Shown one piece after another: positions 1-64,000 of a DNA stretch of 64,000 nucleotides (within the stretch, counting starts at the first letter, position 1; every line of letters begins with the position of its first letter). The notes beneath the pieces were generated by a model. That model made no database searches. It worked only from the letters and a program-made list of their open reading frames with translations, and had not been told where the DNA came from. The position numbers were made by a program, and so were the translations under genes. The DNA is taken from contig JBGUOI010000202.1 of NCBI GenBank assembly GCA_045118075.1, forward strand, positions 7,741 through 71,740. Direction: 5' to 3'. The DNA comes from Porcincola sp. (lineage in GTDB: Bacteria; Bacillota; Clostridia; Lachnospirales; Lachnospiraceae).

Positions 1-391
1 AATACAGGATATAAACATTCATATCCGCCGGAACCTTCCCGTGGATCAGTTTGGGAATGAATGGCGTGATCGCCAGCCCGACCACGCAGATCACCAGTCC
101 GATGACCCGGTAATAGAGCCGGTACAGACGCATCAGTGCGTTAACGCGTTCCACGTCGTTTTCCGCGATGGGCCTGTACATGGAAAAGACCATCGCGCTC
201 CCCACGCCCAGCTCAGCGAGGTTGAGCACCCGCAGGACAGAAATGAACAGGCTGTTCAATCCCAGATACTGTACGCCGATCGTCTGCACCATAACGGTGC
301 GGAATATGAACGGCACCAGGATCTCGTACAGCTTCATTAACGTCCCGAAAAATACATTTCGTGTCGCGTTTTTGGTTTTGTTGAGCTTCAT
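1..391 (-). CDS. wzx: Wzx-type oligosaccharide flippase (MOP superfamily), N-terminal ~130 codons only; continues past the left edge
   Basis: Absent from the ORF track because there is no stop in the window. The reverse strand from ATG 391-389 reads MKLNKTKNATRNVFFGTLMKLYEILVPFIFRTVMVQTIGVQYLGLNSLFISVLRVLNLAELGVGSAMVFSMYRPIAEND..., a typical N-terminus of polysaccharide-repeat flippases. It starts 17 nt after the stop of the upstream gene. Confidence 0.6.
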   Translation of the reverse strand, partial: MKLNKTKNATRNVFFGTLMKLYEILVPFIFRTVMVQTIGVQYLGLNSLFISVLRVLNLAELGVGSAMVFSMYRPIAENDVERVNALMRLYRLYYRVIGLVICVVGLAITPFIPKLIHGKVPADMNVYILY

Positions 392-408
392 CAGATGTAT
401 AAGTCCCT

Positions 409-1545
409 TTATTCCCGGATCGCTTTTTCCAGACGGGCTTTTGAAACGGCCGCCAGTTCCCGTCTCCTGCGGGTGACGGGCTCATAGTCGATCTTGTTTT
501 CTGTGTCAGCTTCTTTCAGCTTTTCAGCCGGAATGTGGCGCTCTTCCAGGCAGAGCGCTTCGAGCAGGTTCATGATCCTGGCATCGTCTCTTCGTTTCCC
601 GCCGGGAGTCATGTCATTTACCGCATAAAATTCTTTCTCAAAGACTGCCGAGATCGCTGTCCCGTGGAATGAATCCGTGACCACATACTCAGCGTTCGCC
701 AGCAGGCTTACAAAGCCGCGCGGGCCCGCATCTCCGGGCGCGAGCCGGATGCTTTTTCGGCAGCGCAGCAGGTCCATGGTCCCCTCCCGGGACACACAGG
801 TATAAACAGGAAGGCCGGTCTTTTCGGAAAATTCCCGTACAGCGCGAAGGGCGCTTTTATTCAGTCTCACCGAATAGAAAAAGATATACGGCTCCTTCAC
901 CGCCCGCGGTGCCAGGATCTTTTGAAAGTCTTCTTTTTCGACCAGCAGCGTGGGATCGGGGTCCGTAAAGACGCTCCTTTCATCTCCCAAAAGCGCGCGA
1001 ACCGCCTCCGCTCCGGTCTTTTCCCGCATGGAAAGATAAGAAAAATCCCGCAGGCATAAGCGGATATAATCACGGTCCTTCGCTTTTTCGAAGGTGCTCT
1101 TTCCGACGCTTACCGCGTAGGAGATCTTTTTGACGTTGTGCACTTCCCCCAGCAGGAACGTAACGTCAAAATCCCTCGCCATGGGATTCCAGATCTGGTC
1201 GCTTCCGCAGACCATCACATCCTTGTCTTCCGTAAAGGTGCTGATGTTGTCGCCGGAGCGGTACCTTTTCTTTCCCAGCGGCAGCTGCTCTTTGCGGAAC
1301 CTGTCAAAGTCGCGGTTCCGGCGCAGATAATAGGGCAGAAGGATCGTGTGCAGAAGATCCGTCGAGATAAAGTTCTTTTTTACAGGCGGATAAAACAGGG
1401 AATACATCTCCCTGTAATGATTCGGTTCATAGTCAATGATCTCCGGGCGTGCCCCCATCTGAGAAAGGATATGAGCCAGCGCCCACGCCTGCAGCGCGGA
1501 ACCGTAATTGATCGATCTGTGAAAAGTGATGATCCCCGTCTTCAC
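409..1545 (-). CDS. polysaccharide pyruvyl transferase family protein (CsaB/WcaK-like)
   Basis: 378 aa. MKTGIITFHRSINYGSALQAWAL at the N-terminus and VVTDSFHGTAISAVF near the C-terminus are hallmark motifs of the family. The GTG start abuts the stop of the GT2 gene. Confidence 0.8.
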   Translation of the reverse strand: MKTGIITFHRSINYGSALQAWALAHILSQMGARPEIIDYEPNHYREMYSLFYPPVKKNFISTDLLHTILLPYYLRRNRDFDRFRKEQLPLGKKRYRSGDNISTFTEDKDVMVCGSDQIWNPMARDFDVTFLLGEVHNVKKISYAVSVGKSTFEKAKDRDYIRLCLRDFSYLSMREKTGAEAVRALLGDERSVFTDPDPTLLVEKEDFQKILAPRAVKEPYIFFYSVRLNKSALRAVREFSEKTGLPVYTCVSREGTMDLLRCRKSIRLAPGDAGPRGFVSLLANAEYVVTDSFHGTAISAVFEKEFYAVNDMTPGGKRRDDARIMNLLEALCLEERHIPAEKLKEADTENKIDYEPVTRRRRELAAVSKARLEKAIRE

Positions 1546-2553
1546 TTACCTATACACCCCCGTCAGGTACACCGGCAGCGCTTGTCCGGTCCCGAGGACC
1601 ACACTGCGCGCTATATTCCTCTTGCTCGGTCTTGATCGCAGGTAGCTGACCATGTATCTTCTCCGCTCGTCTTTCAAAAAACCTTTTATATAACCGATCT
1701 TTTCCTTTCTGCCCAGGCGGCAGGTCGGAAAATCGATCTTTTTCATGCACATCAGCGATGTCTTTCCCTCATTGATCTCCAGGATCTCCCGGCATTCCTC
1801 ATACTCGCCGTAATGTTCATACAGGCCGGTCATGGCCGCGTACATCCTTTTTCTTCTCTCCAGTTCATTGGGATAGAACTTTCCCACCAGCGTATCGGTA
1901 CCCCTGACCATGTACCGATAATAAGGGCTCTGAACGATCCTGACCTTCGCAGAGCATTTAAAAGCTTTCGTGTTAAAGACAAAATCCTCGCCGAGCCGCA
2001 GGTCCTCATCAAATTCCAGGGCATTTTCCCTGACAAGCTGTGTCCGGATCATCCGGTTCCAGATATAACTGAAGAAAACATCCCGCCGGCTGTCCCTGGC
2101 CACTTCCCTTAAAAACAGCTTCATCTCATCCGCCGAGCGGATATCCTTATCCGGAAGCGCCAATGTATCTCTCTTGATTAACCGGCCGGCATCATCGAAG
2201 ACTTCCCTGACCCGGCCGAAGATGACCAGGTCGAAACCTTCCCCCGCTGCTGCCAGCTCCTTAAAGGCGTCCGGGTGAAGCTGGTCGTCTGAATCCATAA
2301 AGTAGAGCCACTCGCCTCCGGCATGGGCGATCCCGGTATTCCTGGCTTTGGACGGTCCCCCGTTCTCCTGCCTGACCAGCCGGATGCGCGGATCTGAGGA
2401 GGCGTACTTTGAAATGATCTCTGCCGATTCATCGGTCGATCCGTCATCGACGGCGATCAGTTCAAAATCGCCGCAGGACTGTTCCTGCAGCGAGCGGATC
2501 GTTTCGGGCAGAAACCCGGCTGCATTGTAGACCGGCATAATTACACTGATCAA
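1546..2553 (-). CDS. family 2 (GT-A) glycosyltransferase
   Basis: 335 aa. VIMPVYNAAGFLPETIRSLQEQSCGDFELIAVDDGSTDES plus a DSDD (DxD) motif. The TTG start lies 6 nt after a GGAGG. Confidence 0.85.
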   Translation of the reverse strand: MISVIMPVYNAAGFLPETIRSLQEQSCGDFELIAVDDGSTDESAEIISKYASSDPRIRLVRQENGGPSKARNTGIAHAGGEWLYFMDSDDQLHPDAFKELAAAGEGFDLVIFGRVREVFDDAGRLIKRDTLALPDKDIRSADEMKLFLREVARDSRRDVFFSYIWNRMIRTQLVRENALEFDEDLRLGEDFVFNTKAFKCSAKVRIVQSPYYRYMVRGTDTLVGKFYPNELERRKRMYAAMTGLYEHYGEYEECREILEINEGKTSLMCMKKIDFPTCRLGRKEKIGYIKGFLKDERRRYMVSYLRSRPSKRNIARSVVLGTGQALPVYLTGVYR

Positions 2554-2564
2554 AAGCTGCCTCC

Positions 2565-3641
2565 TTATCCCTTTGTTATCTTCTCAAGATAGTCCAGTCC
2601 CCGGCGGCGAAGTCTTCCGGCTGTTTCCTTAAGAGCTTCCGCATCGGCCTTGTCGGTCACCAGACCGGTACTTCCAATCCTTACCGCCCTGTCCGGAACG
2701 CCGCATTCCTCCAGCAGTTCCTCTATCCTCCAGGGGGATGTTTTATTCGAAACAAACGTGTTGAAAGACTTCCCGAAAATGACCGAAAACGCGGATCCGT
2801 GGAAAGAATTGGTCACCACATAGGACGCGTTCGCGATCAGCGATAAAAATTCGCGCGGTCCCGCATTTTTCACGACCTCATCCACCTTCCGCCGCGGCCT
2901 CAGGGTCCTGGTTATGAGGACGGTCTTTAAGCCGTATTTTTTTGCCGCCAGAGCGGCGATATCGTAAAGGATATCCATCTCATACAGTGAGTAGATCAGG
3001 ACATATTTCTCCTTATTGTCTTCTTTTATATTAAGCAGCTTTTTCCACTCTTCCCCGCTGTGCAGAAAGACCGGATCGGGAACCACTTCGGCGTTCACGC
3101 CGCACATCTTTTCAAGCTGCCTTGCCGCGTACTCTTCCCTCACCGACACATGGTCAAAAGAGGAAAGCAGTCCGGCGGCCGTATCCGCATCCTCCGGTCC
3201 GAGCGTACCCGCGCCGGCCGCAAACGAGGCTTTTTTACCTTTGGTGACAAAATCAAGGTAATAGGCGGTATCGAAGCCGGTCAGTTTCAGGTTGAACACC
3301 TGGTCACTGCCGGTGATAAACAGATCTTCTTTCCCGTCCAGCTGCGCAATGGTCTTTTTCGTGTATGGACCGACCTGCCGCATTCGTTTTATAAAATTCC
3401 GATAACGGAGCCTTCTGGGAAGAAAGACGGTATTGTAGAAGATATTGTAGACCCTGGCTTTAAGAGGCGTCCCCGCTTTAAAGACCGGTCTGGGCGCATG
3501 CATCGCTTCGATCGCCGGGCAGCGGTAATCGATCAGCGCCGCCTCATGCCCCGCCTCCTCAAGGGCGGAATACAGCGAAAAAGCCTGAAGGACAGCGCCG
3601 GGGTTAAGTGCGTTTGAGAATGTAAGAATGCCCGCTTTCAC
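2565..3641 (-). CDS. polysaccharide pyruvyl transferase family protein, second copy
   Basis: 358 aa. MKAGILTFSNALNPGAVLQAFSL ... VVTNSFHGSAFSVIF. Paralogue of 409-1545. Confidence 0.8.
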   Translation of the reverse strand: MKAGILTFSNALNPGAVLQAFSLYSALEEAGHEAALIDYRCPAIEAMHAPRPVFKAGTPLKARVYNIFYNTVFLPRRLRYRNFIKRMRQVGPYTKKTIAQLDGKEDLFITGSDQVFNLKLTGFDTAYYLDFVTKGKKASFAAGAGTLGPEDADTAAGLLSSFDHVSVREEYAARQLEKMCGVNAEVVPDPVFLHSGEEWKKLLNIKEDNKEKYVLIYSLYEMDILYDIAALAAKKYGLKTVLITRTLRPRRKVDEVVKNAGPREFLSLIANASYVVTNSFHGSAFSVIFGKSFNTFVSNKTSPWRIEELLEECGVPDRAVRIGSTGLVTDKADAEALKETAGRLRRRGLDYLEKITKG

Positions 3642-4938
3642 GTGCCTTGCTCTCCTTTGCTTCCGGAACGGTCAGCGTCAGGAGCACTCCGATAAAGTAG
3701 CTGACCACGAAATTATAGTCATAGAGGGGGTTGCCGCTCATGCAGTACGCCAGAAAAAAGACCTGGAGAAAAATGCCTGCGCCGGTGATGACGCGCTCCT
3801 CTGAATCCGGGTCCGTCAGGACAAGTTTCCGATACCGGTAAGAAGCGGCAAGCAGTATATTCCCCACTGCTGCCAGAAACGCGGCAAGTCCGGCGGCCCC
3901 GGTCTCGCACAGCAGCTGAATATAAACGTTATGGGTCGCGTAGGTATAATCGCTCGTTCCTCCGAATACACCGATCGAGTGCTGGCGGTAGCATCCCCAT
4001 CCGATTCCCGTCAGCCGGTGGCCCTTAAACAGCCTAAACGCCAGCGTATACAGCTGCTGTCGTCCGTTGAGCGTACTTAAGGTTGCGTCTTCCCCGGAAA
4101 AACGGCCCGCCAGCGCGTCGACCGAACTGTGGACCAGCGGAATGAACCGGTAAAGTACGTAAAAACCGATAAGCGCCGCCCCAATGAGAATGACCGTCCA
4201 GATCATCCGGCTGACGTTGATCCTGGCCGCTTTCTCTTTTCGGAATCCGAGAAGCATCAGAAACAGGATGCCTGCCACAAAATCCAGCAAAAATCCGCGC
4301 TTCTGGATGAGCACCGCCGACAGGGCGAAGAGTCCGATCACGCTCCAGCTCAGGATCCAGTTCTTTTCCTTCTTCATCAGGATGATCGCCGCGAAAGCTG
4401 CCAGTCCGTTAAAGATATAATTTCCCGCCGTACCGGTAAAGAGCACCAGGCCGGCCGTGCCGTCCATCTGTCTTTTCAAGGCGACGACTCCGGGCCGGTA
4501 AAGCCCGAAAAAGCCGCTGCGGCAGACGCCGGTCACCTTATCCGCGATCACGGACACGACAATGACAAGACCGCACCACATAAGGCAGCGCAGTATCATT
4601 TTCTTGTTGATCTTTCCGACTGCCATTGACATGCAGATGAGCACGCAGCAGACCATGACCGGGAAATCGTTCTTAAACTGGTCTGTCATCCTCCGGGCAT
4701 TTTCAGCCAGTATAACGATCAGGAATACGATCCAGAAGCCGAAAATACCGAAGGAGAATCTCGGATGCGCAATAAGGCACAGCGCGGTAAGAGCAAACAG
4801 CAGAATGCTCGTCATCGGCAGTCCGTGAAAAAACACGGGTACCCGGAATACCCCCCAGCAGCCCCACAAAAAAGGCCAGAAGGCAAACGCCCATATCAGT
4901 ATATCGTTCAGCCTGATCTTCAATCGCTCATCAGTCAT
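3604..4938 (-). CDS. wzy: Wzy-type repeat-unit polymerase / O-antigen ligase family membrane protein
   Basis: 444 aa multi-spanning membrane protein carrying the Wzy_C-type motif YATHNVYIQLLCETGAAGL. Overlaps the next gene by 38 nt. Confidence 0.75.
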   Translation of the reverse strand: MTDERLKIRLNDILIWAFAFWPFLWGCWGVFRVPVFFHGLPMTSILLFALTALCLIAHPRFSFGIFGFWIVFLIVILAENARRMTDQFKNDFPVMVCCVLICMSMAVGKINKKMILRCLMWCGLVIVVSVIADKVTGVCRSGFFGLYRPGVVALKRQMDGTAGLVLFTGTAGNYIFNGLAAFAAIILMKKEKNWILSWSVIGLFALSAVLIQKRGFLLDFVAGILFLMLLGFRKEKAARINVSRMIWTVILIGAALIGFYVLYRFIPLVHSSVDALAGRFSGEDATLSTLNGRQQLYTLAFRLFKGHRLTGIGWGCYRQHSIGVFGGTSDYTYATHNVYIQLLCETGAAGLAAFLAAVGNILLAASYRYRKLVLTDPDSEERVITGAGIFLQVFFLAYCMSGNPLYDYNFVVSYFIGVLLTLTVPEAKESKARESGHSYILKRT

Positions 4939-4955
4939 TAATGTCCGCCTGTCAG

Positions 4956-6089
4956 TTAAAGCAGCCCGCGGTAGACCACGAGCATTTTCTCACAGTATAC
5001 TTTTTCGGAAAAATGGCTGCCGGCGTAGCGGCAGATCCATTCGGGATCGTACTTATCGTACGTCTCCGTCATTTTTATAAGAGCTTCCTTAAGCTGCCGG
5101 GGGGAGCGGTGGTCCACCGCCATCCCCAGGCGCTCATCGGGGTTGTCCGTGACCACCGTGGTCGTATCGCTCACGATCACCGGTTTTCCGCAGGCCCATG
5201 ATTCTACGACCGGCACGCAGAAAGTCTCCAGAGCGGAAAATCCGACAAACGCGTCGGAAGATCCAATCAGCGCCGCCATTTTCTCATGCGGCACCAGCCC
5301 CGGCAGGAATACCTGCCTTCCGGCATTCCTCTGTTTCACGATTCCGGCGATCCTTCCCATCTCCGGACCGTTTCCCGCTATGGTGAGTGTTACGTCCGGC
5401 CGGTCCTTAAATGCGTCCAGAAAAGCCTCAACCAGAAGATGGTATTGTTTGATGCTGACCATGCGGCCGATGGCAAGGAACCGAAATCCCTCGTGCTGCT
5501 CCTTCGCCGGTTTGAAGTCGCCGTACAGCACATTGGGAACGACAGGCATCTCCCTGTCTGTCCCGGTCATCTCGCGGATGGACTTAACGAGCGCCGATCC
5601 GACGCAGCAAAAAACATCCGCCTTTTCCACATACTCCTTTAAGTTCTCCAGGATCCAGCCGCCGATGGATTTATCCTGCACCCGGCTCCAGTGCTCGGTC
5701 GCGGCGATTTTGACCCCTTTACGCTGATACGGCTCCAGAATGCGGTAAAGAAACGATGACGGGTAGTGCACATGGATGATGTCCGGCAATCCACCCTTTC
5801 GGGCAAGATACCTCATCAGCCGCATAAACATCCTGCGTCTGACTGAAGTAATGTACCTTGACGGAACCAGTCCGCCGGCCGGCCAGGATACGGTCGCTAC
5901 CGACACGCCGTCCTCATTTTTCTCGGAGCAGCCGAATCTGCGCCGCCTTCTGACGGATCTCGGATCCGCGACGAGGTAGGTCACCTCAAGCCCGGCCCGC
6001 GCCAGAGTCTTTGCCTGCTCCAGCTCGAAGGAGCCGAGCCTGTTGTTTTCCGCGCGCGGGTAATCCCGGCCGATGATCCAGACTTTCAT
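4956..6089 (-). CDS. GT-B fold glycosyltransferase (family 4-like)
   Basis: 377 aa. C-terminal FSALETFCVPVVESWACGKPVIVSD matches the GT4 E-x7-E region. Sits in the polysaccharide operon. Confidence 0.8.
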   Translation of the reverse strand: MKVWIIGRDYPRAENNRLGSFELEQAKTLARAGLEVTYLVADPRSVRRRRRFGCSEKNEDGVSVATVSWPAGGLVPSRYITSVRRRMFMRLMRYLARKGGLPDIIHVHYPSSFLYRILEPYQRKGVKIAATEHWSRVQDKSIGGWILENLKEYVEKADVFCCVGSALVKSIREMTGTDREMPVVPNVLYGDFKPAKEQHEGFRFLAIGRMVSIKQYHLLVEAFLDAFKDRPDVTLTIAGNGPEMGRIAGIVKQRNAGRQVFLPGLVPHEKMAALIGSSDAFVGFSALETFCVPVVESWACGKPVIVSDTTTVVTDNPDERLGMAVDHRSPRQLKEALIKMTETYDKYDPEWICRYAGSHFSEKVYCEKMLVVYRGLL

Positions 6090-6102
6090 CCCGTCTCCTT
6101 TA

Positions 6103-6324
6103 TTATTTCTCCATCAGGGCAACGATGTCGCCGACTGTCTCGAAACCGCGGATAATGTCAGCGGTAAGCTTCACGTCGAACTCATCTTCCATCAGAACGA
6201 TCAGGGACAGTTTTGCCATTGAATCGTACTCATCGATATCATCAAGGATCGTCTCGACCGTCAGGTCTCCCTCGTCCAGTTCCAGCATATCCTCGAGCAG
6301 CGCCAGTTTTTCGCGTTCAGTCAT
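6103..6324 (-). CDS. acyl carrier protein-like phosphopantetheine carrier
   Basis: 73 aa, acidic. DEYDSMAKLSLIVLMEDEF contains the D-S-(L/M) phosphopantetheine-attachment serine context. Confidence 0.75.
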   Translation of the reverse strand: MTEREKLALLEDMLELDEGDLTVETILDDIDEYDSMAKLSLIVLMEDEFDVKLTADIIRGFETVGDIVALMEK

Positions 6325-6399
6325 TTTCAGTTTTCCTCCTTAAATGTTGATCTATCTCCCAACCCCTGCTGTGCGGGGGATCGGTCCGTTAATTACTTT

Positions 6400-7476
6400 T
6401 TATTCCTCGTCTTCCGGAAGGTCATCCGGATATCCGTCGTCATAAGTATCGTGTCCGATCGTGAGCGGCAGGATGTCCTTTGCGTTGATCCTGAAATCCA
6501 CCACGCCCCAGGAAAGGCCGATGCCGAACCCGCTGGCGATCAGGAACAGTTCCCTGTCCTCATCGCTTTCTCCGAATCGGTCGACCAAAGAGAGCGGAGC
6601 GGAAGCGCCGCTGGTATTGCCGAAGCGGTCCAGGCAGACCGGAACTTTTTCCATGGGCATGCCCGTGCGCTTGGCGACATTTTTGATGATCATCATATTC
6701 GCCTGATGCAGGGCCATGGCATCATAATCCTCGATCGAAGTGCCGGCCTTTTCGGTAAAGTTTTTGATCAGCTCCGGCACTTCCCGGATGGTGAAGTTGA
6801 AGACGGCAATGTCGTCCCCGGGGATGCTTCCCGGTCCGACCGGATGCTTCCAGCCGTTATAGGGGCTGGCAAGGGCTTTATGGCCGCTGCCGTCGCTCAT
6901 CAGCGCGGTGCGAACGCGCCAGCCCGGCGCTTTCTCGAGCAGAGTCGCGCTGCAGGCATCACCAAAAAGGAGCGCCGTATTGGAAGACCGCTTCTGGTTG
7001 GGGAAACGTCTCTTTCTGGCAAGGGTATCTCCCACGGTCACCAGCGCTTTCGACGCATTGGATGTCTGCAGCAGGGAAGCGGCTAAACTCACGCCGTACA
7101 CAAAGCCGGAGCAGCCCAGGTTGATGTCAAAAGCCAGGCAGTCGTTCGACAGGCCAAGCCTTTTGTGGAGCGCCAGGGCCGTGGACGGTGTCCGGTAGTC
7201 CGGAGTCTGCGTGATATTGATCAGCACGCCGATCTCATCGGGGGTGTATTTCCCGGCCGCTTCGATCTGTTTGGCGGCGGTGTAGGAAAAGTCGGACGCT
7301 GTCTGCGCCATAGTCGATTTTCTTATCTGGGTGATACCGGTATTGCGGATAAAATTCTTGATAAATTTCGGATCTTCCTCGGGATCATCCATTTTCGCCC
7401 GGATGTCGATAACCTGTTCGGGGACGGATGCGGCGATGGCACTGATCCGGATTCCTTCATTCTCAGCATAGATCAT
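6400..7476 (-). CDS. 3-oxoacyl-ACP synthase III (FabH/KAS III)-like enzyme
   Basis: 358 aa. The Cys-His-Asn triad contexts are present: NLGCSGFVYG, ALHQANMMII, LDRFGNTSGASAPL. Confidence 0.8.
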   Translation of the reverse strand: MIYAENEGIRISAIAASVPEQVIDIRAKMDDPEEDPKFIKNFIRNTGITQIRKSTMAQTASDFSYTAAKQIEAAGKYTPDEIGVLINITQTPDYRTPSTALALHKRLGLSNDCLAFDINLGCSGFVYGVSLAASLLQTSNASKALVTVGDTLARKRRFPNQKRSSNTALLFGDACSATLLEKAPGWRVRTALMSDGSGHKALASPYNGWKHPVGPGSIPGDDIAVFNFTIREVPELIKNFTEKAGTSIEDYDAMALHQANMMIIKNVAKRTGMPMEKVPVCLDRFGNTSGASAPLSLVDRFGESDEDRELFLIASGFGIGLSWGVVDFRINAKDILPLTIGHDTYDDGYPDDLPEDEE

Positions 7477-7502
7477 GTGATGTATTCTCCTTTTCTTCTT
7501 TA

Positions 7503-8270
7503 TCAGCAGGACATATATCCGCCGTCGACCGGCAGCTCCACGCCCGTGATCTGGCGTGCGGCCGGTGAGAGGAGGAAGATGATCGCGTTTGCCACATCTT
7601 CCGGTTCGTTCATGCCCAGATAGTTTCTTCCGGCTGTTTTCGGTGCCAGACTCTCCCCACGCATCTCTCCTTTAAGAGCCAGGTATTCCTGATACATTTC
7701 CGTATTAGTCCCTGCCGGGAGAACGTTGTTGAGCCGGATGCCCTTTTCGGCCAGTTCTCTTGCCATGCACCTCATGGCGCCGTTCATGGCAGCTTTCGAG
7801 GCTCCGTAGGCGGCCTGCGCCGAAGCGCCGACATAAGCGGAGATCGAGGAGACTCCCACGATGCTCATGCCTTCATTAAAGCGGCCTTTTTTGCTTAAGA
7901 CCCGCACCATCTCGAAATAGGAGGAGAAATTGGTGCGCATGATCTGATCGAGCCTGGCGGGGGTGTAATTCTTCAGCGGGAGATTGTTCACCGTGCCCGC
8001 GCTGTGCACGTAGCCGTCGAACTTCCCGTGCCGCGAGACCATTTCCTTTACCCGGCCTTCGAGCTCGTCCAGCATGGAGACGTCCAGCACATGCATGCTG
8101 TGGCCTTCCCCCTCCATGGCCGCAAGCGTTTCTTTCAGTCTTTCTTCTCTCCTGCCGGCAATCGCCACCCTGGCGCCCTGCCGGCTTAAAAGGATCGCCG
8201 TACTTTTGCCGATACCGGAGGTGGCGCCGGTGACCAGGATGTGTTTATCTTTCATCTGTAAAAAGTCCAC
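7503..8270 (-). CDS. short-chain dehydrogenase/reductase (FabG-like ketoreductase)
   Basis: 255 aa. LVTGATSGIGKSTA (TGxxxGxG), a catalytic S...YxxxK context (YGASKAAMNG) and NNVLPGT-like NVLPAGTNT. Confidence 0.85.
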   Translation of the reverse strand: MDFLQMKDKHILVTGATSGIGKSTAILLSRQGARVAIAGRREERLKETLAAMEGEGHSMHVLDVSMLDELEGRVKEMVSRHGKFDGYVHSAGTVNNLPLKNYTPARLDQIMRTNFSSYFEMVRVLSKKGRFNEGMSIVGVSSISAYVGASAQAAYGASKAAMNGAMRCMARELAEKGIRLNNVLPAGTNTEMYQEYLALKGEMRGESLAPKTAGRNYLGMNEPEDVANAIIFLLSPAARQITGVELPVDGGYMSC

Positions 8271-8283
8271 TCTGTCACCTCCG

Positions 8284-9375
8284 TTACATCAGCATTTCGG
8301 GAGTGATCTTTCCCTCCCGGTACCAGTCTTTTGTCCGGATCACCGGAAACAGTTTTTCCGTATTGATCTTCGCCGAGGTCACGCCCCAGGAAAGACCTAT
8401 TCCAAAGCCCGCCATCAGGGTGTTCTTCACGCCTTCGTCCGTCCCGCCGAAACGGTGGCAGAGCGTGAGCGGAATGGAGATCCCGCCGCTGTTGCCGTAG
8501 CGGTCCAGGCTGATGGGCACTTTTTCCGCCGAGATCTTCAGCTTTTTAGAAAGCTGCTTGATAATGAAGCGGTTGGCCTGATGGAAAACAAACAGATCAT
8601 AATCATCCGTGCCCGTCTTTGTCCGTTCCAGGAATTCCAGAATGGTCTTCGGAACATCCGAGATCGAAAACGAGAACACGCTTGTCCCCTCCATATAGAT
8701 GTCATATAATGTCCGCTCGATCCCGTCATTGCACAGGAAGCGTTCACGGGGCGGATCCATGTCCCTGAAGCCGCCGGCCGGCAGAATGATGTTCCTGAAC
8801 CGGCTTCCGTCCGTCTTAAGAAGCGCAGGCGTTTTTGCGGTCTCATCGTGCTTAAGCAGGACCGCCGCTCCGGCATCGCCGTACATCATCACAACGGATT
8901 TATCCAGCGGATCGACGACCTTGGAAGCCGTTTCGCCCAACAGCAGGAGGCAGTATTCCATATCCGAGTGTTCCATCAGGCTCATGGCTGTCTGCAGGCC
9001 GTACACGAACCCGGAACATCCCAGCCCAATATCCATGGCCATGCAGTCCATGGGCAGTTCCAGCCGGTGCTGAAGCACGCAGGCTGAAGCAGGCCGCCGG
9101 TAATCCGGTGACTGGGTGATGAAGATCAGTCCCCCGATTTTTTCCCTCCCGATATTCATTTTCTCCAACAGGTGGGAGGCTGCCGCATAGGCCAGATCTG
9201 AGGCCGTCTGCTCGGGAAGCGCCTTGAATGAGCATCTTATGCCCGTTAATTCAGCAAACTTCTCCGGAATGACCGGACCGAAAACCTCATAAAAGCTTTC
9301 TACGGGCACTTCATTATCCGGAACGGCGCAGGCGATTCCCGCGATCCCGATTCCGCTGCTTAAAAGGAAAGCCAC
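8284..9375 (-). CDS. second KAS III (FabH)-like enzyme
   Basis: 363 aa. GLGCSGFVYG, VFHQANRFII and LDRYGNSGGISIPL show an intact Cys-His-Asn triad. Diverged paralogue of 6400-7476. Confidence 0.8.
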   Translation of the reverse strand: MAFLLSSGIGIAGIACAVPDNEVPVESFYEVFGPVIPEKFAELTGIRCSFKALPEQTASDLAYAAASHLLEKMNIGREKIGGLIFITQSPDYRRPASACVLQHRLELPMDCMAMDIGLGCSGFVYGLQTAMSLMEHSDMEYCLLLLGETASKVVDPLDKSVVMMYGDAGAAVLLKHDETAKTPALLKTDGSRFRNIILPAGGFRDMDPPRERFLCNDGIERTLYDIYMEGTSVFSFSISDVPKTILEFLERTKTGTDDYDLFVFHQANRFIIKQLSKKLKISAEKVPISLDRYGNSGGISIPLTLCHRFGGTDEGVKNTLMAGFGIGLSWGVTSAKINTEKLFPVIRTKDWYREGKITPEMLM

Positions 9376-9402
9376 TTGGTATTCCCCTTTCTTCTTTGTA
9401 TT

Positions 9403-11151
9403 TCAACTGTATCTTGATACCGGGTGCTCAGCGAAAAAGCCGCGAATCACGTCCGCCATACGGTCCATATCTTCCGGGCCGTAACGCTGGTCGCAAACCA
9501 GGGAAAGTTCCCGTCCGCGGATCCCTTCCGAGGCGCCCATACGCTCTGCCCAGTGTACGTGACAGAAGATCCCTGCTTCCGACAAGGCTTCGGCAAGCTC
9601 GTTTCTCAAGTTGGCACCCACCAGTACGGGCACCGCCAGAGGACAGTTGTCCTCAATGCTCTCTCGGGTGATCATGAAGGTGAGCCCTTTTGTCTGGTCA
9701 AGACGGCTCATAAGCCTTCGGGCATTCTCTTTTCTCTTTATGATGATTCCGCCGGTATCCTGCTGCTCGAGCAGCTTCACGGACAGGCTGTCCATCTTTG
9801 TCATGCAGTCCGAAAGGACCAGCCATGTCTCAAAACCCTCCGCCTCGATCAGGCAGCTTCGTTTGTCATCCGTCTTTCCGGTCAGGTAATCTTCCTTCTC
9901 CCGCATGGCTTTTGTGACCTGCTGCGTCTTTTCATCTCCCGAAAGGAACGGGCGGATGCTGAGCTTTCCTCTCGTCTTGCCAAGCCAGCCGCCCGAAGGC
10001 AGCGCGAACCATTTGCGCAGGCTTGCCGTATAGTAGTCCGCCGTCTCACTTCCCGGGCGTTTTCCCAGCAATGTGTGGGTCACGTCCTCTATGACGGCGA
10101 TTCCCCTCTTGTGCAGGCGCCTGATCCACTCATCCGTGTAATCCCTGCCGGTGCCGAACCAGGCGCTGACCAGCACCACGTCCGGGCGTTTTTCCGTGTC
10201 GATCTTATATTCAAAGTACTCCCCGTTCCAGGTGACCTCGTAGAATTCATACCGGATGCCCCGCTCGATGAACGGCTGGAGCATACCGAACGAACAGTAG
10301 GACGGCACAAGCGCCTTCTTCACCTTCCGCCCGGAGGCGAGGTCGGCGATCGCCAGTTCAATGGCACATCGGCCGGAGATCGAAAAGACCTGGTCGGACA
10401 CTTTCGGAAGCCAGAGCATCGGATCTGTTTTCGCTCCTTCTTTTCTCACCCGCGGCAGGGAAAATCCGCCGCCAATCTCGGGCCTTCTTCCGTTTTCTCC
10501 CACCGGCAGAACGGTGCCTTCCGTCTCCAGGCGCCGGTAAGCGTTGTATGATAGCAGGTCATTGGTTCCCGGTATGGTTACCTCGCCTTTTTTGAAGACT
10601 TTCATCAGCGTTCCGAGAATCAGCTTAACGTCATACCCGAAAGAGACTTTATCGACATATTCCAGGTCATACTCGTACCGGCTGTTCCAGTCGAGCGCAT
10701 TGCGGCCGTTGATCTGGGCAAGTCCCGAAAGGCCGGGGCGGACGGCAAACCGTTTCCTGAAGCGGTCCGGATAAGCAGGCAGTGTATTCTTGGCCAGCGG
10801 CCTGGGGCCGATGACGCTCATATCGCCCTTCAGGATATTGAACAGCTCCGGCAGTTCGTCGAGGCTCGCCGCACGCATGATCTTTCCAAGACCCGTGACC
10901 CGGTCTTTTTCCGGAAGCAGGATACCGTTCTCGTCTTTAGCGTTCGACATGGTTCTGAACTTGTAGAGATGGAAGATCTTCTCGTCCTTCCCGGGACGGG
11001 TCGGCGAAAAGATGACCGGACTGCCGTGCATGATCCTGACCAGCACGAAAAGGATCAGGAGGACGGGGCTTAATACGATGACCGCCGCGCCGGCACAGAT
11101 CAAATCAAAGATCCGCTTGCCGCGGTCACGGTAAAATGTGTGTTCCGGCAT
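9403..11151 (-). CDS. fusion protein: PglC/WbaP-type phosphoglycosyl transferase (N-terminal ~195 aa) plus a fold-type-I PLP-dependent aminotransferase-like domain (C-terminal ~380 aa)
   Basis: 582 aa. The N-terminus, KRIFDLICAGAAVIVLSPVLL...YKFRTM...DELPELFNILKGDMSVIGPRP...RPGLSGLAQINGR, is the bacterial sugar transferase signature. The C-terminal part has AVIEDVTHTLLG and ASLRKWFALPSGGW, an aspartate and a lysine context typical of DegT/class V-like PLP enzymes. Confidence 0.75.
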   Translation of the reverse strand: MPEHTFYRDRGKRIFDLICAGAAVIVLSPVLLILFVLVRIMHGSPVIFSPTRPGKDEKIFHLYKFRTMSNAKDENGILLPEKDRVTGLGKIMRAASLDELPELFNILKGDMSVIGPRPLAKNTLPAYPDRFRKRFAVRPGLSGLAQINGRNALDWNSRYEYDLEYVDKVSFGYDVKLILGTLMKVFKKGEVTIPGTNDLLSYNAYRRLETEGTVLPVGENGRRPEIGGGFSLPRVRKEGAKTDPMLWLPKVSDQVFSISGRCAIELAIADLASGRKVKKALVPSYCSFGMLQPFIERGIRYEFYEVTWNGEYFEYKIDTEKRPDVVLVSAWFGTGRDYTDEWIRRLHKRGIAVIEDVTHTLLGKRPGSETADYYTASLRKWFALPSGGWLGKTRGKLSIRPFLSGDEKTQQVTKAMREKEDYLTGKTDDKRSCLIEAEGFETWLVLSDCMTKMDSLSVKLLEQQDTGGIIIKRKENARRLMSRLDQTKGLTFMITRESIEDNCPLAVPVLVGANLRNELAEALSEAGIFCHVHWAERMGASEGIRGRELSLVCDQRYGPEDMDRMADVIRGFFAEHPVSRYS

Positions 11152-11163
11152 GATCTCTCCTCC

Positions 11164-12300
11164 TTACAGCAGTTTCTCAAGCGGCGCTTTAAGCTGTTCT
11201 TTGAATGAGCTGATCGAAAAATGAGACTCATAGTAGTCGAATATCCGGTCATGGGAAAGGACCTTTGGGATATCCTTCATCCATTCTCCGTCCGGATCGA
11301 TGTTGACGCCGATCCGGTCCTGCCTTACCATCCGGGCGGTATCTCCGCGGACCGAATTGATCAGAGGCAGTCCCATGGACAGATAATCGATGCTCTTGAT
11401 GGAGAGCCCTACCTCCAGCTTATCCAGGATCATATTGAACCCATAGTCGCAGGGGGCGAGAATCTCGATCTTTTTATTCTCGTCAAAGGTCTTTCCGTGG
11501 AAAGTCACCTCGCAGCCTGTCTTCTTAACTTCCGACAAAAATTCTTCGCTCCGCTCGCCGCCGCCGATCACCTGCATCGAGGTTTCGTATCCCTCTTCCC
11601 TGAAACGGGAGAGTACGCCGCAAATCCCGGCGATGTCGACCAGGTAGTTGATGCTTCCGACGAAGGCAAACCGCACTTTTTTCTCATCACCCGGCTTTCG
11701 CTGCGCAATGACTTTGCGGATTTTTTCTTTCTCCTGCGGGCTTCTCTCCTTGTAGAGCCACAGCGGGCTGATCTTCGATCCGTCCGTCACTTTCGCGAGG
11801 GTGTCCTTATAAAGTCCGCACTCGGTAAAAACATGGTCCGCCGCCTGAATGCTTTTCGTTCTCCAGTTTCTCCAGACGTTCGCCGGCAGGGAATTTGACA
11901 GTCCCCGAAGAGGCATCGATTCGGGCCACATATCGATCACATCGTTGATGTAGATCATCTCCGGGTGCCTTTTTTTATACGAGGCGCAGTAAGATGCTGC
12001 CCTGTTGGGCGGGATCAGCGCATAGATCAGGTCAGGCTTCGCTTTCCTGATGTATCCTTTCACCTTTCCCGAAAAGACCAGGTGGGATAAGATCCGCTGC
12101 GGCGAGAGGTTCTTTTTGTAAGGCGGAACATGGAGATAGGTGCACTCCTCAAGCCGCACTTTGACCGGCGCTTTCACTTCGTGCAGAAAGTCGCTTAAAA
12201 GGACCGTTACCTCAAAGCCCTCCTCCGCAAGAACTTCCCTGACCGTTTTAAGCCGGTTCTGATACCAGCCGAAGCAGCTGACCAGCAGCGCTTTTTTCAT
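11164..12300 (-). CDS. probable GT-B type glycosyltransferase
   Basis: The ORF-track start at 12339 is trimmed to ATG 12300 (MKKALLVSCFGWY). The C-terminal half resembles the GT-B nucleotide-sugar domain (VGSINYLVD..., IDYLSMGLPLINSVRGD). Assignment relies mainly on context. Confidence 0.55.
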   Translation of the reverse strand: MKKALLVSCFGWYQNRLKTVREVLAEEGFEVTVLLSDFLHEVKAPVKVRLEECTYLHVPPYKKNLSPQRILSHLVFSGKVKGYIRKAKPDLIYALIPPNRAASYCASYKKRHPEMIYINDVIDMWPESMPLRGLSNSLPANVWRNWRTKSIQAADHVFTECGLYKDTLAKVTDGSKISPLWLYKERSPQEKEKIRKVIAQRKPGDEKKVRFAFVGSINYLVDIAGICGVLSRFREEGYETSMQVIGGGERSEEFLSEVKKTGCEVTFHGKTFDENKKIEILAPCDYGFNMILDKLEVGLSIKSIDYLSMGLPLINSVRGDTARMVRQDRIGVNIDPDGEWMKDIPKVLSHDRIFDYYESHFSISSFKEQLKAPLEKLL

Positions 12301-12335
12301 CTTCCCGTTCCTTCCCCGGCTCTGTTTTCCGGTGA

Positions 12336-13646
12336 TCACTCAAAGCAGCGGCGGATGATCTGAATGATCCTGTCCTGCTCTTCTATTGTCATCTTGTTGT
12401 CGGACGGCAGGCACAGGCCTCTTCGGAAAATATCCTCTCCGACATCAAAGTTCTCTCCTTCTATATACGCATTTGTCTGCCCGCGTCCGTTTCCGTGCGC
12501 GGTCACAAATGCATTCATCCGGTAGATCGGCTGCAGGTGCATGGGCTTCCAGATGGGTCTCCCCTCGGCATTGAAAGCGCGGAGCGCATCCAGGATCTCA
12601 TCCGGGGAGCTTTTCCCCTTCTCGCTGCGGTACAGGTACTCCCTGTCGCCGCGGACATTCGGAGCCATTGCCTCCTCATTGACGGTCATGCAGCTTAACC
12701 AGAAATTGGGCCGGCTGTTTTGCCTGTCCCAGGGGTTCATCTTTACGGGCAGTCCCTCAAACCCTTTTTCGTACCGCTCCCAGATGGCTTTTTTCCGGGC
12801 GATATGCTCTTTAAGATACGGGAGCTGTCCCCTTACGGTGCCGGCGATCAGGTTGCTCATCCTGTAGTTGTAGCCTACTTCTTCGTGCTGGTACCAGCTG
12901 GCCGCTTCACGGCTCTGTGTGGACCACTTGCGCACTTTATCGGCATCTTCCTTCGAGCCGGTCAGGAACATTCCGCCCGAACTTCCGGTGATGATCTTGT
13001 TTCCGTTGAACGATATGCAGCCGAAATCTCCGGCCGCGCCGGTCTCGACCCATTTCCCGTCAAGCAGGCACTGCGCGCCGAGGCTTTCCGCCGCATCCTC
13101 TACGATCAGGGCATCGTGCCTGGCGCAGATATCCTTGATCTCCTGCATTCTTGCGGGCGTCCCGTACACATGGGCCATAACGACAAGACGCACTCCGGGG
13201 TACTGCTCGAAAGCCCTCCTCAGTGCGTCAGGACACATATTCCATGTTCCGGGTTCAGTATCAATGAATACGGCTTCTCCGTCCTCGTAAGCGATCGGAT
13301 TGACGGTCGCATCAAACGTCATATCCGAGCAGAAGACTTTCTGTCCCGCCAAAGTCCCTTCACTCGGCCGTGCCCGGCCGAAAAGCTTCTCCCCGGCCAG
13401 TTTTATTGCCAGGTGCAGGGAAGCCGTTCCCGAGGAGAGCGCCACCGCATACTTTACACCGGTGAGGGCACACACTTCCTGCTCAACAGCATCAATATTC
13501 TCTCCAAGGGTAGTGACCCAGTTCGATCGGATGGCTTCGCTGATCCAGTGAAGTTCTTCTCCATGCATGGTCGGCGATGCGAGCCAGATCTTCTTCTCGA
13601 AAGGTTCGATCCCGGCAAAGCGCGGATCATTTCTCAGTTCATGCAT
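12336..13646 (-). CDS. DegT/DnrJ/EryC1/StrS family sugar aminotransferase (PglE/WecE-like)
   Basis: 436 aa. ALSSGTASLHLAIKLAG, LIVEDAAESLGA and the PLP-lysine context ISFNGNKIITGSSGGMFLT. Confidence 0.85.
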   Translation of the reverse strand: MHELRNDPRFAGIEPFEKKIWLASPTMHGEELHWISEAIRSNWVTTLGENIDAVEQEVCALTGVKYAVALSSGTASLHLAIKLAGEKLFGRARPSEGTLAGQKVFCSDMTFDATVNPIAYEDGEAVFIDTEPGTWNMCPDALRRAFEQYPGVRLVVMAHVYGTPARMQEIKDICARHDALIVEDAAESLGAQCLLDGKWVETGAAGDFGCISFNGNKIITGSSGGMFLTGSKEDADKVRKWSTQSREAASWYQHEEVGYNYRMSNLIAGTVRGQLPYLKEHIARKKAIWERYEKGFEGLPVKMNPWDRQNSRPNFWLSCMTVNEEAMAPNVRGDREYLYRSEKGKSSPDEILDALRAFNAEGRPIWKPMHLQPIYRMNAFVTAHGNGRGQTNAYIEGENFDVGEDIFRRGLCLPSDNKMTIEEQDRIIQIIRRCFE

Positions 13647-13648
13647 TT

Positions 13649-15700
13649 TCAGTGCCCTCCCGACCGGGGAACATACTTCTCCTCCGGTGTATACGTAGTG
13701 ACGACTTCCGCTACTTTTTGTCTTATGTCAGGGTCGTTCCGGTACGCAGCATTCATCAGGTCACCCAGCTGTGTCAGGAAAACATCGATGTCAAACGGGA
13801 TAGGCTTCCCGATATGGATCAGTTTGTTTTTCGTCTTGGCCAGTCCTTCCTCGGCCATCAGTTTTTCTTCGTACAGTTTCTCGCCGGGACGCAGACCGGT
13901 ATATTCGATCTTGATATCCACATCCGGTTTAAAGCCGGACAGCCTTATAAGATTCCTGGCCAGATCGGCGATCTTTACGGGGCTTCCCATATCCAGGACG
14001 AAGATCTCTCCGCCTCTCGCGTATGTTCCCGCGGTCAGCACCAGGCTCACCGCCTCCGGGATGGTCATGAAATACCGGATGATATCCGGATGGGTGACCG
14101 TCACCGGGCCGCCCTGTTCGATCTGCTTCCTGAAGACCGGGATGACTGAGCCGTTGCTGCCGAGTACGTTGCCGAAACGAACCGCCACGAACTCTGTGCG
14201 GGCTCTGCGGAACACGCTGCCTGTGCCGTCCTTGTCGGCATTCTCCACACCCATATGCGTGAACAGCTGCGGTATTTCGCCGGCCCTCCCGCGCTTGATC
14301 ATATAATCAAAGCTCTGGATGATCATCTCGCACAGACGCTTGGAAGCGCCCATGATATTAGTAGGCCGCACAGCCTTGTCGGTTGAGATCAGGACGAAGC
14401 GCTCACAGCCGTTCACCATGGCCGCATAAGCGGTCTTGTAAGTTCCCATGGCATTGTTCTTGACGGCTTCGCACGGAGAATCCTCCATCAGCGGCACATG
14501 CTTGTGCGCTGCGGCGTGGTAGACGATCTGAGGCCGGTATTCCTCGAATACCTGGAAGATCTTGCGGCTGTCTCTGACAGATCCGATCAGCACCACAAGG
14601 TCCAGATCAGGATATTTTTCCTTCAGTTCAAGCTGAATATCATAAGCGCTGTTTTCATAGATGTCGAAAATGATCAGCTGTTTTGGAGAATGCCCCGCGA
14701 TCTGGCGGCAGAGCTCGCTTCCGATCGAGCCGCCTCCGCCCGTGACCAGGACGACCTTCCCGTTGATCATAGCAAACACTTCTGACAGATCAGCCCGGAT
14801 AGGTTCTCTCCCGAGCAGGTCTTCCACGGAGACATCCTTCATGTCCTTGATGGAGACCTCTCCGCTGATCATCTGGTACATGCCCGGCAGCTGCTTGATC
14901 TCGCAGCGCGTCCGGCTGGCGATATTCAGGATATCTTTTCTGTCCTCGGCGCTGATGCTGGGGATGGCCAGATAGATCTTATCCACGCGATGGGTCTTTG
15001 CCTCATCCGGGATGCGCGTGCGGCCTCCCGCCACACGGATGCCGTCCACATATTTCCCGCGTTTGGCCGGGTCGTCGTCGATCAGGCACACGACTCTCTC
15101 ATGGATCTCCTGTGCATGGGTGATATCGCGAAGAATCATGCGTCCGGCTTCTCCGGCACCGACGATCATGACTCTCTTGACCGGATGGGAACGCATCTTC
15201 CATGAGTCCTTCAAAAGAAGGACAATACGGTAGGAAAAGCGCACCGCCGTGATGGCAAAAAACTGGAGAAGTGCCCCGAATACATAGTAGGTCAGAGGCA
15301 TTCTTGCAAAGAAGATCGTGATCAGGACCGCGTGGGCGACCGCTGTGATGAACGAGGAGATGATGATCCTCGAAAGCTCCGCGTAGCTGGCAAAGCGCCA
15401 GATGCTCCTGTACAGCCGCATCAGGATGAAGACCGCCAGGCAGATGACGGTATAGTACGGAGTGAAGCCGCGCCAGGAGTTGATGTACACCCGGCGGATC
15501 CACTTAAAATGACAGTCAAAGCGCAGCCAGAGCGCAAGAATATACGCCGCGTTCACTACGACCATGTCGTAGACCACCAACAGCGGGGTGGTAATGAACG
15601 TGGGGGGCAGTCTCTTCTTATTCTTTGCGCTTCCGGCTGCGCTTCTTCCCGTTCTTTTTACGGGTCTTTTTGCAGCTGTCTTTTTATCTTTTCCGGACAC
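13649..15700 (-). CDS. membrane-anchored CapD/PglF/WbpM-type NDP-HexNAc 4,6-dehydratase
   Basis: 683 aa. Lys/Arg-rich N-terminus, hydrophobic helices, then two Rossmann signatures (VMIVGAGEAGRM, VLVTGGGGSIGSEL) and a typical polysaccharide biosynthesis protein C-terminal domain. Confidence 0.85.
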   Translation of the reverse strand: MSGKDKKTAAKRPVKRTGRSAAGSAKNKKRLPPTFITTPLLVVYDMVVVNAAYILALWLRFDCHFKWIRRVYINSWRGFTPYYTVICLAVFILMRLYRSIWRFASYAELSRIIISSFITAVAHAVLITIFFARMPLTYYVFGALLQFFAITAVRFSYRIVLLLKDSWKMRSHPVKRVMIVGAGEAGRMILRDITHAQEIHERVVCLIDDDPAKRGKYVDGIRVAGGRTRIPDEAKTHRVDKIYLAIPSISAEDRKDILNIASRTRCEIKQLPGMYQMISGEVSIKDMKDVSVEDLLGREPIRADLSEVFAMINGKVVLVTGGGGSIGSELCRQIAGHSPKQLIIFDIYENSAYDIQLELKEKYPDLDLVVLIGSVRDSRKIFQVFEEYRPQIVYHAAAHKHVPLMEDSPCEAVKNNAMGTYKTAYAAMVNGCERFVLISTDKAVRPTNIMGASKRLCEMIIQSFDYMIKRGRAGEIPQLFTHMGVENADKDGTGSVFRRARTEFVAVRFGNVLGSNGSVIPVFRKQIEQGGPVTVTHPDIIRYFMTIPEAVSLVLTAGTYARGGEIFVLDMGSPVKIADLARNLIRLSGFKPDVDIKIEYTGLRPGEKLYEEKLMAEEGLAKTKNKLIHIGKPIPFDIDVFLTQLGDLMNAAYRNDPDIRQKVAEVVTTYTPEEKYVPRSGGH

Positions 15701-15735
15701 CTTTCAAGGCCTCCTCATAAACTGCAGCGGAATTC

Positions 15736-16824
15736 TTATTGCGGAACGAACGGATCGTCCGCATAGAGGAAATCCTTCATTGCTTTACTGTTTGCTTCCA
15801 GATCAACAATATGCCCTTTTGCACCGGCTACGGTGTCGAGCGGTTCCTTTGCCTCAAGCGGAAAAACTTTTGTCTCCATCTGGTCAAGAATATTGGCGCC
15901 CTGTCTTGAAGCCAGGTATGAAACTCTTGCCAGGGCCAGCGTGATGCTGACGATATCCTCCTCCGGGAGGTTATTGTAGGTCATGTCAAAGATCGGGCTG
16001 ATGGCCTGACGAAGGAACGCAATATCCTCCTCGGTGATCTCATCCAGATTGATCACGCGCCGCCCGTCGTCGATATCGGGCTTTCCGTTGGAGTCATTGG
16101 TGTAGAACACCACCTCATCGTGAAGCTGATTGCCAACCTGCTTGAAAAGATTTCCAACGACTGCCATCTCGCGTTCACAGCAGTTGTATACAGAGTCATA
16201 CTGGAGCCATCCGTAGGCTACGGCCTGAAGTCCGTTCATTTTCGTATCCGGTCCGAAATCGATCAGGTAATACTCCTTTGCCAGCAGTTCGACCATGATC
16301 TGGTCGAGCAGATTGGAATCTTTCAGGGCCTGGATATCTTCTTTCTTGGCGGATACCATACTGTTGAGTGCATTGCGCTCTGCACGGGTCAAGTCAACGG
16401 TCACGCCTCCGTACGCGTCGATCAGGGAAGCCAGGTTCAGGAAGTTCAGCGACATGAACAGGTCGATCCCGATATCGAAGTTAGCCTTGAAAACCTTCAG
16501 GCTCTCTTCGGGACCCCGGTTCCGGTAAGCCATGTCCAGCCGCTGCGGGTAATCATATCCCTCATAGTTGACGAACGTGTCCCAGGTCGGCATCATCATG
16601 CGGATCGTCCCGGTGCGCTGGTTCATCGCGATCACCATCATGGTATTTCCCGAGTTTCCTCCCTCGTTGCTCATGCCCTCGTTGCACATCAGGTAGAAGT
16701 TGACCCAGTCATCCTGCTTTGAAGCATCCCCGGCAAAACCCGGCACGGTCATTGAAATCGCCATTGCAAACGCGAGCAGGCAGGCGGATGCGGACTTTCC
16801 GATACGTCTCAGTCCTTTCTTCAT
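15736..16824 (-). CDS. LytR-CpsA-Psr (LCP) family glycopolymer ligase
   Basis: 362 aa with a signal/anchor sequence. The core NTMMVIAMNQRTGTIRMMMPTWDTFV...LDMAYRNRGPE...NFLNLASLIDAYGGVTVDL is typical of LCP proteins. Confidence 0.8.
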   Translation of the reverse strand: MKKGLRRIGKSASACLLAFAMAISMTVPGFAGDASKQDDWVNFYLMCNEGMSNEGGNSGNTMMVIAMNQRTGTIRMMMPTWDTFVNYEGYDYPQRLDMAYRNRGPEESLKVFKANFDIGIDLFMSLNFLNLASLIDAYGGVTVDLTRAERNALNSMVSAKKEDIQALKDSNLLDQIMVELLAKEYYLIDFGPDTKMNGLQAVAYGWLQYDSVYNCCEREMAVVGNLFKQVGNQLHDEVVFYTNDSNGKPDIDDGRRVINLDEITEEDIAFLRQAISPIFDMTYNNLPEEDIVSITLALARVSYLASRQGANILDQMETKVFPLEAKEPLDTVAGAKGHIVDLEANSKAMKDFLYADDPFVPQ

Positions 16825-16857
16825 CGCAGCTGATCACCTCCTTCCGAAATTGTCGTT

Positions 16858-19800
16858 TTAATCTACGGGTTTGCGGTCCTGGTCATATCGGTTGTCGATC
16901 ACCAGCTCACCGCTGCTGTTGTAATGACCGTTCCAGCCGGCCACCCCGTCTACATTGTTGGTCAGATTGTAGAAGCGGTCCAGATAGCGCTCCGAGACGA
17001 GCCTTCCGTCCTCATCGAAATCGCGCTCGATGCTGGCGTAGCCTTCTTTGCAGTTGGTCTGGACATGGTCCTCGTCGTAGTAGCCTTCCCAGGTCACCAC
17101 TCCGGCTTCGTTCGTCTCATATTCATAGATCGCGTAACCGTCCGTGGTACTGACGGGATTGCCGTCCTGATCAATGTATGTGACCTCATGAATGAGTGTC
17201 AAAGGATAGTAGAGAATACTCTTTCCCCAGGCTCCGTTGGCCGCCTCGACCGGCTGCCCCTCCGTATCCATGTAGTAGGAATAGTACAGTTCTTCCTTCT
17301 CCTGATCACTCAGCTCATACTCATATTTTACGGAAGCGTAACCCTCGGAATTCATTGCAGGATTTCCTTCCGCGTCGAGCCAGACCTCCTGCTCCAGGTT
17401 TCCGTAGCCGTTGTACTCGCTCTCCACCCCGAAAACGCCGTCCACCTCGGTCGGGTTTCCGTCCGCGTCATAGTAGTGGATCTCTGAGATGTTGCCGGTG
17501 GTCGTGTATCCGTACTCCACCATGCTGCAGCCTTCCGGTCCCACAGCGGCCGATCCGTCCTCATTAAAATACTTCTGGCGGATAATGCGGTCATATTTAT
17601 CGAAGTCAGCGATGGAGTAAGCCACTCCCTGCTCTTCGGTGGGAACGCTCTTTTCAAGCCGCATCTCATATGCGCCGTATTGAGGTTTCTCCGTGATCAG
17701 TTCTCTTTTGGTATAACCGTCTGCCGACATGTACGGTCCGCCTGCGGCAGTCCGGTAGTACTCCTCCGCAATGCGTCCGCTGTCCGTGTACCGAATGTGG
17801 TGTTCGGAATAGCCTTTTTTGTTGTTTATGCGTTCATCCGCCTCGCTGAAGTATTCCTCATCGGTCAGGCGGCCTTCTTCGTCGTAAACGATCAGGGAGT
17901 GGGAGTATCCCGTCTCTGCGGACGTGGCGCCCAGCTGCCGGCTGTTGTAGTATTCCTCGGAAGTCTGGTTGCCCAGATCGTCGTAGGTATAGGCCGCCAT
18001 GGCATATCCCATGGTCGTATCGGTCAGCTGTTCGTTGGCATCGTAATACGACTCTTCAACGACATCTCCCAGGTCGTTGTATTTGGTCTTCATGATGGCG
18101 TATCCGCGCTGGCAGACACACAGCTGGCCCGCACGGTCATAATAGCTCTCACTTGTCTGGCGCCCGGCCAGATCATAGGTATAGCGTGCGGAAGCATACT
18201 CACCGTTGTAGAGGACCGGCTGTCCGGAAATATCGAAATAGCTGACAGAGAGAACATGGCCGTCCATGTCCACTGTCCTGGTCAGCCAGGAATACAGTGT
18301 CTTGTTGTTGACAGCCGGTTTCCCGTCAATATTGAGCAGATGTTCCTCGATACAGAAATTACGTTCATCATACGAGTAGGTAATGATGCTGTAACCGTTG
18401 CTGCACCAGGTCTGCTCGCCCTCACGGTTAAAGAAAGCCTCACGGATAAGATTGTCGTTGTTGTCATAGCCGGAGGTAAGCGCTGCGTATCCCTTGCTGA
18501 GAATGATGGGACGCCCCTCTTCATCGAGGTATTCCTTCTTTATATTCCTCCGACGCTCATCAAAAGTATTGCGGACCATAGCATAGCCGGCGCCGCACAG
18601 AATAGGCTGGTCCTTGACATCCAGGTATGTCTCGAGAAGGATGTCTCCGTTCTTATCGACCTGACGCGTCATAGCTGCATAACCGTAGCTTGTGTACGTT
18701 CTCTCCAGCTTGTCGTCATAATAGGTCAGGCGCGTCACATACTGGTTCTCATCGCGCTCGTATTCCACCGCAGCATATCCGGCTTTGGAAATGACCAGGT
18801 CACCGGAACCGTCCACATAGGAGCGGCGCCAGATCAGGCCGCTGTTGTCGCGTTCATATTGAATACCGGCATATCCGGCGGAGATCGTCACAGGCAGGCC
18901 GTTCTTATCCAGATAAGTCTCGCTGATCCTGCGGTTGTCGCCGTCGTAGGCATAGACAACGGATGAGAAGCCAAGCGCCGTCTCTGACGGCTGCAGCGCT
19001 GCCGACAGGTAGTCCTCGCGCAGGATATTCCCGCGCGCATCATATGAAGTATGCGTAACGAAAATACGGTCTGTCAGTGAGGATATTCTCTCCTGTTCAT
19101 CCAGATACTGCTCCATCACGATATGGCCCTTCTGGTCATACTCGCGCTGGTGAACGGAGAAGCCCTCCGGAAGTCGAATCAGGCTGTCATCCACATCCAG
19201 GTAACGTTCCTGCAGCGTCCGGTCCGCATAGTCGTAAATATATGCGATCGCAGAGAAACCCTTCGCGTTGATCACGCGCTTCATTCCGGTATCCAGATAG
19301 TTTTCCTGCGAAACACGTCCGCGCTTGTCATAATCATAGGCGATCGCGGCGTATCCGCCCTCTGTCATAACGATCTCCCCGCCTTTATAATAGACGGAGC
19401 GGGTCAGGTTGTCATCGCCGTCGTACTCATGGCTTATCAGATCATATCCGTCCGGGAGCACGGCTGCCTTGCCTTCACCTGCGTAGTAGGCTTCTTCAAT
19501 GCAGTTGCCGTGTTTGTCGCGGGCATAAGTGACATAGTTATATCCGCCGTCCTGTATGGCGGGTTCGCCGTTGGAATCGTAATATCCTTCGCTGGTCAGG
19601 AAGCCCTGTGAATTCCAGGTCTGCACCAGTTTGGCATAGCCGTCCCGGGTGACCATCATATCACCGTTCTTATCGAAGAACGTCTTCGTCAGCAGATGGC
19701 CGGTTCCGTTATAGGTGCATACCATCTTCGCGTAGCCGGCGGTGGAGACAACGTAATTATTGTCAGCATCGAAGTACTCTTCCGTGAGGATGTTGCCGTA

Positions 19801-22758
19801 GGGATCGTAGGTAAATCTGCGGGAGGCATAATCCCCACGGACCATGTAAGGCTGCTTGCTCTCATCGTAAAAGTTCTCGGTAAGCAGGCGGTTCTGATCA
19901 TCGTACGTTCTTCTCACGATGGCGGCGCCGGCCTTGACGGATGTGATCCCGCCGTCCGCACCGTAATAGACCTCTCTGGTCAGATTGCCCCGAAGATCAT
20001 ATTCACGGACAAATGTGGCGTATCCCTTCGGGCAGACGGCACGATTGCCTTCCGCGTCATAGTAAGACTCCCGGGTCTGGTGTCCGTCCGCATCCCAGCG
20101 GAATGTGGCTTTCTGGTACCCGTCACGAATCGTGACAGGTTCTTTATTCTCATCATAATAGGCGACCGATGTCCGGTTCCCCATGGAATCGTAGGTCACT
20201 TTCTCCAGGGCATAGCCCTTGAGGATCTTTACCGGCTTTCTGTCCGCATCCAGGAATGCGGTCGCTGTGCGGACACCGTCAGCGTTGAATGACTGGAGCA
20301 GGACAGCATAGTTTTCGCGGTTGGTGATCAGTTTGCCGTCCGCGTCATAATAAGCCTCCTCAAGCACATTGCCGTACTTATCGCATTTGCGGGTAAGTCT
20401 GGCATAATCTTCGGAGGAGGGAACGATCAGCTGCCCATTCTCATCATAGAATGACTTTTCAAGGAGTTCCCCGTTCCGGTCATAGGTCTGGGTAAAGGAT
20501 GCATAACCCTTATGGATCCGGGTCGGCTTCTCATCCACATCCAGATAATCCGTCCTGCTCACCATTCCCGTGAGTTCGTCATAGGTATGGAAAACGGCAT
20601 GATACCCTTCCGGCAGCAGGGTCGGCTCAAGGTCGGATCCGTAATAGCGCTCCCAGATCTTATTATGGTGGTCATCGTAAATATACACCGTTCTTGCCCG
20701 TCCGTTGGATACGACCGGCTCGTCCTGTGCATTGTAATAGGTGACCACGGCCAGATTGCCGGCCAGGTCCCAGTGGGTGACGACCGTCGCATAGCCCTGC
20801 GGCTGGGTCAGCACTTCACCGTCCGCCGAGAAATAGCGCAGACCGGTGCGGAATTTACCATAAGGATAAGAGCGCACTGCAGCGGCATACTGTCCGCCTG
20901 CGGACACAAGATGGCCATCGGCATCGAGCAGCGCTTCCCACAGAGGATACCCGTTCTTGTTATACTCATAGAGGAGAGCCCAATAGCCCAGCTGAGTATT
21001 GCATGGTTTGCCGCTCTCATCATAATAGCGGGCTGATGACTGAATACCGTCGTGAGTGTAATTGAACACGGCATGGTGGGCTCCCGTGGAGATGGCGGTG
21101 TCCGGATTGCCGTCCTTATCGAAATACTTCTCTTCAAACAGCAGTTTCTTATCCGGTCCGCCGTACCTCATGGACCGGGCGTAATAGCCTTCCTTCTTTT
21201 CGCACGGTTCTCCTTCTTTATCATAATAAGATTCATAGACCGGCGGCGCGTCGATCTCATCGGAATCATACTGATACTGAATAGAGGCATACTGGAACTC
21301 ATCGTTTCGGGTGGGTTTCCACTCATGATCATAGTAAGTCGTGGAAATGACCTGACCATTCTCGTTGCGTTCGTTGATATAGCCGGCTATGCCGGCTTTG
21401 ATCTCGATCAGCTCAAGATCCGTACCGAAGTATCTCTCCCGGCGGATCTGGTCGAGCGCGGTCTTTATACGCGGCGTCTCGTGCCATTTAAATTTCGGAG
21501 TATCGGCAAACAGGAACTCAATCCGGCAGAAGCCGTTGTTGCCCATGGTATACTGGCCTACCGTATCGTAATATGTGTACCGGTAATCATAATCCGGACC
21601 GTTGTATTCATATTCCACGACGGAGTAGCCGTTCCGGGTCATGGTCGGCTGGTCGTCTGCTCCGAAGAACCGCTCATAGTGCTTGGTTCTGGACTTACCG
21701 TAGTATTCGAAAGTAATCTTCGCCTGGCCGGATTCGGATTTGATCAGATTCTGGTCCTCGCCCAGATATTTCGTTTCGATCACACGCTGCAGATCATCAT
21801 AGGTATAAACGACACTGGCATATCCTTCATCGGCCTGGATATACTCTCCCTCCGTATCGAAATAATCGGTCCGGGTAAGGTGTCCGTATTCATTGTACTG
21901 GTTGACCTGGCGGTGATAATGATCCGATCCGAGCACCTGCTTTCCGTCGGAGTTATAGATCTCCTCCTCGAGCAGCCGGTATACGCTGTACGCGTCCGCA
22001 CCCTTGCTGGTATCGGGAATCGGGACTTCCACGAATCTGGCGACCTTTTCTGTGGGGATCTCTTCCTTATCATAGTACTGCGCAACATACTCGGATACGA
22101 TGATCGCCCCGCCTTCGGGTCCGTTCAGGAGAGCGCCGTCCTCATCCAGATAGGTCTTCTTTATCGTCAGTTCTTCCTGCCCGTTATATTTATGTTCGTA
22201 AAGAATCTGGGCATATCCGCCTACCGGGCGGGTCAGTTTTCCGTCCGCCCCGAAGTATTCCGTAGACTTAAGCGTAGCGCCTTCCCAGGTGTCTCTCCGG
22301 TAGCTGTAGCTTCCCGGAATATCCGCGCGGTTCCCCTGCGCGTCAAAGCGGTCTTCTGTTACGGGATAGGAATTGCCTTCCTCATCGGTATACCAGGTAT
22401 ACTCCGCCCGGGCATAACCCAGGTCGGTTACCACCAATTCTCCCGACAGGCCGTAAAAAGCTTCGGTCAGCAGATTGTCATACTCATCATAGGTATATTC
22501 AGCGCGGTTAAATCCCCTGGCGTTGACTGCCGGAGCCCCATCGAGAGTGTGTGCTTTCTCGGCGATCAGGTTTCCGTGTTCGTCCCATTCACAGTCAGTT
22601 TCCGTAAATTCAGGCAGCTTCAGAGAATCAAGAATAGAAGCATCGTCGCCCTGATCGAGCAGGATGCTCCTGTTTGATGCTGCCTGCAGTGAAGCTGGCA
22701 TCAGCGCGCATATAAAACTTATTGATAAAACAGCGCAGCCTTTCCAGACTTTTTTCAT
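16858..22758 (-). CDS. giant secreted repeat protein (1966 aa), YD-like 32-33-residue tandem units, function unknown
   Basis: AGGAG RBS, and signal peptide MKKVWKGCAVLSISFICALMPASLQAAS. The rest is tens of units of the form GYA-x5-YD-x2-GN-x3-E-x-Y-x-D-x2-G-x-P. No anchor, enzymatic or toxin domain was recognised. Confidence 0.85.
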   Translation of the reverse strand: MKKVWKGCAVLSISFICALMPASLQAASNRSILLDQGDDASILDSLKLPEFTETDCEWDEHGNLIAEKAHTLDGAPAVNARGFNRAEYTYDEYDNLLTEAFYGLSGELVVTDLGYARAEYTWYTDEEGNSYPVTEDRFDAQGNRADIPGSYSYRRDTWEGATLKSTEYFGADGKLTRPVGGYAQILYEHKYNGQEELTIKKTYLDEDGALLNGPEGGAIIVSEYVAQYYDKEEIPTEKVARFVEVPIPDTSKGADAYSVYRLLEEEIYNSDGKQVLGSDHYHRQVNQYNEYGHLTRTDYFDTEGEYIQADEGYASVVYTYDDLQRVIETKYLGEDQNLIKSESGQAKITFEYYGKSRTKHYERFFGADDQPTMTRNGYSVVEYEYNGPDYDYRYTYYDTVGQYTMGNNGFCRIEFLFADTPKFKWHETPRIKTALDQIRRERYFGTDLELIEIKAGIAGYINERNENGQVISTTYYDHEWKPTRNDEFQYASIQYQYDSDEIDAPPVYESYYDKEGEPCEKKEGYYARSMRYGGPDKKLLFEEKYFDKDGNPDTAISTGAHHAVFNYTHDGIQSSARYYDESGKPCNTQLGYWALLYEYNKNGYPLWEALLDADGHLVSAGGQYAAAVRSYPYGKFRTGLRYFSADGEVLTQPQGYATVVTHWDLAGNLAVVTYYNAQDEPVVSNGRARTVYIYDDHHNKIWERYYGSDLEPTLLPEGYHAVFHTYDELTGMVSRTDYLDVDEKPTRIHKGYASFTQTYDRNGELLEKSFYDENGQLIVPSSEDYARLTRKCDKYGNVLEEAYYDADGKLITNRENYAVLLQSFNADGVRTATAFLDADRKPVKILKGYALEKVTYDSMGNRTSVAYYDENKEPVTIRDGYQKATFRWDADGHQTRESYYDAEGNRAVCPKGYATFVREYDLRGNLTREVYYGADGGITSVKAGAAIVRRTYDDQNRLLTENFYDESKQPYMVRGDYASRRFTYDPYGNILTEEYFDADNNYVVSTAGYAKMVCTYNGTGHLLTKTFFDKNGDMMVTRDGYAKLVQTWNSQGFLTSEGYYDSNGEPAIQDGGYNYVTYARDKHGNCIEEAYYAGEGKAAVLPDGYDLISHEYDGDDNLTRSVYYKGGEIVMTEGGYAAIAYDYDKRGRVSQENYLDTGMKRVINAKGFSAIAYIYDYADRTLQERYLDVDDSLIRLPEGFSVHQREYDQKGHIVMEQYLDEQERISSLTDRIFVTHTSYDARGNILREDYLSAALQPSETALGFSSVVYAYDGDNRRISETYLDKNGLPVTISAGYAGIQYERDNSGLIWRRSYVDGSGDLVISKAGYAAVEYERDENQYVTRLTYYDDKLERTYTSYGYAAMTRQVDKNGDILLETYLDVKDQPILCGAGYAMVRNTFDERRRNIKKEYLDEEGRPIILSKGYAALTSGYDNNDNLIREAFFNREGEQTWCSNGYSIITYSYDERNFCIEEHLLNIDGKPAVNNKTLYSWLTRTVDMDGHVLSVSYFDISGQPVLYNGEYASARYTYDLAGRQTSESYYDRAGQLCVCQRGYAIMKTKYNDLGDVVEESYYDANEQLTDTTMGYAMAAYTYDDLGNQTSEEYYNSRQLGATSAETGYSHSLIVYDEEGRLTDEEYFSEADERINNKKGYSEHHIRYTDSGRIAEEYYRTAAGGPYMSADGYTKRELITEKPQYGAYEMRLEKSVPTEEQGVAYSIADFDKYDRIIRQKYFNEDGSAAVGPEGCSMVEYGYTTTGNISEIHYYDADGNPTEVDGVFGVESEYNGYGNLEQEVWLDAEGNPAMNSEGYASVKYEYELSDQEKEELYYSYYMDTEGQPVEAANGAWGKSILYYPLTLIHEVTYIDQDGNPVSTTDGYAIYEYETNEAGVVTWEGYYDEDHVQTNCKEGYASIERDFDEDGRLVSERYLDRFYNLTNNVDGVAGWNGHYNSSGELVIDNRYDQDRKPVD

Positions 22759-22776
22759 AGTTGCTCCTAAATAAAT

Positions 22777-24237
22777 CTATCTCTTCTTTCGGCGAATATT
22801 CTGTCCGCCCTTTTCCGCCCGCCCGGTCGTTTCCGCCCGCTGGTCGGTTTTCCCGTAATATTTCTTATAATAATATCGTTTCCGGTAATATCCGCCTTCC
22901 TCGAGCTTTTCCCCGTAAAAGACAAAGCCCATGACATTCATTCCGGTCAGTTCGGCTGCATTCAGCGCTTTCTTAAGATCCCGGTGATCGGAGAAGTTCT
23001 GTCTGGTGACAAACAAACATCCGGCAACCTGCGAAGACAGTACCAGCGGATCGGTCACGATATTGACCGGCGGCATATCAAGCAGCACCAGTTCATATTC
23101 TTTCCCCATCTCGTCCAGGATTCGGGTCATGTGTTCCGACCCGAGCAGTTCCGCAGGGTTTGGCGGGAACTTGCCTGAAGGAAGAAGATCCAGCGACTCA
23201 TGGATATTCCTGATCACGGCATCCTGCCAGCGGCAGTCTCCCAGCAAAGCCTCGGACAGGCCGTTCTTAGCCTTCTCATAGTTAAAGATATCCCGCTGGC
23301 AGCCCCTGCGCAGATCCGCATCGACCAGCAGTACTTTTTTCCTGCTCAGCGCACAGGAGATCGCAAGGTTCGCCGCAATGGTGGATTTACCTTCACCCGA
23401 AACAGCGCTGGTAACGACCACCATATTCGACGGTTTATCCACCAGGGTATAGAGCAGATTCATTCGGAGCCTTGCATAGCTCTCCATCTGTTCCATGGGA
23501 CTCTTTTTGGTCAGCACAAAATCGCCTGCATCGGAATCATCCCCTTTGATGCGTCTTATGGAGGAGAGAACCGGAGGCTCATAATTCTCGGTAAGGTCCT
23601 TTTCATCTGTGATCCTGCGGTTAAACAGGAAGATCAGGAAGATCACGCCCAAACCGAGTATCGTACCGGCCATGGCACCGATCACGCCTCTGCGCATCGG
23701 CCTGCGGTTGTCCGCGTGTTCCGGCACGGAGGCATAGTCTATCACTTCAACGCTTCCGGCGCCGACAACGCGGATGATCTCCGCAGGTGCCACGTCAAGC
23801 ACGGTATTGCATATGTCAGCGGAGAGCTGCGGCTCCCCGGTTATGGAGCTGACCCTCACCACACCGGTATCCGCAATGGAATTCATGCCGAGCGATCCGG
23901 AGATAAACGCGGGCTCGATGCCCGGATAATCACGGGACAGCCGTTCAGCCACCACATCCATGACCTTTTTGCTCCGGACGACGATCATGTAAGTATCGAT
24001 CAGTTTAACGGCGGAGTCAAGATCCGTGGTGCTGGCATACTGGTAATTGACCAGATTCGGATTGCCGTTGAAGACATACATTGTCCCGGATGCCGTGTAG
24101 GTATTGGGAAGCCGGAAAGTGGTATGCCAGTAGCGATAGCCGAAGCCAAGGACAGCCAGCGCGATGGGAATCCATATCCATTTGACAATATACTTCACCA
24201 GTTTGGATAAATCAATAATAATTTCATTATCATTCAT
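22777..24237 (-). CDS. fused Wzz-type co-polymerase / BY-kinase (CpsC-CpsD in one polypeptide)
   Basis: 486 aa with two TM segments flanking a Wzz-like loop. It has Walker A SAVSGEGKSTIAANLA, Walker A' VLLVDADLRR, Walker B LVLLDMPPV, and a C-terminal tyrosine cluster GGYYRKRYYYKKYYGK. Confidence 0.85.
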   Translation of the reverse strand: MNDNEIIIDLSKLVKYIVKWIWIPIALAVLGFGYRYWHTTFRLPNTYTASGTMYVFNGNPNLVNYQYASTTDLDSAVKLIDTYMIVVRSKKVMDVVAERLSRDYPGIEPAFISGSLGMNSIADTGVVRVSSITGEPQLSADICNTVLDVAPAEIIRVVGAGSVEVIDYASVPEHADNRRPMRRGVIGAMAGTILGLGVIFLIFLFNRRITDEKDLTENYEPPVLSSIRRIKGDDSDAGDFVLTKKSPMEQMESYARLRMNLLYTLVDKPSNMVVVTSAVSGEGKSTIAANLAISCALSRKKVLLVDADLRRGCQRDIFNYEKAKNGLSEALLGDCRWQDAVIRNIHESLDLLPSGKFPPNPAELLGSEHMTRILDEMGKEYELVLLDMPPVNIVTDPLVLSSQVAGCLFVTRQNFSDHRDLKKALNAAELTGMNVMGFVFYGEKLEEGGYYRKRYYYKKYYGKTDQRAETTGRAEKGGQNIRRKKR

Positions 24238-24261
24238 TGCCGGTTTTTTCCTCTTTTCCGA

Positions 24262-25413
24262 TTACTCGGAGATGACCAGGTGCCTCTGCTTAAGGTTGAC
24301 GTTCAACGCGCCTGACAGGAATTCCTCGATCGTATCGGCATGCTGCGCCAGATTCAGGTCATAGTCCTTGTTCATTCCCTGGATCCTCAGCACCAGCTCG
24401 CTGCCTGCATTCTCAGCGACCACATCGAAGGCTTCCTCGTCCAGTTCGATCAGGGTGACTTCCTTGCTGGTCATTCCATCGACGGATCCTTCCTGCCATC
24501 CCTTTTCGAGGTTTGCCACCGCATATCCGTGGCGGAGGATGGCTCCCTGGACATAGGGACGTCTCGATCCCGAAGAACTGACTTCGATGACCGGTCTTAC
24601 CGCAACGATATTCTTTTCACTGCGGCGGACATCCACGTACATTTTCACATCAATGGTCATCCGGTCGACTGCCCGTCCTTCTTCTACGATCTGACCCAGC
24701 ACAATGCCTTCTCTGGTCAGATCGATCCGGCCGGTTCCCTCGAAGGTGTCGTAGGTAAAGACCCACTTGGTGTCCAGGAAATTGCGAAGTGTTTCGATAT
24801 CTTCCACATCGTTCACGATCGCCCTGAACTTATCCTCCACGCGGACCACCGGCGGATAGGCCACATTCAGCGTTTCCGCCTTCACGGTATTCGGATCCGC
24901 TTCGCGAAGGGCTTCAAACCAGCAGGAAGCATCGACGACACCGGTCTGCGCCAGCCCCTGCGATTTCTGGAATTCTTTCACCGCGCCTTCCGTGCCGGGG
25001 CCGAAAGCTCCGTCCACTCCGCCTTCGAGATACTTCAGGTCATTTAATGCCTGCTGCAGCGTACTGACACGATCTCCGGAAGAACCGGACCTCAGATCCT
25101 CCCATTCAGTCAAAGACGGGAGGGCGTCAAGGTCGAGAGCCGGGATCGACGCCGCTATCTCTTCAAGAGGTACGTATCCTGTCTTCCCGCGTCCGTAGGA
25201 GATCGCAAGATAATTCTCGTTCACAACGCCGAGCGCATCCAGCGAGTCCAGCGACGGATGAAGGGACACCGCGTCCTCATCAAGGTCTTTTAATACCGTC
25301 AGAGAACATTTTTCTTTGCCTGAAAACACCACTTCCTGTGCCAAAACGGCGCCTGACATGCAGCCAGACAGGACCGCGCCTGCCAGAAACAGGCCCAACA
25401 TTCTTTTTCTCAT
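24262..25413 (-). CDS. lipoprotein with a peptidoglycan-binding (PG_binding_1-like) domain
   Basis: 383 aa. Lipobox LSGC at residues 15-18. VSTLQQALNDLKYLEGGVDGAFGPGTEGAVKEFQKSQGLAQTGVVD matches the PGBD helix bundle. The C-terminal ~200 aa are unassigned. Confidence 0.7.
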   Translation of the reverse strand: MRKRMLGLFLAGAVLSGCMSGAVLAQEVVFSGKEKCSLTVLKDLDEDAVSLHPSLDSLDALGVVNENYLAISYGRGKTGYVPLEEIAASIPALDLDALPSLTEWEDLRSGSSGDRVSTLQQALNDLKYLEGGVDGAFGPGTEGAVKEFQKSQGLAQTGVVDASCWFEALREADPNTVKAETLNVAYPPVVRVEDKFRAIVNDVEDIETLRNFLDTKWVFTYDTFEGTGRIDLTREGIVLGQIVEEGRAVDRMTIDVKMYVDVRRSEKNIVAVRPVIEVSSSGSRRPYVQGAILRHGYAVANLEKGWQEGSVDGMTSKEVTLIELDEEAFDVVAENAGSELVLRIQGMNKDYDLNLAQHADTIEEFLSGALNVNLKQRHLVISE

Positions 25414-25415
25414 GA

Positions 25416-28400
25416 CTACTTCTCCTCTACCTTGACTACGTTGCCGTACACATCCTTATATTCTTTGGTTACTTTTCCGTCTTCCGAATAATGATAATCG
25501 ACCCGGACATATTTTTTGGATCCGACCGGAGCCGGTACCCCGCCGGCATTATAATATGCCGTCCCGATATGTTTGCCGGCATCGTTGTAAGTCGTTTCGT
25601 ACCTCGAATAGCCGGATTTCGTCTGCACTTCGTTTCCGTATGCGTCATAATAGGTGATCAGCACGGTGTTTTTGTCCGGATATTCTGTCGTCGTCTGGGC
25701 GTATCCCGATTTGCACGCCGTAAGGTTTCCTTCAGCATCCAGGAATTTCCTTCGGATCTCTTTTCCTTCATCGTTATATTCCATGGCGATTCCGGCATAT
25801 CCCGCATCCACCGTGATCGGGTCATCGTAGAAGCCGTAGTACCTTTCGAGCACGACATTGTCATCGCTGTCGTATTCGCGTTTGACCACGTGGTACCATT
25901 TATCGACGGGCATCACCTGGAAACCTTCCTTAGTATAATAGGCTTCATAGGTCTTGTTGCCCCGTTCGTCATATTCATTGACCACTACCGCGTAGCCGTC
26001 TTCGTTGTCCACCCGCTGGTCATTGAGATCAACAAAGGTGCTTCTGACCGGTTTTCTCTGCTCGTTGTATTCCTTGATGGTCGCCGCATAAGGCTTATCC
26101 TTGCGGTTGATCTGGTTTCCCTGCGTGTCATACCACTTTTCAAAGATCACATTGCCGGCTTCATCAAACTCACTGGTGGTCATGGCATAACCGGCTTCGA
26201 GCATGACCGGTTCACCGTCGGTCCCCAGATATTCCGTTTTTACGACCTTTCCGTCATCGGAAGACTCGCGGCGGATGGAGCTGTATCCCTTCGGAAGGAC
26301 CGCCGCCTGACCGTCCGCATCGAAATAGGAAACCATCACGACCTGCCCTTCGTCGTTGTAGATACGCTGCACAGTAGCATACCCGCCGATATTCATGGGT
26401 TTGCCGGCCGCATCCATGTATGTCTCCCGGGTGACCTTTTCGTCTTCATTGTATTCCTTCTCTGTCCAGGCACATCCCTTCGACTCAAGAATAAGCAGTC
26501 CGCCTGCATTGAATTTCTTCTTGGACGTCTCGTTGCCGGCCGCATCAAAGGTACGCAGCGTCGTTGCCGCGCCGTTCACTTCCACGGGAAGCCTCCGGTC
26601 ATCGTAATAGCGGGTAGCGATCTCATTGCCGGCCGCATCATAGTCATGGTAGGCAAGGGCATACCCTTTGGCTTTATTCACCGCCAGTGCGTCGTACATG
26701 TTCAGGTAAGCTTCCATGACCCGCTTCCCGTTGCTGTAGGCAGCCTTGTAACCGCTGTAGCCTCCCATGTCACGGCGTTCATTCATCCGGTTGAAGTATT
26801 CAGCCTTGATCAAATGATCTTCATCATCATATACGTAAGTGGCCCTCGCATATCCCCGCTCATACGGATAAACAGGATAACCATTTGCGTTATAATAGGC
26901 TTCCTCCGTTTTATTGCCGTTTGCATCATACAGACGAACCACGATCGCGTAGCCTGAAGCGGTCATGCAGTATTCTTCATCCGTCCCCACATAAGCTTCC
27001 CGGATAATGTTTCCGCCCTTATCATAGGTCCGGTTGACTCCGGCATAACCTTTCCGGGTCAGCATCAGTTCCCCGTTTTTATTGTAATAGCGCTCGGTCA
27101 CTTTGTTGCCGAGGTTATCGTAGGTAAAGCCGATCTGGTAGTAGCCGTCTCCCATGGGCGTCGGTTCGCCCAAAGCGTTGAAGTAACTCTCCTTTGCCAG
27201 ATTGCCGTCATGGTCGTATTCACGCTTCACATTGGCATAGCCTCTGGCTGAGATAAGTTCTTCATGCTCGTCAAAGAAAGAGACACTCACGACATTGCCG
27301 GCTTTATCCACTTCGCGCACGACATGGGCGTAACCCTTCTTTGTGTTGACGACTGGCTTGTCCTCATCATCCAGGTACTTCTCATCGAGCTTTGTGTTCT
27401 TATCGAGATAGACCGCGTCATACCCGCTGATTCCGGTTGAAAGAGTGATCCTCCGTCCGTCCGGCCCGAAGTACCGCTCGGAGCTGACCAGTCCCTGGTC
27501 GTCATAGGTGTATTTAACTGCGGCATAACCGGCTGACTTTGACATCACGCTGCTGCCGTCCGTACCCAGATATCTTTCTTCGGTCTTCTGGCGCAGAACG
27601 TTATATTCACGTTCGACCACGGCATAACCGTTCTTTACGGCGACAGGCTCATCGTTCTCATCATAATAGGAAACGCGGATCACATCTCCCATGCCGTCAA
27701 CATCGCGTACCACGCTGGCATAGCCAAGGTCTGCATTCATGACCGGTCTGCCGCTGCGGTCGAGCCACATTTCTTCGAGCTTCGTACCGTTATTATGGTA
27801 GACGCAGCGGTAACCGCTCACGCCGCTGGGCAGGACGATCGGTCTGCCGTCCATCCAGAAATACCGCTCACCGCTTACGCGGCCTTTCTTATCGTACTCA
27901 TACTTGACCTTGGCATAACCCAGGCCGGCAACCACCATGCCCTGTCCTTCCTCATCAAGATAGCTCTCGGAGGTTTTCTGGTGGCGGCTGTTGTATTTCA
28001 TGTTGACTACCGAGTAGCCTTCGTTCACCATCACCGGCTGGTAATTCTCATCGAAGTAGGAGACGCGGATAACATTGCCCAGTCCGTCGACCTGGCGGAC
28101 GATGTGGGCATATCCCGCTTCCCTGTTCATCACCGGCTGGTCATCTTCGTCCAGCCACATCTCGTCAAGTTTGATCTTCTCGTTCAGGTTGAGGCACTTG
28201 TAACCGCTCACTCCGTTCTCAAGGACGATCCTTCCGCCGCCCGTGCTGAAATAGCGCTCGCAGCAGACCATTCCCTGAACATCATATTCGTATGTGATCG
28301 ATGCGTAACCGCCGGAACGCAGAAGTACCGGCATGCCGTAGCCATCGAAATAACTTTCACGGGTCTTGCGTCCTGCTGCATCGTACTCTCTTGTCAGCAT

Positions 28401-31400
28401 CGCGTAACCTTCACGCTGAGCCTCCAGCCTGTCATTCTCATCGTAGAACGTGACCTTCACGATATTTCCGTGCTGGTCGGTCTCACGTTCGACCCTGGCA
28501 TAGCCTTTTTCAATATTGAACGCAGGATTTCCGTCCTCGTCCAGCCACTGTTCTTTCAGCCGGTTCTTCTCATCCAGATTTACGATATCGCATCCGGCCA
28601 CACCGGAGGCAAGCGTAATGGGCCTTCCGTTCGTTCCGAAATAGCGCTCGCTTGAGACAAGGCCCTGCCTGTCATACGTATATTCCACGCTGGCATAGCC
28701 GGCACCGGGCTTGAGGATCGCCTGGCCGGTACGGCCGAAGTAGCTCTCCTTTGTCATCTGCTGCACGTCATTGAACTCACGTTCCACGGAAGCAAAGCCT
28801 TCCTTGACCGTGATCGGATGATCCTGCTGGTCAAAGAATGAGATGCGCGTGATGTTCCCCTCCGCATCCGCCTCACGCTTTACATGAGCGTAGCCGACGT
28901 CCTTGTTGATCACGGGCTGATCCTTCACGCCTATGAACTGCTGTTCAAGCTTGACCGATTTGTTCAGGTTGACACAGGTAAAGCCGCTGATATCGTTGCC
29001 CAGCGCGATCCGCCTGCCGTCATCGCCGTAATAGCGTTCCGCACTGACCAGTCCCATCTCGTCATATTCGTAGGAGATCGCCGCATACCCTTTGGACGGC
29101 AGCTTGATCAGTTCATTGTCCTCGTCGTAATAGCTTTCTTTGATCTTTTTGCCGTTTTCGTCATATTCCCTGGCGACAGCGGCATATCCGTCACTCAGGC
29201 GGATGGGATCGTCAAACTCGTCAAAGTAGGCCACGTGGTAGACCAGTCCCGATTCATCCGCATCGCGGATGATATGAGCACAGCCTTTCTTGAGGTTGAT
29301 GATCGGCTCGTCATTTTCGTCGATCCACATTTCCTCGAGCTTGACGTTGTCGTTAAGGTAGTTCACGCGGTATCCGCTTGAACCGTCAGAGAGTGTGATC
29401 CGCTTTCCGTTAATGCCGAAATAGCGCTCGCAGCACACATATCCGCGCTCATCATATTCGAAAGTTACGGCCGCATAGCCTCCTGACGGCAGAAGAATTG
29501 CCTTGCCGTTTTCGCCGAAGTAGCTTTCGCGTACTACCTGCCTCTCATCATTGTATTTCCGAACGATGGTCGCATAACCTTCGTCAATGGTGACAGGCTT
29601 ATCCGATGCATCGTAATAGGACTCTCTTAAGATATTTCCGTTTTCGTCGAGCTCCCTCTGGACCCTGGCATATCCCAGCTTCAGGTTCATGGCCGGCGTC
29701 TCGTCAACATCGAGCCACAGTTCTTCGAGTTTAGTGGTCTTGTTGTGGTTGACGGCTTTGTAGCCGCTCACACCGTTGCTTAAGCGCGTGCGGCTGCCGT
29801 CCGGGCCGAAATAGCGCTCTGCGCTGACCAGACCCTGGTCATCATACTCGTAAGTAACGGCAGCGTAGCCGGCACTGGGCAGGATCGTCAGGTTTCCGTC
29901 CACGTCGAAGTAGCTCTCCATGATGACTTTTCCGTTTTCATTATAGTCTCTGGAGACAAACGCATAACCCTGCTCGACCTCGATCGGGTCAAGGTTCTCG
30001 TCGTAGTAAGCCACATAATAGATCAGGCCGTCCTCATCAACATCGCGGACCACATAAGCGAAACCGGTCCTTGAGTTCATCACGGGCTGGTCGTTCTCGT
30101 CCACGAACATCTCTTCGAGCTTGATCTTCTCATTCAGGTTGATGGTGCTGTAACCGCTGATCCCGTTCGAGAGCGTGATCCGGTTTCCGTCTTTTCCGTA
30201 GTAACGCTCGAAGTTCACCAGCCCCATCGAGTCGTATTCATAAGTGATGGATGAGTAGCCGGCTCCCGGCAGGATGGAGGGATCTCCGAACTTGTCGAAA
30301 TAGCTCTCCCTTGTGACCTGTCCCCACTCATCGTATTCCCACGCGATCGAAGCATATCCGTCCGTGGAGACTGCCGGATTTCCGTCCGTCCCCAGATAAG
30401 TCTCACGGGTCTCGTTGCCGTCATCGTCATACTCAAATACGATACCGGCATAACCGGCACCGGGAAGGATCCTCGGTTCCCCGTTCTGGTTAAAATAGCT
30501 TTCCTTCACGATGCGGCGTTCGTCATCATATTCACGCCTGACCGTGGCATAGCCGCCTACCTGGATGATCTCTCCGTTCTCTCCGTAGTAGGTCTCGGCT
30601 GTAATGTTTCCGTCATCGTCGTACTCATAGCCGATGCCCGCATAGCCGGATCCGGGCAGACGGACAGGATTGCCGTCTCCGCCAAGATAGCTTTCTTTGA
30701 TCTTCCGGCTCTCGTCGTCATACTCCCTGAGTACCACGGCGTAGCCTTTTTTCTGAACGGCCAGGTCCCCGTTCTCATCGTAGAATGACACGCTTGTGAT
30801 ATTGCCTTTATCATCCTTTTCACGCTTAACGCGCGCAAAACCTGCTTCCTCATTGAACACGGGCTCATCGTTGACCCCGATCCATATCTGTTCGAGTTTT
30901 AATGACTTGTTCAGGTTAACGGCGGTGTATCCGCTCGTGCCGTTCTCAACAAGGGTCCTTTCCCCGTCCTCTCCGTAATAACGTTCGGCACTGACAAGTC
31001 CGTCCTCGTCATATTCATATTCAACAGTCGCATAACCGGTCGAAGGAATCGCGACAAGGTTTCCTTCCTCATCGAGATATCTTTCCAGCGTCTTATGCTG
31101 ATGATCGTCGTATTCCCGCTCCACCGCGGCGTAACCCGACTTCTGGGTGAGCGGCTTATCGTTTTCATCGTAGAATGAAACCCGGACGATATTCCCGGAT
31201 CCATCCTTTTCCCTCACAACATGCGCAAAGCCGGCATCTTCATTCAAGGCCGGCTCATCATTTTCGTCAAGCCAAAGCAGCTCAAGCTTTGTATCCTCGG
31301 ACAGGTTGACCGCGTCATACCCGCTGACCCCGTTTTCGAGCGCCATGCGCTCCCCGTCCGGACCAAAATAACGCTCTTTACAGACTAGTCCCTGGTCGTC

Positions 31401-31712
31401 GTACTCGAAAGTGACACCGGCATAACCGAAGCCGGGAAGGATGACGCTCTGGCCGTCCGTGTCATAGAACCACCGTGAGAGCACAAAGCCCTCCGCATTT
31501 GTCTCCGTTCGTTCGAGCCATTCGGATTCTCCGTCTCCGACTATTTCTCCGTCAGAATCGACGTAGTGTTCCTCTACCGATGTAAGATCTTCTGCCGGAA
31601 CCTCGGTGCTTAACGTCTCAGGCTCCACACTTTCCTGTGCGGCAGCCTGGGCTGTCATCATCAGCAGGAAGCCCAGAGTCACCAGGCTTTTCCGGATCAT
31701 CTTCTTTCTCAT
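25416..31712 (-). CDS. giant secreted repeat protein (2098 aa), same YD-like unit organised in 130-aa super-repeats, function unknown
   Basis: GGAG RBS, and signal peptide MRKKMIRKSLVTLGFLLMMTAQAAAQE. Tandem repeats fill the whole length. Paralogue of 16858-22758. Confidence 0.85.
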   Translation of the reverse strand: MRKKMIRKSLVTLGFLLMMTAQAAAQESVEPETLSTEVPAEDLTSVEEHYVDSDGEIVGDGESEWLERTETNAEGFVLSRWFYDTDGQSVILPGFGYAGVTFEYDDQGLVCKERYFGPDGERMALENGVSGYDAVNLSEDTKLELLWLDENDEPALNEDAGFAHVVREKDGSGNIVRVSFYDENDKPLTQKSGYAAVEREYDDHQHKTLERYLDEEGNLVAIPSTGYATVEYEYDEDGLVSAERYYGEDGERTLVENGTSGYTAVNLNKSLKLEQIWIGVNDEPVFNEEAGFARVKREKDDKGNITSVSFYDENGDLAVQKKGYAVVLREYDDESRKIKESYLGGDGNPVRLPGSGYAGIGYEYDDDGNITAETYYGENGEIIQVGGYATVRREYDDERRIVKESYFNQNGEPRILPGAGYAGIVFEYDDDGNETRETYLGTDGNPAVSTDGYASIAWEYDEWGQVTRESYFDKFGDPSILPGAGYSSITYEYDSMGLVNFERYYGKDGNRITLSNGISGYSTINLNEKIKLEEMFVDENDQPVMNSRTGFAYVVRDVDEDGLIYYVAYYDENLDPIEVEQGYAFVSRDYNENGKVIMESYFDVDGNLTILPSAGYAAVTYEYDDQGLVSAERYFGPDGSRTRLSNGVSGYKAVNHNKTTKLEELWLDVDETPAMNLKLGYARVQRELDENGNILRESYYDASDKPVTIDEGYATIVRKYNDERQVVRESYFGENGKAILLPSGGYAAVTFEYDERGYVCCERYFGINGKRITLSDGSSGYRVNYLNDNVKLEEMWIDENDEPIINLKKGCAHIIRDADESGLVYHVAYFDEFDDPIRLSDGYAAVAREYDENGKKIKESYYDEDNELIKLPSKGYAAISYEYDEMGLVSAERYYGDDGRRIALGNDISGFTCVNLNKSVKLEQQFIGVKDQPVINKDVGYAHVKREADAEGNITRISFFDQQDHPITVKEGFASVEREFNDVQQMTKESYFGRTGQAILKPGAGYASVEYTYDRQGLVSSERYFGTNGRPITLASGVAGCDIVNLDEKNRLKEQWLDEDGNPAFNIEKGYARVERETDQHGNIVKVTFYDENDRLEAQREGYAMLTREYDAAGRKTRESYFDGYGMPVLLRSGGYASITYEYDVQGMVCCERYFSTGGGRIVLENGVSGYKCLNLNEKIKLDEMWLDEDDQPVMNREAGYAHIVRQVDGLGNVIRVSYFDENYQPVMVNEGYSVVNMKYNSRHQKTSESYLDEEGQGMVVAGLGYAKVKYEYDKKGRVSGERYFWMDGRPIVLPSGVSGYRCVYHNNGTKLEEMWLDRSGRPVMNADLGYASVVRDVDGMGDVIRVSYYDENDEPVAVKNGYAVVEREYNVLRQKTEERYLGTDGSSVMSKSAGYAAVKYTYDDQGLVSSERYFGPDGRRITLSTGISGYDAVYLDKNTKLDEKYLDDEDKPVVNTKKGYAHVVREVDKAGNVVSVSFFDEHEELISARGYANVKREYDHDGNLAKESYFNALGEPTPMGDGYYQIGFTYDNLGNKVTERYYNKNGELMLTRKGYAGVNRTYDKGGNIIREAYVGTDEEYCMTASGYAIVVRLYDANGNKTEEAYYNANGYPVYPYERGYARATYVYDDEDHLIKAEYFNRMNERRDMGGYSGYKAAYSNGKRVMEAYLNMYDALAVNKAKGYALAYHDYDAAGNEIATRYYDDRRLPVEVNGAATTLRTFDAAGNETSKKKFNAGGLLILESKGCAWTEKEYNEDEKVTRETYMDAAGKPMNIGGYATVQRIYNDEGQVVMVSYFDADGQAAVLPKGYSSIRRESSDDGKVVKTEYLGTDGEPVMLEAGYAMTTSEFDEAGNVIFEKWYDTQGNQINRKDKPYAATIKEYNEQRKPVRSTFVDLNDQRVDNEDGYAVVVNEYDERGNKTYEAYYTKEGFQVMPVDKWYHVVKREYDSDDNVVLERYYGFYDDPITVDAGYAGIAMEYNDEGKEIRRKFLDAEGNLTACKSGYAQTTTEYPDKNTVLITYYDAYGNEVQTKSGYSRYETTYNDAGKHIGTAYYNAGGVPAPVGSKKYVRVDYHYSEDGKVTKEYKDVYGNVVKVEEK
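27400..31430 (-). repeat. in-frame diverged tandem super-repeat, period 390 nt (130 codons), about 10 copies, inside the 2098-aa gene
   Basis: The codons for E-R-Y-(F/Y) appear on the plus strand as gaaatagcgctc or close (1-3 base) variants. They sit at 27468, 27858, 28248, 28638, 29028, 29418, 29808 and 30198, exactly 390 nt apart. Confidence 0.85.
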
Positions 31713-31732
31713 CGCCGTTCTCCTAAAAACAA

Positions 31733-31778
31733 GTCTGGCCGGAGCCCGTCAAAGACGGGCCTTCCGGCTGATGGGTCC
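31733..31778 (-). terminator. intrinsic terminator-like / attenuator hairpin between the 244-aa and 2098-aa repeat-protein genes
   Basis: The minus strand reads GCCGGAA-G-GCCCGTC-TTT-GACGGGC-TCCGGC followed by CAGACTTGTTTTTAGGAG. A 13-bp GC-rich stem and a T-run lie immediately before the RBS of the giant gene. Confidence 0.45.
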
Positions 31779-31822
31779 CTTTCGGGAAATATCTGTTTCT
31801 GTAATATTACCTGATCGGATGA

Positions 31823-32554
31823 TCACTCTGTGATCTCGCTTCCGTCCGGAGCGTAATTGGTGGTCACCTTGCTGCCGTCCTCGTTATACACGGTGACGAA
31901 ACCGGCAAGATCTTTGCCGGGAAGCGCAATGGGCTCTTCGTCAGCGCCGAAGTAAGCTTCCTGAGTCTTGCGGCCTTCCTCATCGTAAGCTCTTGCGACT
32001 ATGGCATAGCCGGAGGGAGTCACGACAAGATTGTCATCAGCGTCGAAGAAGCTGACCAGGACAACATTGCCTTTTTCATCCGTGCCGCGTGTTACGTGAG
32101 CATAACCAGCCTCAGTGTTCATGACCGGCTCGTCATTCTCATCCAGCCATACCAGATCCAGCGGGAATCTTCCGCCGGAAGACTTAAATCCGCTCACACC
32201 GTTCTCAAGCGTGATACGATTGCCGTCAGCGCCGAAATAACGCTCGGCTGTGACATCGCCGTTCTCGTTATATTCATACATGACACAGGCATATCCTTTA
32301 GCCGGCAGTACGGCAAGTTTTTCGTCCATATCGCTGTAGCTGACTGCTACGACCTGTCCGTCTTCACTTAAAGCGGTGGTTTCGATAAAAGCAGCACCTG
32401 CTTCGTCGGTGACTTCTCCGGCCTCATCCAGATAAACGACCTGCTGATCTTCCGCCTCAGCGGGCATCTCGGTCTCTGCCGCGAATGCTGCTGCGCTCAT
32501 CATCAGGATCATGCTGCCTGCGAGCAGTCCGTTCCAGAACATTTTTCTCTTCAT
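31823..32554 (-). CDS. small secreted repeat protein (243 aa) corresponding to one 130-aa super-repeat of the giant paralogue
   Basis: The ORF-track start at 32710 is trimmed to ATG 32554, which follows AGGAGGACAGCA. Signal peptide MKRKMFWNGLLAGSMILMMSAAAFAAE, then GYACVMYEYNENGDVTAERYFGADGNRITLENGVSGF...GYAHVTRGTDEKGNVVLVSFFDADDN...GYAIVARAYDEEGRKTQEAYFG. Confidence 0.75.
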   Translation of the reverse strand: MKRKMFWNGLLAGSMILMMSAAAFAAETEMPAEAEDQQVVYLDEAGEVTDEAGAAFIETTALSEDGQVVAVSYSDMDEKLAVLPAKGYACVMYEYNENGDVTAERYFGADGNRITLENGVSGFKSSGGRFPLDLVWLDENDEPVMNTEAGYAHVTRGTDEKGNVVLVSFFDADDNLVVTPSGYAIVARAYDEEGRKTQEAYFGADEEPIALPGKDLAGFVTVYNEDGSKVTTNYAPDGSEITE

Positions 32555-32884
32555 TGCTGTCCTCCTACTTTGAAAAAATTTTATTAAGGTTATCGGATTT
32601 ATAATCCTCCCAAAATAATATAATAACATACTTTGGGGGCTATTGCGTATAAGTTTGCGAAAAAAACTCAATTTAGCCGAGGCTTTTCCTAAATCGTTTT
32701 CATGCGTCAAATCCTACACCTGCAATATAGATAAGTTATAACACGGAATTCCTGATCATGTCTATATTTTTAGGGATTTACACGAATTCTTCACACTTCT
32801 TTTTCCGCCACTTTTTATCCCTGCGTTTTTGCGTTTTCTCCCCGGACTCACCGATTTTCACGAAACGTTTTCGCTCAAGGCGCA
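32555..32884 (-). promoter_or_regulatory. AT-rich leader/promoter region of the polysaccharide operon
   Basis: This is the only long AT-rich non-coding stretch upstream of 32.5 kb of same-strand genes. The candidate sigma-A promoter on the minus strand is TAGACA (32764-32759), an 18-nt spacer, and TATAAC (32740-32735). It is not verified. Confidence 0.35.
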
Positions 32885-32920
32885 GAAAAACTCCGGCAGG
32901 AGGCACGCCGGAGCTTTTCT
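32885..32920. terminator. bidirectional intrinsic terminator closing the GH3/ABC operon
   Basis: CTCCGGC (32891-32897) and GCCGGAG (32907-32913) form a stem. It is flanked by AAAAA upstream and CTTTTCT downstream, so on the minus strand the hairpin is followed by TTTTTCTG. It lies 74 nt after the GH3 stop. Confidence 0.55.
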
Positions 32921-32986
32921 GAAGGAATTTAGCTATGAAAAAGCTGTTATTTATGTTGTGTCTTTTTTATCTTTTTACTTTCCGCT

Positions 32987-35104
32987 TCAATCGGCTTTTA
33001 CGGTGATCGCGAGCGGTGTCTTTCCCGTAAGTTCGCAGCTTCGCTCATCCGGCTGTGAAGTGCCCGCATAGAGCACAGCCTCTCCGCTGCAGGTTTCCCT
33101 TTCGCCCTTATCGTTGATCACGGTGAAGGTATAGGGATCGAGCTCGACGGCGACCTGTTTTTCTTCGCCGCCTTTCAGGCGCACCCTCTTAAATCCGCAC
33201 AGCCTGGGATTTTTCGGAGCGTCGCCGGATTCCAGGGAGACATAGACCTGGAGCACATCGCCGGTGTCTTTGTCCGACTCGTTTACGCAGGTAAGTTTTA
33301 CGGTGCCCGCCCCGCCTTCGGTATTCTCGAACTTTGCTTCCTTCACCAGCACATTGCCGTAAGTCAGCCCGTAACCGAACGGGTAAAGAGGCGGTGTTTC
33401 CAGATAGCGGTAGGTCCGCCCTTTCATGGAATAATCCTCGAAATCGGGCAGCGGATCATCATCGTGATAGAAGGTGACGCACAGTTTTCCGGACGGGGAG
33501 ACTTCCCCGAACAGGATCTTCGCCAGCGCTTCCCCGCCTCTTGCGCCCGGATACCAGCACTGGAGCACCGCGTCAAAATTATCCTGCGCAAAGCCAAGGT
33601 CCATGGCGCTTCCTGCGATCAGGCAGCAGATCACGGGTTTTCCGCTCTGCGCGAGCGCATTCATCAGTGTCCGCTGGGAAGCCGGCAGCAGAAGGTCGAT
33701 CTTGTCTCCGGAAGCATAGCTGTTGCCGGTATCGCCCTCTTCGCCTTCGAGGGTCTCGTTGAGGCCGAGCACCAGCACGACCGCGTCTGAATTCTCCGCT
33801 ACGATCAATGCCTCGGAGATGCGATCATTTTCAAATGCCAGGTGTTCGATCCGGTCCTGCGTGATATCGCAGCCGTCCGAGTAGAGGACGCGGATCTTCT
33901 CCCCGTTTTCTCCGGCCTTTTCCTGCGCATAGTGCAGGATGCCGTCAAGCGGAGTGATATATTCGGTCGCGGTACCGTGGTAGTTGCCCACCAGCGCCGC
34001 GCGGCTGTTCGCATTCGGGCCGATCACGCCGATCGTCTTTATGCCGGCGCCGAGCGGCAGGATGCCGTTGTTCTTCAAAAGAACGATGCTCTCCTCGGAC
34101 GCTCTCTCCGCCACCTTAAGATGTTCATCGCACTCCACCACGCTGTAGGGGATGTCGTCGAACTCAGTCTCATCGAACAGCCCCAGCAGATAACGGGTCG
34201 TAAACAGCCGCTCGGCGGCCTCGGTGATCCGCTCCTCGCTGATCAGACCCTGCTCATAGGCTTCCATCAAGTGAAGGAAGGTATTGCCGCAGTTGAGGTC
34301 ACATCCGGTATTTATGGCCAGGGCAGCGGATTCAGCTGCCGTCTTTGTCACATGGTGATTCTCATGGAAGTCACGTATTGCCCAGCAGTCAGAGACGAAA
34401 TGACCTTCAAATCCCCATTTCCCGCGCAGGGTCTCCTCCATAAGCGGTTTGTTGGCGCAGCACGGTTCGCCGTTCGTCCGGTTGTAGGCGCCCATCACGG
34501 ACTCTACTCCCGCTTCGCAGACCAGCTGCTCGAAGGCCGGAAGGTAAGTTTCATTCAGGTCCTTCGGTGAAGCTATGGCATCGAAAGAGTGGCGCACGGC
34601 CTCCGGTCCGGAATGCACCGCAAAGTGCTTGGCGCAGGCGGCGGCTTTCATGTATTCGCCGTCCCCCTGAAGCCCTCTGACGAAGGCCTTTCCGAGCTGC
34701 CCGGTAAGGTACGGATCCTCTCCGTACGTCTCCTGGCCTCTGCCCCAGCGCGGATCCCTGAAGATATTGATGTTGGGCGACCAGAAAGTCAGGCCTTTAT
34801 AAATGTCCCTGTCTCCTTCGCCCGAATAGGCGTTGTACTTGGCACGGCCTTCCTCCGCGATCACGCCGGCGATCTCTCCGAGAAGCTGTTCGTCGAAGGT
34901 CGCCGCCATGCCCACCGCCTGCGGAAAGCCGGTGGCGGAGCCGGCTCTGGCTACGCCGTGCAGAGCCTCGCCCCACCAGTTGTAAGCCGGGATGCCGAGC
35001 CTGTCGATCGCCGGAGCGTCATATCTTAACTGTGACATCTTCTCTTCCAGTGTCATCTTTGCGACCAGCTTGGCCGCCCGTTCTCTCGCTTCCCGGCGAT
35101 CCAT
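32987..35104 (-). CDS. glycoside hydrolase family 3 (beta-glucosidase / beta-xylosidase type)
   Basis: 705 aa. KMSQLRYDAPAIDRLGIPAYNWWGEALHGVA, the nucleophile context KWGFEGHFVSDCWAI, and a C-terminal fibronectin-like domain region. Confidence 0.9.
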   Translation of the reverse strand: MDRREARERAAKLVAKMTLEEKMSQLRYDAPAIDRLGIPAYNWWGEALHGVARAGSATGFPQAVGMAATFDEQLLGEIAGVIAEEGRAKYNAYSGEGDRDIYKGLTFWSPNINIFRDPRWGRGQETYGEDPYLTGQLGKAFVRGLQGDGEYMKAAACAKHFAVHSGPEAVRHSFDAIASPKDLNETYLPAFEQLVCEAGVESVMGAYNRTNGEPCCANKPLMEETLRGKWGFEGHFVSDCWAIRDFHENHHVTKTAAESAALAINTGCDLNCGNTFLHLMEAYEQGLISEERITEAAERLFTTRYLLGLFDETEFDDIPYSVVECDEHLKVAERASEESIVLLKNNGILPLGAGIKTIGVIGPNANSRAALVGNYHGTATEYITPLDGILHYAQEKAGENGEKIRVLYSDGCDITQDRIEHLAFENDRISEALIVAENSDAVVLVLGLNETLEGEEGDTGNSYASGDKIDLLLPASQRTLMNALAQSGKPVICCLIAGSAMDLGFAQDNFDAVLQCWYPGARGGEALAKILFGEVSPSGKLCVTFYHDDDPLPDFEDYSMKGRTYRYLETPPLYPFGYGLTYGNVLVKEAKFENTEGGAGTVKLTCVNESDKDTGDVLQVYVSLESGDAPKNPRLCGFKRVRLKGGEEKQVAVELDPYTFTVINDKGERETCSGEAVLYAGTSQPDERSCELTGKTPLAITVKAD

Positions 35105-35179
35105 GGCTCCCTCCCGTTCTTATGGTTTTTCTTTTCTGTTTCCTTTTGTTAACGAATTTCTGTTATTCCGCGTGAGGCA

Positions 35180-36019
35180 TCAGCCCTTCACGGCGCCCGT
35201 TGTCAGGCCGTCGACGATCTGGTTGCTGAACAGGCAGTACACGATGATCGTCGGAATGATGGCGATCATGATCGCCGGAAACATCTTGTCGTAGTTGGTC
35301 TGGTACGGTGTCACGAACTTTGTCAGTGCTACCGGCAGCGTCTTCTTCATATCATCGGAGATAAAGACCAGGGCCAGCAGCAGCTCATTCCAGTTGTTGA
35401 TGAAGGTCATCAGGCCGGTGACGAACAGACCTGTTCTCGACAGCGGCAGACAGATGGAAAAGAAGATCTTGTAGATAGAGCATCCGTCAATACAGGCCGA
35501 CTCGAGCAGTTCGTTCGGAATGCTGCGGAAGAATCCGGTCATGATAAACACACAGGTCGGCAGCGAGAATGTCAGGTATGGCAGGATGAGTCCCCACAGG
35601 TTGTTGCTCAGGCCGATCTTGGCAAAACGCACGAACAGCGGAATGAGTACGCAGTGGACCGGGATCATCATACCGATCATAATGTAGATCATCGCAGCGC
35701 CGGAGAGTTTCCAGCGAAGGCGCCCGATCGCGAATGCCGCCATGGAGCCGAGCAGCATGCACAATACCAGGGTGATCACGCAAACGAACAGCGAGTTGAG
35801 CATCGCAACGCCCAGCTTACCGGCCTTCCATGCGACACCGTAGTTCTCCCAGTGGAAGCTTTCGGGCCATCCGAAAGGACTCTTGTAGATCTCAGCTCTC
35901 GTCTTTAATGACGTCATGCCGATCCAGCATAAGGGCGCGAGGTAGATCACCATCATAAAAACGAAGAAGATGTAGATCAGAACGGTTGAAGCCTTGATTT
36001 TTTGCTTGTTTTTCTGCAT
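35180..36019 (-). CDS. carbohydrate ABC transporter permease (MalG-like)
   Basis: 279 aa, six hydrophobic segments, and the EAA-loop ESACIDGCSIYKIFFSICLPLSRTG. Confidence 0.9.
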   Translation of the reverse strand: MQKNKQKIKASTVLIYIFFVFMMVIYLAPLCWIGMTSLKTRAEIYKSPFGWPESFHWENYGVAWKAGKLGVAMLNSLFVCVITLVLCMLLGSMAAFAIGRLRWKLSGAAMIYIMIGMMIPVHCVLIPLFVRFAKIGLSNNLWGLILPYLTFSLPTCVFIMTGFFRSIPNELLESACIDGCSIYKIFFSICLPLSRTGLFVTGLMTFINNWNELLLALVFISDDMKKTLPVALTKFVTPYQTNYDKMFPAIMIAIIPTIIVYCLFSNQIVDGLTTGAVKG

Positions 36020-36032
36020 TTTTCAACCCTCC

Positions 36033-36935
36033 TTACATCTCGTAGCTTTCCGTCTTGAAGATCTTGTTGATGATCCCCGTGGCGATCAGGCAAAGCGCTA
36101 CCAGAACAACGCCGATCGCACTGGCTTTGCCGTAATGGTTCCCGCCTTTGCTGGAGAAACCGGTACGATACAGGTAGGTTGCTAAAACGTCCATCTTCAG
36201 GTTCTCCGTCTTATCACCCAGCATTGAGTAGATCAGATCGAAGAACTTCAGCGAGCCGATGGCATTCAGGCTCATGGCGGTGCCGATCATCGGTTTGACC
36301 AACGGAAGGGTAATGTGGAAAAACGCCTGGGGTTTTGTGGCCCCGTCAATGTAGCTTGCCTCGTAAAGAGACTTGTTGATGCCGGAGATCTGGGCCATGT
36401 AGAGCATCATCGACTGGCCGACATACTGCCATAAGGCGACAAACGCGATGACCCACATGGGCAGCGTGATAAATCCTTTTGTATCGTACAGCCAGCCGGG
36501 TCCTTTAATACCCCAGAGCGACATCAGCAGGTTGTTGATACCGACCTTGGCGTGGAACAGGAATGCCCACAAAAGACCCAGGGCAGCAGACGAAAGAACG
36601 CAGGGAAGATAGATCACGTTCTTGAACAGGTTTCTCCCCTTGTTAATATTCGTCAGAAGACCTGCCAGCAAAAGGCCCATGATCAGCTGAGATATGCATG
36701 AAAACACGAGGAAAAAGAGCGAATTCTTCAGCGCGATGAACATGGTCGGATCTTTCAGAAGGTTCCTGAAATTTTTCAGTCCGACAAAGGTGTAGCTTCT
36801 TGTCACTTTGCTGTAATCGCACAGCGCGTAATAAAATGAGGTCACGATCGGGATAAACAACACCGCGGTAAACAGGATCAGCGCAGGCGCCACAAATAAC
36901 ACGACCGCCACTTTATTTCTCAACAGTTTATCCAT
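36033..36935 (-). CDS. carbohydrate ABC transporter permease (MalF-like)
   Basis: 300 aa with the EAA-loop EASYIDGATKPQAFFHITLPLVKP. Confidence 0.9.
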   Translation of the reverse strand: MDKLLRNKVAVVLFVAPALILFTAVLFIPIVTSFYYALCDYSKVTRSYTFVGLKNFRNLLKDPTMFIALKNSLFFLVFSCISQLIMGLLLAGLLTNINKGRNLFKNVIYLPCVLSSAALGLLWAFLFHAKVGINNLLMSLWGIKGPGWLYDTKGFITLPMWVIAFVALWQYVGQSMMLYMAQISGINKSLYEASYIDGATKPQAFFHITLPLVKPMIGTAMSLNAIGSLKFFDLIYSMLGDKTENLKMDVLATYLYRTGFSSKGGNHYGKASAIGVVLVALCLIATGIINKIFKTESYEM

Positions 36936-37044
36936 AAGCTTTTCCCCTGTAAGAAATTTCTTATTTCTCTTTTCTTGGTTTATTGTGGAAAGGTTCTCGT
37001 TTTAGTGAATTGTCTGAACGGATGAAAATAGTAAAAATAAAGTT

Positions 37045-37083
37045 TTAGAAAAACGGCGGGACTGCCGCAATGACAGTCCCGCC
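37045..37083 (-). terminator. hairpin/partial terminator after the solute-binding protein gene
   Basis: A perfect 10-bp stem, GGCGGGACTG (37055-37064) with CAGTCCCGCC (37074-37083). On the minus strand it is followed by GTTTTTCT. This is the classic SBP-transcript stabiliser position. Confidence 0.5.
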
Positions 37084-37106
37084 AATTGGCCAGTTGCAAT
37101 ATTGTC

Positions 37107-38417
37107 TTATTCTGTGGTAGCTTCAGCAGCACCCTCTCTGTAGCCATTCTCAACATACCAGTCTTCAACAGCCTGGAAAGCTTCTTCCGGAGTCTTCTCC
37201 TGCTGGAAGATAGCAACCATCTGATTGTCGAAGTAAGAACCGGCATCGGAGGATACCAGGGACTCGTTGTAGAAACCGAAGGTTCCGGTAGCATTTCCGA
37301 AGATCTCCATAACGTCTGCCAGCTGTGCCGGAGCAACAGAAGCATCGTACTCAACCTTGGTAACCGGGATCTTGCCGCCGACTTCAGCGGTGTACTTCTG
37401 AGCGGTGTCGTCTGTGAAGTATTTCATCAGAGCAACGCAGGCTTCCGGATACTGAGTGGTGGAGCTCATAGCCAGAGAGTCGGATTTAGCAATGACTCTG
37501 TTGGGATCGTTTCCGCCTTCGATTGCCGGGAACTGGAACACGCCGCACTTCTCTTCGAAGTCGGGGTTAGCACCGTTCATCTGGCCGATTGCCCAGGAAC
37601 CCTGGATCAGGATAGCAGCCTCTTCGAAATACAGAGCTGCGGTAGCATCATCGTTGGAGTCGCCTGCAGCGGTCTCCTGGAAGTACTGGCTAAGCTCAAG
37701 AAGTTTCTCGCCTGCGGCGATGGTCTTGTCCTGTACCCAGCTCTCTTCGCCGGCATTGATTGCTGCAAGGTCTACGCCTTCTCTGTCGCAGAGGTAACCA
37801 GCCAGCATGGACAGGCACCATGCGGTACCGGCGCTGATGGTGATGGGGGTGTAACCGGCTTCTTTGATCTTTGCGCAAACTTCAAGGAGCTCATCATAAG
37901 TAGTGGGAACTTCAACACCCGCTTCTTCGAAGATCTCTTTGTTGTAGAATACGCAGGCAGCTGCGATATTCAGCGGAATTGCATAGATCTGTCCATCATA
38001 GGTCTGCTGTGCGAAAACAGCATCGCTGGAGAAGGTATCTTTCCAGCCGTCAGCCAGATACTCATCAAGCGGAGCAGCAACGCCGGGGGCAACATAGTCG
38101 GTCAGGTTCGGGCCCGGGCTGACGATGAACACGTCCGGAGTCTGGTCGGCATCAACCAGAGCGTTCAGCTGTGTATAATACTCTTCAAGTGTGGTGGTGA
38201 TCGGGGTTACGTGATACTGACCTTCATAATCAGCATTGAAGCGGTCAACAACCTCTTTAAAGCCTTTGGTAATGTTGTCTTCGGAAGCATCCAGGTCATC
38301 CCAGAACATCCAGGTGATCTCCTGTACTTCGTCCTCAGCATAAGCCGGAACGGCAGCCAGCAGAGAGGTTGCAACCATGGCGGTAGCCAGAACTGCAGAT
38401 AACACTCTTCTCTTCAT
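37107..38417 (-). CDS. extracellular sugar-binding protein of the ABC transporter
   Basis: 436 aa. Signal peptide MKRRVLSAVLATAMVATSLLAAVPAYA, then a family-1 solute-binding protein-like sequence (ITWMFWDD..., DVFIVSPGPN...). Confidence 0.9.
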   Translation of the reverse strand: MKRRVLSAVLATAMVATSLLAAVPAYAEDEVQEITWMFWDDLDASEDNITKGFKEVVDRFNADYEGQYHVTPITTTLEEYYTQLNALVDADQTPDVFIVSPGPNLTDYVAPGVAAPLDEYLADGWKDTFSSDAVFAQQTYDGQIYAIPLNIAAACVFYNKEIFEEAGVEVPTTYDELLEVCAKIKEAGYTPITISAGTAWCLSMLAGYLCDREGVDLAAINAGEESWVQDKTIAAGEKLLELSQYFQETAAGDSNDDATAALYFEEAAILIQGSWAIGQMNGANPDFEEKCGVFQFPAIEGGNDPNRVIAKSDSLAMSSTTQYPEACVALMKYFTDDTAQKYTAEVGGKIPVTKVEYDASVAPAQLADVMEIFGNATGTFGFYNESLVSSDAGSYFDNQMVAIFQQEKTPEEAFQAVEDWYVENGYREGAAEATTE

Positions 38418-38851
38418 TCGTTAAGTCCTCCTTAAAATTGAATAACGATTTGTTACTTCACATGCAAACGCATATGCGGTCGGTGCCGGCAGGCACCCGT
38501 CCGATTTACCATGATTTTACTTTAGCTGACATGTCAGTGCATTACATTCGAATTCTTGCTAATTAATTATTAATTATTGCTGTTAGTTTTTTGGCCCGCT
38601 TCGTCATTTGGTCAGTTTCTACAGGATTTATGTTCGGATTTTGGTAAAAATGCCCTGTTTTGTTTGCCAATGTCGCTCAATTGGCGGACTATTGGTCCGC
38701 TTTTCAAATGTTTTCAATTTTCTTTTTGACAAATAACAGCAATTATTATACCCTATAGATATTCCAACTTTCGACTTTATCATATCAATTTTTGACAGAA
38801 CACATTTGGCAGAAGGCAACAGAAGGTACAAGAAAGCAAAGAGGGATTTTT

Positions 38852-39706
38852 ATGATTGCTAATCTGAACGGCGTCTATGAGACCGTCGAATACCGGGACG
38901 ATTCTTCCCTTCAGCTCTATGACAATACGGATTATGAAGCTTACCCCCGGCACTGGCACACCTGCATAGAGATCATCATGCCGTCGCACAACCCGTACTC
39001 CATCGAGTACGACGGACAGAAGTGCACGCTGCAGGAAGGCGAGATCCTTTTCATCTGCCCGGGCGCTCTCCACTCGCTGGAAGCCTGCAAAGGACAGCGC
39101 TGGATCTTCCAGGCGGAGATGTCCGCCGTCACGCAGCTTTCCGATGTGGAAGCCTACCTGACCATTCTCTATCCGGCCCTTGTCATCTCACCGTCCCGTT
39201 CACCCGAGATCTACGATGATGTGCACCGGCTGTTTTCGGAGATCGTGCGCGAGTACTGTCAGGAAGATGTCTTCTACGAGGCTTCTATCTACAGCAAACT
39301 CATGGAGATGATGGTGCTCATCCGCCGCAACCACGCAGCGAACACAAACCCGCTCGGCGCCAGCGGCAGCAAGCAGCGTGAATACATGGATAAGTTCATG
39401 GATGTCTGCAACTTCATCAACGAGCACTGCACCGAAGATCTCTCCCTTGACATGGTCGCTGACCGCGCCGGCTTTTCAAAGTATCATTTCAGCCGGCTCT
39501 TCAAGCAGTTCACCAACATCAGCTTCTACAAATACCTGAACCAGAAAAGGATCGAAAACGCAGAAAAGCTTCTGATCCGGCCCGAAATGTCCGTCACAGA
39601 AGCCTCACTTGCTTCAGGCTTTACCAGCCTCTCCTCCTTCATCCGCATGTTCAAGCTGATAAAAGGCTGTACGCCCTCCGAGTACAGAGCGATGTATAAC
39701 CTGTAA
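38852..39706 (+). CDS. AraC family transcriptional regulator (cupin sensor plus HTH)
   Basis: Start trimmed to ATG 38852 after AGAGGGA. The C-terminal HTH pair is LSLDMVADRAGFSKYHFSRLFKQF and EASLASGFTSLSSFIRMFKLIKGCTPSEYR. Divergent from the ABC/GH3 operon. Confidence 0.85.
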   Translation: MIANLNGVYETVEYRDDSSLQLYDNTDYEAYPRHWHTCIEIIMPSHNPYSIEYDGQKCTLQEGEILFICPGALHSLEACKGQRWIFQAEMSAVTQLSDVEAYLTILYPALVISPSRSPEIYDDVHRLFSEIVREYCQEDVFYEASIYSKLMEMMVLIRRNHAANTNPLGASGSKQREYMDKFMDVCNFINEHCTEDLSLDMVADRAGFSKYHFSRLFKQFTNISFYKYLNQKRIENAEKLLIRPEMSVTEASLASGFTSLSSFIRMFKLIKGCTPSEYRAMYNL

Positions 39707-39774
39707 GAAGTGCATCTTACAAAATGTATCAAACAAAGTATATAACCCCAAAAACATATAACAAATAGACATAT

Positions 39775-39833
39775 AAAAAGAGCGGTTCCACAACCCACGA
39801 TGTGAGACAGAGGGTGTGGAACCGCCTTTTTAT
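39775..39833. terminator. bidirectional intrinsic terminator between convergent genes
   Basis: A perfect 11-bp stem, GCGGTTCCACA (39782-39792) with TGTGGAACCGC (39815-39825). It is preceded by AAAAAGA and followed by CTTTTTA. Confidence 0.65.
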
Positions 39834-39884
39834 GCATGTTTACGACAGCTTTAGCGCGTTAATTTGCAAAAGGGGCCTGACCCC

Positions 39885-40922
39885 TCAGAATGTGAATTTG
39901 GCCAGCTGGGCCAGGGCGTAGTTGGAGACGAGGATCTCGCCGCCGCTGCCGAGGTCCCGAACGCTTACCTGGGAGGGGCCGCCGCCTTCTTCGACGGTGG
40001 TCTCTGATGCCAGGGTCATCCGGCCGTCCGCATCGGTCGTGAAGGTGCGGATAGTCAGTTCGCGCAGGCCTTCGCGGCTTCCTGAGACGAGGATCATCTT
40101 TCCGGCGAACATGCCGCCCCACAGGACGTGGCCCAGTTTCAGGGGATATTCGAGAGCTCTTTCAAATTCGCCCTCTCCCCATTTCTTAAAGATGGTCAGT
40201 TTGTCGCCGTGGAACTGTTCGACGATGGCCAGTTCGCGTTCTCCGTCTCCGTCAAGATCTTCAAAGACGATCTCGCTGGTGGGAACATCAAGAAGGCGGG
40301 TGATCTTCCACTCGCCGTTCTCACGAACAGCGCTGTAAGCACCTTCGGTGCCGCCGAAATAAAGGATGTCTCCTTCAGGGCGGCGTTCGGTCAGCATGGC
40401 ATGATGTTTGAAAAGGCCTTCGTGGACGGTCTCCCTTCCGGTGACCTGCTCGCCGTCATAAGCAAGCATTTCAAGTGTACCGCCCCTTGACCAGTCATCC
40501 GTGAAATCTTTCCCGGTGGTCAGCTTGCCGGCTGCCAGATACCATCCGTCGCTTTCTTTGATAACGGCGAGCCGGTGCAGGTAAGGCACCTCGGCCAGCT
40601 CTTTGCGGGAGGCAGTGCACCACTTGCCGTCCCTGTTCTCCAGAGCGATCTCCACGATCCTGGAGTGGGGAGCGTCGAAGCCGGGATAAAATTCCTCGAT
40701 GGAGAGCAGGCGGTCTTCTTTCACGGAATTCATGATGCCCATGACGCCGCCTTTGCCGCCCTCGATCCAGTGTACCTCGTCCGTGGCGCAGTTAACGACG
40801 GCCACCAGGCCGTTCTTCTGTTCGGACGCGGCTGCGTAGTATGGTTCTCCGCCCAGTGTCACGGTCGCGACCGCGTACAGGCCGGGCATATCATTGATCA
40901 AAATCTTTTTGGATGCTGCCAT
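39885..40922 (-). CDS. cytoplasmic hypothetical protein, FG-GAP/VCBS-like beta-propeller candidate
   Basis: Start trimmed to ATG 40922 after AAAGGAGAAG (MAASKKILIND...). No signal peptide. It has the calcium-loop-like motif FEDLDGDGERELAIVE. The fold call is tentative. Confidence 0.5.
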   Translation of the reverse strand: MAASKKILINDMPGLYAVATVTLGGEPYYAAASEQKNGLVAVVNCATDEVHWIEGGKGGVMGIMNSVKEDRLLSIEEFYPGFDAPHSRIVEIALENRDGKWCTASRKELAEVPYLHRLAVIKESDGWYLAAGKLTTGKDFTDDWSRGGTLEMLAYDGEQVTGRETVHEGLFKHHAMLTERRPEGDILYFGGTEGAYSAVRENGEWKITRLLDVPTSEIVFEDLDGDGERELAIVEQFHGDKLTIFKKWGEGEFERALEYPLKLGHVLWGGMFAGKMILVSGSREGLRELTIRTFTTDADGRMTLASETTVEEGGGPSQVSVRDLGSGGEILVSNYALAQLAKFTF

Positions 40923-40974
40923 GACGTCTTCTCCTTTAATCAACGGGGATGTCATTCGAGTACATGATTCGATT

Positions 40975-41931
40975 TCACAGCTGGTTGTACGGTTTTTCCC
41001 CTTTGAGGACCGCCGTCACGCCGTCAAGCGCCTCGTGGAGCAGTCTGACGCGCTCGGAAGTTAAATTCGTGCAGGCATGCGGGGTGACAACGATGTTGTC
41101 AAGCGCCGCCACTTCCGGAGAAAGATCGGGCTCGAATTCGTGCACATCCAGCGCCGCTCCTTTAATGCGGTGATTCTTCAGCGCATCGACCAGCGCCTTC
41201 TCCTCCACGATCGGCCCGCGGGCCGCGTTGATCAGATAGGCGGTCGGCTTCATCAGCGCCAGTTTTTCAGCGTTGATCAGGTGATGCGTCGACGGCATCA
41301 TCGGCATATGGATGGTCACCACATCGGCCGTGGCCAGAAGGTCCTCCATGCTCATGCGCACCGCGCCGCCAAGCGCCTCGGCGCGCTCCGGAGCCAGATC
41401 AAACATATCGGTGTAGATGATCTTCATTCCCAGTGCATGCGCCTTCTGCGCGACCACATAGCCGATCCGGCCCATGCCGATCACGCCCAGGGTCTTATCA
41501 TAAAGCGTCATATCGCCGTCAAAGTAGAGGCACTTTTCCATATGGAGCGTGCGGCGAAGGTCACGGTCGTAGCGCACGACGCCGCGGCAGGCCGCCATCA
41601 TGATGGCGATGGTCATCTCACTGGTCGCATCGATCACAGAGCGAGGCGCGTTGCATACGGCAATGCCTTTTTCCTTGGCATAGGCCACGTCGATATTGTC
41701 GGTGCCGGAACCCTGGTTGGCGATCACCTTCAGGTTCGGAGCCAGATCGATCAGCTCTTTGTCCATGCGGAATTCCATGATCGTGATCATGACATCTGCA
41801 TCCGGGAGAAGTTCCCTGATCTCTTCACGCGTAAAGCACGTGAGCGGCTCCTTCGGTTTGAACACAGTCATGCCCTGCGTATACGAAAGGTAATATTCCT
41901 CAGGGATGTTATGGCTGAATATGATTTTCAT
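40975..41931 (-). CDS. D-isomer-specific 2-hydroxyacid dehydrogenase (glyoxylate/hydroxypyruvate/2-ketoacid reductase type)
   Basis: 318 aa. GVIGMGRIGYVVAQKA (GxGxxG), LINAARGPIVEE, AALDVHEFEP and VTPHAC contexts. Confidence 0.85.
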   Translation of the reverse strand: MKIIFSHNIPEEYYLSYTQGMTVFKPKEPLTCFTREEIRELLPDADVMITIMEFRMDKELIDLAPNLKVIANQGSGTDNIDVAYAKEKGIAVCNAPRSVIDATSEMTIAIMMAACRGVVRYDRDLRRTLHMEKCLYFDGDMTLYDKTLGVIGMGRIGYVVAQKAHALGMKIIYTDMFDLAPERAEALGGAVRMSMEDLLATADVVTIHMPMMPSTHHLINAEKLALMKPTAYLINAARGPIVEEKALVDALKNHRIKGAALDVHEFEPDLSPEVAALDNIVVTPHACTNLTSERVRLLHEALDGVTAVLKGEKPYNQL

Positions 41932-43418
41932 TACGTCGTCATTCCTTTCCGGCGCTTAAAATACCCGCGGATGCCCTTGATCAGCGGCCACAGGATAGCA
42001 GCTGTGCCGAGGATGATGAAGGCTGCGCAGATCGGCCTGGTGAAGAAGATCTTGTAGCTGCCCTGGCTCATGACCAGGCTGCGGCGGAAGTTGCCCTCAC
42101 ACATCTGGCCCAGGATCAGCGCCAGTACGATCGGCGAAAGCGGGAACCCGCCCTTGGTCAGGAAGTATCCGACCACACCGGCGATGAACATTACGAGCAC
42201 ATCGTAGAAGTTATTGTTGATCGAATAGGATCCGATCGCACACATGACCATGATCACGGGGACCAGGATGCGCTTCGGGATGGAAACGATCTTGACGAAC
42301 ATGTTCTGGCCAAGCAGACCCAGAGTCAGGACGAAGACGTTCGCCAGCATAAATCCCGCAAAGATCGTGTGGACATCGGTCAGCCTTGTCAAAAAAAGCG
42401 CAGGGCCGGGCGTCATGTTGTGCATCTGCAGTGCGCCGAGCATGATAGCCGTATTCGCATCGCCCGGGATGCCCAGTGTCAGCAGCGGGATCAAGGCGCC
42501 GCCAGTGGTTCCGTTGTTGGAGGACTCCGGTGCTGCAATACCCTCGGGAAGGCCGGTTCCGAACAGCTCGGGATGCTTGGAGAAACGGCGCTCCATATCG
42601 TAGGAGATGAAAGCGCTGATATCGCCGCCGGCGCCGGGGATGATCCCGATGAAGGTGCCGGTGATGCCGCCGCGGAGAATGGTCGGAATGATGATCCGGA
42701 GGTCTTTCTTGTTCGGGATGGGGTTCCTTGTCTTCTTCGCCCGCGGGCGCTCAATATACAGTTCCTCGCAGGTGAGGAAGCACTGGCTGAGCGCAAACAG
42801 GCCAACCAGTACGGGAATGAAGGAGAGGCCCTTCATCAGGAAAACCGAACCGAAATTGAACCGCGAGAACGCGGTGATGTTGTCAATACCGATCATGGAA
42901 AGCAGAATGCCCATGCAGCCGGCCATCAGGCCCTTCACCAGGTTCTTGCCGCTGATGGAGGCGATGATGGAAAGACCGAAGAACGCCAGCGCAAAAGTCT
43001 CCGGAGCGGAAAAGCTTAAGGAGATCATCGCCAGGCGATGAGCGATGAGGATCATGATGATGCCGGAGATGATACCGCCGCCGAAGGACGATACCGTCGA
43101 AATACCCAAGGCGCGTCCGGCTTCACCTTTAAGTGTCATCGGGTAGCCGTCAAGGACGGTCGCCGCCGCGCTGGGCGTACCGGGCGTATTGATCAGACAG
43201 GCCGTGATGGACCCGCCATAGAGAGCGCCGCAGAAAATGCCGATCAGCATCAGCATGCCCGGCGCCGCATCCATACCGAAAGTCAGGGGCATCAGCAGGC
43301 ACACGCCCATCGTGGAGGTCAGTCCGGGCATCGCCCCGAAAGCGATTCCCATGACCACGCCGGCGAGTGTACTGAGGATGACGATCGGCTGGAACAGATT
43401 TTGTAAGATCGCTAACAT
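41931..43418 (-). CDS. tctA: tripartite tricarboxylate transporter large permease
   Basis: 495 aa polytopic protein with duplicated G-x-x-PG-x-G loops (FGAMPGLTSTMG, IGIIPGAGGDISAF) typical of TctA. Confidence 0.85.
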   Translation of the reverse strand: MLAILQNLFQPIVILSTLAGVVMGIAFGAMPGLTSTMGVCLLMPLTFGMDAAPGMLMLIGIFCGALYGGSITACLINTPGTPSAAATVLDGYPMTLKGEAGRALGISTVSSFGGGIISGIIMILIAHRLAMISLSFSAPETFALAFFGLSIIASISGKNLVKGLMAGCMGILLSMIGIDNITAFSRFNFGSVFLMKGLSFIPVLVGLFALSQCFLTCEELYIERPRAKKTRNPIPNKKDLRIIIPTILRGGITGTFIGIIPGAGGDISAFISYDMERRFSKHPELFGTGLPEGIAAPESSNNGTTGGALIPLLTLGIPGDANTAIMLGALQMHNMTPGPALFLTRLTDVHTIFAGFMLANVFVLTLGLLGQNMFVKIVSIPKRILVPVIMVMCAIGSYSINNNFYDVLVMFIAGVVGYFLTKGGFPLSPIVLALILGQMCEGNFRRSLVMSQGSYKIFFTRPICAAFIILGTAAILWPLIKGIRGYFKRRKGMTT

Positions 43419-43455
43419 AGCTGTTCATCCTTTCTCTGCCGATAGCAGGTCTTTG

Positions 43456-43941
43456 TCAGATCAGGAATCCGGACGGCAGGACCACATGAAGCAGGTTCGT
43501 GAACACGTAGTACAGGACGCCCGTCACCGCAAAGGGAATGATGAACGCTGCCGGTTTATTGATCTCAGGAACTTTGTAATACAGATTCATCACGAGCATA
43601 TAAATGATGGAGCTGACGACAAAGCCGACATACTGGATGCCCATCATGTACAGGAAGGTCGCGGCGATCGTCACCCAGACAATAGTATTCTCCTTTGAGA
43701 GTAGTCCAAGCGCGATACTGTTGTCTTTCTTTTTCTCCTCCTCGCTCTTCGACGCAAACTCAATATTGGTCGTGATCAGGTTGATCACGGAGAGCAGGAT
43801 GATGATCACGCACATGATGCGCGGAAACCATCCGGGACCGGTGGCTCCGTTCGTGCCTTCCGGGAACGACCCGGCGATCACGAAGAATGTCACGGCGATC
43901 GCGATAAAGATGATTGAGATGACATCAGAAATTCTTTTCAT
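43456..43941 (-). CDS. tctB: tripartite tricarboxylate transporter small membrane subunit
   Basis: Start trimmed to ATG 43941 (MKRISDVISIIFIAIAV...). About 160 aa with four hydrophobic segments, located between tctC and tctA. Confidence 0.65.
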   Translation of the reverse strand: MKRISDVISIIFIAIAVTFFVIAGSFPEGTNGATGPGWFPRIMCVIIILLSVINLITTNIEFASKSEEEKKKDNSIALGLLSKENTIVWVTIAATFLYMMGIQYVGFVVSSIIYMLVMNLYYKVPEINKPAAFIIPFAVTGVLYYVFTNLLHVVLPSGFLI

Positions 43942-44035
43942 AACTTTTCTCCAGTTTGAAGATACAGGAGGGACTGGCTTCAGTCCCTCCTGCATTGATC
44001 CGATTCGCAACCGGTACTAGTTATTTACAGGCGGA

Positions 44036-45010
44036 TCAGCTAAGTCCCAGATTCTCGCACTGTTCAGAGATGACTTTATCCATGTCATCAAGCATCTTGA
44101 GGAAATCCTCAGCGTTCATATAATTGTTGGTGAACATGCTCGTCGCCATAACCTCCTGAATTTCAGGATCGGCCAGTGCATAACGGGTGGCAGCATCAAC
44201 AGCATCGATGGCTTCCTGAGGCATTCCTTTCGGTCCGAGGAAGCCGCGGAACACGACAACGTCGGCACCGACATACCCCTTCTCCTGAGAGGTGGGAACA
44301 TCCGGATAGCCCTCCAGTCTCTCGGGACTGAAGGTAAGGAGCATCTTAAGAAGGCCAGAATCAACGAAAGTCTTAACCTCCGCATCGGAAACGTTGACCG
44401 CTTCCACATTGCCGCCTGCGCAGGCAGTTGCAGCCGGGCCGCCGCCATCGCACGGAACGTGAACGATCTCAGCGCCGATATCCTCAGCAAACTCTGCAGC
44501 CAGGATGTGCCACGGGCCGCCGATACCGGAATTGGCAAAGCGGACGCCCGGATTCTCCTGCATGTAAGCTACGAAATCTTCGATCGTGTCATACGGCGCA
44601 TCCTTCGGTACGCAGATGGTGCCGTAGCAGGAGTTGAAGTTGCAGATCGGCTCGAAATCATGATAGGTGTACTCAAAGCTCGTGGTATACGGAAGACCCA
44701 GGAGCTCTGCCACGCCCGCGGTGATGCAGGATCCGTCGTTGGGATCCTCAGCGCCTGCCGCAAAGCCGATGGCGCAGCCGCCGCCGGATTTGTTCACGAC
44801 CGTAACTGGAACACCTAAATATTCCTGCATTTTCGGTGCCAGTGCACGAATCAGAGTATCAGTGCCGCCGCCCGCTGAAGGGGGAACAGTGATCTGCAGG
44901 GATTTTGCCGGATAGTTGTCAATGGGAGTCAGCTCCTCTTCTGCCATAACGCTTGTAGCCATCATGGAGATCGCTGCTGCCGCAACTAACAGTAACAGTC
45001 TTTTCTTCAT
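44036..45010 (-). CDS. tctC: tripartite tricarboxylate transporter substrate-binding protein (Bug family)
   Basis: 324 aa with a signal peptide. YPAKSLQITVPPSAGGGTDTLIRALAP...VVNKSGGGCAIG is the TctC signature region. Confidence 0.85.
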   Translation of the reverse strand: MKKRLLLLVAAAAISMMATSVMAEEELTPIDNYPAKSLQITVPPSAGGGTDTLIRALAPKMQEYLGVPVTVVNKSGGGCAIGFAAGAEDPNDGSCITAGVAELLGLPYTTSFEYTYHDFEPICNFNSCYGTICVPKDAPYDTIEDFVAYMQENPGVRFANSGIGGPWHILAAEFAEDIGAEIVHVPCDGGGPAATACAGGNVEAVNVSDAEVKTFVDSGLLKMLLTFSPERLEGYPDVPTSQEKGYVGADVVVFRGFLGPKGMPQEAIDAVDAATRYALADPEIQEVMATSMFTNNYMNAEDFLKMLDDMDKVISEQCENLGLS

Positions 45011-45108
45011 TCTTTTTTCCTCCGTTTCTGTCTCACAGTTACCTTGCCAACAGTTTCCTTGTCTTGTGGGTCTATAGTTACGCAGGCATTCGCCTGAAAT
45101 TCACTTTT

Positions 45109-46053
45109 TCAGAGCCCCGCTCTCTCAGCCGCCGCATTGAAGGCGCTCACGCATTTTTCGTACATGGCGCGGATGCTCGTTTCCGGGTTCACGCCCGGGT
45201 ACGGCTTCACCTCGAGTGAGATGCTCGCCCGCTCTTTCCCGCGTCCGATAAATCCGCAGCGGATCATCTGCTCGAACTGGTCCTCAAAATCCTTCTGGGT
45301 AAACAGGGCACCTCTCACCTCAAGAGGCGGATGGGTGTGTCCGTAGAATACATTATCCTCTTCCAGCACCGCATCTCCCATATGGACGTGTTCAAATCCG
45401 ATCTCTGCGCTGTCGGCGATCGACTGTTCCACGGTCTCGCACATCAGCGGAAGGTGGGCGATATCCATCATCAGGCCGCTGTTTTCGGCGCCTTCCGAGC
45501 GCATCTTGCGGATAAAGTCCGCGCACTCCGCAGTAGGGCCTAAGATCAGTTCCTTAAAGCGATGGCGCTCGATCGGCTCGAGCAGCACACGGATAGGAAA
45601 CTGCTTTGCCTCTTCGCACAGTCTCAAGAAGAACTCGCTGTAGCGCTTCATCAGCTCCGGTCTCTTCTCCTCGCCGGCATCATGGCAGCCGGTAACGACG
45701 ATGATCGGGCTTTCGGCCTCAGCCGCATTGAAAAGATGACGCCGCATGACCTGGTATGCGCTCTCCCGAACATCCTTATCGTCGCTGCAGGTATTATAGG
45801 GGCCGTCCACCTGGAAATAACCCGGGGTGTTGTAGTTGAGCACCTTATGCGTATCACGGAGCATCTTCAGGATCTGTCCCTTCAACCCCTCATCAAAAGG
45901 CAGGAAGCTCTCCATGGCCTCGAACTCATAAAGTGGTGTACACCGGCTGTATGCATCAAGCAGCGCGATGTCATCATCAAACCCTTCCGGGAACAACATG
46001 GTCGGGCTCATGCCAAACCGAACAACCTCACTGAACTGCACCATATTACTCAC
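45109..46053 (-). CDS. xylose isomerase-like TIM-barrel protein (sugar phosphate isomerase/epimerase family)
   Basis: 314 aa. Metal-ligand-like contexts LLEPIERH, MMDIAHL and HVHMGD are spaced as in the AP_endonuc_2 fold. First gene of the tct operon. Confidence 0.55.
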   Translation of the reverse strand: MSNMVQFSEVVRFGMSPTMLFPEGFDDDIALLDAYSRCTPLYEFEAMESFLPFDEGLKGQILKMLRDTHKVLNYNTPGYFQVDGPYNTCSDDKDVRESAYQVMRRHLFNAAEAESPIIVVTGCHDAGEEKRPELMKRYSEFFLRLCEEAKQFPIRVLLEPIERHRFKELILGPTAECADFIRKMRSEGAENSGLMMDIAHLPLMCETVEQSIADSAEIGFEHVHMGDAVLEEDNVFYGHTHPPLEVRGALFTQKDFEDQFEQMIRCGFIGRGKERASISLEVKPYPGVNPETSIRAMYEKCVSAFNAAAERAGL

Positions 46054-46112
46054 CTCCGGCCTCCCGGCCTGTGTTCAAGCGGTCTCCCGGCTCCTCGACA
46101 GTTTCCGTTGTG

Positions 46113-46122
46113 TTGTATACAA
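46113..46122. promoter_or_regulatory. GntR/FadR-type operator candidate, perfect palindrome TTGTATACAA
   Basis: The 10-bp perfect palindrome fits the T-x-GT-x(n)-AC-x-A consensus. It lies 60 nt upstream of the tct operon start codon, and an identical copy is at 46275-46284. Confidence 0.4.
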
Positions 46123-46138
46123 TGTTTATCACCTCAGA

Positions 46139-46158
46139 TTTGTTGACGTACCAACAAA
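46139..46158. promoter_or_regulatory. inverted repeat TTTGTTG-N6-CAACAAA
   Basis: Two 7-bp arms are separated by ACGTAC. The repeat overlaps a plus-strand TTGTTG-17 nt-TATAAT (46163-46168) promoter-like element. Confidence 0.3.
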
Positions 46159-46274
46159 CGGCTATAATCATTGATAATATAAATGTATATGATGTATGCA
46201 ACAAAGTCAATCAGCAATTAGAAACGAAATGGGGCAGTGTTTTTTATGCAGAATGACTAAAGCAGGGCGGTTGT

Positions 46275-46284
46275 TTGTATACAA
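46275..46284. promoter_or_regulatory. second copy of TTGTATACAA palindrome
   Basis: Identical to 46113-46122. Followed 4 nt later by a G9 homopolymer (46289-46297). Confidence 0.35.
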
Positions 46285-46318
46285 GAGCGGGGGGGGGAAA
46301 AAGGGTGATTAAGATGAT

Positions 46319-46507
46319 AATACAAGCCCGGTAAAGGGATCATGAGCACGTCGCTGACTTGAAAAGACTGCGCCGCCTATTTGGATGCTTTCTACGCAAC
46401 TCGCGCTCTTGCGAGCGCTCAGACAAGCTTCGAAAGCATCCGCTAGGCGCAGCCTTTTCCGGCGTCAGCTTCCTACCGCTCATGACCCTCTTTGCCGGGC
46501 TTGTATT
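46319..46507. repeat. 189-nt imperfect palindrome (rod-like hairpin) in non-coding DNA
   Basis: The arms pair segment by segment: AATACAAGCCCGG with CCGGGCTTGTATT, TCATGAGC with GCTCATGA, GCTGAC with GTCAGC, CTGCGCC with GGCGCAG, and GGATGCTTTC with GAAAGCATCC. The apex is GCGCTC-TTGC-GAGCGC at 46403-46418. Confidence 0.6.
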
Positions 46508-46651
46508 TTACAGTAACCATTCCTTACCCTCATCGCGTGTCCGGACCGCCCTGCGTCATCTGCAGATGACACCGGGAGGGCTGGCAAGACTGATTTACTA
46601 AAACCCACCGCCTATAGAGGCGTGAGTTTCAATGAATCGACAAGATGAAAA

Positions 46652-46822
46652 ATCACCCGCTGTGCAGAAAGTAAAAAACGGTAGGGTTGCGGCTTGAGTT
46701 TGCAAGTTCTTTGCCCGTCCGGAGCGGGACAACGCTTCTATCGTCCCCGTAGGACGGGCAGATAAGAACGCTGCAAACGAAACAAAGCAAGCCGTGTTTT
46801 TTACTTCTGTACAGCGGGTGAT
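46652..46822. repeat. 171-nt imperfect palindrome (second rod-like hairpin), 6 nt downstream of the GntR stop
   Basis: The outer arms are ATCACCCGCTGTGCAGAAAGTAAAAAAC (46652-46679) and GTTTTTTACTTCTGTACAGCGGGTGAT (46796-46822). Inner pairs are CGGCTTG with CAAGCCG and TGCCCGTCC (46712-46720) with GGACGGGCA (46752-46760). Confidence 0.6.
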
Positions 46823-46828
46823 ATTTAA

Positions 46829-47524
46829 TTATTTAAAAAGCTGTCCGGTGTCCTCCACCGATGACGCACTCGTCCGGATATGCTCCAATGCCACCATACA
46901 GCATATCCGCAGGTGCTTCTCGAGCAGGTCGGCCGCCACCGACGGCGGCTCCTGGCGGATCAGGCTGTTGAGGATCTGGATGTGCTCCTCGTTGGCGTCG
47001 TGCACCAGGTTGTTGTCCTGCTTGCTTGCGATGGTGATGCGCAGGTTGTCGTTGAGGGCGCGGTTCATCATCTCTATGATGTATTTGTTTCCGCACTGGT
47101 CCACGAAATAGTGGTGCATCTCCATGTCGATGTAATAGTGGGACAGGTAGTCGAGATGCCCGGAATTCATGTATTTGTGCTTTAAGTCGATGAGCCTGGC
47201 CACGTCGAGCCTGGGCGCCGCCATCTTCAGCGCCAGCGGTTCGAGGGCGATCCTGCACTGGAAGACCTGGAGCGCATCGTCGATGGTCACATCGTTGACA
47301 TAGATGCCCTTTTTGGGCACTACCCTGAGATATCCCTGGGATTCAAGCCGGTTTACCGCTTCGCGGATGGGGGTCCGGCTCACGTTGTATTCTTCTGCAA
47401 GCTGCACCTCGTTCAGCTGCGATCCCGGCTCATACTCACATGAGATAAGCTTGTCAAGCATCTGCAGATAGACGGAGGACCGAAGTCCCGTGGCAAGTCT
47501 GTCGGATTGTCTGTCCATCATCAT
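46829..47524 (-). CDS. GntR family transcriptional regulator with FCD (FadR C-terminal) domain
   Basis: 231 aa. Winged HTH LNEVQLAEEYNVSRTPIREAVNRLESQGYLRVVPKKGIYV, followed by a helical, His-rich ligand domain. Confidence 0.85.
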   Translation of the reverse strand: MMMDRQSDRLATGLRSSVYLQMLDKLISCEYEPGSQLNEVQLAEEYNVSRTPIREAVNRLESQGYLRVVPKKGIYVNDVTIDDALQVFQCRIALEPLALKMAAPRLDVARLIDLKHKYMNSGHLDYLSHYYIDMEMHHYFVDQCGNKYIIEMMNRALNDNLRITIASKQDNNLVHDANEEHIQILNSLIRQEPPSVAADLLEKHLRICCMVALEHIRTSASSVEDTGQLFK

Positions 47525-47619
47525 GGCCTCCCTTGTATGAGCGGTTTTCTGTTAATCCCAGTATAGTGTATCAGGGGCACCTGCGCAAGAAGATTCGGCC
47601 TGTTGTATGCAACAGCCGG

Positions 47620-48099
47620 TCAATGGACCTGCTCGTCGAATTTGACCAGTTCGTCGTATTCCTTGCCGACGATGGCCGCCATCTCGGGATCCATATCCTC
47701 CATGTGGTTCATCTCCAGCCAGGCGTCGGTCATGACGCGGCCCATCTCGTGGCCGATCAGGAAGCCGCCCATGCAAAGGACGTTGGTGTTGTTGACCTGT
47801 TTGGCGCGGCGTGCCTGGTATACACTCTCGACCAGCGCGGCGTACACGCCTTTATGTTTGTTGCAGATGATGCTGACGCCCATGCCGGTCCCGCACAGGG
47901 CGATGCCTCTGTCGAACCCGCCGCTCTGGATGCCCTCGGAGACGCGGCAGGCCGCATCCTGGTAAAGCATCGGTGCATCCGGATTGACGTCCGTAACATC
48001 GTAGCCCTGTTTTCTCAAATGATCCCTGATGGCATTTTTAAGGTCAAAGCCGTAGCGGTCAGCCGCCATGATGATCTTTTTGACATTCTCGTTTCGCAT
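47620..48099 (-). CDS. rpiB: RpiB/LacA/LacB family sugar-phosphate isomerase
   Basis: 159 aa. MAADRYGFDLKNAIRDHLRKQGYDV and GIALCGTGMGVSIICNKHKGVYAA match the RpiB active-site region. Confidence 0.85.
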   Translation of the reverse strand: MRNENVKKIIMAADRYGFDLKNAIRDHLRKQGYDVTDVNPDAPMLYQDAACRVSEGIQSGGFDRGIALCGTGMGVSIICNKHKGVYAALVESVYQARRAKQVNNTNVLCMGGFLIGHEMGRVMTDAWLEMNHMEDMDPEMAAIVGKEYDELVKFDEQVH

Positions 48100-48120
48100 G
48101 AACTGTTACCTCTCCTTCTT

Positions 48121-49119
48121 TTATTTTCTCAGGTCAGCAAAGACCATGTCCAGGATGGCTGCGTTTCGAAGCGTCTCCTCCCGGCTCACCAGCGGCTCTT
48201 CCTGCCCGGTGATCACCCGGCCGAACTGCTCGATCTCGAGCATATAGTTCTGCGGACACATCACGCTGTAGACTGTCTCCACTTCGTCGAGCACTTCCAC
48301 GTTGTCGGTATGGCCTCCGGTCTTTACGCTGAACCTGGCTTCGTTGCGGCAGTTGAAGTTGCAGGGAACTTCAATGCGTCCCTTCTCTCCTACCACGCAG
48401 TAATATCCTCTTGCATAAGAATCCAGGGATGCGTAGGCAGTGGCCAGCGTTCCGTCCGCATATTCGAGGGCGAAGACCGCCGCGGTATCGACACCGCGCT
48501 CCGGATCCATCTTGGCAAGAGCTTTTGCCTTAACGGGTTCGGCCCCGATCAGGTAGCTGATGACGCTGATGTCATAGCAGGCCATGTCGTAGAGGGCCCC
48601 GCCGCCGAGGTTTTGCTGCATGCGGATATTTCCCATGTCTTCGAGCAGGTCGGTGAGGTGGGCTTCCAGGTATTTGATCTTTCCGATCGTTCCGGCATCG
48701 AGGATCTCCTTCACCTTCTGTACGAGCGGCGCCTGCCTGTAGGCGAATGCTTCCATCAGGTAAACGCCTTTTTCGCGGCAGTAGTCGAACATCTCGGCAG
48801 CTTCTTTGGCGTCGAGCGCCATCGGTTTTTCGCAGAGGATGTGTTTGCCGGCATCGGCCGCCTTCTTCACCCACTCGCAGTGCATGGAGTTGGGAAGCGG
48901 AATATAGACTGCCTGCACCATCTCATCGGCAAGCAGCTGCTCGTAGCTGCCGTAGGCTTTTTCGGCCCCGAAGGCTTCTTTAAATGCCTGCGCCTTTTCC
49001 GTGCCGCGGCTGGCCACTGCATAGAGCTGCGCGTTGGAAGAGGCCAGGAGGCCCGGTATCGTTCTTACTTTCGCTATGGCCGCGCATCCGAGCACGCCCC
49101 ATCTGATCTTTTCTGACAT
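48121..49119 (-). CDS. Gfo/Idh/MocA family NAD(P)-dependent oxidoreductase
   Basis: 332 aa. N-terminal Rossmann IRWGVLGCAAIA and the EKP motif HILCEKPMAL. Confidence 0.85.
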   Translation of the reverse strand: MSEKIRWGVLGCAAIAKVRTIPGLLASSNAQLYAVASRGTEKAQAFKEAFGAEKAYGSYEQLLADEMVQAVYIPLPNSMHCEWVKKAADAGKHILCEKPMALDAKEAAEMFDYCREKGVYLMEAFAYRQAPLVQKVKEILDAGTIGKIKYLEAHLTDLLEDMGNIRMQQNLGGGALYDMACYDISVISYLIGAEPVKAKALAKMDPERGVDTAAVFALEYADGTLATAYASLDSYARGYYCVVGEKGRIEVPCNFNCRNEARFSVKTGGHTDNVEVLDEVETVYSVMCPQNYMLEIEQFGRVITGQEEPLVSREETLRNAAILDMVFADLRK

Positions 49120-49138
49120 AGTATTACTCCTGTAAAGC

Positions 49139-50899
49139 TTAAAACGTCTGCATCTTGTCTTCCACGAATTCTCTCATTCCCTGGAAGATCAGGTAGACAC
49201 TGGTCGCACCGGCATCCTGGTGGCCGATCGCGCGCTCCATCAGGGATTTCGCGCGGCCGAATTTCGCCACATACTTCTTGGTGTTCTCCATTCCCTGGCG
49301 CGCGCCTTCCTCGGCCGCTTTCAGGATGGTGAGCAGGTCTTCGCCGCGGTGCGCTTCCATCGCCTCAAGGGCAGGTACGAGCGCATCGACCATGGTCTTG
49401 TCGCCGACCTGGGCTTTGCCGCGCTCCTGGATGGCCGCAAGGCTCTTCTTCTCCATATCGATCAGGTGATCGCCGGTGATGACCTTTTCGGAGTCCATTC
49501 CCTTTGCGCCTGCCAGATAGAGGCTGCCGAAGATCACGCCCGATGCGCCGCCCATGGACATGAGCATGGCTTTGCCGGCTTCTTCGAACATCTGGTATAC
49601 ATCGCTCTCATCGGCCATCTTGAGCAGTTTTTTCTTTGCTTTCTGCATGCCGCCGGCCATGCCGATGCCGTGGTCGCCGTCGCCGATGGCGCTGTCCACT
49701 TCGGTCAGGTAGGGCTTGTTGGCGATGATCTTGTCGGCGATGTAGAGCAGCATGTTGCGGGTATCTTCCGCGCTGAGCTCATCGAGGACGCCCTCTTTGC
49801 TCCTGGTGATCACAGCTGCCTCAACATCGTTCTCGTCGAACTCGGGCTCTTCTTCCTCCTCGGTATCCTCCGCGGAAGCCGTCTCGACTCCGACGCTTCC
49901 CTTTGCATAGTAGGGTGAATAGCACGGAGCATCCAGGTATTTCTTCAGCTCGTCATCAAGACGAAGGATCGTGATCGAGAAGCCGCCCATCTCCATGCAG
50001 GTGCAGTAGGCTTTAACTTCGGCATCGTAGACTTTCAGGCCGTCTTTGTGAAGAAGCTTCGCCAGCTCATAGTAGACAAGGTTCAGCTCGAGAAGCGGTG
50101 TGGAGCCGAGGCCGTTGATCATGACCGCGATCTCCTCGCCTTCCTTAAGCTCCATCTCTTTCTGGAGCTCGCTGTACATTCTCGCGACGATCTCATTGCA
50201 CGGAGCCATCTTGGTGCGCTCGATGCCGGGTTCGCCGTGCAGGCCCATGCCGTACTCAAGCTCATCATCGGCCAGCTCAAAGGTAGGCTTGTCATTGCCG
50301 GGAAGGGTTCCGGGAGCTGTCGCCACACCGATGGAACGGATATTGTCGCGCGCCTTTTCGGCGATCCTCACGACTTCGTCAAACTCAAGGCCTGCGTCGC
50401 AGGCGGCGCCTGCGCACTTGATCACATACACGTCGCCGGCGATGCCGCGCCTGTCGGTGATCCTCTCTTTCGGAGCGGAGACGCAGTCATCCCATACTCT
50501 CACATGGGCGGTCTTCATGCCGTCCGCCTGGCAGATCTCCTCAGCCATATCGAAGTTCAGATTGTCGCCCGCATAGCAGCCGTAGATGAACAGGACGCCC
50601 TTGCCCTGGTCAACAGACTTGGCAGCCTCGGCGATCAGTTCGGGATTGGGGGATGCGCAGATGTTGCCGCACGCTACCGCATCCGCCAGGCCGGCTCCGC
50701 AAAAGCCCGAGAAAAGGGGTTCATGGCCGCTGCCGCCGCCGATCACGAGGGCTACTTTGTCCTTGCGGGACTGGCGGTATTTGATGGCGTTGTACTCGCC
50801 GACTTTTTTATAATATTTCCGATACGCCGAAAGGAAGCCCGAGAGCATCTCTTCAACAACATTTGACGTATCTGCGTTCAGAATCTTTTTTACGGACAT
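49139..50899 (-). CDS. fused two-domain (DhaK-DhaL) ATP-dependent dihydroxyacetone kinase family ketose kinase
   Basis: 586 aa. Dak1 motifs are VIGGGSGHEPLFSGF and GNICASPNP. An acidic linker EDTEEEEEPEFDEND follows. The Dak2 motif is DSAIGDGDHGIGM. Confidence 0.85.
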   Translation of the reverse strand: MSVKKILNADTSNVVEEMLSGFLSAYRKYYKKVGEYNAIKYRQSRKDKVALVIGGGSGHEPLFSGFCGAGLADAVACGNICASPNPELIAEAAKSVDQGKGVLFIYGCYAGDNLNFDMAEEICQADGMKTAHVRVWDDCVSAPKERITDRRGIAGDVYVIKCAGAACDAGLEFDEVVRIAEKARDNIRSIGVATAPGTLPGNDKPTFELADDELEYGMGLHGEPGIERTKMAPCNEIVARMYSELQKEMELKEGEEIAVMINGLGSTPLLELNLVYYELAKLLHKDGLKVYDAEVKAYCTCMEMGGFSITILRLDDELKKYLDAPCYSPYYAKGSVGVETASAEDTEEEEEPEFDENDVEAAVITRSKEGVLDELSAEDTRNMLLYIADKIIANKPYLTEVDSAIGDGDHGIGMAGGMQKAKKKLLKMADESDVYQMFEEAGKAMLMSMGGASGVIFGSLYLAGAKGMDSEKVITGDHLIDMEKKSLAAIQERGKAQVGDKTMVDALVPALEAMEAHRGEDLLTILKAAEEGARQGMENTKKYVAKFGRAKSLMERAIGHQDAGATSVYLIFQGMREFVEDKMQTF

Positions 50900-50928
50900 G
50901 GTTTAATTCCTCCTTTACTGCTTGATGA

Positions 50929-51924
50929 TCAGCCGACCTTGATCTTCCTGGCCCTGCGTTCGGCAAGGATCGCAGAGATGGAACTGAAGGAGATGGCGAT
51001 GACGACGACAAATCCGCTGACGGCGGACTGCCAGTAAACATTGACGCCCAGAAGCACGATCATGTTCTGGATGATGCTGATGATGGCCGCACCGATCAGG
51101 GCGCCGGCCGGATTTCCGATGCCGCCCGTTAAGGCGATGCCGCCGATAACGGAGGAAGCGATGGAGTTCATGGGCCAGTTCTCACCGATGGCTGACTGCG
51201 AGGATCCGAGCCTTGCCACGTACAGGATGCCGGCCAGGGCGGAGATCAGACCTACCACCGAATAGAGCATCACACGGATCTTGTCCACGTTGATGCCGAG
51301 GATCTTCGCCGCCTCACGGCTGTTGCCGATGGCGTAGATATAGCGGCCGGTCTTTGTCTTCTTGACCAGGAACAGGACGACGATCAAAACGCCGATGCAG
51401 AAGATGAACGGCATCGGGATGGGACCGAGGTTGCCTTTGCCCAGGAAGTAGATCTCTTCCGGGATACCCGTGATGGCTTTACCTTTGGTCAGTACCAGGT
51501 TGATGCCGCCGTACACGCCCTGCATACCGATGGTCGCGACCATGGAGTTCAGGCGCAGCTTCGTGATGATCAGGCCGTTGATCGCGCCGAAGATCAGTCC
51601 GCAGATCAGAGCGATGGCCAGGGCTACCCACGGATTGATGTGATAATACACCATCATCATACCGGAAAGGATGCCGCACAGGGAGGCGATCTTACCGACG
51701 GAAAGATCGAGCTCGCCGATCAGCAGCAGCAGGGACTGGGCAATACCGATCATGCCGACGAAAGCCAGGTCGCGGATGACTGACTGCAGGTTGTACATAT
51801 CCAGGAAATACGGCGAGGAAATACAGGCGATGATGATCATGATCACCAGGACAGCGCCGATCGCCGTCATGTTGCTCTTTTTAAGCGCCGCTATAATAGG
51901 ATTGGTTTTTTTATTCTCGTTCAT
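50929..51924 (-). CDS. monosaccharide ABC transporter permease (RbsC/AraH type)
   Basis: 331 aa polytopic protein of the BPD_transp_2 type (GELDLSVGKIASL, IGGIALTGGIGNPAGALIGA). Confidence 0.85.
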   Translation of the reverse strand: MNENKKTNPIIAALKKSNMTAIGAVLVIMIIIACISSPYFLDMYNLQSVIRDLAFVGMIGIAQSLLLLIGELDLSVGKIASLCGILSGMMMVYYHINPWVALAIALICGLIFGAINGLIITKLRLNSMVATIGMQGVYGGINLVLTKGKAITGIPEEIYFLGKGNLGPIPMPFIFCIGVLIVVLFLVKKTKTGRYIYAIGNSREAAKILGINVDKIRVMLYSVVGLISALAGILYVARLGSSQSAIGENWPMNSIASSVIGGIALTGGIGNPAGALIGAAIISIIQNMIVLLGVNVYWQSAVSGFVVVIAISFSSISAILAERRARKIKVG

Positions 51925-51954
51925 AACAAAGCACCTCTCTTCACGTATGGATTA

Positions 51955-53439
51955 TTAAGCGACACCGATGATCGCGCTCAGGATGTCTTCCTTGTCGGCC
52001 GTAGCCGGGAATTCGGCCACCTTCCGGCCGTCGTAGAGAGCGATGATGCGGTTGGCGCACTTGCGGATCTCATCCATCTCGGAAGAGATCAGAATGATGC
52101 CGATACCTTTTTCCTCTGCCAGTTCTTTCATCAGGCGGTAGATCTCCGCCTTTGTCCCTACGTCAATACCCTTTGTGGGCTCGTCGAAGACAAGGACTTT
52201 GGGATTGCAGCACATGGCTCTTCCGATGATCACCTTCTGCTGGTTGCCGCCGGAAAGGAACTGGATCTCTTTTTCGGCGTCCGGCGTCTTGATATCATAG
52301 GTGTTGATCACGCTTTGAGCCAGTTCCTCTTCTTTTTTCCTGGAGATTCCGGTGGGGGTCTTCAAATCGTCGAGGACCGCCATGGATATGTTCTCCCTGA
52401 TCGAGAGCACCGGCAGGATGCCTTGTTTTTTACGCTCCTCCGGCAGGTAGATATAACCATGCTGCACGGAGAAGGTGGGATCTCCCAGTTTCCAGTTTTC
52501 GCCGTCGATCCGTACCGATCCCTTGTAAACCGGCAGGTATCCGAAGATCGCCTGCATCAGTTCGCTGCGGCCGGCGCCGACAAGTCCCGAAAAGCCCAGG
52601 ATCTCGCCTCTTTTGAGGTTGAAGCTGACGTCTGTAAACATCTCGCCTGTCAGGCCTTCGACTTCCATCAGCACTTCGTCGGAGACTTTCTCGGAACAGA
52701 ACACCTGGTTCTGATCCACTTCACGGCCGGTCATCTGGCGGATGACCCACGGAATGTCGATCCCTTCCAGTTCGTGGTAGGCGACTTTCTTTCCGTTTCT
52801 GAAGACCGTGATCACGTCACCCAGGGCAAAGATCTCTTCCAGTTTGTGGGAGATAAAGATGACTGCTTTGTTCTGCGCTTTGATCTGCCTGACGATGTCA
52901 AACAGGATCTGTGTATCTTTCGTTGTTAAAGAGGTGGTCGGCTCGTCCAGCATCAGCACCTCATAATCTTCATGCACGGTAGCTCTGGCGATCTGCAGCA
53001 GCTGCTGTGAGGATATCGAGATATCCTTGACCAGATCGTCGGGCTTGACAGGGATCTGGAATTTCTCAAGCAGCGGACGGGCTGCCTCCTCCAGAGCCTT
53101 CTGGTTGACCAATCCTTTGAATCCTGATTTTTCGTAAGGAATAAACAGATTCTCGGCTACCGACATGTAGCCGAACAGGTCGATCTCCTGCGGCACATAG
53201 GCCACTTTATCAAAAAGTTCTTTATTCTTCAGGGCATCCTGGCCATCGATCATGACCGAGCCCTCTTCCGGCGAATACACACCGGTCAGACACTTGATCA
53301 GCGTACTTTTTCCGGCACCATTTTCCCCGATGATGCAGTGGATCTGTCCCGGCTCAAAGGAAACATCTACGGAATCCAACGCAACAACGCCGGGGAATAC
53401 CTTCGTGATCCCGGTTGCCTCCAATACTTTCATGAGCAT
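51955..53439 (-). CDS. monosaccharide ABC transporter ATPase with two intact nucleotide-binding domains (RbsA type)
   Basis: 494 aa. NBD1 has GENGAGKST and VLMLDEPT. NBD2 has GLVGAGRSE, LSGGNQQK and VLVFDEPT. Confidence 0.9.
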   Translation of the reverse strand: MLMKVLEATGITKVFPGVVALDSVDVSFEPGQIHCIIGENGAGKSTLIKCLTGVYSPEEGSVMIDGQDALKNKELFDKVAYVPQEIDLFGYMSVAENLFIPYEKSGFKGLVNQKALEEAARPLLEKFQIPVKPDDLVKDISISSQQLLQIARATVHEDYEVLMLDEPTTSLTTKDTQILFDIVRQIKAQNKAVIFISHKLEEIFALGDVITVFRNGKKVAYHELEGIDIPWVIRQMTGREVDQNQVFCSEKVSDEVLMEVEGLTGEMFTDVSFNLKRGEILGFSGLVGAGRSELMQAIFGYLPVYKGSVRIDGENWKLGDPTFSVQHGYIYLPEERKKQGILPVLSIRENISMAVLDDLKTPTGISRKKEEELAQSVINTYDIKTPDAEKEIQFLSGGNQQKVIIGRAMCCNPKVLVFDEPTKGIDVGTKAEIYRLMKELAEEKGIGIILISSEMDEIRKCANRIIALYDGRKVAEFPATADKEDILSAIIGVA

Positions 53440-53584
53440 TACTCCTGTCCTGATTTTGATACGACATTAATTGTCATAAACGGAAAATCCGGAGACGCAT
53501 GACCCGAATTCTTCGGTCACGCGCCCCCGGATCCTCAAATCACTTTATGGTTGGTCTTTTGTGATATCCAGGTATTGATCTGAA

Positions 53585-54532
53585 TTATTCGCTGACCAGA
53601 GCGATCCACTCGTCGATGTTGGTCTCGTCGATGTAAGCGATACCGGTATCAACTTTAGCCGGGATCTCAACGCCCAGAGAAGCCTGCCACATCATCAGAA
53701 CAGCCATGGAACCCTGCATCTGCGGGATGGTGGAAGAAGTAGCCGTGATGGTGCCGCTCTTTACATACTCAAGGATCTCGATCAGGTTGTCCATGGAGAC
53801 GAATTTGACCTGTCCTGCCTTGCCGGCTTCTTCGATGGCTGCTGCCACACCGGAACCGCAAGCGTCGCAGTTCAGATATCCGGCCAGATCCGGATTAGCT
53901 GCCAGAACAGCTGCTGCCTGCTGCTGAGCTGTCTCGATGTTGTCGTTGTCGATACCGCCTTCGATGACCTCGATGTCCGGATAAGCTTCCAGAGCTTTCA
54001 GATGAGCTTCATATCTCTCGGCATGGTTCGGAGCGGACGGGAAGCCCTGCATAACGGCAACTTTGCCTTTTCCGCCAAGGATCTCGGCAAGTTTGTCAGC
54101 GGCCAGCTTAGCCTGCTCGGAGAAGTCATTTCCTACGCTGGTCAGGCCTGAGCCTTCGGGGCTGGGAGCATCGAACAGGATTACGGGAATGCCCTGTGCC
54201 TGGATCTCTTCGATAACAGCCTTGCTGCCTTCATAGTCAACGGGGTCAAGAGCGATGCCGTCGGGATGAGTGGCTGCTGCCTGCTCCAGTGTGGAGTTCT
54301 GCTCAACAACGTCTGCGGTCTGCGGTGCACGATAGTCGATCTTTACATCAACACCGAGCTGCTCGGAAAGAACCTCAGCCTGCTTAACAGCACCTTTGTT
54401 TACCTCATCGAACCATGCATGCACGCATTTGGGAACGATAACGAAGGTCATGTCTTCCGCAGCCTGTGCGCTGACAGCGCCGCCGATCATCGTTGCAGCA
54501 ACTACAGCGATAGCCAACAGTCTTTTCTTCAT
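53585..54532 (-). CDS. periplasmic-binding-protein type I sugar-binding lipoprotein/secreted protein (RbsB type)
   Basis: Start trimmed to ATG 54532 after AAAGGAGGATG (MKKRLLAIAVVAATMIGGAVSAQA). The sequence looks like PBP type 1. Confidence 0.85.
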   Translation of the reverse strand: MKKRLLAIAVVAATMIGGAVSAQAAEDMTFVIVPKCVHAWFDEVNKGAVKQAEVLSEQLGVDVKIDYRAPQTADVVEQNSTLEQAAATHPDGIALDPVDYEGSKAVIEEIQAQGIPVILFDAPSPEGSGLTSVGNDFSEQAKLAADKLAEILGGKGKVAVMQGFPSAPNHAERYEAHLKALEAYPDIEVIEGGIDNDNIETAQQQAAAVLAANPDLAGYLNCDACGSGVAAAIEEAGKAGQVKFVSMDNLIEILEYVKSGTITATSSTIPQMQGSMAVLMMWQASLGVEIPAKVDTGIAYIDETNIDEWIALVSE

Positions 54533-54599
54533 AGTAACATCCTCCTTTTTTTGTATGACGGGACCGGCCGCACCGGTCCGCACCCATAATGGTAATTAA

Positions 54600-54628
54600 A
54601 TTATAAGGTGCCTGCACGCCGGTTCCAA
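54600..54628 (-). promoter_or_regulatory. sigma-A type promoter candidate for the rbsB-like operon
   Basis: On the minus strand: TTGGAA (54628-54623), a 17-nt spacer, and a perfect TATAAT (54605-54600). It sits about 68 nt upstream of the start codon and directly downstream of the two-component system genes. Confidence 0.4.
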
Positions 54629-54660
54629 GGTGAGCCAATTAAGAAAAAGGGGGAGAATCT

Positions 54661-56103
54661 TTAGAAGCGTATGATCTCGTCCGAAATGTCCTCCATGTAT
54701 TCATCCCGGGCCCGAAGTACGATGACGGCCGTGCCGGAGCTGGCAAAACGCAGGATATAGGACCGGACCATGGAGACGCCGTACAGGTCGCAGCGCTCGA
54801 ACGGATCCATCATGACCAGCACCTTCGGATTATACAAAAGCCACCGCTCCATCATCACGGCAATGCGGTCGTTTACATCCCTCCGCGCCATCAGGCCGTT
54901 CTGCTCTTCGGGAAGCGTCGGCGACGCATCCACGGCGTTGATGAGGCTGCCGGCCTCCAGCAGGTAATCGGCCCCCGAGATCTTCCCAAGGGACGGCAAA
55001 ATCAGATTTTCCGAGACACTCATGTTCCCGAACAGTTCGTCGCGGCTTCCCAGTTTCATAACGGACACTACCTTCTCGCGCACAAACTGCTCATATTCTC
55101 CTCTCCCGAGGCGGCGCTCGCCGATCACGCAGTAGACATCTTCATCCGGGTCCCGCCCGGAGATATTATTGAACAGGCGGGTGCGCTTTTCTTCATTGAT
55201 CACCAGCAAAGTCGTAATGGTGCCCGGGGAAAAATTCAGATCGACCGTCTTGGCTTCTCCCGAATCGGACAGCACGCCGATCCCTCTTACGCGATAAGCC
55301 GGCTGCCGGTACTCATCCCCGGGGGCCGTCTCATTCTGCCCGCGGATATATTCCTCGAGGCTTTTTTGCGCATCGCTCTTTGTCCCCAGCAGGTAGCGTT
55401 CCATCTCAGCGCGGCCGGTCAGCGCCGAGGCGCGGCATTTGCGGATGATGCGCCCGTCGCGGAAAAAGACCAGCTGGTCGCAGAGCAGCCGGATGACTTC
55501 GTTTGAATGGGAATTGACGATCACGGTGAAATGATACTTTCCGGCCGCCTCGCGCATACGCTCTGCAAAGGAATGCTGTTCCCGGGCTGTCAGGTCCTCA
55601 AGATCATCCTCGATGACCAGCACACCTGCGCCTTTAAGGCAGGTCTTGGCCAGGTCCGCCATCCGCTTTTCGTATGCAGACAGGTTCTGGAGCGGGGTTT
55701 CCGCCTGGAGATCCGGGCAGATCTTATCCAGCAGTTCCTGCACTTCCCTGTGCATTTTGCGCCGGTTTCTTCCCATCAGGAGCCATCCCGCCTGTACGAG
55801 TGCGATATACTCGGCCACGGTCCAGTCCCTGACCCGGAAGTTGTCCGGATGCATCCGGCAGACCATCTCCGTAAGCTTTCTCGCGCTGCGGATCCTCTCC
55901 CCGCGGATGGTCAGCTTCATCTCCTCAAAGTCGGGTGTTTCCCGTCCCGTCAGGAGCCGCACCAGGTGATCTTTTCCCGATGAAGACAATCCTAAAAAGC
56001 CGGTGCACTCCCCCTCTGAAAGGATCAGGCTGATCCTCCGGAGGCGCATCCCGGACTGGTCGGTCCCTGTATAATCATTGATGCGGAGGGCTTCTTTTCT
56101 CAT
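54661..56103 (-). CDS. RbsA-like double ABC ATPase paralogue with degenerate catalytic motifs (pseudo-ATPase)
   Basis: 480 aa. NBD1 has GLSSSGKD instead of GxxGxGK[ST], LSAYE instead of LSGGQ, and VLVIEDD. NBD2 has no glycine-rich P-loop (LLVINEEKRT), no signature motif, and VLVMMDPF with no catalytic Glu. Confidence 0.75.
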   Translation of the reverse strand: MRKEALRINDYTGTDQSGMRLRRISLILSEGECTGFLGLSSSGKDHLVRLLTGRETPDFEEMKLTIRGERIRSARKLTEMVCRMHPDNFRVRDWTVAEYIALVQAGWLLMGRNRRKMHREVQELLDKICPDLQAETPLQNLSAYEKRMADLAKTCLKGAGVLVIEDDLEDLTAREQHSFAERMREAAGKYHFTVIVNSHSNEVIRLLCDQLVFFRDGRIIRKCRASALTGRAEMERYLLGTKSDAQKSLEEYIRGQNETAPGDEYRQPAYRVRGIGVLSDSGEAKTVDLNFSPGTITTLLVINEEKRTRLFNNISGRDPDEDVYCVIGERRLGRGEYEQFVREKVVSVMKLGSRDELFGNMSVSENLILPSLGKISGADYLLEAGSLINAVDASPTLPEEQNGLMARRDVNDRIAVMMERWLLYNPKVLVMMDPFERCDLYGVSMVRSYILRFASSGTAVIVLRARDEYMEDISDEIIRF

Positions 56104-56109
56104 CGCTTC

Positions 56110-57126
56110 CTACTCGTCTTCGCTGCGCTTGTGGTCAGCCGGGATCATGATCTCGACATCCGTTCCCTGGCCGAGCGTACTGTAGACGTTCACTCCGTAC
56201 TCGTCCCCGAACAGCAGCTGGATACGCCGGTTTATGTTGGGCAGCGCGATTCCCGTCCGGTGTGTGCCTCCCGCCGGCTCGTCCAGATTCCGGTCACGGG
56301 AGTGGATCCGCTCATTAAGTGCTTCCAGTTCATCCTCCGGGATGCCTATGCCGTTGTCCGATATCATCAGGATCAGGTTCTTATCCGTCACCATCACTTC
56401 AATAGTCACCACGCCGCCTTCATCCAGATCCTCCATGCCGTGGAAGATGGCATTCTCCACCACCGGTTGGATGATCAACCGCGGAATCAGGTAGTCGTAG
56501 GCTTCCTCATCCGCCTCATCGACGATGATCTCGAGCGAGAACCGGTTGTTGAACCGGTATTGCTGGATAAGCATGTAATTGCGGATGTTGTCCAGTTCTT
56601 CGCGCAGCGTTACCAGATTTCCCTTGCGGCTGATGCTGTAGCGGAAGAATGCGCCGAGCGCCTCCGTCATGACGGCGATCTGCTCGTTGCCGTCGATCAG
56701 GGCCTGCCCGCGGATGGTCTCGAGCGTGTTGTACAGAAAATGCGGGTTGATCTGGCTCTGCAGCGCGGTCAGCTCGGTCTGTTTATCGAAAATCTCTGCC
56801 GTTGTCTGCCTTGTCAGCTCATCCGCATACAGGCGGACGACCCTCTCGAGAGGCTCCAGATATGGTTCCTCCCTGACGGCTTCCTCGAGTTTCTCTTCGC
56901 TTGGATTCTCATCGATGGCGAGCTGCGACGCGATCTGTTCCATCCGCCTTAAGGGGCGGACTGCAAAAAAATAAGCGGCTGCCAGAAGTACTGCCTCTCC
57001 CAGGGCAAGGATAACAGCCCCGGCTATATGCCGGGGCAGATTCCCGTTTTGCAGCAGGAAAACGCTCAGCAGGCAGACCGCGATCTGCGCGGTGATCAGT
57101 ATTTTCACCCGGTCCGATAATCTCAT
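56110..57126 (-). CDS. YesM/LytS-type sensor histidine kinase lacking an extracytoplasmic domain
   Basis: 338 aa. Two N-terminal TM helices are joined by an 8-residue loop (QNGNLPRH). His_kinase H-box LQSQINPHFLYNTLETI and HATPase N-box IIQPVVENAIFHG. Confidence 0.85.
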   Translation of the reverse strand: MRLSDRVKILITAQIAVCLLSVFLLQNGNLPRHIAGAVILALGEAVLLAAAYFFAVRPLRRMEQIASQLAIDENPSEEKLEEAVREEPYLEPLERVVRLYADELTRQTTAEIFDKQTELTALQSQINPHFLYNTLETIRGQALIDGNEQIAVMTEALGAFFRYSISRKGNLVTLREELDNIRNYMLIQQYRFNNRFSLEIIVDEADEEAYDYLIPRLIIQPVVENAIFHGMEDLDEGGVVTIEVMVTDKNLILMISDNGIGIPEDELEALNERIHSRDRNLDEPAGGTHRTGIALPNINRRIQLLFGDEYGVNVYSTLGQGTDVEIMIPADHKRSEDE

Positions 57127-57142
57127 GACTGGCTCCTTAAGG

Positions 57143-58753
57143 TCACGAATGCATCCTGCGGTACAGCGCGGGTTTAATGCCCACGACCTTTGTAAAAGTC
57201 TGGCTGAAGTACCGGCTGTCCTTGTATCCCACCTGTTCGCCGATGGCCGCCACGGTCTCGTTCGTGCCCCGCAGCAGCTCCTTCGCTTTCTCCATGCGCA
57301 CCCAGATCAGGTACTGGCTGAAGTTCATGTCCGTCTCTTTCTTGAAAAGGACGCTGAAATAGACGGCATTCAGTCCAACGATATCCGCCAGGTCCTCCAG
57401 CACGATCTTTTCGGCATAGTGTTCATCCACAAAAGCTTTGGCCAGTCTCACCGGCCTTGCCGATTCGCTCTCTGCAGCCTCGCGGCTCATCTCCAGGTAA
57501 CGCCTCAGTTCGCCGGTCAGGTATTTTTTCAGCCTGGTCAGTGAATTGCAGTTCCGGCAGTGACGGATGACTTTTTTCCGGTGCCTTCCCAGTTCATCTT
57601 CCTCACCGCCGACACAGTCAAAGAACAGTTCGACGATCTCCGATGCGATCTCATAGATCCCGCCCTGGTCCGCTGTCTCCAGCGAGGCATAGTCGTCAAA
57701 GAGTTTCCCGATCAGGGCATTCATCTGGTCAGCGCTGTAACTTTCAATATAGCCGGTCAGTTCCTCCGCCGCTCCTTTTACCGGGCTCACATAGGGCGTC
57801 AGTTCACCCAGCGAATCCCGGTAGATCAATCGGCCGGTCCCCATCCGGATCCTGTACATCGCTGCCTGGTAAGCCTCGCGGATGGAGAAACGGATCTGGC
57901 CGAATTCCGTCTTTTCCCCGCCGATCCCGATCGTGACTTCATAATCTTCGTACCGCATCAGGTAAGATGTGATCTCGGAGAGGATCGTCCCGATGCATCC
58001 CCGGATCTCCCTGGAGACGGAAGCCTCATAGTTGAACAGGCAGTAGATGTTCAGCCATTCCTTCTCACAGCAAAGCACTTCCTCCGCGAAATTGCCCAGG
58101 CTCTGTTCGACGATCGCGGATATCTTCTCGACGATCGCCAGCTCCCTCCGGCGGCTCGAATTTTCGGGGTCAGAGCAGTCGAGCTTGATGTCGATACCCC
58201 TGAAGCATCCGCCTGTCAGTTCCACCGGAGCGTCATCGGCCGCGATGGCCGCGTCCGGATCGTCTCCTTCCTGTTCGATAATGTTCAAAAGAAAATCCCG
58301 CTTGATCAGCTTCCGGCCCTGGTCCGCCACCTGGCGCATCTTCTGACGCTCAAGCCGGTCAAGTTCTCCCTTTTTCAGCGTCCCGACAACTTTATGCAGC
58401 GTCTCGTTGAGTTCTTCCTCATTGATGGGCTTGAGCAGATAGCCCTCCACCTCATACTGAAGGGCGCGGTGCGCATACTCGAATTCCTTGTAGCCGCTGA
58501 GCACGATAAAGCGGATGTCCGGAAAGAGCTTCCTGGACATCTCGATCAGGTCCAGCCCGCTGATCTTGGGCATGCGTATATCCGTGATCACAATATCGGG
58601 CTTATCCGTGCAGATCGTGTCATAGGCGATCTGTCCGTTGAGGGCAACCCCCTGGCATTCGAGTCCGAGCTCGTCCCAGTGGATCAGTTTCCTGATCAGC
58701 TCGCCTATTCTCGCCTCATCTTCCACGATCAGCAGTCGATGCTTTTTTTCCAT
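57143..58753 (-). CDS. YesN-type response regulator (REC plus AraC-type HTH)
   Basis: 536 aa. REC domain LLIVEDE...PDIVITDIRMPKISGLDLI. C-terminal HTH regions VLEDLADIVGLNAVYFSVLFKK and AIGEQVGYKDSRYFSQTFTKVVG. Confidence 0.9.
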   Translation of the reverse strand: MEKKHRLLIVEDEARIGELIRKLIHWDELGLECQGVALNGQIAYDTICTDKPDIVITDIRMPKISGLDLIEMSRKLFPDIRFIVLSGYKEFEYAHRALQYEVEGYLLKPINEEELNETLHKVVGTLKKGELDRLERQKMRQVADQGRKLIKRDFLLNIIEQEGDDPDAAIAADDAPVELTGGCFRGIDIKLDCSDPENSSRRRELAIVEKISAIVEQSLGNFAEEVLCCEKEWLNIYCLFNYEASVSREIRGCIGTILSEITSYLMRYEDYEVTIGIGGEKTEFGQIRFSIREAYQAAMYRIRMGTGRLIYRDSLGELTPYVSPVKGAAEELTGYIESYSADQMNALIGKLFDDYASLETADQGGIYEIASEIVELFFDCVGGEEDELGRHRKKVIRHCRNCNSLTRLKKYLTGELRRYLEMSREAAESESARPVRLAKAFVDEHYAEKIVLEDLADIVGLNAVYFSVLFKKETDMNFSQYLIWVRMEKAKELLRGTNETVAAIGEQVGYKDSRYFSQTFTKVVGIKPALYRRMHS

Positions 58754-58759
58754 TTAAGT

Positions 58760-60109
58760 TTACTCCTGTTGAACATCGTCCACTTTCATATTCTTAAGTT
58801 CCGACGCCGCCATGGGCACCGTCAGCGCGAATGCGCACACATCCGCCGCGGCCTGCGTGATCTCGACTCCGAAAAGCCCGAACAGCCTCGGCAGTATCAA
58901 AATCAGCGGAATAAAGAAGATTCCGTTCCTGGCCGCCGAAGTAATGCTCGCTTTCACCCCTTTGCCGATGGACTGCAGCATCATGTTGGAGGGAACCGTA
59001 GTCCCCATCAGCGGCAGCGCCGCCGCCTGCCAGCGAAGTGCCGTCGTTCCCACCGCAATGACGTCCGGATCTTTCCTGAAAAGCCCGATCAGCTGCGGCG
59101 CAAAAACCATGCACAGCGCACATACCGCGGTCAGTACAATGGTCCCGTACTTCACGCAGAAGAAATACCCTTCTCTCACCCGCCTTTTCAGGCCGGCGCC
59201 GTAATTGTACGAGCACATGGGCTGATACCCCTGCCCGAACCCGATCAGGGCGGAAACGGTCATCATCAGGATGCGCGTCACGATGGACATGCCCGCGATC
59301 GCCGCATCGCCTCCCAGGCTTCCCGCCGCCGTATTGAGCAGCAGGGTCGCGACCGCCGCCATCCCCTGTCGGAACAGCGAAGGCGCGCCGCCGTTTAAGA
59401 TTCCCAGAAGGTATGTCCGGTTAAACCGCACGTTCTTTATATTCAGACGGATATTCTCGCCTCTGGAGCTGCCGATTAGCAGCACGATAAAGCTGGTGAT
59501 CTGCCCCATGACAGTGGCGACCGCCGCGCCGGCCACGCCCATGTGAAGCCCCAGAATCAGCAGCGGGTCGAGGAAAAGGTTCATGACCGCCCCGCACATC
59601 AGGCCGACCATCGCGTAGATGGCGCTGCCCTGGAAACGCAGCTGGTTGTTCACTACAAACTGGCCGCACATGAACGGAGCTCCAACCAGGATGATCCGCA
59701 TGTAAGTCATCGTGTCCTCAAGCGTGGTCGGTGTTGCTCCCACCCACAGCGCGATCCGCCTCAGGTTAAGGATGCCTCCGACCGTCAGGCAAAGCCCGAT
59801 CAGCAGCGCGACCGCAAATCCCGTGGAGGCCATCTCATTCGCTTCCTTCTCCTTCCCCGCGCCGAGCGCCCTGGAAAGAAAGTTTCCCGAACCGTGGCCG
59901 CAGAAGAACCCGAAAGCCTGGATGATCGCCATCACCGAAAACACCAGGCCTACCGCCGCGGTCGCCTGGGTCGAGATGCGTCCGACAAAAAAAGTGTCCG
60001 CCGTATTGTAGATACCGGTCACGAGCATGCTGATGATCGTCGGGATCGCCAGATGAATGATCAGCTCCGGAACCGGAGTCTGCGTCATGAGTTCATGTCT
60101 GTTTTTCAT
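58760..60109 (-). CDS. MATE family efflux transporter
   Basis: Start trimmed to ATG 60109 (MKNRHELMTQTPVPELIIHLAIPTIISMLVTGIYNTADTFFVG). Twelve-TM MatE-type sequence. Confidence 0.85.
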   Translation of the reverse strand: MKNRHELMTQTPVPELIIHLAIPTIISMLVTGIYNTADTFFVGRISTQATAAVGLVFSVMAIIQAFGFFCGHGSGNFLSRALGAGKEKEANEMASTGFAVALLIGLCLTVGGILNLRRIALWVGATPTTLEDTMTYMRIILVGAPFMCGQFVVNNQLRFQGSAIYAMVGLMCGAVMNLFLDPLLILGLHMGVAGAAVATVMGQITSFIVLLIGSSRGENIRLNIKNVRFNRTYLLGILNGGAPSLFRQGMAAVATLLLNTAAGSLGGDAAIAGMSIVTRILMMTVSALIGFGQGYQPMCSYNYGAGLKRRVREGYFFCVKYGTIVLTAVCALCMVFAPQLIGLFRKDPDVIAVGTTALRWQAAALPLMGTTVPSNMMLQSIGKGVKASITSAARNGIFFIPLILILPRLFGLFGVEITQAAADVCAFALTVPMAASELKNMKVDDVQQE

Positions 60110-60358
60110 AATGCTCCCACAATCCTTTATTCTACAAAGTATTGTAGCATATCCGGGAGGGAAATGCACCGGCCGGCGGTTTCCCACTTTTGCCTTTTCA
60201 TGCGTACCTAGGACCAGAACAAACTTGCTTTCCCTACGCCCGTTTCCCGTTTTCGTCCCCGCAGGCGGGCGTAGAGATAAGATGAAAAGGGACGATCCTA
60301 TGTCATTCTATGATGACCGGACCGTCCGAAGTCATGTGCAGCTTGAAAAACATAAATG

Positions 60359-60434
60359 ACAAATACAAAAGGATCTTAAGCCTATGCCGCAGCGTTTTCA
60401 AAAGCGGCAAATAGCTTAAGATCCTTGTATTTGT
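60359..60434. terminator. 76-nt hairpin downstream of the S41-like gene, possible terminator
   Basis: The arms are ACAAATACAAAAGGATCTTAAGC (60359-60381) and GCTTAAGATCCTTGTATTTGT (60414-60434), with an inner GCCGC/GCGGC pair. T-rich tracts follow on both strands but are not immediately adjacent. Confidence 0.35.
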
Positions 60435-60482
60435 TTTATGTGTTTATGTCAAAATGACTCTAACGGCCGTCCCCTCTCATCT

Positions 60483-62266
60483 TCAGGCCGCGTTCTCCAT
60501 CTCCTCTTCTCCCGCAAACCAGCTGTTCATCATTTCATCGAGAGCGGCCTCATCGAAGTAGGCTGAGAAGGAAGGAAGATCCGCATCCATGCCGGCCAGG
60601 TTTGAAAGCAGATTTCCGATCGAGTTTTCCTTCGGCTCGATCGGCATATCGACGGCGCAGCCGCCTTCTACATCAACTCCCTGTGAATCGATCAGCTGCC
60701 ATTGAGCGGAGGACATCACATAGGATAATCCGAGCGCGTCGCTTCCCATCTGGATGCAGCATGAACCGCCGGTGGTCGGCTCACCGATGACTGCTGCGCC
60801 GCCTTCCCGGGCGACGATCGGGAACAGGTTGCCGCAGGAGAAAGCATGACGCGTCGTCAGGATACCGTAATTGAAATCATAACGGGCTTCTTTGTCCTTT
60901 TCGTCAAATACGCCGTTGAAATCCGAATCCGTCTCAAAAATGACCGTCATCTTCTGTCCCGTCACTTTGTTGATACCGTACAGCCGGTCCTGGCCGGTGG
61001 TCAGGGCGAGTATCGCCATCAGCACGTCGGAACTTCCGCCGGCGTTGCAGCTTAAGTCGAAGATCACATTTTTGATCCTGGGGTTTTCCGAAGCCTTTTT
61101 TAATCCGGCAGCCACAATGCCCACGCAGTCCGAAGGCAGGTCGCCTCCGTTCTCATAGTACTGCTTCCAGGCTTCTTCATCCGGCATAAATCCATCCAGT
61201 CGGATGATTGCCGTGCTGCCGCTTTCAATGTAATCTTTGCTTCCCCATTTCAGCGTACGCTGTATTTTAATACCCTCGTACAGCGTCATCTTTAAATCGA
61301 CATTGCTTTCAAGCAGGCTGCTTGTATATGCCGGTGTCAGTTCGCCGATCAATGCTGTCCCCTCACCGAGTGCAGCCGGATAGGACGCCATCGTTCCGGC
61401 ACTGGTAAATACGGTATGACCGTCGCCCAGGTAGACCATGAACAATCTCATCATAGCCTTTAAGTAATCCGCCAGTCTCGGGGACAGCAGTCCTTCTTTG
61501 ATGGCTTCTCCTTCTGTTCCAAGACCGGTGATCGCCGCATCAAGGCCCTTTTCAAGCAGGGCTTCATCCAGTTTAGCCACGCCTGGATGCCCGAAGAAAT
61601 GATCAAAATTGAAGCAGAGCCCGCCATAGCTGTATCGGATGACGTCTTCCGGTCTGTCTCCTCCGGTCAGGAGGTTCTGAAACAGTTCCGACATGTAAAA
61701 GCCTTCTATAGGTGCCATCTGAAGGTCTACCCTCTGTGAATAAAGGTTTTCGCCGTTATAGACCATATAGGCGGTCGAAATATCTGTCATCATATTTGAC
61801 ATGATAAAAACCGGCAGGTAGATGTCCTCCGAATCCGCATAGACTTTGATGCCGCATCCCCTTCGATGGGTGTCTGCGGATAAGCAAAAGCGATCCAGTC
61901 CGGCACCGTGATCACGCCCGATTCGGGATCGCAAAGAAGCTGAGCGCCGACTTCATTTTCAAGCGCGAAGGTTCCGTCTTCATTTTCATGAAGAGTCAGT
62001 GTCTGATTCTTCATGAACCGGCAGTATTCCTTCATCCCGATATACGGGACATTCGGCGCTTCCTCATAGAAGCGCAGCGCAAGCTCACCGGCCTTTTCTC
62101 CTTCTGAAAAGACGGTTGTCATCTTTTCCGTACAGCCGGTCTGCGCAGATTCGATCTGCGTTTCCGCAGCACCGGTTTCTGTTTCTGTTACCGTCTCCGC
62201 TGCTGCAGGCACGGCAAGCATGCAAACAACGGCTGCTGCGGCTGTCAGTTTCTTTAAGTTCATCAT
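60483..62266 (-). pseudogene. S41-like (C-terminal processing type) peptidase with signal peptide, split by a frameshift
   Basis: ORFs 61790-62299 (signal peptide MMNLKKLTAAAAVVCMLAVPAAA) and 60483-61934 (VIFDLSCNAGGSSDVLMAIL, VIGEPTTGGS) overlap in different frames. They join if one base is added to the C4 run at 61858-61861. Confidence 0.55.
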
Positions 62267-62310
62267 AAATGTGTCTCTTTCTCCTTTAATAATCAGCAAC
62301 GGAGTCTGTC

Positions 62311-63165
62311 TTACGGTTCCACAAAAACTTCCAGTCCCAGCAGGCCCGGCCCGGTATTATTGGCCAGCGTCGCCGTGATCTGTTTGGTAAAGAGCACCTG
62401 TGCATTCGGCAGTTTTTCTTTCACCAGTGCTTCCAGCTTCAGCGCTTCCTCATGTGCGGCTCCTTCTCCGACTATGATCCAGCACTTCTTATTTCCGGCC
62501 ACATTCAGCGCTTCTTCGATCAGACGGCTTTTGCCGTTTCGGCTGCCGCGGATCTTGGCCACGGTGTAGTAAATGCCCTCCGGATTGCACGAAATGATCG
62601 GCTTGATGTGCAGCATTTCTCCGACGAACGATGCTACCAGGCCGATCCGGCCGCCGTGACGCAGATATTTGAGCGTGTCCATGTAAAAGAAGATGCGTGA
62701 ATCCTGGTTCTTCTTTTCAAGGCCTTCGACCAGCTGTTCATATGTCCAGCCTTCCGCACGCTTTCTTGCTGCCCACAGCGCGAAGATCCCGCTTCCGAAC
62801 GAAATGTTCCTGGTGTTATATACATACACGTTCAAATCCTCAAAATCCTTCGCTGCCATGGCAATCGTATTGCCTGTACTGCTCAGATGCGAGGAGATCG
62901 CGATCGCGATCACATTTTCATATCCCTTATCCTTCAGCGACTGAAGCAAGTCATGAACCTCACCCAGTGAGGGCGTCGAAGTAGATGGAATCTCTCCCGG
63001 AAAGCGGTTGTAGATCATCATCGGATCGATATCGATCCCGTCATAATAATCATTCTCCGGATAGATCACATGCAGCGGAAGAAACTCAATGCCTTCCTTC
63101 TCGCACAGTTCGAACGGCAGGTCTCCGCCGGAATCCATAACGATTGCAGTCTTGTATTTATTCAT
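62311..63165 (-). CDS. DegV family fatty-acid-binding protein
   Basis: Start trimmed to ATG 63165 (MNKYKTAIVMDSGGDLPFELCEKEGIEFLPLHVIY). Typical DegV N-terminus and length (~284 aa). Confidence 0.85.
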   Translation of the reverse strand: MNKYKTAIVMDSGGDLPFELCEKEGIEFLPLHVIYPENDYYDGIDIDPMMIYNRFPGEIPSTSTPSLGEVHDLLQSLKDKGYENVIAIAISSHLSSTGNTIAMAAKDFEDLNVYVYNTRNISFGSGIFALWAARKRAEGWTYEQLVEGLEKKNQDSRIFFYMDTLKYLRHGGRIGLVASFVGEMLHIKPIISCNPEGIYYTVAKIRGSRNGKSRLIEEALNVAGNKKCWIIVGEGAAHEEALKLEALVKEKLPNAQVLFTKQITATLANNTGPGLLGLEVFVEP

Positions 63166-63255
63166 GATCATCACTCCTGCAGTTTGAAACACGACTTCAC
63201 GTCGTTTATTATACCACATGCTTATATTGAATGGTATATTTTCGCCGTTTAAGAA

Positions 63256-63289
63256 GGGCTGCCGCAGTGAACGTACACTGCGGCAGCCC
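63256..63289 (-). terminator. strong hairpin between the carrier-protein gene and degV
   Basis: A perfect 14-bp stem, GGGCTGCCGCAGTG (63256-63269) with CACTGCGGCAGCCC (63276-63289). The T-tract is weak on the minus strand (TTCTTA) and stronger on the plus strand. Confidence 0.45.
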
Positions 63290-63314
63290 CTTGTCAGCGG
63301 TTTTTTTCTGTTTC

Positions 63315-63539
63315 TCAGCCTTTGAGTCTCTGGATCATGTTCCACATCCGCTGCGCGGAGTTGAAGTTATCGGGAATGATCTCCGCGGGGGAGAGGGTGA
63401 TCCCGAACTCATCGCTGATCTCGGCGATGATGGAGATGATCTCGAAGGAGGACAGCAGTTTGTCGTCCACGAGTGCTTCCTCGTTTTCGAAGTCGACATC
63501 GGGGCAGATCTCTTCCAGAATGTTCATCAGTTCTTCCAT
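63315..63539 (-). CDS. DltC-type (D-alanyl) carrier protein
   Basis: 74 aa. DDKLLSSFEIISIIAEISDEFGITLSPAEIIPDNFNSAQRMWNMI parallels the DltC LLDSFGTVELLLAIE...W pattern, including the phosphopantetheine serine. Confidence 0.75.
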   Translation of the reverse strand: MEELMNILEEICPDVDFENEEALVDDKLLSSFEIISIIAEISDEFGITLSPAEIIPDNFNSAQRMWNMIQRLKG

Positions 63540-63540
63540 C

Positions 63541-64000
63541 TTATAACGTCTCCTTTAATTTTTTGCGGTCGATCTTGCCGTTCTTGGTGATAGGCAGTTC
63601 CTCCAGGTTCACAAAGCGGTTCGGGACCATAAAGTCCGGAATGATCTTCTTCAGTTCCGACGCGATCGTCTTTTTGTCACCTTCTCCCTGGTAGAAGCAG
63701 ACGATCTTGTTTTTCCTGTCGTCAAACAGGACGCAGCTTCTTCTGACGGCATCCACCTTTTCAAGCGCGGATTCGATCTCGCCAAGCTCGATGCGGTGTC
63801 CCATGTGCTTGATCTGGAAATCCTTGCGGGAGGTAAAGCACATCTCGCCCCTCTCGTTGAAGTAACCCAGGTCGCCGGTCCGGTAGATCAGCTCCAGATA
63901 CGCATCGTTTAAGGGGTTCTGGACAAAGGCTTTGTCGGTCTGCTCCTTATTCCGGTAATATCCAAGGGCCAGCGCCGTCCCGCTTACGCAGATCTCTCCC
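63541..64000 (-). CDS. DltA-like adenylation enzyme (AMP-binding family), C-terminal ~150 codons; start lies beyond the right edge
   Basis: The frame is open to position 64000. It reads ...GEICVSGTALALGYYRNKEQTDKAFVQNPL...YRTGDLGYFNERGEMCFTSRKDFQIKHMGHRIELGEIE...ELPITKNGKIDRKKL, which covers the adenylation core motifs A5 to A10. Confidence 0.8.
   Translation of the reverse strand, partial: GEICVSGTALALGYYRNKEQTDKAFVQNPLNDAYLELIYRTGDLGYFNERGEMCFTSRKDFQIKHMGHRIELGEIESALEKVDAVRRSCVLFDDRKNKIVCFYQGEGDKKTIASELKKIIPDFMVPNRFVNLEELPITKNGKIDRKKLKETL

Follow-up and report, generated by a model that had tools for sequence, protein, structure and literature searches.

What does a sugar ABC ATPase with degenerate ATP sites do when it is encoded after a histidine kinase lacking a sensing domain, next to a complete sugar transporter? 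The question arose from one locus of the window, as we call the whole 64,000-nucleotide stretch of DNA analyzed here. Its open reading frames include three tightly packed minus-strand genes encoding, in this order, a YesN-type response regulator (RR), a YesM-type histidine kinase (HK) and a degenerate RbsA/AraG-like tandem-NBD protein (PSA), at precisely the coordinates of the original prediction. An operon that begins with a sugar-binding protein (SBP) lies downstream:

57143-58753, minus strand: RR, 536 aa, with REC, a middle domain and an AraC-type HTH (Pfam)
56110-57126, minus strand: short YesM/LytS-type HK, 338 aa (Pfam, hydropathy, AF2)
54661-56103, minus strand: PSA, catalytically degenerate paralogue of CUT2 sugar ABC ATPases, 480 aa (AraG model, motif table, AF2, Foldseek)
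54623-54668, minus strand: predicted operator of two direct repeats (conservation across loci)
54600-54628, minus strand: sigma-70-type promoter of the transporter/catabolic operon (promoter scan)
53585-54532, minus strand: SBP (Peripla_BP_4), first gene of the putatively regulated operon (Pfam PF13407, 3.6e-62)
51955-53439, minus strand: genuine CUT2 tandem ATPase, 494 aa, catalytic motifs all intact (AraG 450 bits; ABC_tran 5.6e-52, two domains)
50929-51924, minus strand: RbsC-type permease BPD_transp_2, 331 aa (Pfam PF02653, 2.2e-40)
47620-50899, minus strand: catabolic genes of the same operon (Pfam), namely:
49139-50899, minus strand: fused Dak1-Dak2 kinase (Pfam)
48121-49119, minus strand: Gfo/Idh/MocA oxidoreductase (Pfam)
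47620-48099, minus strand: RpiB-type isomerase (Pfam)

The start ATG of RR lies 6 nt past the stop of an upstream MATE gene, the gap between the HK stop and the PSA start is also 6 nt, and PSA is present as a single copy in the genome. The SBP likely starts at ATG 54532, with the ribosome-binding site AGGAGG at 54546-54541, and most related loci likewise carry Dak1-Dak2 kinase, Gfo/Idh/MocA and RpiB-type genes after the transporter. The host is a Lachnospiraceae bacterium from the gut or rumen. Judged from the sequences, the best explanation is that PSA would be an old offshoot of a CUT2 (RbsA-like) transporter motor, no longer an ATPase but kept for signalling.

The AraG, RbsA and XylG models covered PSA over its full length (residues 20-478) at only 88 bits; with the AraG model, whose curated cut-off is 689, the neighbouring ATPase (51955-53439) reached 450 bits. 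An AF2 model of PSA (pLDDT 79) displayed two NBD-like domains, and its Foldseek matches were tandem ABC ATPases. The motifs of PSA were found as quoted beforehand (GLSSSGKD, LSAYEKR and VLVIEDDL in NBD1; VINEEKRTR and VLVMMDPF in NBD2), as were those of the intact neighbour (GENGAGKST, VLMLDEPT, GLVGAGRSE, LSGGNQQK and VLVFDEPT), and comparison with this neighbour upheld the degeneracy of both ATP sites. NBD1 has lost the Ser/Thr after the Lys (now Asp), the Q-loop Gln and the signature Gly/Gln, and its Walker B carries E-D-E instead of the canonical D-E, although its P-loop, which had been counted within a degenerate NBD1, still matches G-x4-G-K. NBD2 indeed lacks the P-loop glycine (VINEEKRTR) and the signature, and its Walker B Asp is replaced by Met; the reported absence of the catalytic Glu is true of this PSA, which has Asp at the position, but not of most family members, which have Glu. 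Composite site 1 is consequently without the NBD2 signature, the Ser/Thr after the Lys and the canonical D-E, and composite site 2 without the P-loop and the Walker B Asp, whereas the motifs of the real ATPases are near-invariant (39 loci). The segments after the Q-loop in both halves of PSA are among its best-conserved stretches (0.86 and 0.79, compared with 0.53 overall). In ABC importers these segments face the coupling helix, as in MalFGK2-type structures.

The RR matched Response_reg (4.9e-22), HTH_18 (4.1e-19) and HTH_AraC (4.6e-17), and the HK matched His_kinase (PF06580, 1.1e-27) and HATPase_c (PF02518, 5.4e-13), with no Pfam match to a HAMP or sensor domain. In the HK, two TM helices enclosing a very short outside turn are followed by a helical linker, the His_kinase domain (His129) and HATPase_c. 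Hydropathy placed TM1 at 6-27 and TM2 at 33-56, while the AF2 model (pLDDT 82.6) contained helices at 3-26, 30-71, 77-86 and 88-144, a 3-residue turn between the first two, and no extracellular domain; the two approaches agree on a joining turn of 3-8 residues and bear out the prediction of two TM helices without an extracytoplasmic sensing domain. Kinases of the family (303-366 aa) share this two-TM topology, and five other PF06580 kinases of the genome have frames of 503-732 aa. The TM helices are weakly conserved (0.28-0.31), and therefore no obvious conserved intramembrane interface is apparent, a point against the proposed three-component module.

The PSA family comprised about 67 clusters at 90% identity and about 70 at 50% identity, whose members are full length, free of stops and separated from real ATPases by a sharp score gap. 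Thirty-three residues are invariant across the family, family-specific ones among them, and the family is evidently under selection as judged by its sequences, rather than being a decaying copy. The proposed survey of co-occurrence returned the order RR, HK (303-366 aa), PSA at all 49 genome loci, across many genera, and the HK and PSA genes overlap or lie at most 30 nt apart in 43 of 48. Where the flank is long enough to tell, the locus adjoins a CUT2 set of SBP, intact ATPase and permease, and a CUT2 permease lies within 10 kb of every PSA-family locus with enough flank. PSA and its fused forms constitute one clade (SH-aLRT 100) apart from all 51 real ATPases. Mean divergence was 0.54 for PSA, 0.43 for HK and 0.42 for RR, versus 0.26 for SBP, 0.23 for the ATPase and 0.21 for the permease. 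PSA divergence correlated with that of RR (r = 0.93) and HK (r = 0.87); with the ATPase controlled for, partial r was 0.86 for RR, 0.70 for HK and 0.16 for the permease, and with both RR and the ATPase controlled for, 0.29 for the permease and 0.14 for HK. PSA thus co-varies with HK and RR rather than with the transporter, and co-variation ties it to these two without singling out the permease. Together with the linkage in 49 loci, this substantiates the claim that a conserved, catalytically degenerate protein belongs to the HK/RR module, and its role as a signalling subunit is well supported.

A candidate docking site for both the real ATPase and, putatively, PSA is the permease, whose EAA-like loop reads GRYIYAIGNSREAAKILGINV in the loop alignment. 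Six diverged natural fusions of PSA to an RbsC-type TMD were found (805-813 aa, 47-55% identical), plus the shorter P0167, and the fused TMD retains the conserved EAA-like coupling loop. All four full-length fusions with upstream flank are encoded in the series RR, short HK, fusion, SBP, real ATPase, permease. Another short HK of the same genome is followed by PSA2, which represents a second family, is more degenerate and has lost the whole P-loop; the fused lineage has lost the P-loop Lys. NBD2 is dead in all four HK-linked lineages (PSA, PSA2, fused and intermediates) and the NBD1 losses differ, so the conserved function is not hydrolysis, nor even the binding of a nucleotide. Whether the pseudo-ATPase docks on the permease or on the HK had been left as two options: the fusions, with their RR-HK-PSA context and retained loop, favour the permease, while the kinase option still stands because no CUT2 permease was found within 7 kb of the PSA2 locus L063. 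Against permease docking counts the lost Q-loop Gln of free PSA.

The promoter-like element at 54600-54628 was recovered as the top sigma-70-type match (10/12) in the 7.1 kb scanned (53400-60500), with a -35 of TTGGAA (54628-54623), a 17-nt spacer and a -10 of TATAAT (54605-54600); spacer length and TATAAT are kept in nearly all loci. The predicted operator is composed of the direct repeats TTCTAAAG-N-TCTCCCCC, which overlaps the PSA stop codon, and TTCTTAAT-N4-TCACCTTGGAA, which overlaps the -35. Its consensus, cTTAAaAT-N-cTCaCAC-ttA-TCTAAAT-N4-TCaCATTGGAa, was present in almost all of the roughly 38 free-PSA loci with a PSA-SBP spacer (it is absent from locus L024) and in three of four fusion-type loci. 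The combined operator and promoter pattern (54668-54600) occurred once in the 3.47-Mb genome, and its reversed control not at all. Dozens of diverged genomes repeat the motif pattern, the gene order and the promoter, which places these features far beyond chance.

From these data we consider it very probable that PSA is a non-hydrolysing signalling partner of the HK/RR two-component system. That RR, HK and PSA form a three-component module controlling the adjacent sugar-uptake and catabolic operon through a motor-swapped receptor is suggested by the sequences with a slight balance in its favour, and that PSA works by docking on a CUT2 permease is an even call. We infer the contacts between the partners, the direction of the signal and the binding of RR to the predicted operator as follows. 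PSA would take the position of the live ATPase beneath a dimer of RbsC-type permeases, and the sensor-less HK, held by its two-helix hairpin, would join this complex, so that PSA couples the permease, and hence the SBP signal, to HK. Free-PSA loci contain no second permease gene, so one and the same transporter permease would have to serve both PSA and the live ATPase, which counts against this mechanism. Sugar-loaded SBP would dock on the permease outside the cell, a change in the coupling loop would be relayed through PSA to HK, and HK would phosphorylate RR, which would bind the two direct repeats over the -35 (54668-54623) and activate the promoter (54628-54600). Induction of SBP, live ATPase, permease and catabolic enzymes would create positive feedback. 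If true, an undescribed three-part switch turns on the neighbouring sugar-uptake operon.

Several alternatives were weighed against this module. PSA might be a cytoplasmic input domain acting in trans, which would bind HK directly, for example at the conserved P-L-x-x-F juxtamembrane segment or the DHp/CA core of HK, and would respond, independently of any permease, to something inside the cell, for instance a nucleotide, a sugar phosphate or the sugar after its import. This is rather unlikely but deserves attention, as PSA co-varies most strongly with RR and HK, most loci couple the translation of HK and PSA, L063 has no nearby CUT2 permease, and free PSA, with its G-x4-GK and acidic Walker B-like E-D-E, could bind a phosphate ligand. 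However, the P-loop losses in the fused lineage and PSA2 mean that nucleotide or phosphate binding cannot be a general function, the natural fusion partner of PSA in the lineages examined is a permease domain whose coupling loop is intact, not HK, and a CUT2 permease accompanies every sufficiently flanked PSA-family locus.

The retained tandem-NBD fold and TMD-facing segments, and the affinity for a CUT2 TMD that the fusions show, would also suit a transport brake or decoy: PSA would vie with the live ATPase for access to the permease and slow uptake at the post-translational level, its two-component linkage being only a regulatory convenience. We regard this as improbable: the PSA gene belongs to the sensor group, ahead of the regulated promoter, and not to the transporter set, and PSA always accompanies an HK without an input domain of its own and co-evolves with RR and HK, not with the transporter. 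Still less credible is an ordinary divergent working ATPase of this or a second transporter; despite full-length homology to CUT2 ATPases and the G-x4-GK kept in NBD1, essential parts are missing from both composite sites, an intact ATPase is always alongside, the P-loop is missing, wholly or at its Lys, in sister lineages, and PSA has diverged at over twice the rate of the real ATPase. Fast evolution and lost catalytic motifs could also indicate a decaying, functionless duplicate, a reading of negligible probability that the conservation of the family rules out: frames are unbroken and full length in some 70 clusters at 50% identity and at 49 loci spread over many genera, 33 residues are invariant, the position is fixed with translational coupling, and the clade is old and monophyletic.

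A literature search for such a PSA-HK-RR system yielded no description, and a three-component sugar sensor of an undescribed type, as proposed, is plausible. A similar architecture is that of BceAB-BceRS of Bacillus subtilis (BceAB-S cryo-EM, George and Orlando 2023, PMC10314905; review PMC7828314), in which an HK without an extracellular sensor likewise relies on ABC-transporter parts as receptor and the regulator induces the transporter operon in positive feedback. The Bce kinase senses the activity ("flux") of a transporter with live, cycling BceA (PMC10314905), whereas PSA is a separate, ATPase-dead paralogue dedicated to signalling; the original Bce analogy therefore holds for architecture but not for mechanism, because flux-type sensing needs a cycling ATPase and PSA cannot be one. 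BceB moreover carries a large domain outside the cell and works without an SBP, and the Bce cue is antimicrobial peptides read by another kinase/regulator family; here we find a CUT2 sugar importer with SBP and YesM/YesN-type partners. YesM/YesN (LytS/AraC-type) sugar two-component systems, the three-component xylose sensor XylFII-LytS-YesN (Clostridium beijerinckii; PMC8050422, citing Li et al. 2017) and the CuaD-type systems of Ruminiclostridium cellulolyticum (PMC10384115, PMC5663094) share the PF06580 plus HATPase_c kinase and REC plus AraC HTH regulator families, an input from a third protein of ABC-transporter origin and a sugar ABC transporter operon as output. Their third component is an extracellular SBP, and it docks on the four-helix-bundle domain that the kinase exposes in the periplasm, whereas our module has a 3-8-residue outside turn, no dedicated SBP gene, and a cytoplasmic dead ATPase as third component. 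GraXSR-VraFG of Staphylococcus aureus similarly builds a multi-component sensor from a kinase of the intramembrane type, an ABC transporter and an accessory protein in the cytosol (PMC4314665). Unlike the present module, its VraFG ATPase is live and its cue is cationic peptides. To our knowledge, GraX is not ABC-related. In Pst-PhoU-PhoR and MalK-MalT, the state of an ABC-importer ATPase is passed to a regulator or kinase without a periplasmic sensor; these systems use the transporter's own working ATPase (with PhoU for Pst) and no dead paralogue, in contrast to PSA. The CUT2 ATPases themselves (RbsA, AraG, XylG and MglA) share full-length homology and the two-NBD fold with PSA, which differs from them in two degenerate ATP sites, a score far below the cut-off (88 bits versus 689), a separate old clade, and a gene that travels with a kinase rather than a permease.

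The module lies on the minus strand, where the genes for a YesN-type response regulator (RR), a YesM-type histidine kinase (HK) and a degenerate RbsA/AraG-like protein with two tandem nucleotide-binding domains (NBDs; hereafter PSA) are packed tightly and followed by the genes of a CUT2-type sugar transporter:

57143-58753, minus strand: RR, 536 aa, REC plus AraC-type HTH
56110-57126, minus strand: HK, 338 aa, His_kinase (PF06580) plus HATPase_c, no further domain
54661-56103, minus strand: PSA, 480 aa, ABC-ATPase-like
ending at 53585, minus strand: Peripla_BP_4 sugar-binding protein (SBP), after a 128-nt spacer downstream of PSA
51955-53439, minus strand: tandem ATPase, 494 aa, the intact neighbour
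50929-51924, minus strand: RbsC-type permease (BPD_transp_2), EAA-like loop GRYIYAIGNSREAAKILGI
3' of the permease, minus strand: fused Dak1-Dak2 kinase (DAK), Gfo/Idh/MocA oxidoreductase and RpiB-type isomerase

At the RR/HK junction the RR stop codon is followed by AAGGAG and then by the HK start, and at the HK/PSA junction GAAGCG separates the HK stop codon (TAG) from the start of PSA. The module's sole binding-protein gene heads the transporter operon, and none is dedicated beside the kinase.

PSA has the architecture of a sugar-importer ATPase with degenerate catalytic motifs. The NCBIfam AraG, RbsA and XylG models aligned to it end to end (AraG model positions 22-470 with PSA residues 20-478), with a best score of 88.3 bits, below the curated equivalog cut-off of 689, compared with 450 bits for the neighbour ATPase; Pfam gave a weak ABC_tran match confined to the first half. 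An AF2 model built on the family alignment contained two NBD-like alpha/beta domains (pLDDT 79), and Foldseek matched it to tandem ABC ATPases with a probability of 1.00, the top full-length superpositions being fused OppD/DppD subunits (mycobacterial importers); none of the PDB matches listed was a CUT2 transporter complex usable as an interface template. Direct and family alignments of PSA with the neighbour ATPase gave the following motif comparison.

Catalytic motifs of the neighbour ATPase and of PSA
Walker A, NBD1: neighbour GENGAGKST; PSA GLSSSGKD
Q-loop, NBD1: neighbour YVPQE; PSA without Gln
Signature, NBD1: neighbour ISISSQQ; PSA LSAYEKR
Walker B, NBD1: neighbour VLMLDEPT; PSA VLVIEDDL
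Walker A, NBD2: neighbour GLVGAGRSE; PSA VINEEKRTR
Signature, NBD2: neighbour LSGGNQQK; PSA none
Walker B, NBD2: neighbour VLVFDEPT; PSA VLVMMDPF

PSA thus fails the CUT2 ATPase motif set (NBD1 G-x4-GK[ST], Q-loop, signature, D-E and H-switch; NBD2 GxxGxGR[ST], LSGGNQQK and D-E). In an ABC dimer, each ATP site is composed of the Walker motifs of one NBD and the signature of the other, so that both composite sites of PSA are incomplete.

The kinase lacks an extracytoplasmic sensor. Hydropathy placed its two transmembrane (TM) helices at 6-27 and 33-56, and its AF2 model (pLDDT 82.6) consists of a helix at 3-26, a 3-residue turn, a helix at 30-71 extending into the cytoplasm, a short helix at 77-86 and a long helix at 88-144 bearing the phospho-acceptor His129. 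Pfam detected no HAMP, Cache or other sensor domain in HK. The catalytic core is intact and strongly conserved, with the INPHFLYNT phospho-acceptor motif and the N/G boxes invariant in the family alignment, and the domains that define the YesM/YesN families are present in both proteins (PF06580 and HATPase_c in HK, REC and AraC-type HTH in RR). Five of the seven PF06580 kinases in this genome have frames of 503-732 aa, and the only short ones are the window HK and one on another contig, C32. The original prediction, that the paralogue has degenerate motifs in both NBDs and that its kinase has no extracytoplasmic sensing domain, was borne out on both counts, the former by alignment with CUT2 ATPases, with the refinement that NBD1 retains a G-x4-GK skeleton, and the latter by hydropathy, the modelled turn and the absent HAMP/Cache matches.

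A word-indexed search of 5.8 billion proteins recovered about 67 PSA clusters, with identities from 99% to 28% and scores from 1057 to 198 bits, after which scores fell sharply to genuine sugar ATPases at no more than 87 bits; when 1.84 billion representatives were scanned exhaustively with HMMER (E ≤ 1e-30), 70 clusters were recovered. The family alignment has 33 invariant columns, and the family motifs are GLxxSGK (NBD1), WTVAEYI, hhhhEDEF, MSxGENLxLPSLxKIS and, in NBD2, ERWYIYNPKVLV..EPF..CD.YG; the window PSA fits the family by GLxxSGK, hhhhEDEF, WTVAEYI and the NBD2 motif. PSA is single-copy in the genome, where the remaining matches are ordinary ATPases at no more than 117 bits. It was present, each time in single copy, in 10 of 301 genomes of the same bacterial family (one per genus) and absent from one same-genus relative, which marks it as an accessory trait. 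Scanning one genome per species with a profile yielded 49 PSA loci, from Dorea, Muricomes, Extibacter, Blautia, Bariatricus, Coprococcus comes, Faecalicatena, Lachnoanaerobaculum, other Bacillota and one Spirochaetia-labelled metagenome-assembled genome (MAG); cultured carriers include C. comes, Blautia caecimuris, Extibacter muris, Muricomes intestini, Faecalicatena contorta, Dorea species and Lachnoanaerobaculum orale.

At all 49 loci, PSA is preceded by a YesN-like regulator of 492-571 aa and a kinase of 303-366 aa (an apparent 393-aa kinase at L043 being an overcalled ORF start), and every kinase has two adjoining N-terminal TM helices. In 43 of 48 loci, HK and PSA either overlap or are no more than 30 nt apart, and the same holds for RR and HK in 44 of 47. 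Downstream of PSA, most loci have SBP, ATPase, permease, DAK and Gfo genes. The adjoining ATPase has canonical motifs at every locus, and these motifs are nearly invariant between loci, which indicates that PSA never replaces the transporter motor.

A probable control region of the adjoining operon lies in the spacer downstream of PSA (54668-54600), which contains two direct repeats, the second overlapping a -35 element (TTGGAA), with TATAAT after a further 17 nt. This site was the best promoter-like match in the 7.1 kb scanned, and its consensus, cTTAAaAT-N-cTCaCAC-ttA-TCTAAAT-N4-TCaCATTGGAa plus 17 nt plus TATAAT, was found in almost all of the approximately 38 free-PSA loci with a PSA-SBP spacer (absent from L024) and in three of four loci with a permease-fused PSA. 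The combined operator and promoter pattern occurred once in the 3.47-Mb genome, plus one match elsewhere with one mismatch, and a reversed control pattern had no match in that genome. An activator site overlapping the -35 element is typical of AraC-family activation, and we infer that the YesN regulator binds the direct repeats. The DAK, Gfo and RpiB genes point to tetritols, small ketoses and related polyols as candidate inducers. Two further points held up across loci: the promoter-like element that had been noted downstream of PSA, top-ranked in the scan and conserved, and the co-occurrence of a pseudo-ATPase with short YesM and YesN genes, seen in the RR-HK-PSA order at all 49 loci.

Several features of individual loci were also recorded. 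In the window, a MATE-family efflux gene (58760-60187) stops 6 nt ahead of the RR start codon and carries the RR ribosome-binding site (RBS) inside its 3' end; as the single further promoter-like site of the scanned region is upstream of this gene (60401-60373), RR, HK and PSA may be co-transcribed with it. The SBP signal peptide (54443-54532; MKKRLLAIAVVAATMIGGAVSAQAAED) has no lipobox cysteine, which is unusual among Gram-positive-type ABC binding proteins, and SBP may be secreted or anchored through an uncleaved signal. A perfect 7-bp stem at 54561-54579 (minus strand; GGACCGG, loop TGCGG, CCGGTCC), with no T-run after it, sits between the -10 element and the SBP RBS, which places it within the regulated operon's 5' UTR; at this position, a conserved CCATTCCAA-like motif is found in many related loci. 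Most related loci have two additional genes between the permease and the DAK kinase (e.g., L010:15132-16638), assigned by eye to an approximately 295-aa TIM-barrel isomerase-like protein and an approximately 187-aa SIS/PHI-like protein; both are absent from the window and its closest relative L001, where the DAK gene directly follows the permease (window 50899-50929). Inserts of 1.0-1.8 kb separate PSA from the SBP gene at L016:11422-13214 and L022:11410-12459, and the operator/promoter stays beside the SBP gene. At L004:6617-8116, on a MAG contig, PSA is the only gene inverted with respect to the RR-HK and SBP-ATPase-permease genes on either side; no long flanking inverted repeats were found at this gene, and the inversion is either an assembly artefact or an isolated local rearrangement. 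The Spirochaetia-labelled carrier (L023; OY764342.2), a 3.9-Mb chromosome, has the entire RR-HK-PSA-SBP-ATPase-permease-DAK gene set and shares the operator, and its nesting among Bacillota sequences in the tree suggests horizontal transfer.

In a maximum-likelihood tree of 105 sequences, 45 free PSAs and six fused PSAs formed one clade (SH-aLRT 100) and all 51 real ATPases another (SH-aLRT 100), with three distant HK-linked proteins (L047-L049) on the branch between them; PSA branches were several-fold longer than those of the neighbouring ATPases. Reading the long branches and lost motifs as those of a decaying pseudogene is unlikely and was rejected, given the conserved family, its invariant columns and the supported clade. 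Across 34 complete loci, mean pairwise divergence was 0.54 for PSA, 0.43 for HK and 0.42 for RR, compared with 0.26 for SBP, 0.23 for the ATPase and 0.21 for the permease. PSA distances correlated with those of RR (r = 0.93) and HK (0.87) more closely than with those of the transporter parts (0.61-0.73), and with the ATPase controlled, the partial correlations were 0.86 for RR, 0.70 for HK and 0.16 for the permease. Judged by these distances, PSA belongs in evolutionary terms to the signalling module of RR and HK, whichever protein it contacts; a role for PSA as a brake on transport is unlikely.

A second family of HK-linked dead tandem-NBD proteins, PSA2, is more degenerate. Contig C32 of the same genome (L060:1078-9039, minus strand) encodes a live ATPase (525 aa), a permease, an SBP, a YesN regulator (529 aa), the short kinase (342 aa) and a 507-aa protein (P0344), flanked by DUF3798, GlcNAc 2-epimerase and PNP_UDP_1 genes. 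P0344 is a dead tandem NBD with no Pfam match and no P-loop; hhalign matched it to the PSA profile across 457 columns with 99.3% probability (E = 1e-20), and it scored 103 bits against XylG, whose cut-off is 699. PSA2 comprises approximately 57 clusters, with the same score gap before real ATPases, and three diverged members lie behind a YesN gene and a kinase of 347-361 aa, with overlaps of 4 nt.

Lineage consensus motifs and per-sequence readings were compared across the HK-linked lineages.

State of NBD1 in four HK-linked lineages
Intermediates (L047-L049): canonical Walker A GLSG(S/C)GKT; L047 also with D-E
Fused lineage: Walker A Lys gone (GLxDSGxx); 5 of 6 retain the Q-loop Gln (RISQE) and 5 of 6 the Walker B D-E
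Free PSA: GK retained, Gln gone, Walker B E-D-E
PSA2: no P-loop of any kind

NBD2 is dead in all four, and all share a Pro-Phe after the second Walker B, where real ATPases have Pro-Thr. On this comparison, NBD1 decayed independently in sister lineages, and what they conserve is the fold and not nucleotide chemistry. That PSA is a working ATPase is likewise unlikely and was rejected on the missing catalytic motifs, the NBD losses of the sister lineages and the pattern of conservation. The segments following the Q-loop are far better conserved than PSA as a whole, at 0.86 and 0.79 in the two halves against a protein average of 0.53; in ABC importer structures, the coupling helix of the permease seats in a groove lined by these segments.

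The strongest hint that PSA acts on a CUT2 membrane domain comes from gene fusions. P0152 (811 aa) joins a PSA-family protein to an RbsC-type BPD_transp_2 membrane domain, five further full-length fusions, only 47-55% identical, come from independent assemblies, and a shorter form (P0167) joins NBD2 to the permease. All of their contexts encode, in this order, RR (531-536 aa), a short two-TM HK (335-344 aa), the fusion, SBP, a live ATPase, a permease and Lactamase_B; one context (L059) is truncated upstream of the kinase. The fused membrane domain retains a cytoplasmic EAA-like loop in its own variant (AVGSN..E.RRSGLPVN.VK versus YA(I/M)GGN.EAA.L.G(I/V)N) and shares 24-26% identity with the neighbour permease; a comparison of two fused domains gave 44% identity, against 76% for their neighbour permeases. 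It is an old, fast-evolving paralogue, so that in the fused lineage the signalling module owns a private pseudo-transporter. Two long matches, P0190 (854 aa, a permease-first fusion) and P0196 (829 aa, an ATPase plus binding-protein domain), are irrelevant as PSA fusions, being live, catalytically intact CUT2 ATPases; they indicate that domain fusions are not rare among CUT2 transporters.

Collectively, sequence comparison suggests that PSA very probably serves, without hydrolysing ATP, as a signalling subunit for the YesM/YesN pair in control of the adjoining operon. How it would signal is far more evenly balanced. In a motor-swapped receptor, the mechanism we favour and consider about as probable as its alternatives together, PSA would take the motor position beneath a dimer of RbsC-type permeases, those of the transporter itself or the fused private ones, and changes induced by the binding protein would pass through PSA to the kinase. 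The main rival, in which PSA docks directly onto the kinase and responds to a cytoplasmic cue, is less probable. No CUT2 permease was found within 7 kb of the PSA2 locus L063, so that obligatory docking on a local permease needs a caveat, and with RR controlled, the partial correlations of PSA with kinase and permease were 0.04-0.29 and did not separate the two; no kinase-PSA fusions were found among the 150 best representatives.

Should the motor-swapped arrangement hold, it may tentatively be extended to a dual assembly across Clostridia, in which SBP and permease import sugar with the live ATPase and form a non-cycling receptor with the dead paralogue and HK. A class of YesM/YesN switches in Lachnospiraceae and other Clostridia would then sense extracellular sugar through a borrowed or private ABC permease, in at least four lineages (PSA, PSA2, the permease-fused form and the P-loop-keeping intermediates), and stages in the conversion of a duplicated transporter into a receptor would be preserved in the fused and intermediate forms.

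YesM/YesN sugar switches are numerous in gut and rumen Lachnospiraceae, and few of them have a known way of perceiving their sugar. For the subset with sensor-less kinases, the present results offer a testable answer, namely that the missing input is a recycled, ATPase-dead transporter motor, and the existence of cultured carriers makes the question directly testable. If confirmed, this would add a way to build a receptor from ABC-importer parts, extend transporter-coupled sensing beyond the antimicrobial-peptide Bce modules to nutrient importers, correct the annotation of more than 100 protein clusters labelled "sugar ABC transporter ATP-binding protein" or "hypothetical", and give engineers of anaerobes small, orthogonal switches that respond to sugar and have a defined operator.

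In the open-access literature, we found no description of a dead ABC ATPase partnered with a kinase, an absence there not being proof, and nothing on the downstream catabolic cluster in Lachnospiraceae. Known systems share parts of the module. Bce modules likewise encode a sensor-less, intramembrane-type kinase with ABC-transporter parts, and their kinase senses the cycling of a working transporter (PMC10314905, PMC7828314) composed of a working ATPase, BceA, and a BceB-type permease whose extracellular domain is large (PMC10314905), whereas the present permease is of the BPD_transp_2 (RbsC) type with a separate binding protein, and the module's ATPase-like protein lacks catalytic motifs. GraXSR-VraFG shares multi-component sensing with a cytosolic accessory protein (PMC4314665). 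YesM/YesN systems share the kinase and regulator families, but the window HK has neither a large extracellular domain between its TM helices nor a HAMP domain, and in their three-component versions an extracellular binding protein docks on a periplasmic kinase domain (PMC8050422, PMC10384115, PMC5663094). In XylFII-LytS-YesN, a dedicated gene for a non-transport binding protein sits beside the kinase, which itself carries a periplasmic ligand-binding domain (PMC8050422); here, the sole SBP gene belongs to the transporter operon and HK has no periplasmic domain. With CUT2 ATPases (RbsA/AraG/XylG), PSA shares the full-length tandem-NBD architecture and fails both the score cut-off and the catalytic motifs. 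The RR-HK-PSA module therefore lacks some defining features of each compared system (Bce, YesM/YesN and XylFII-LytS-YesN) and would represent a widespread, apparently unpublished and experimentally tractable form of accessory- or transporter-coupled two-component sensing.
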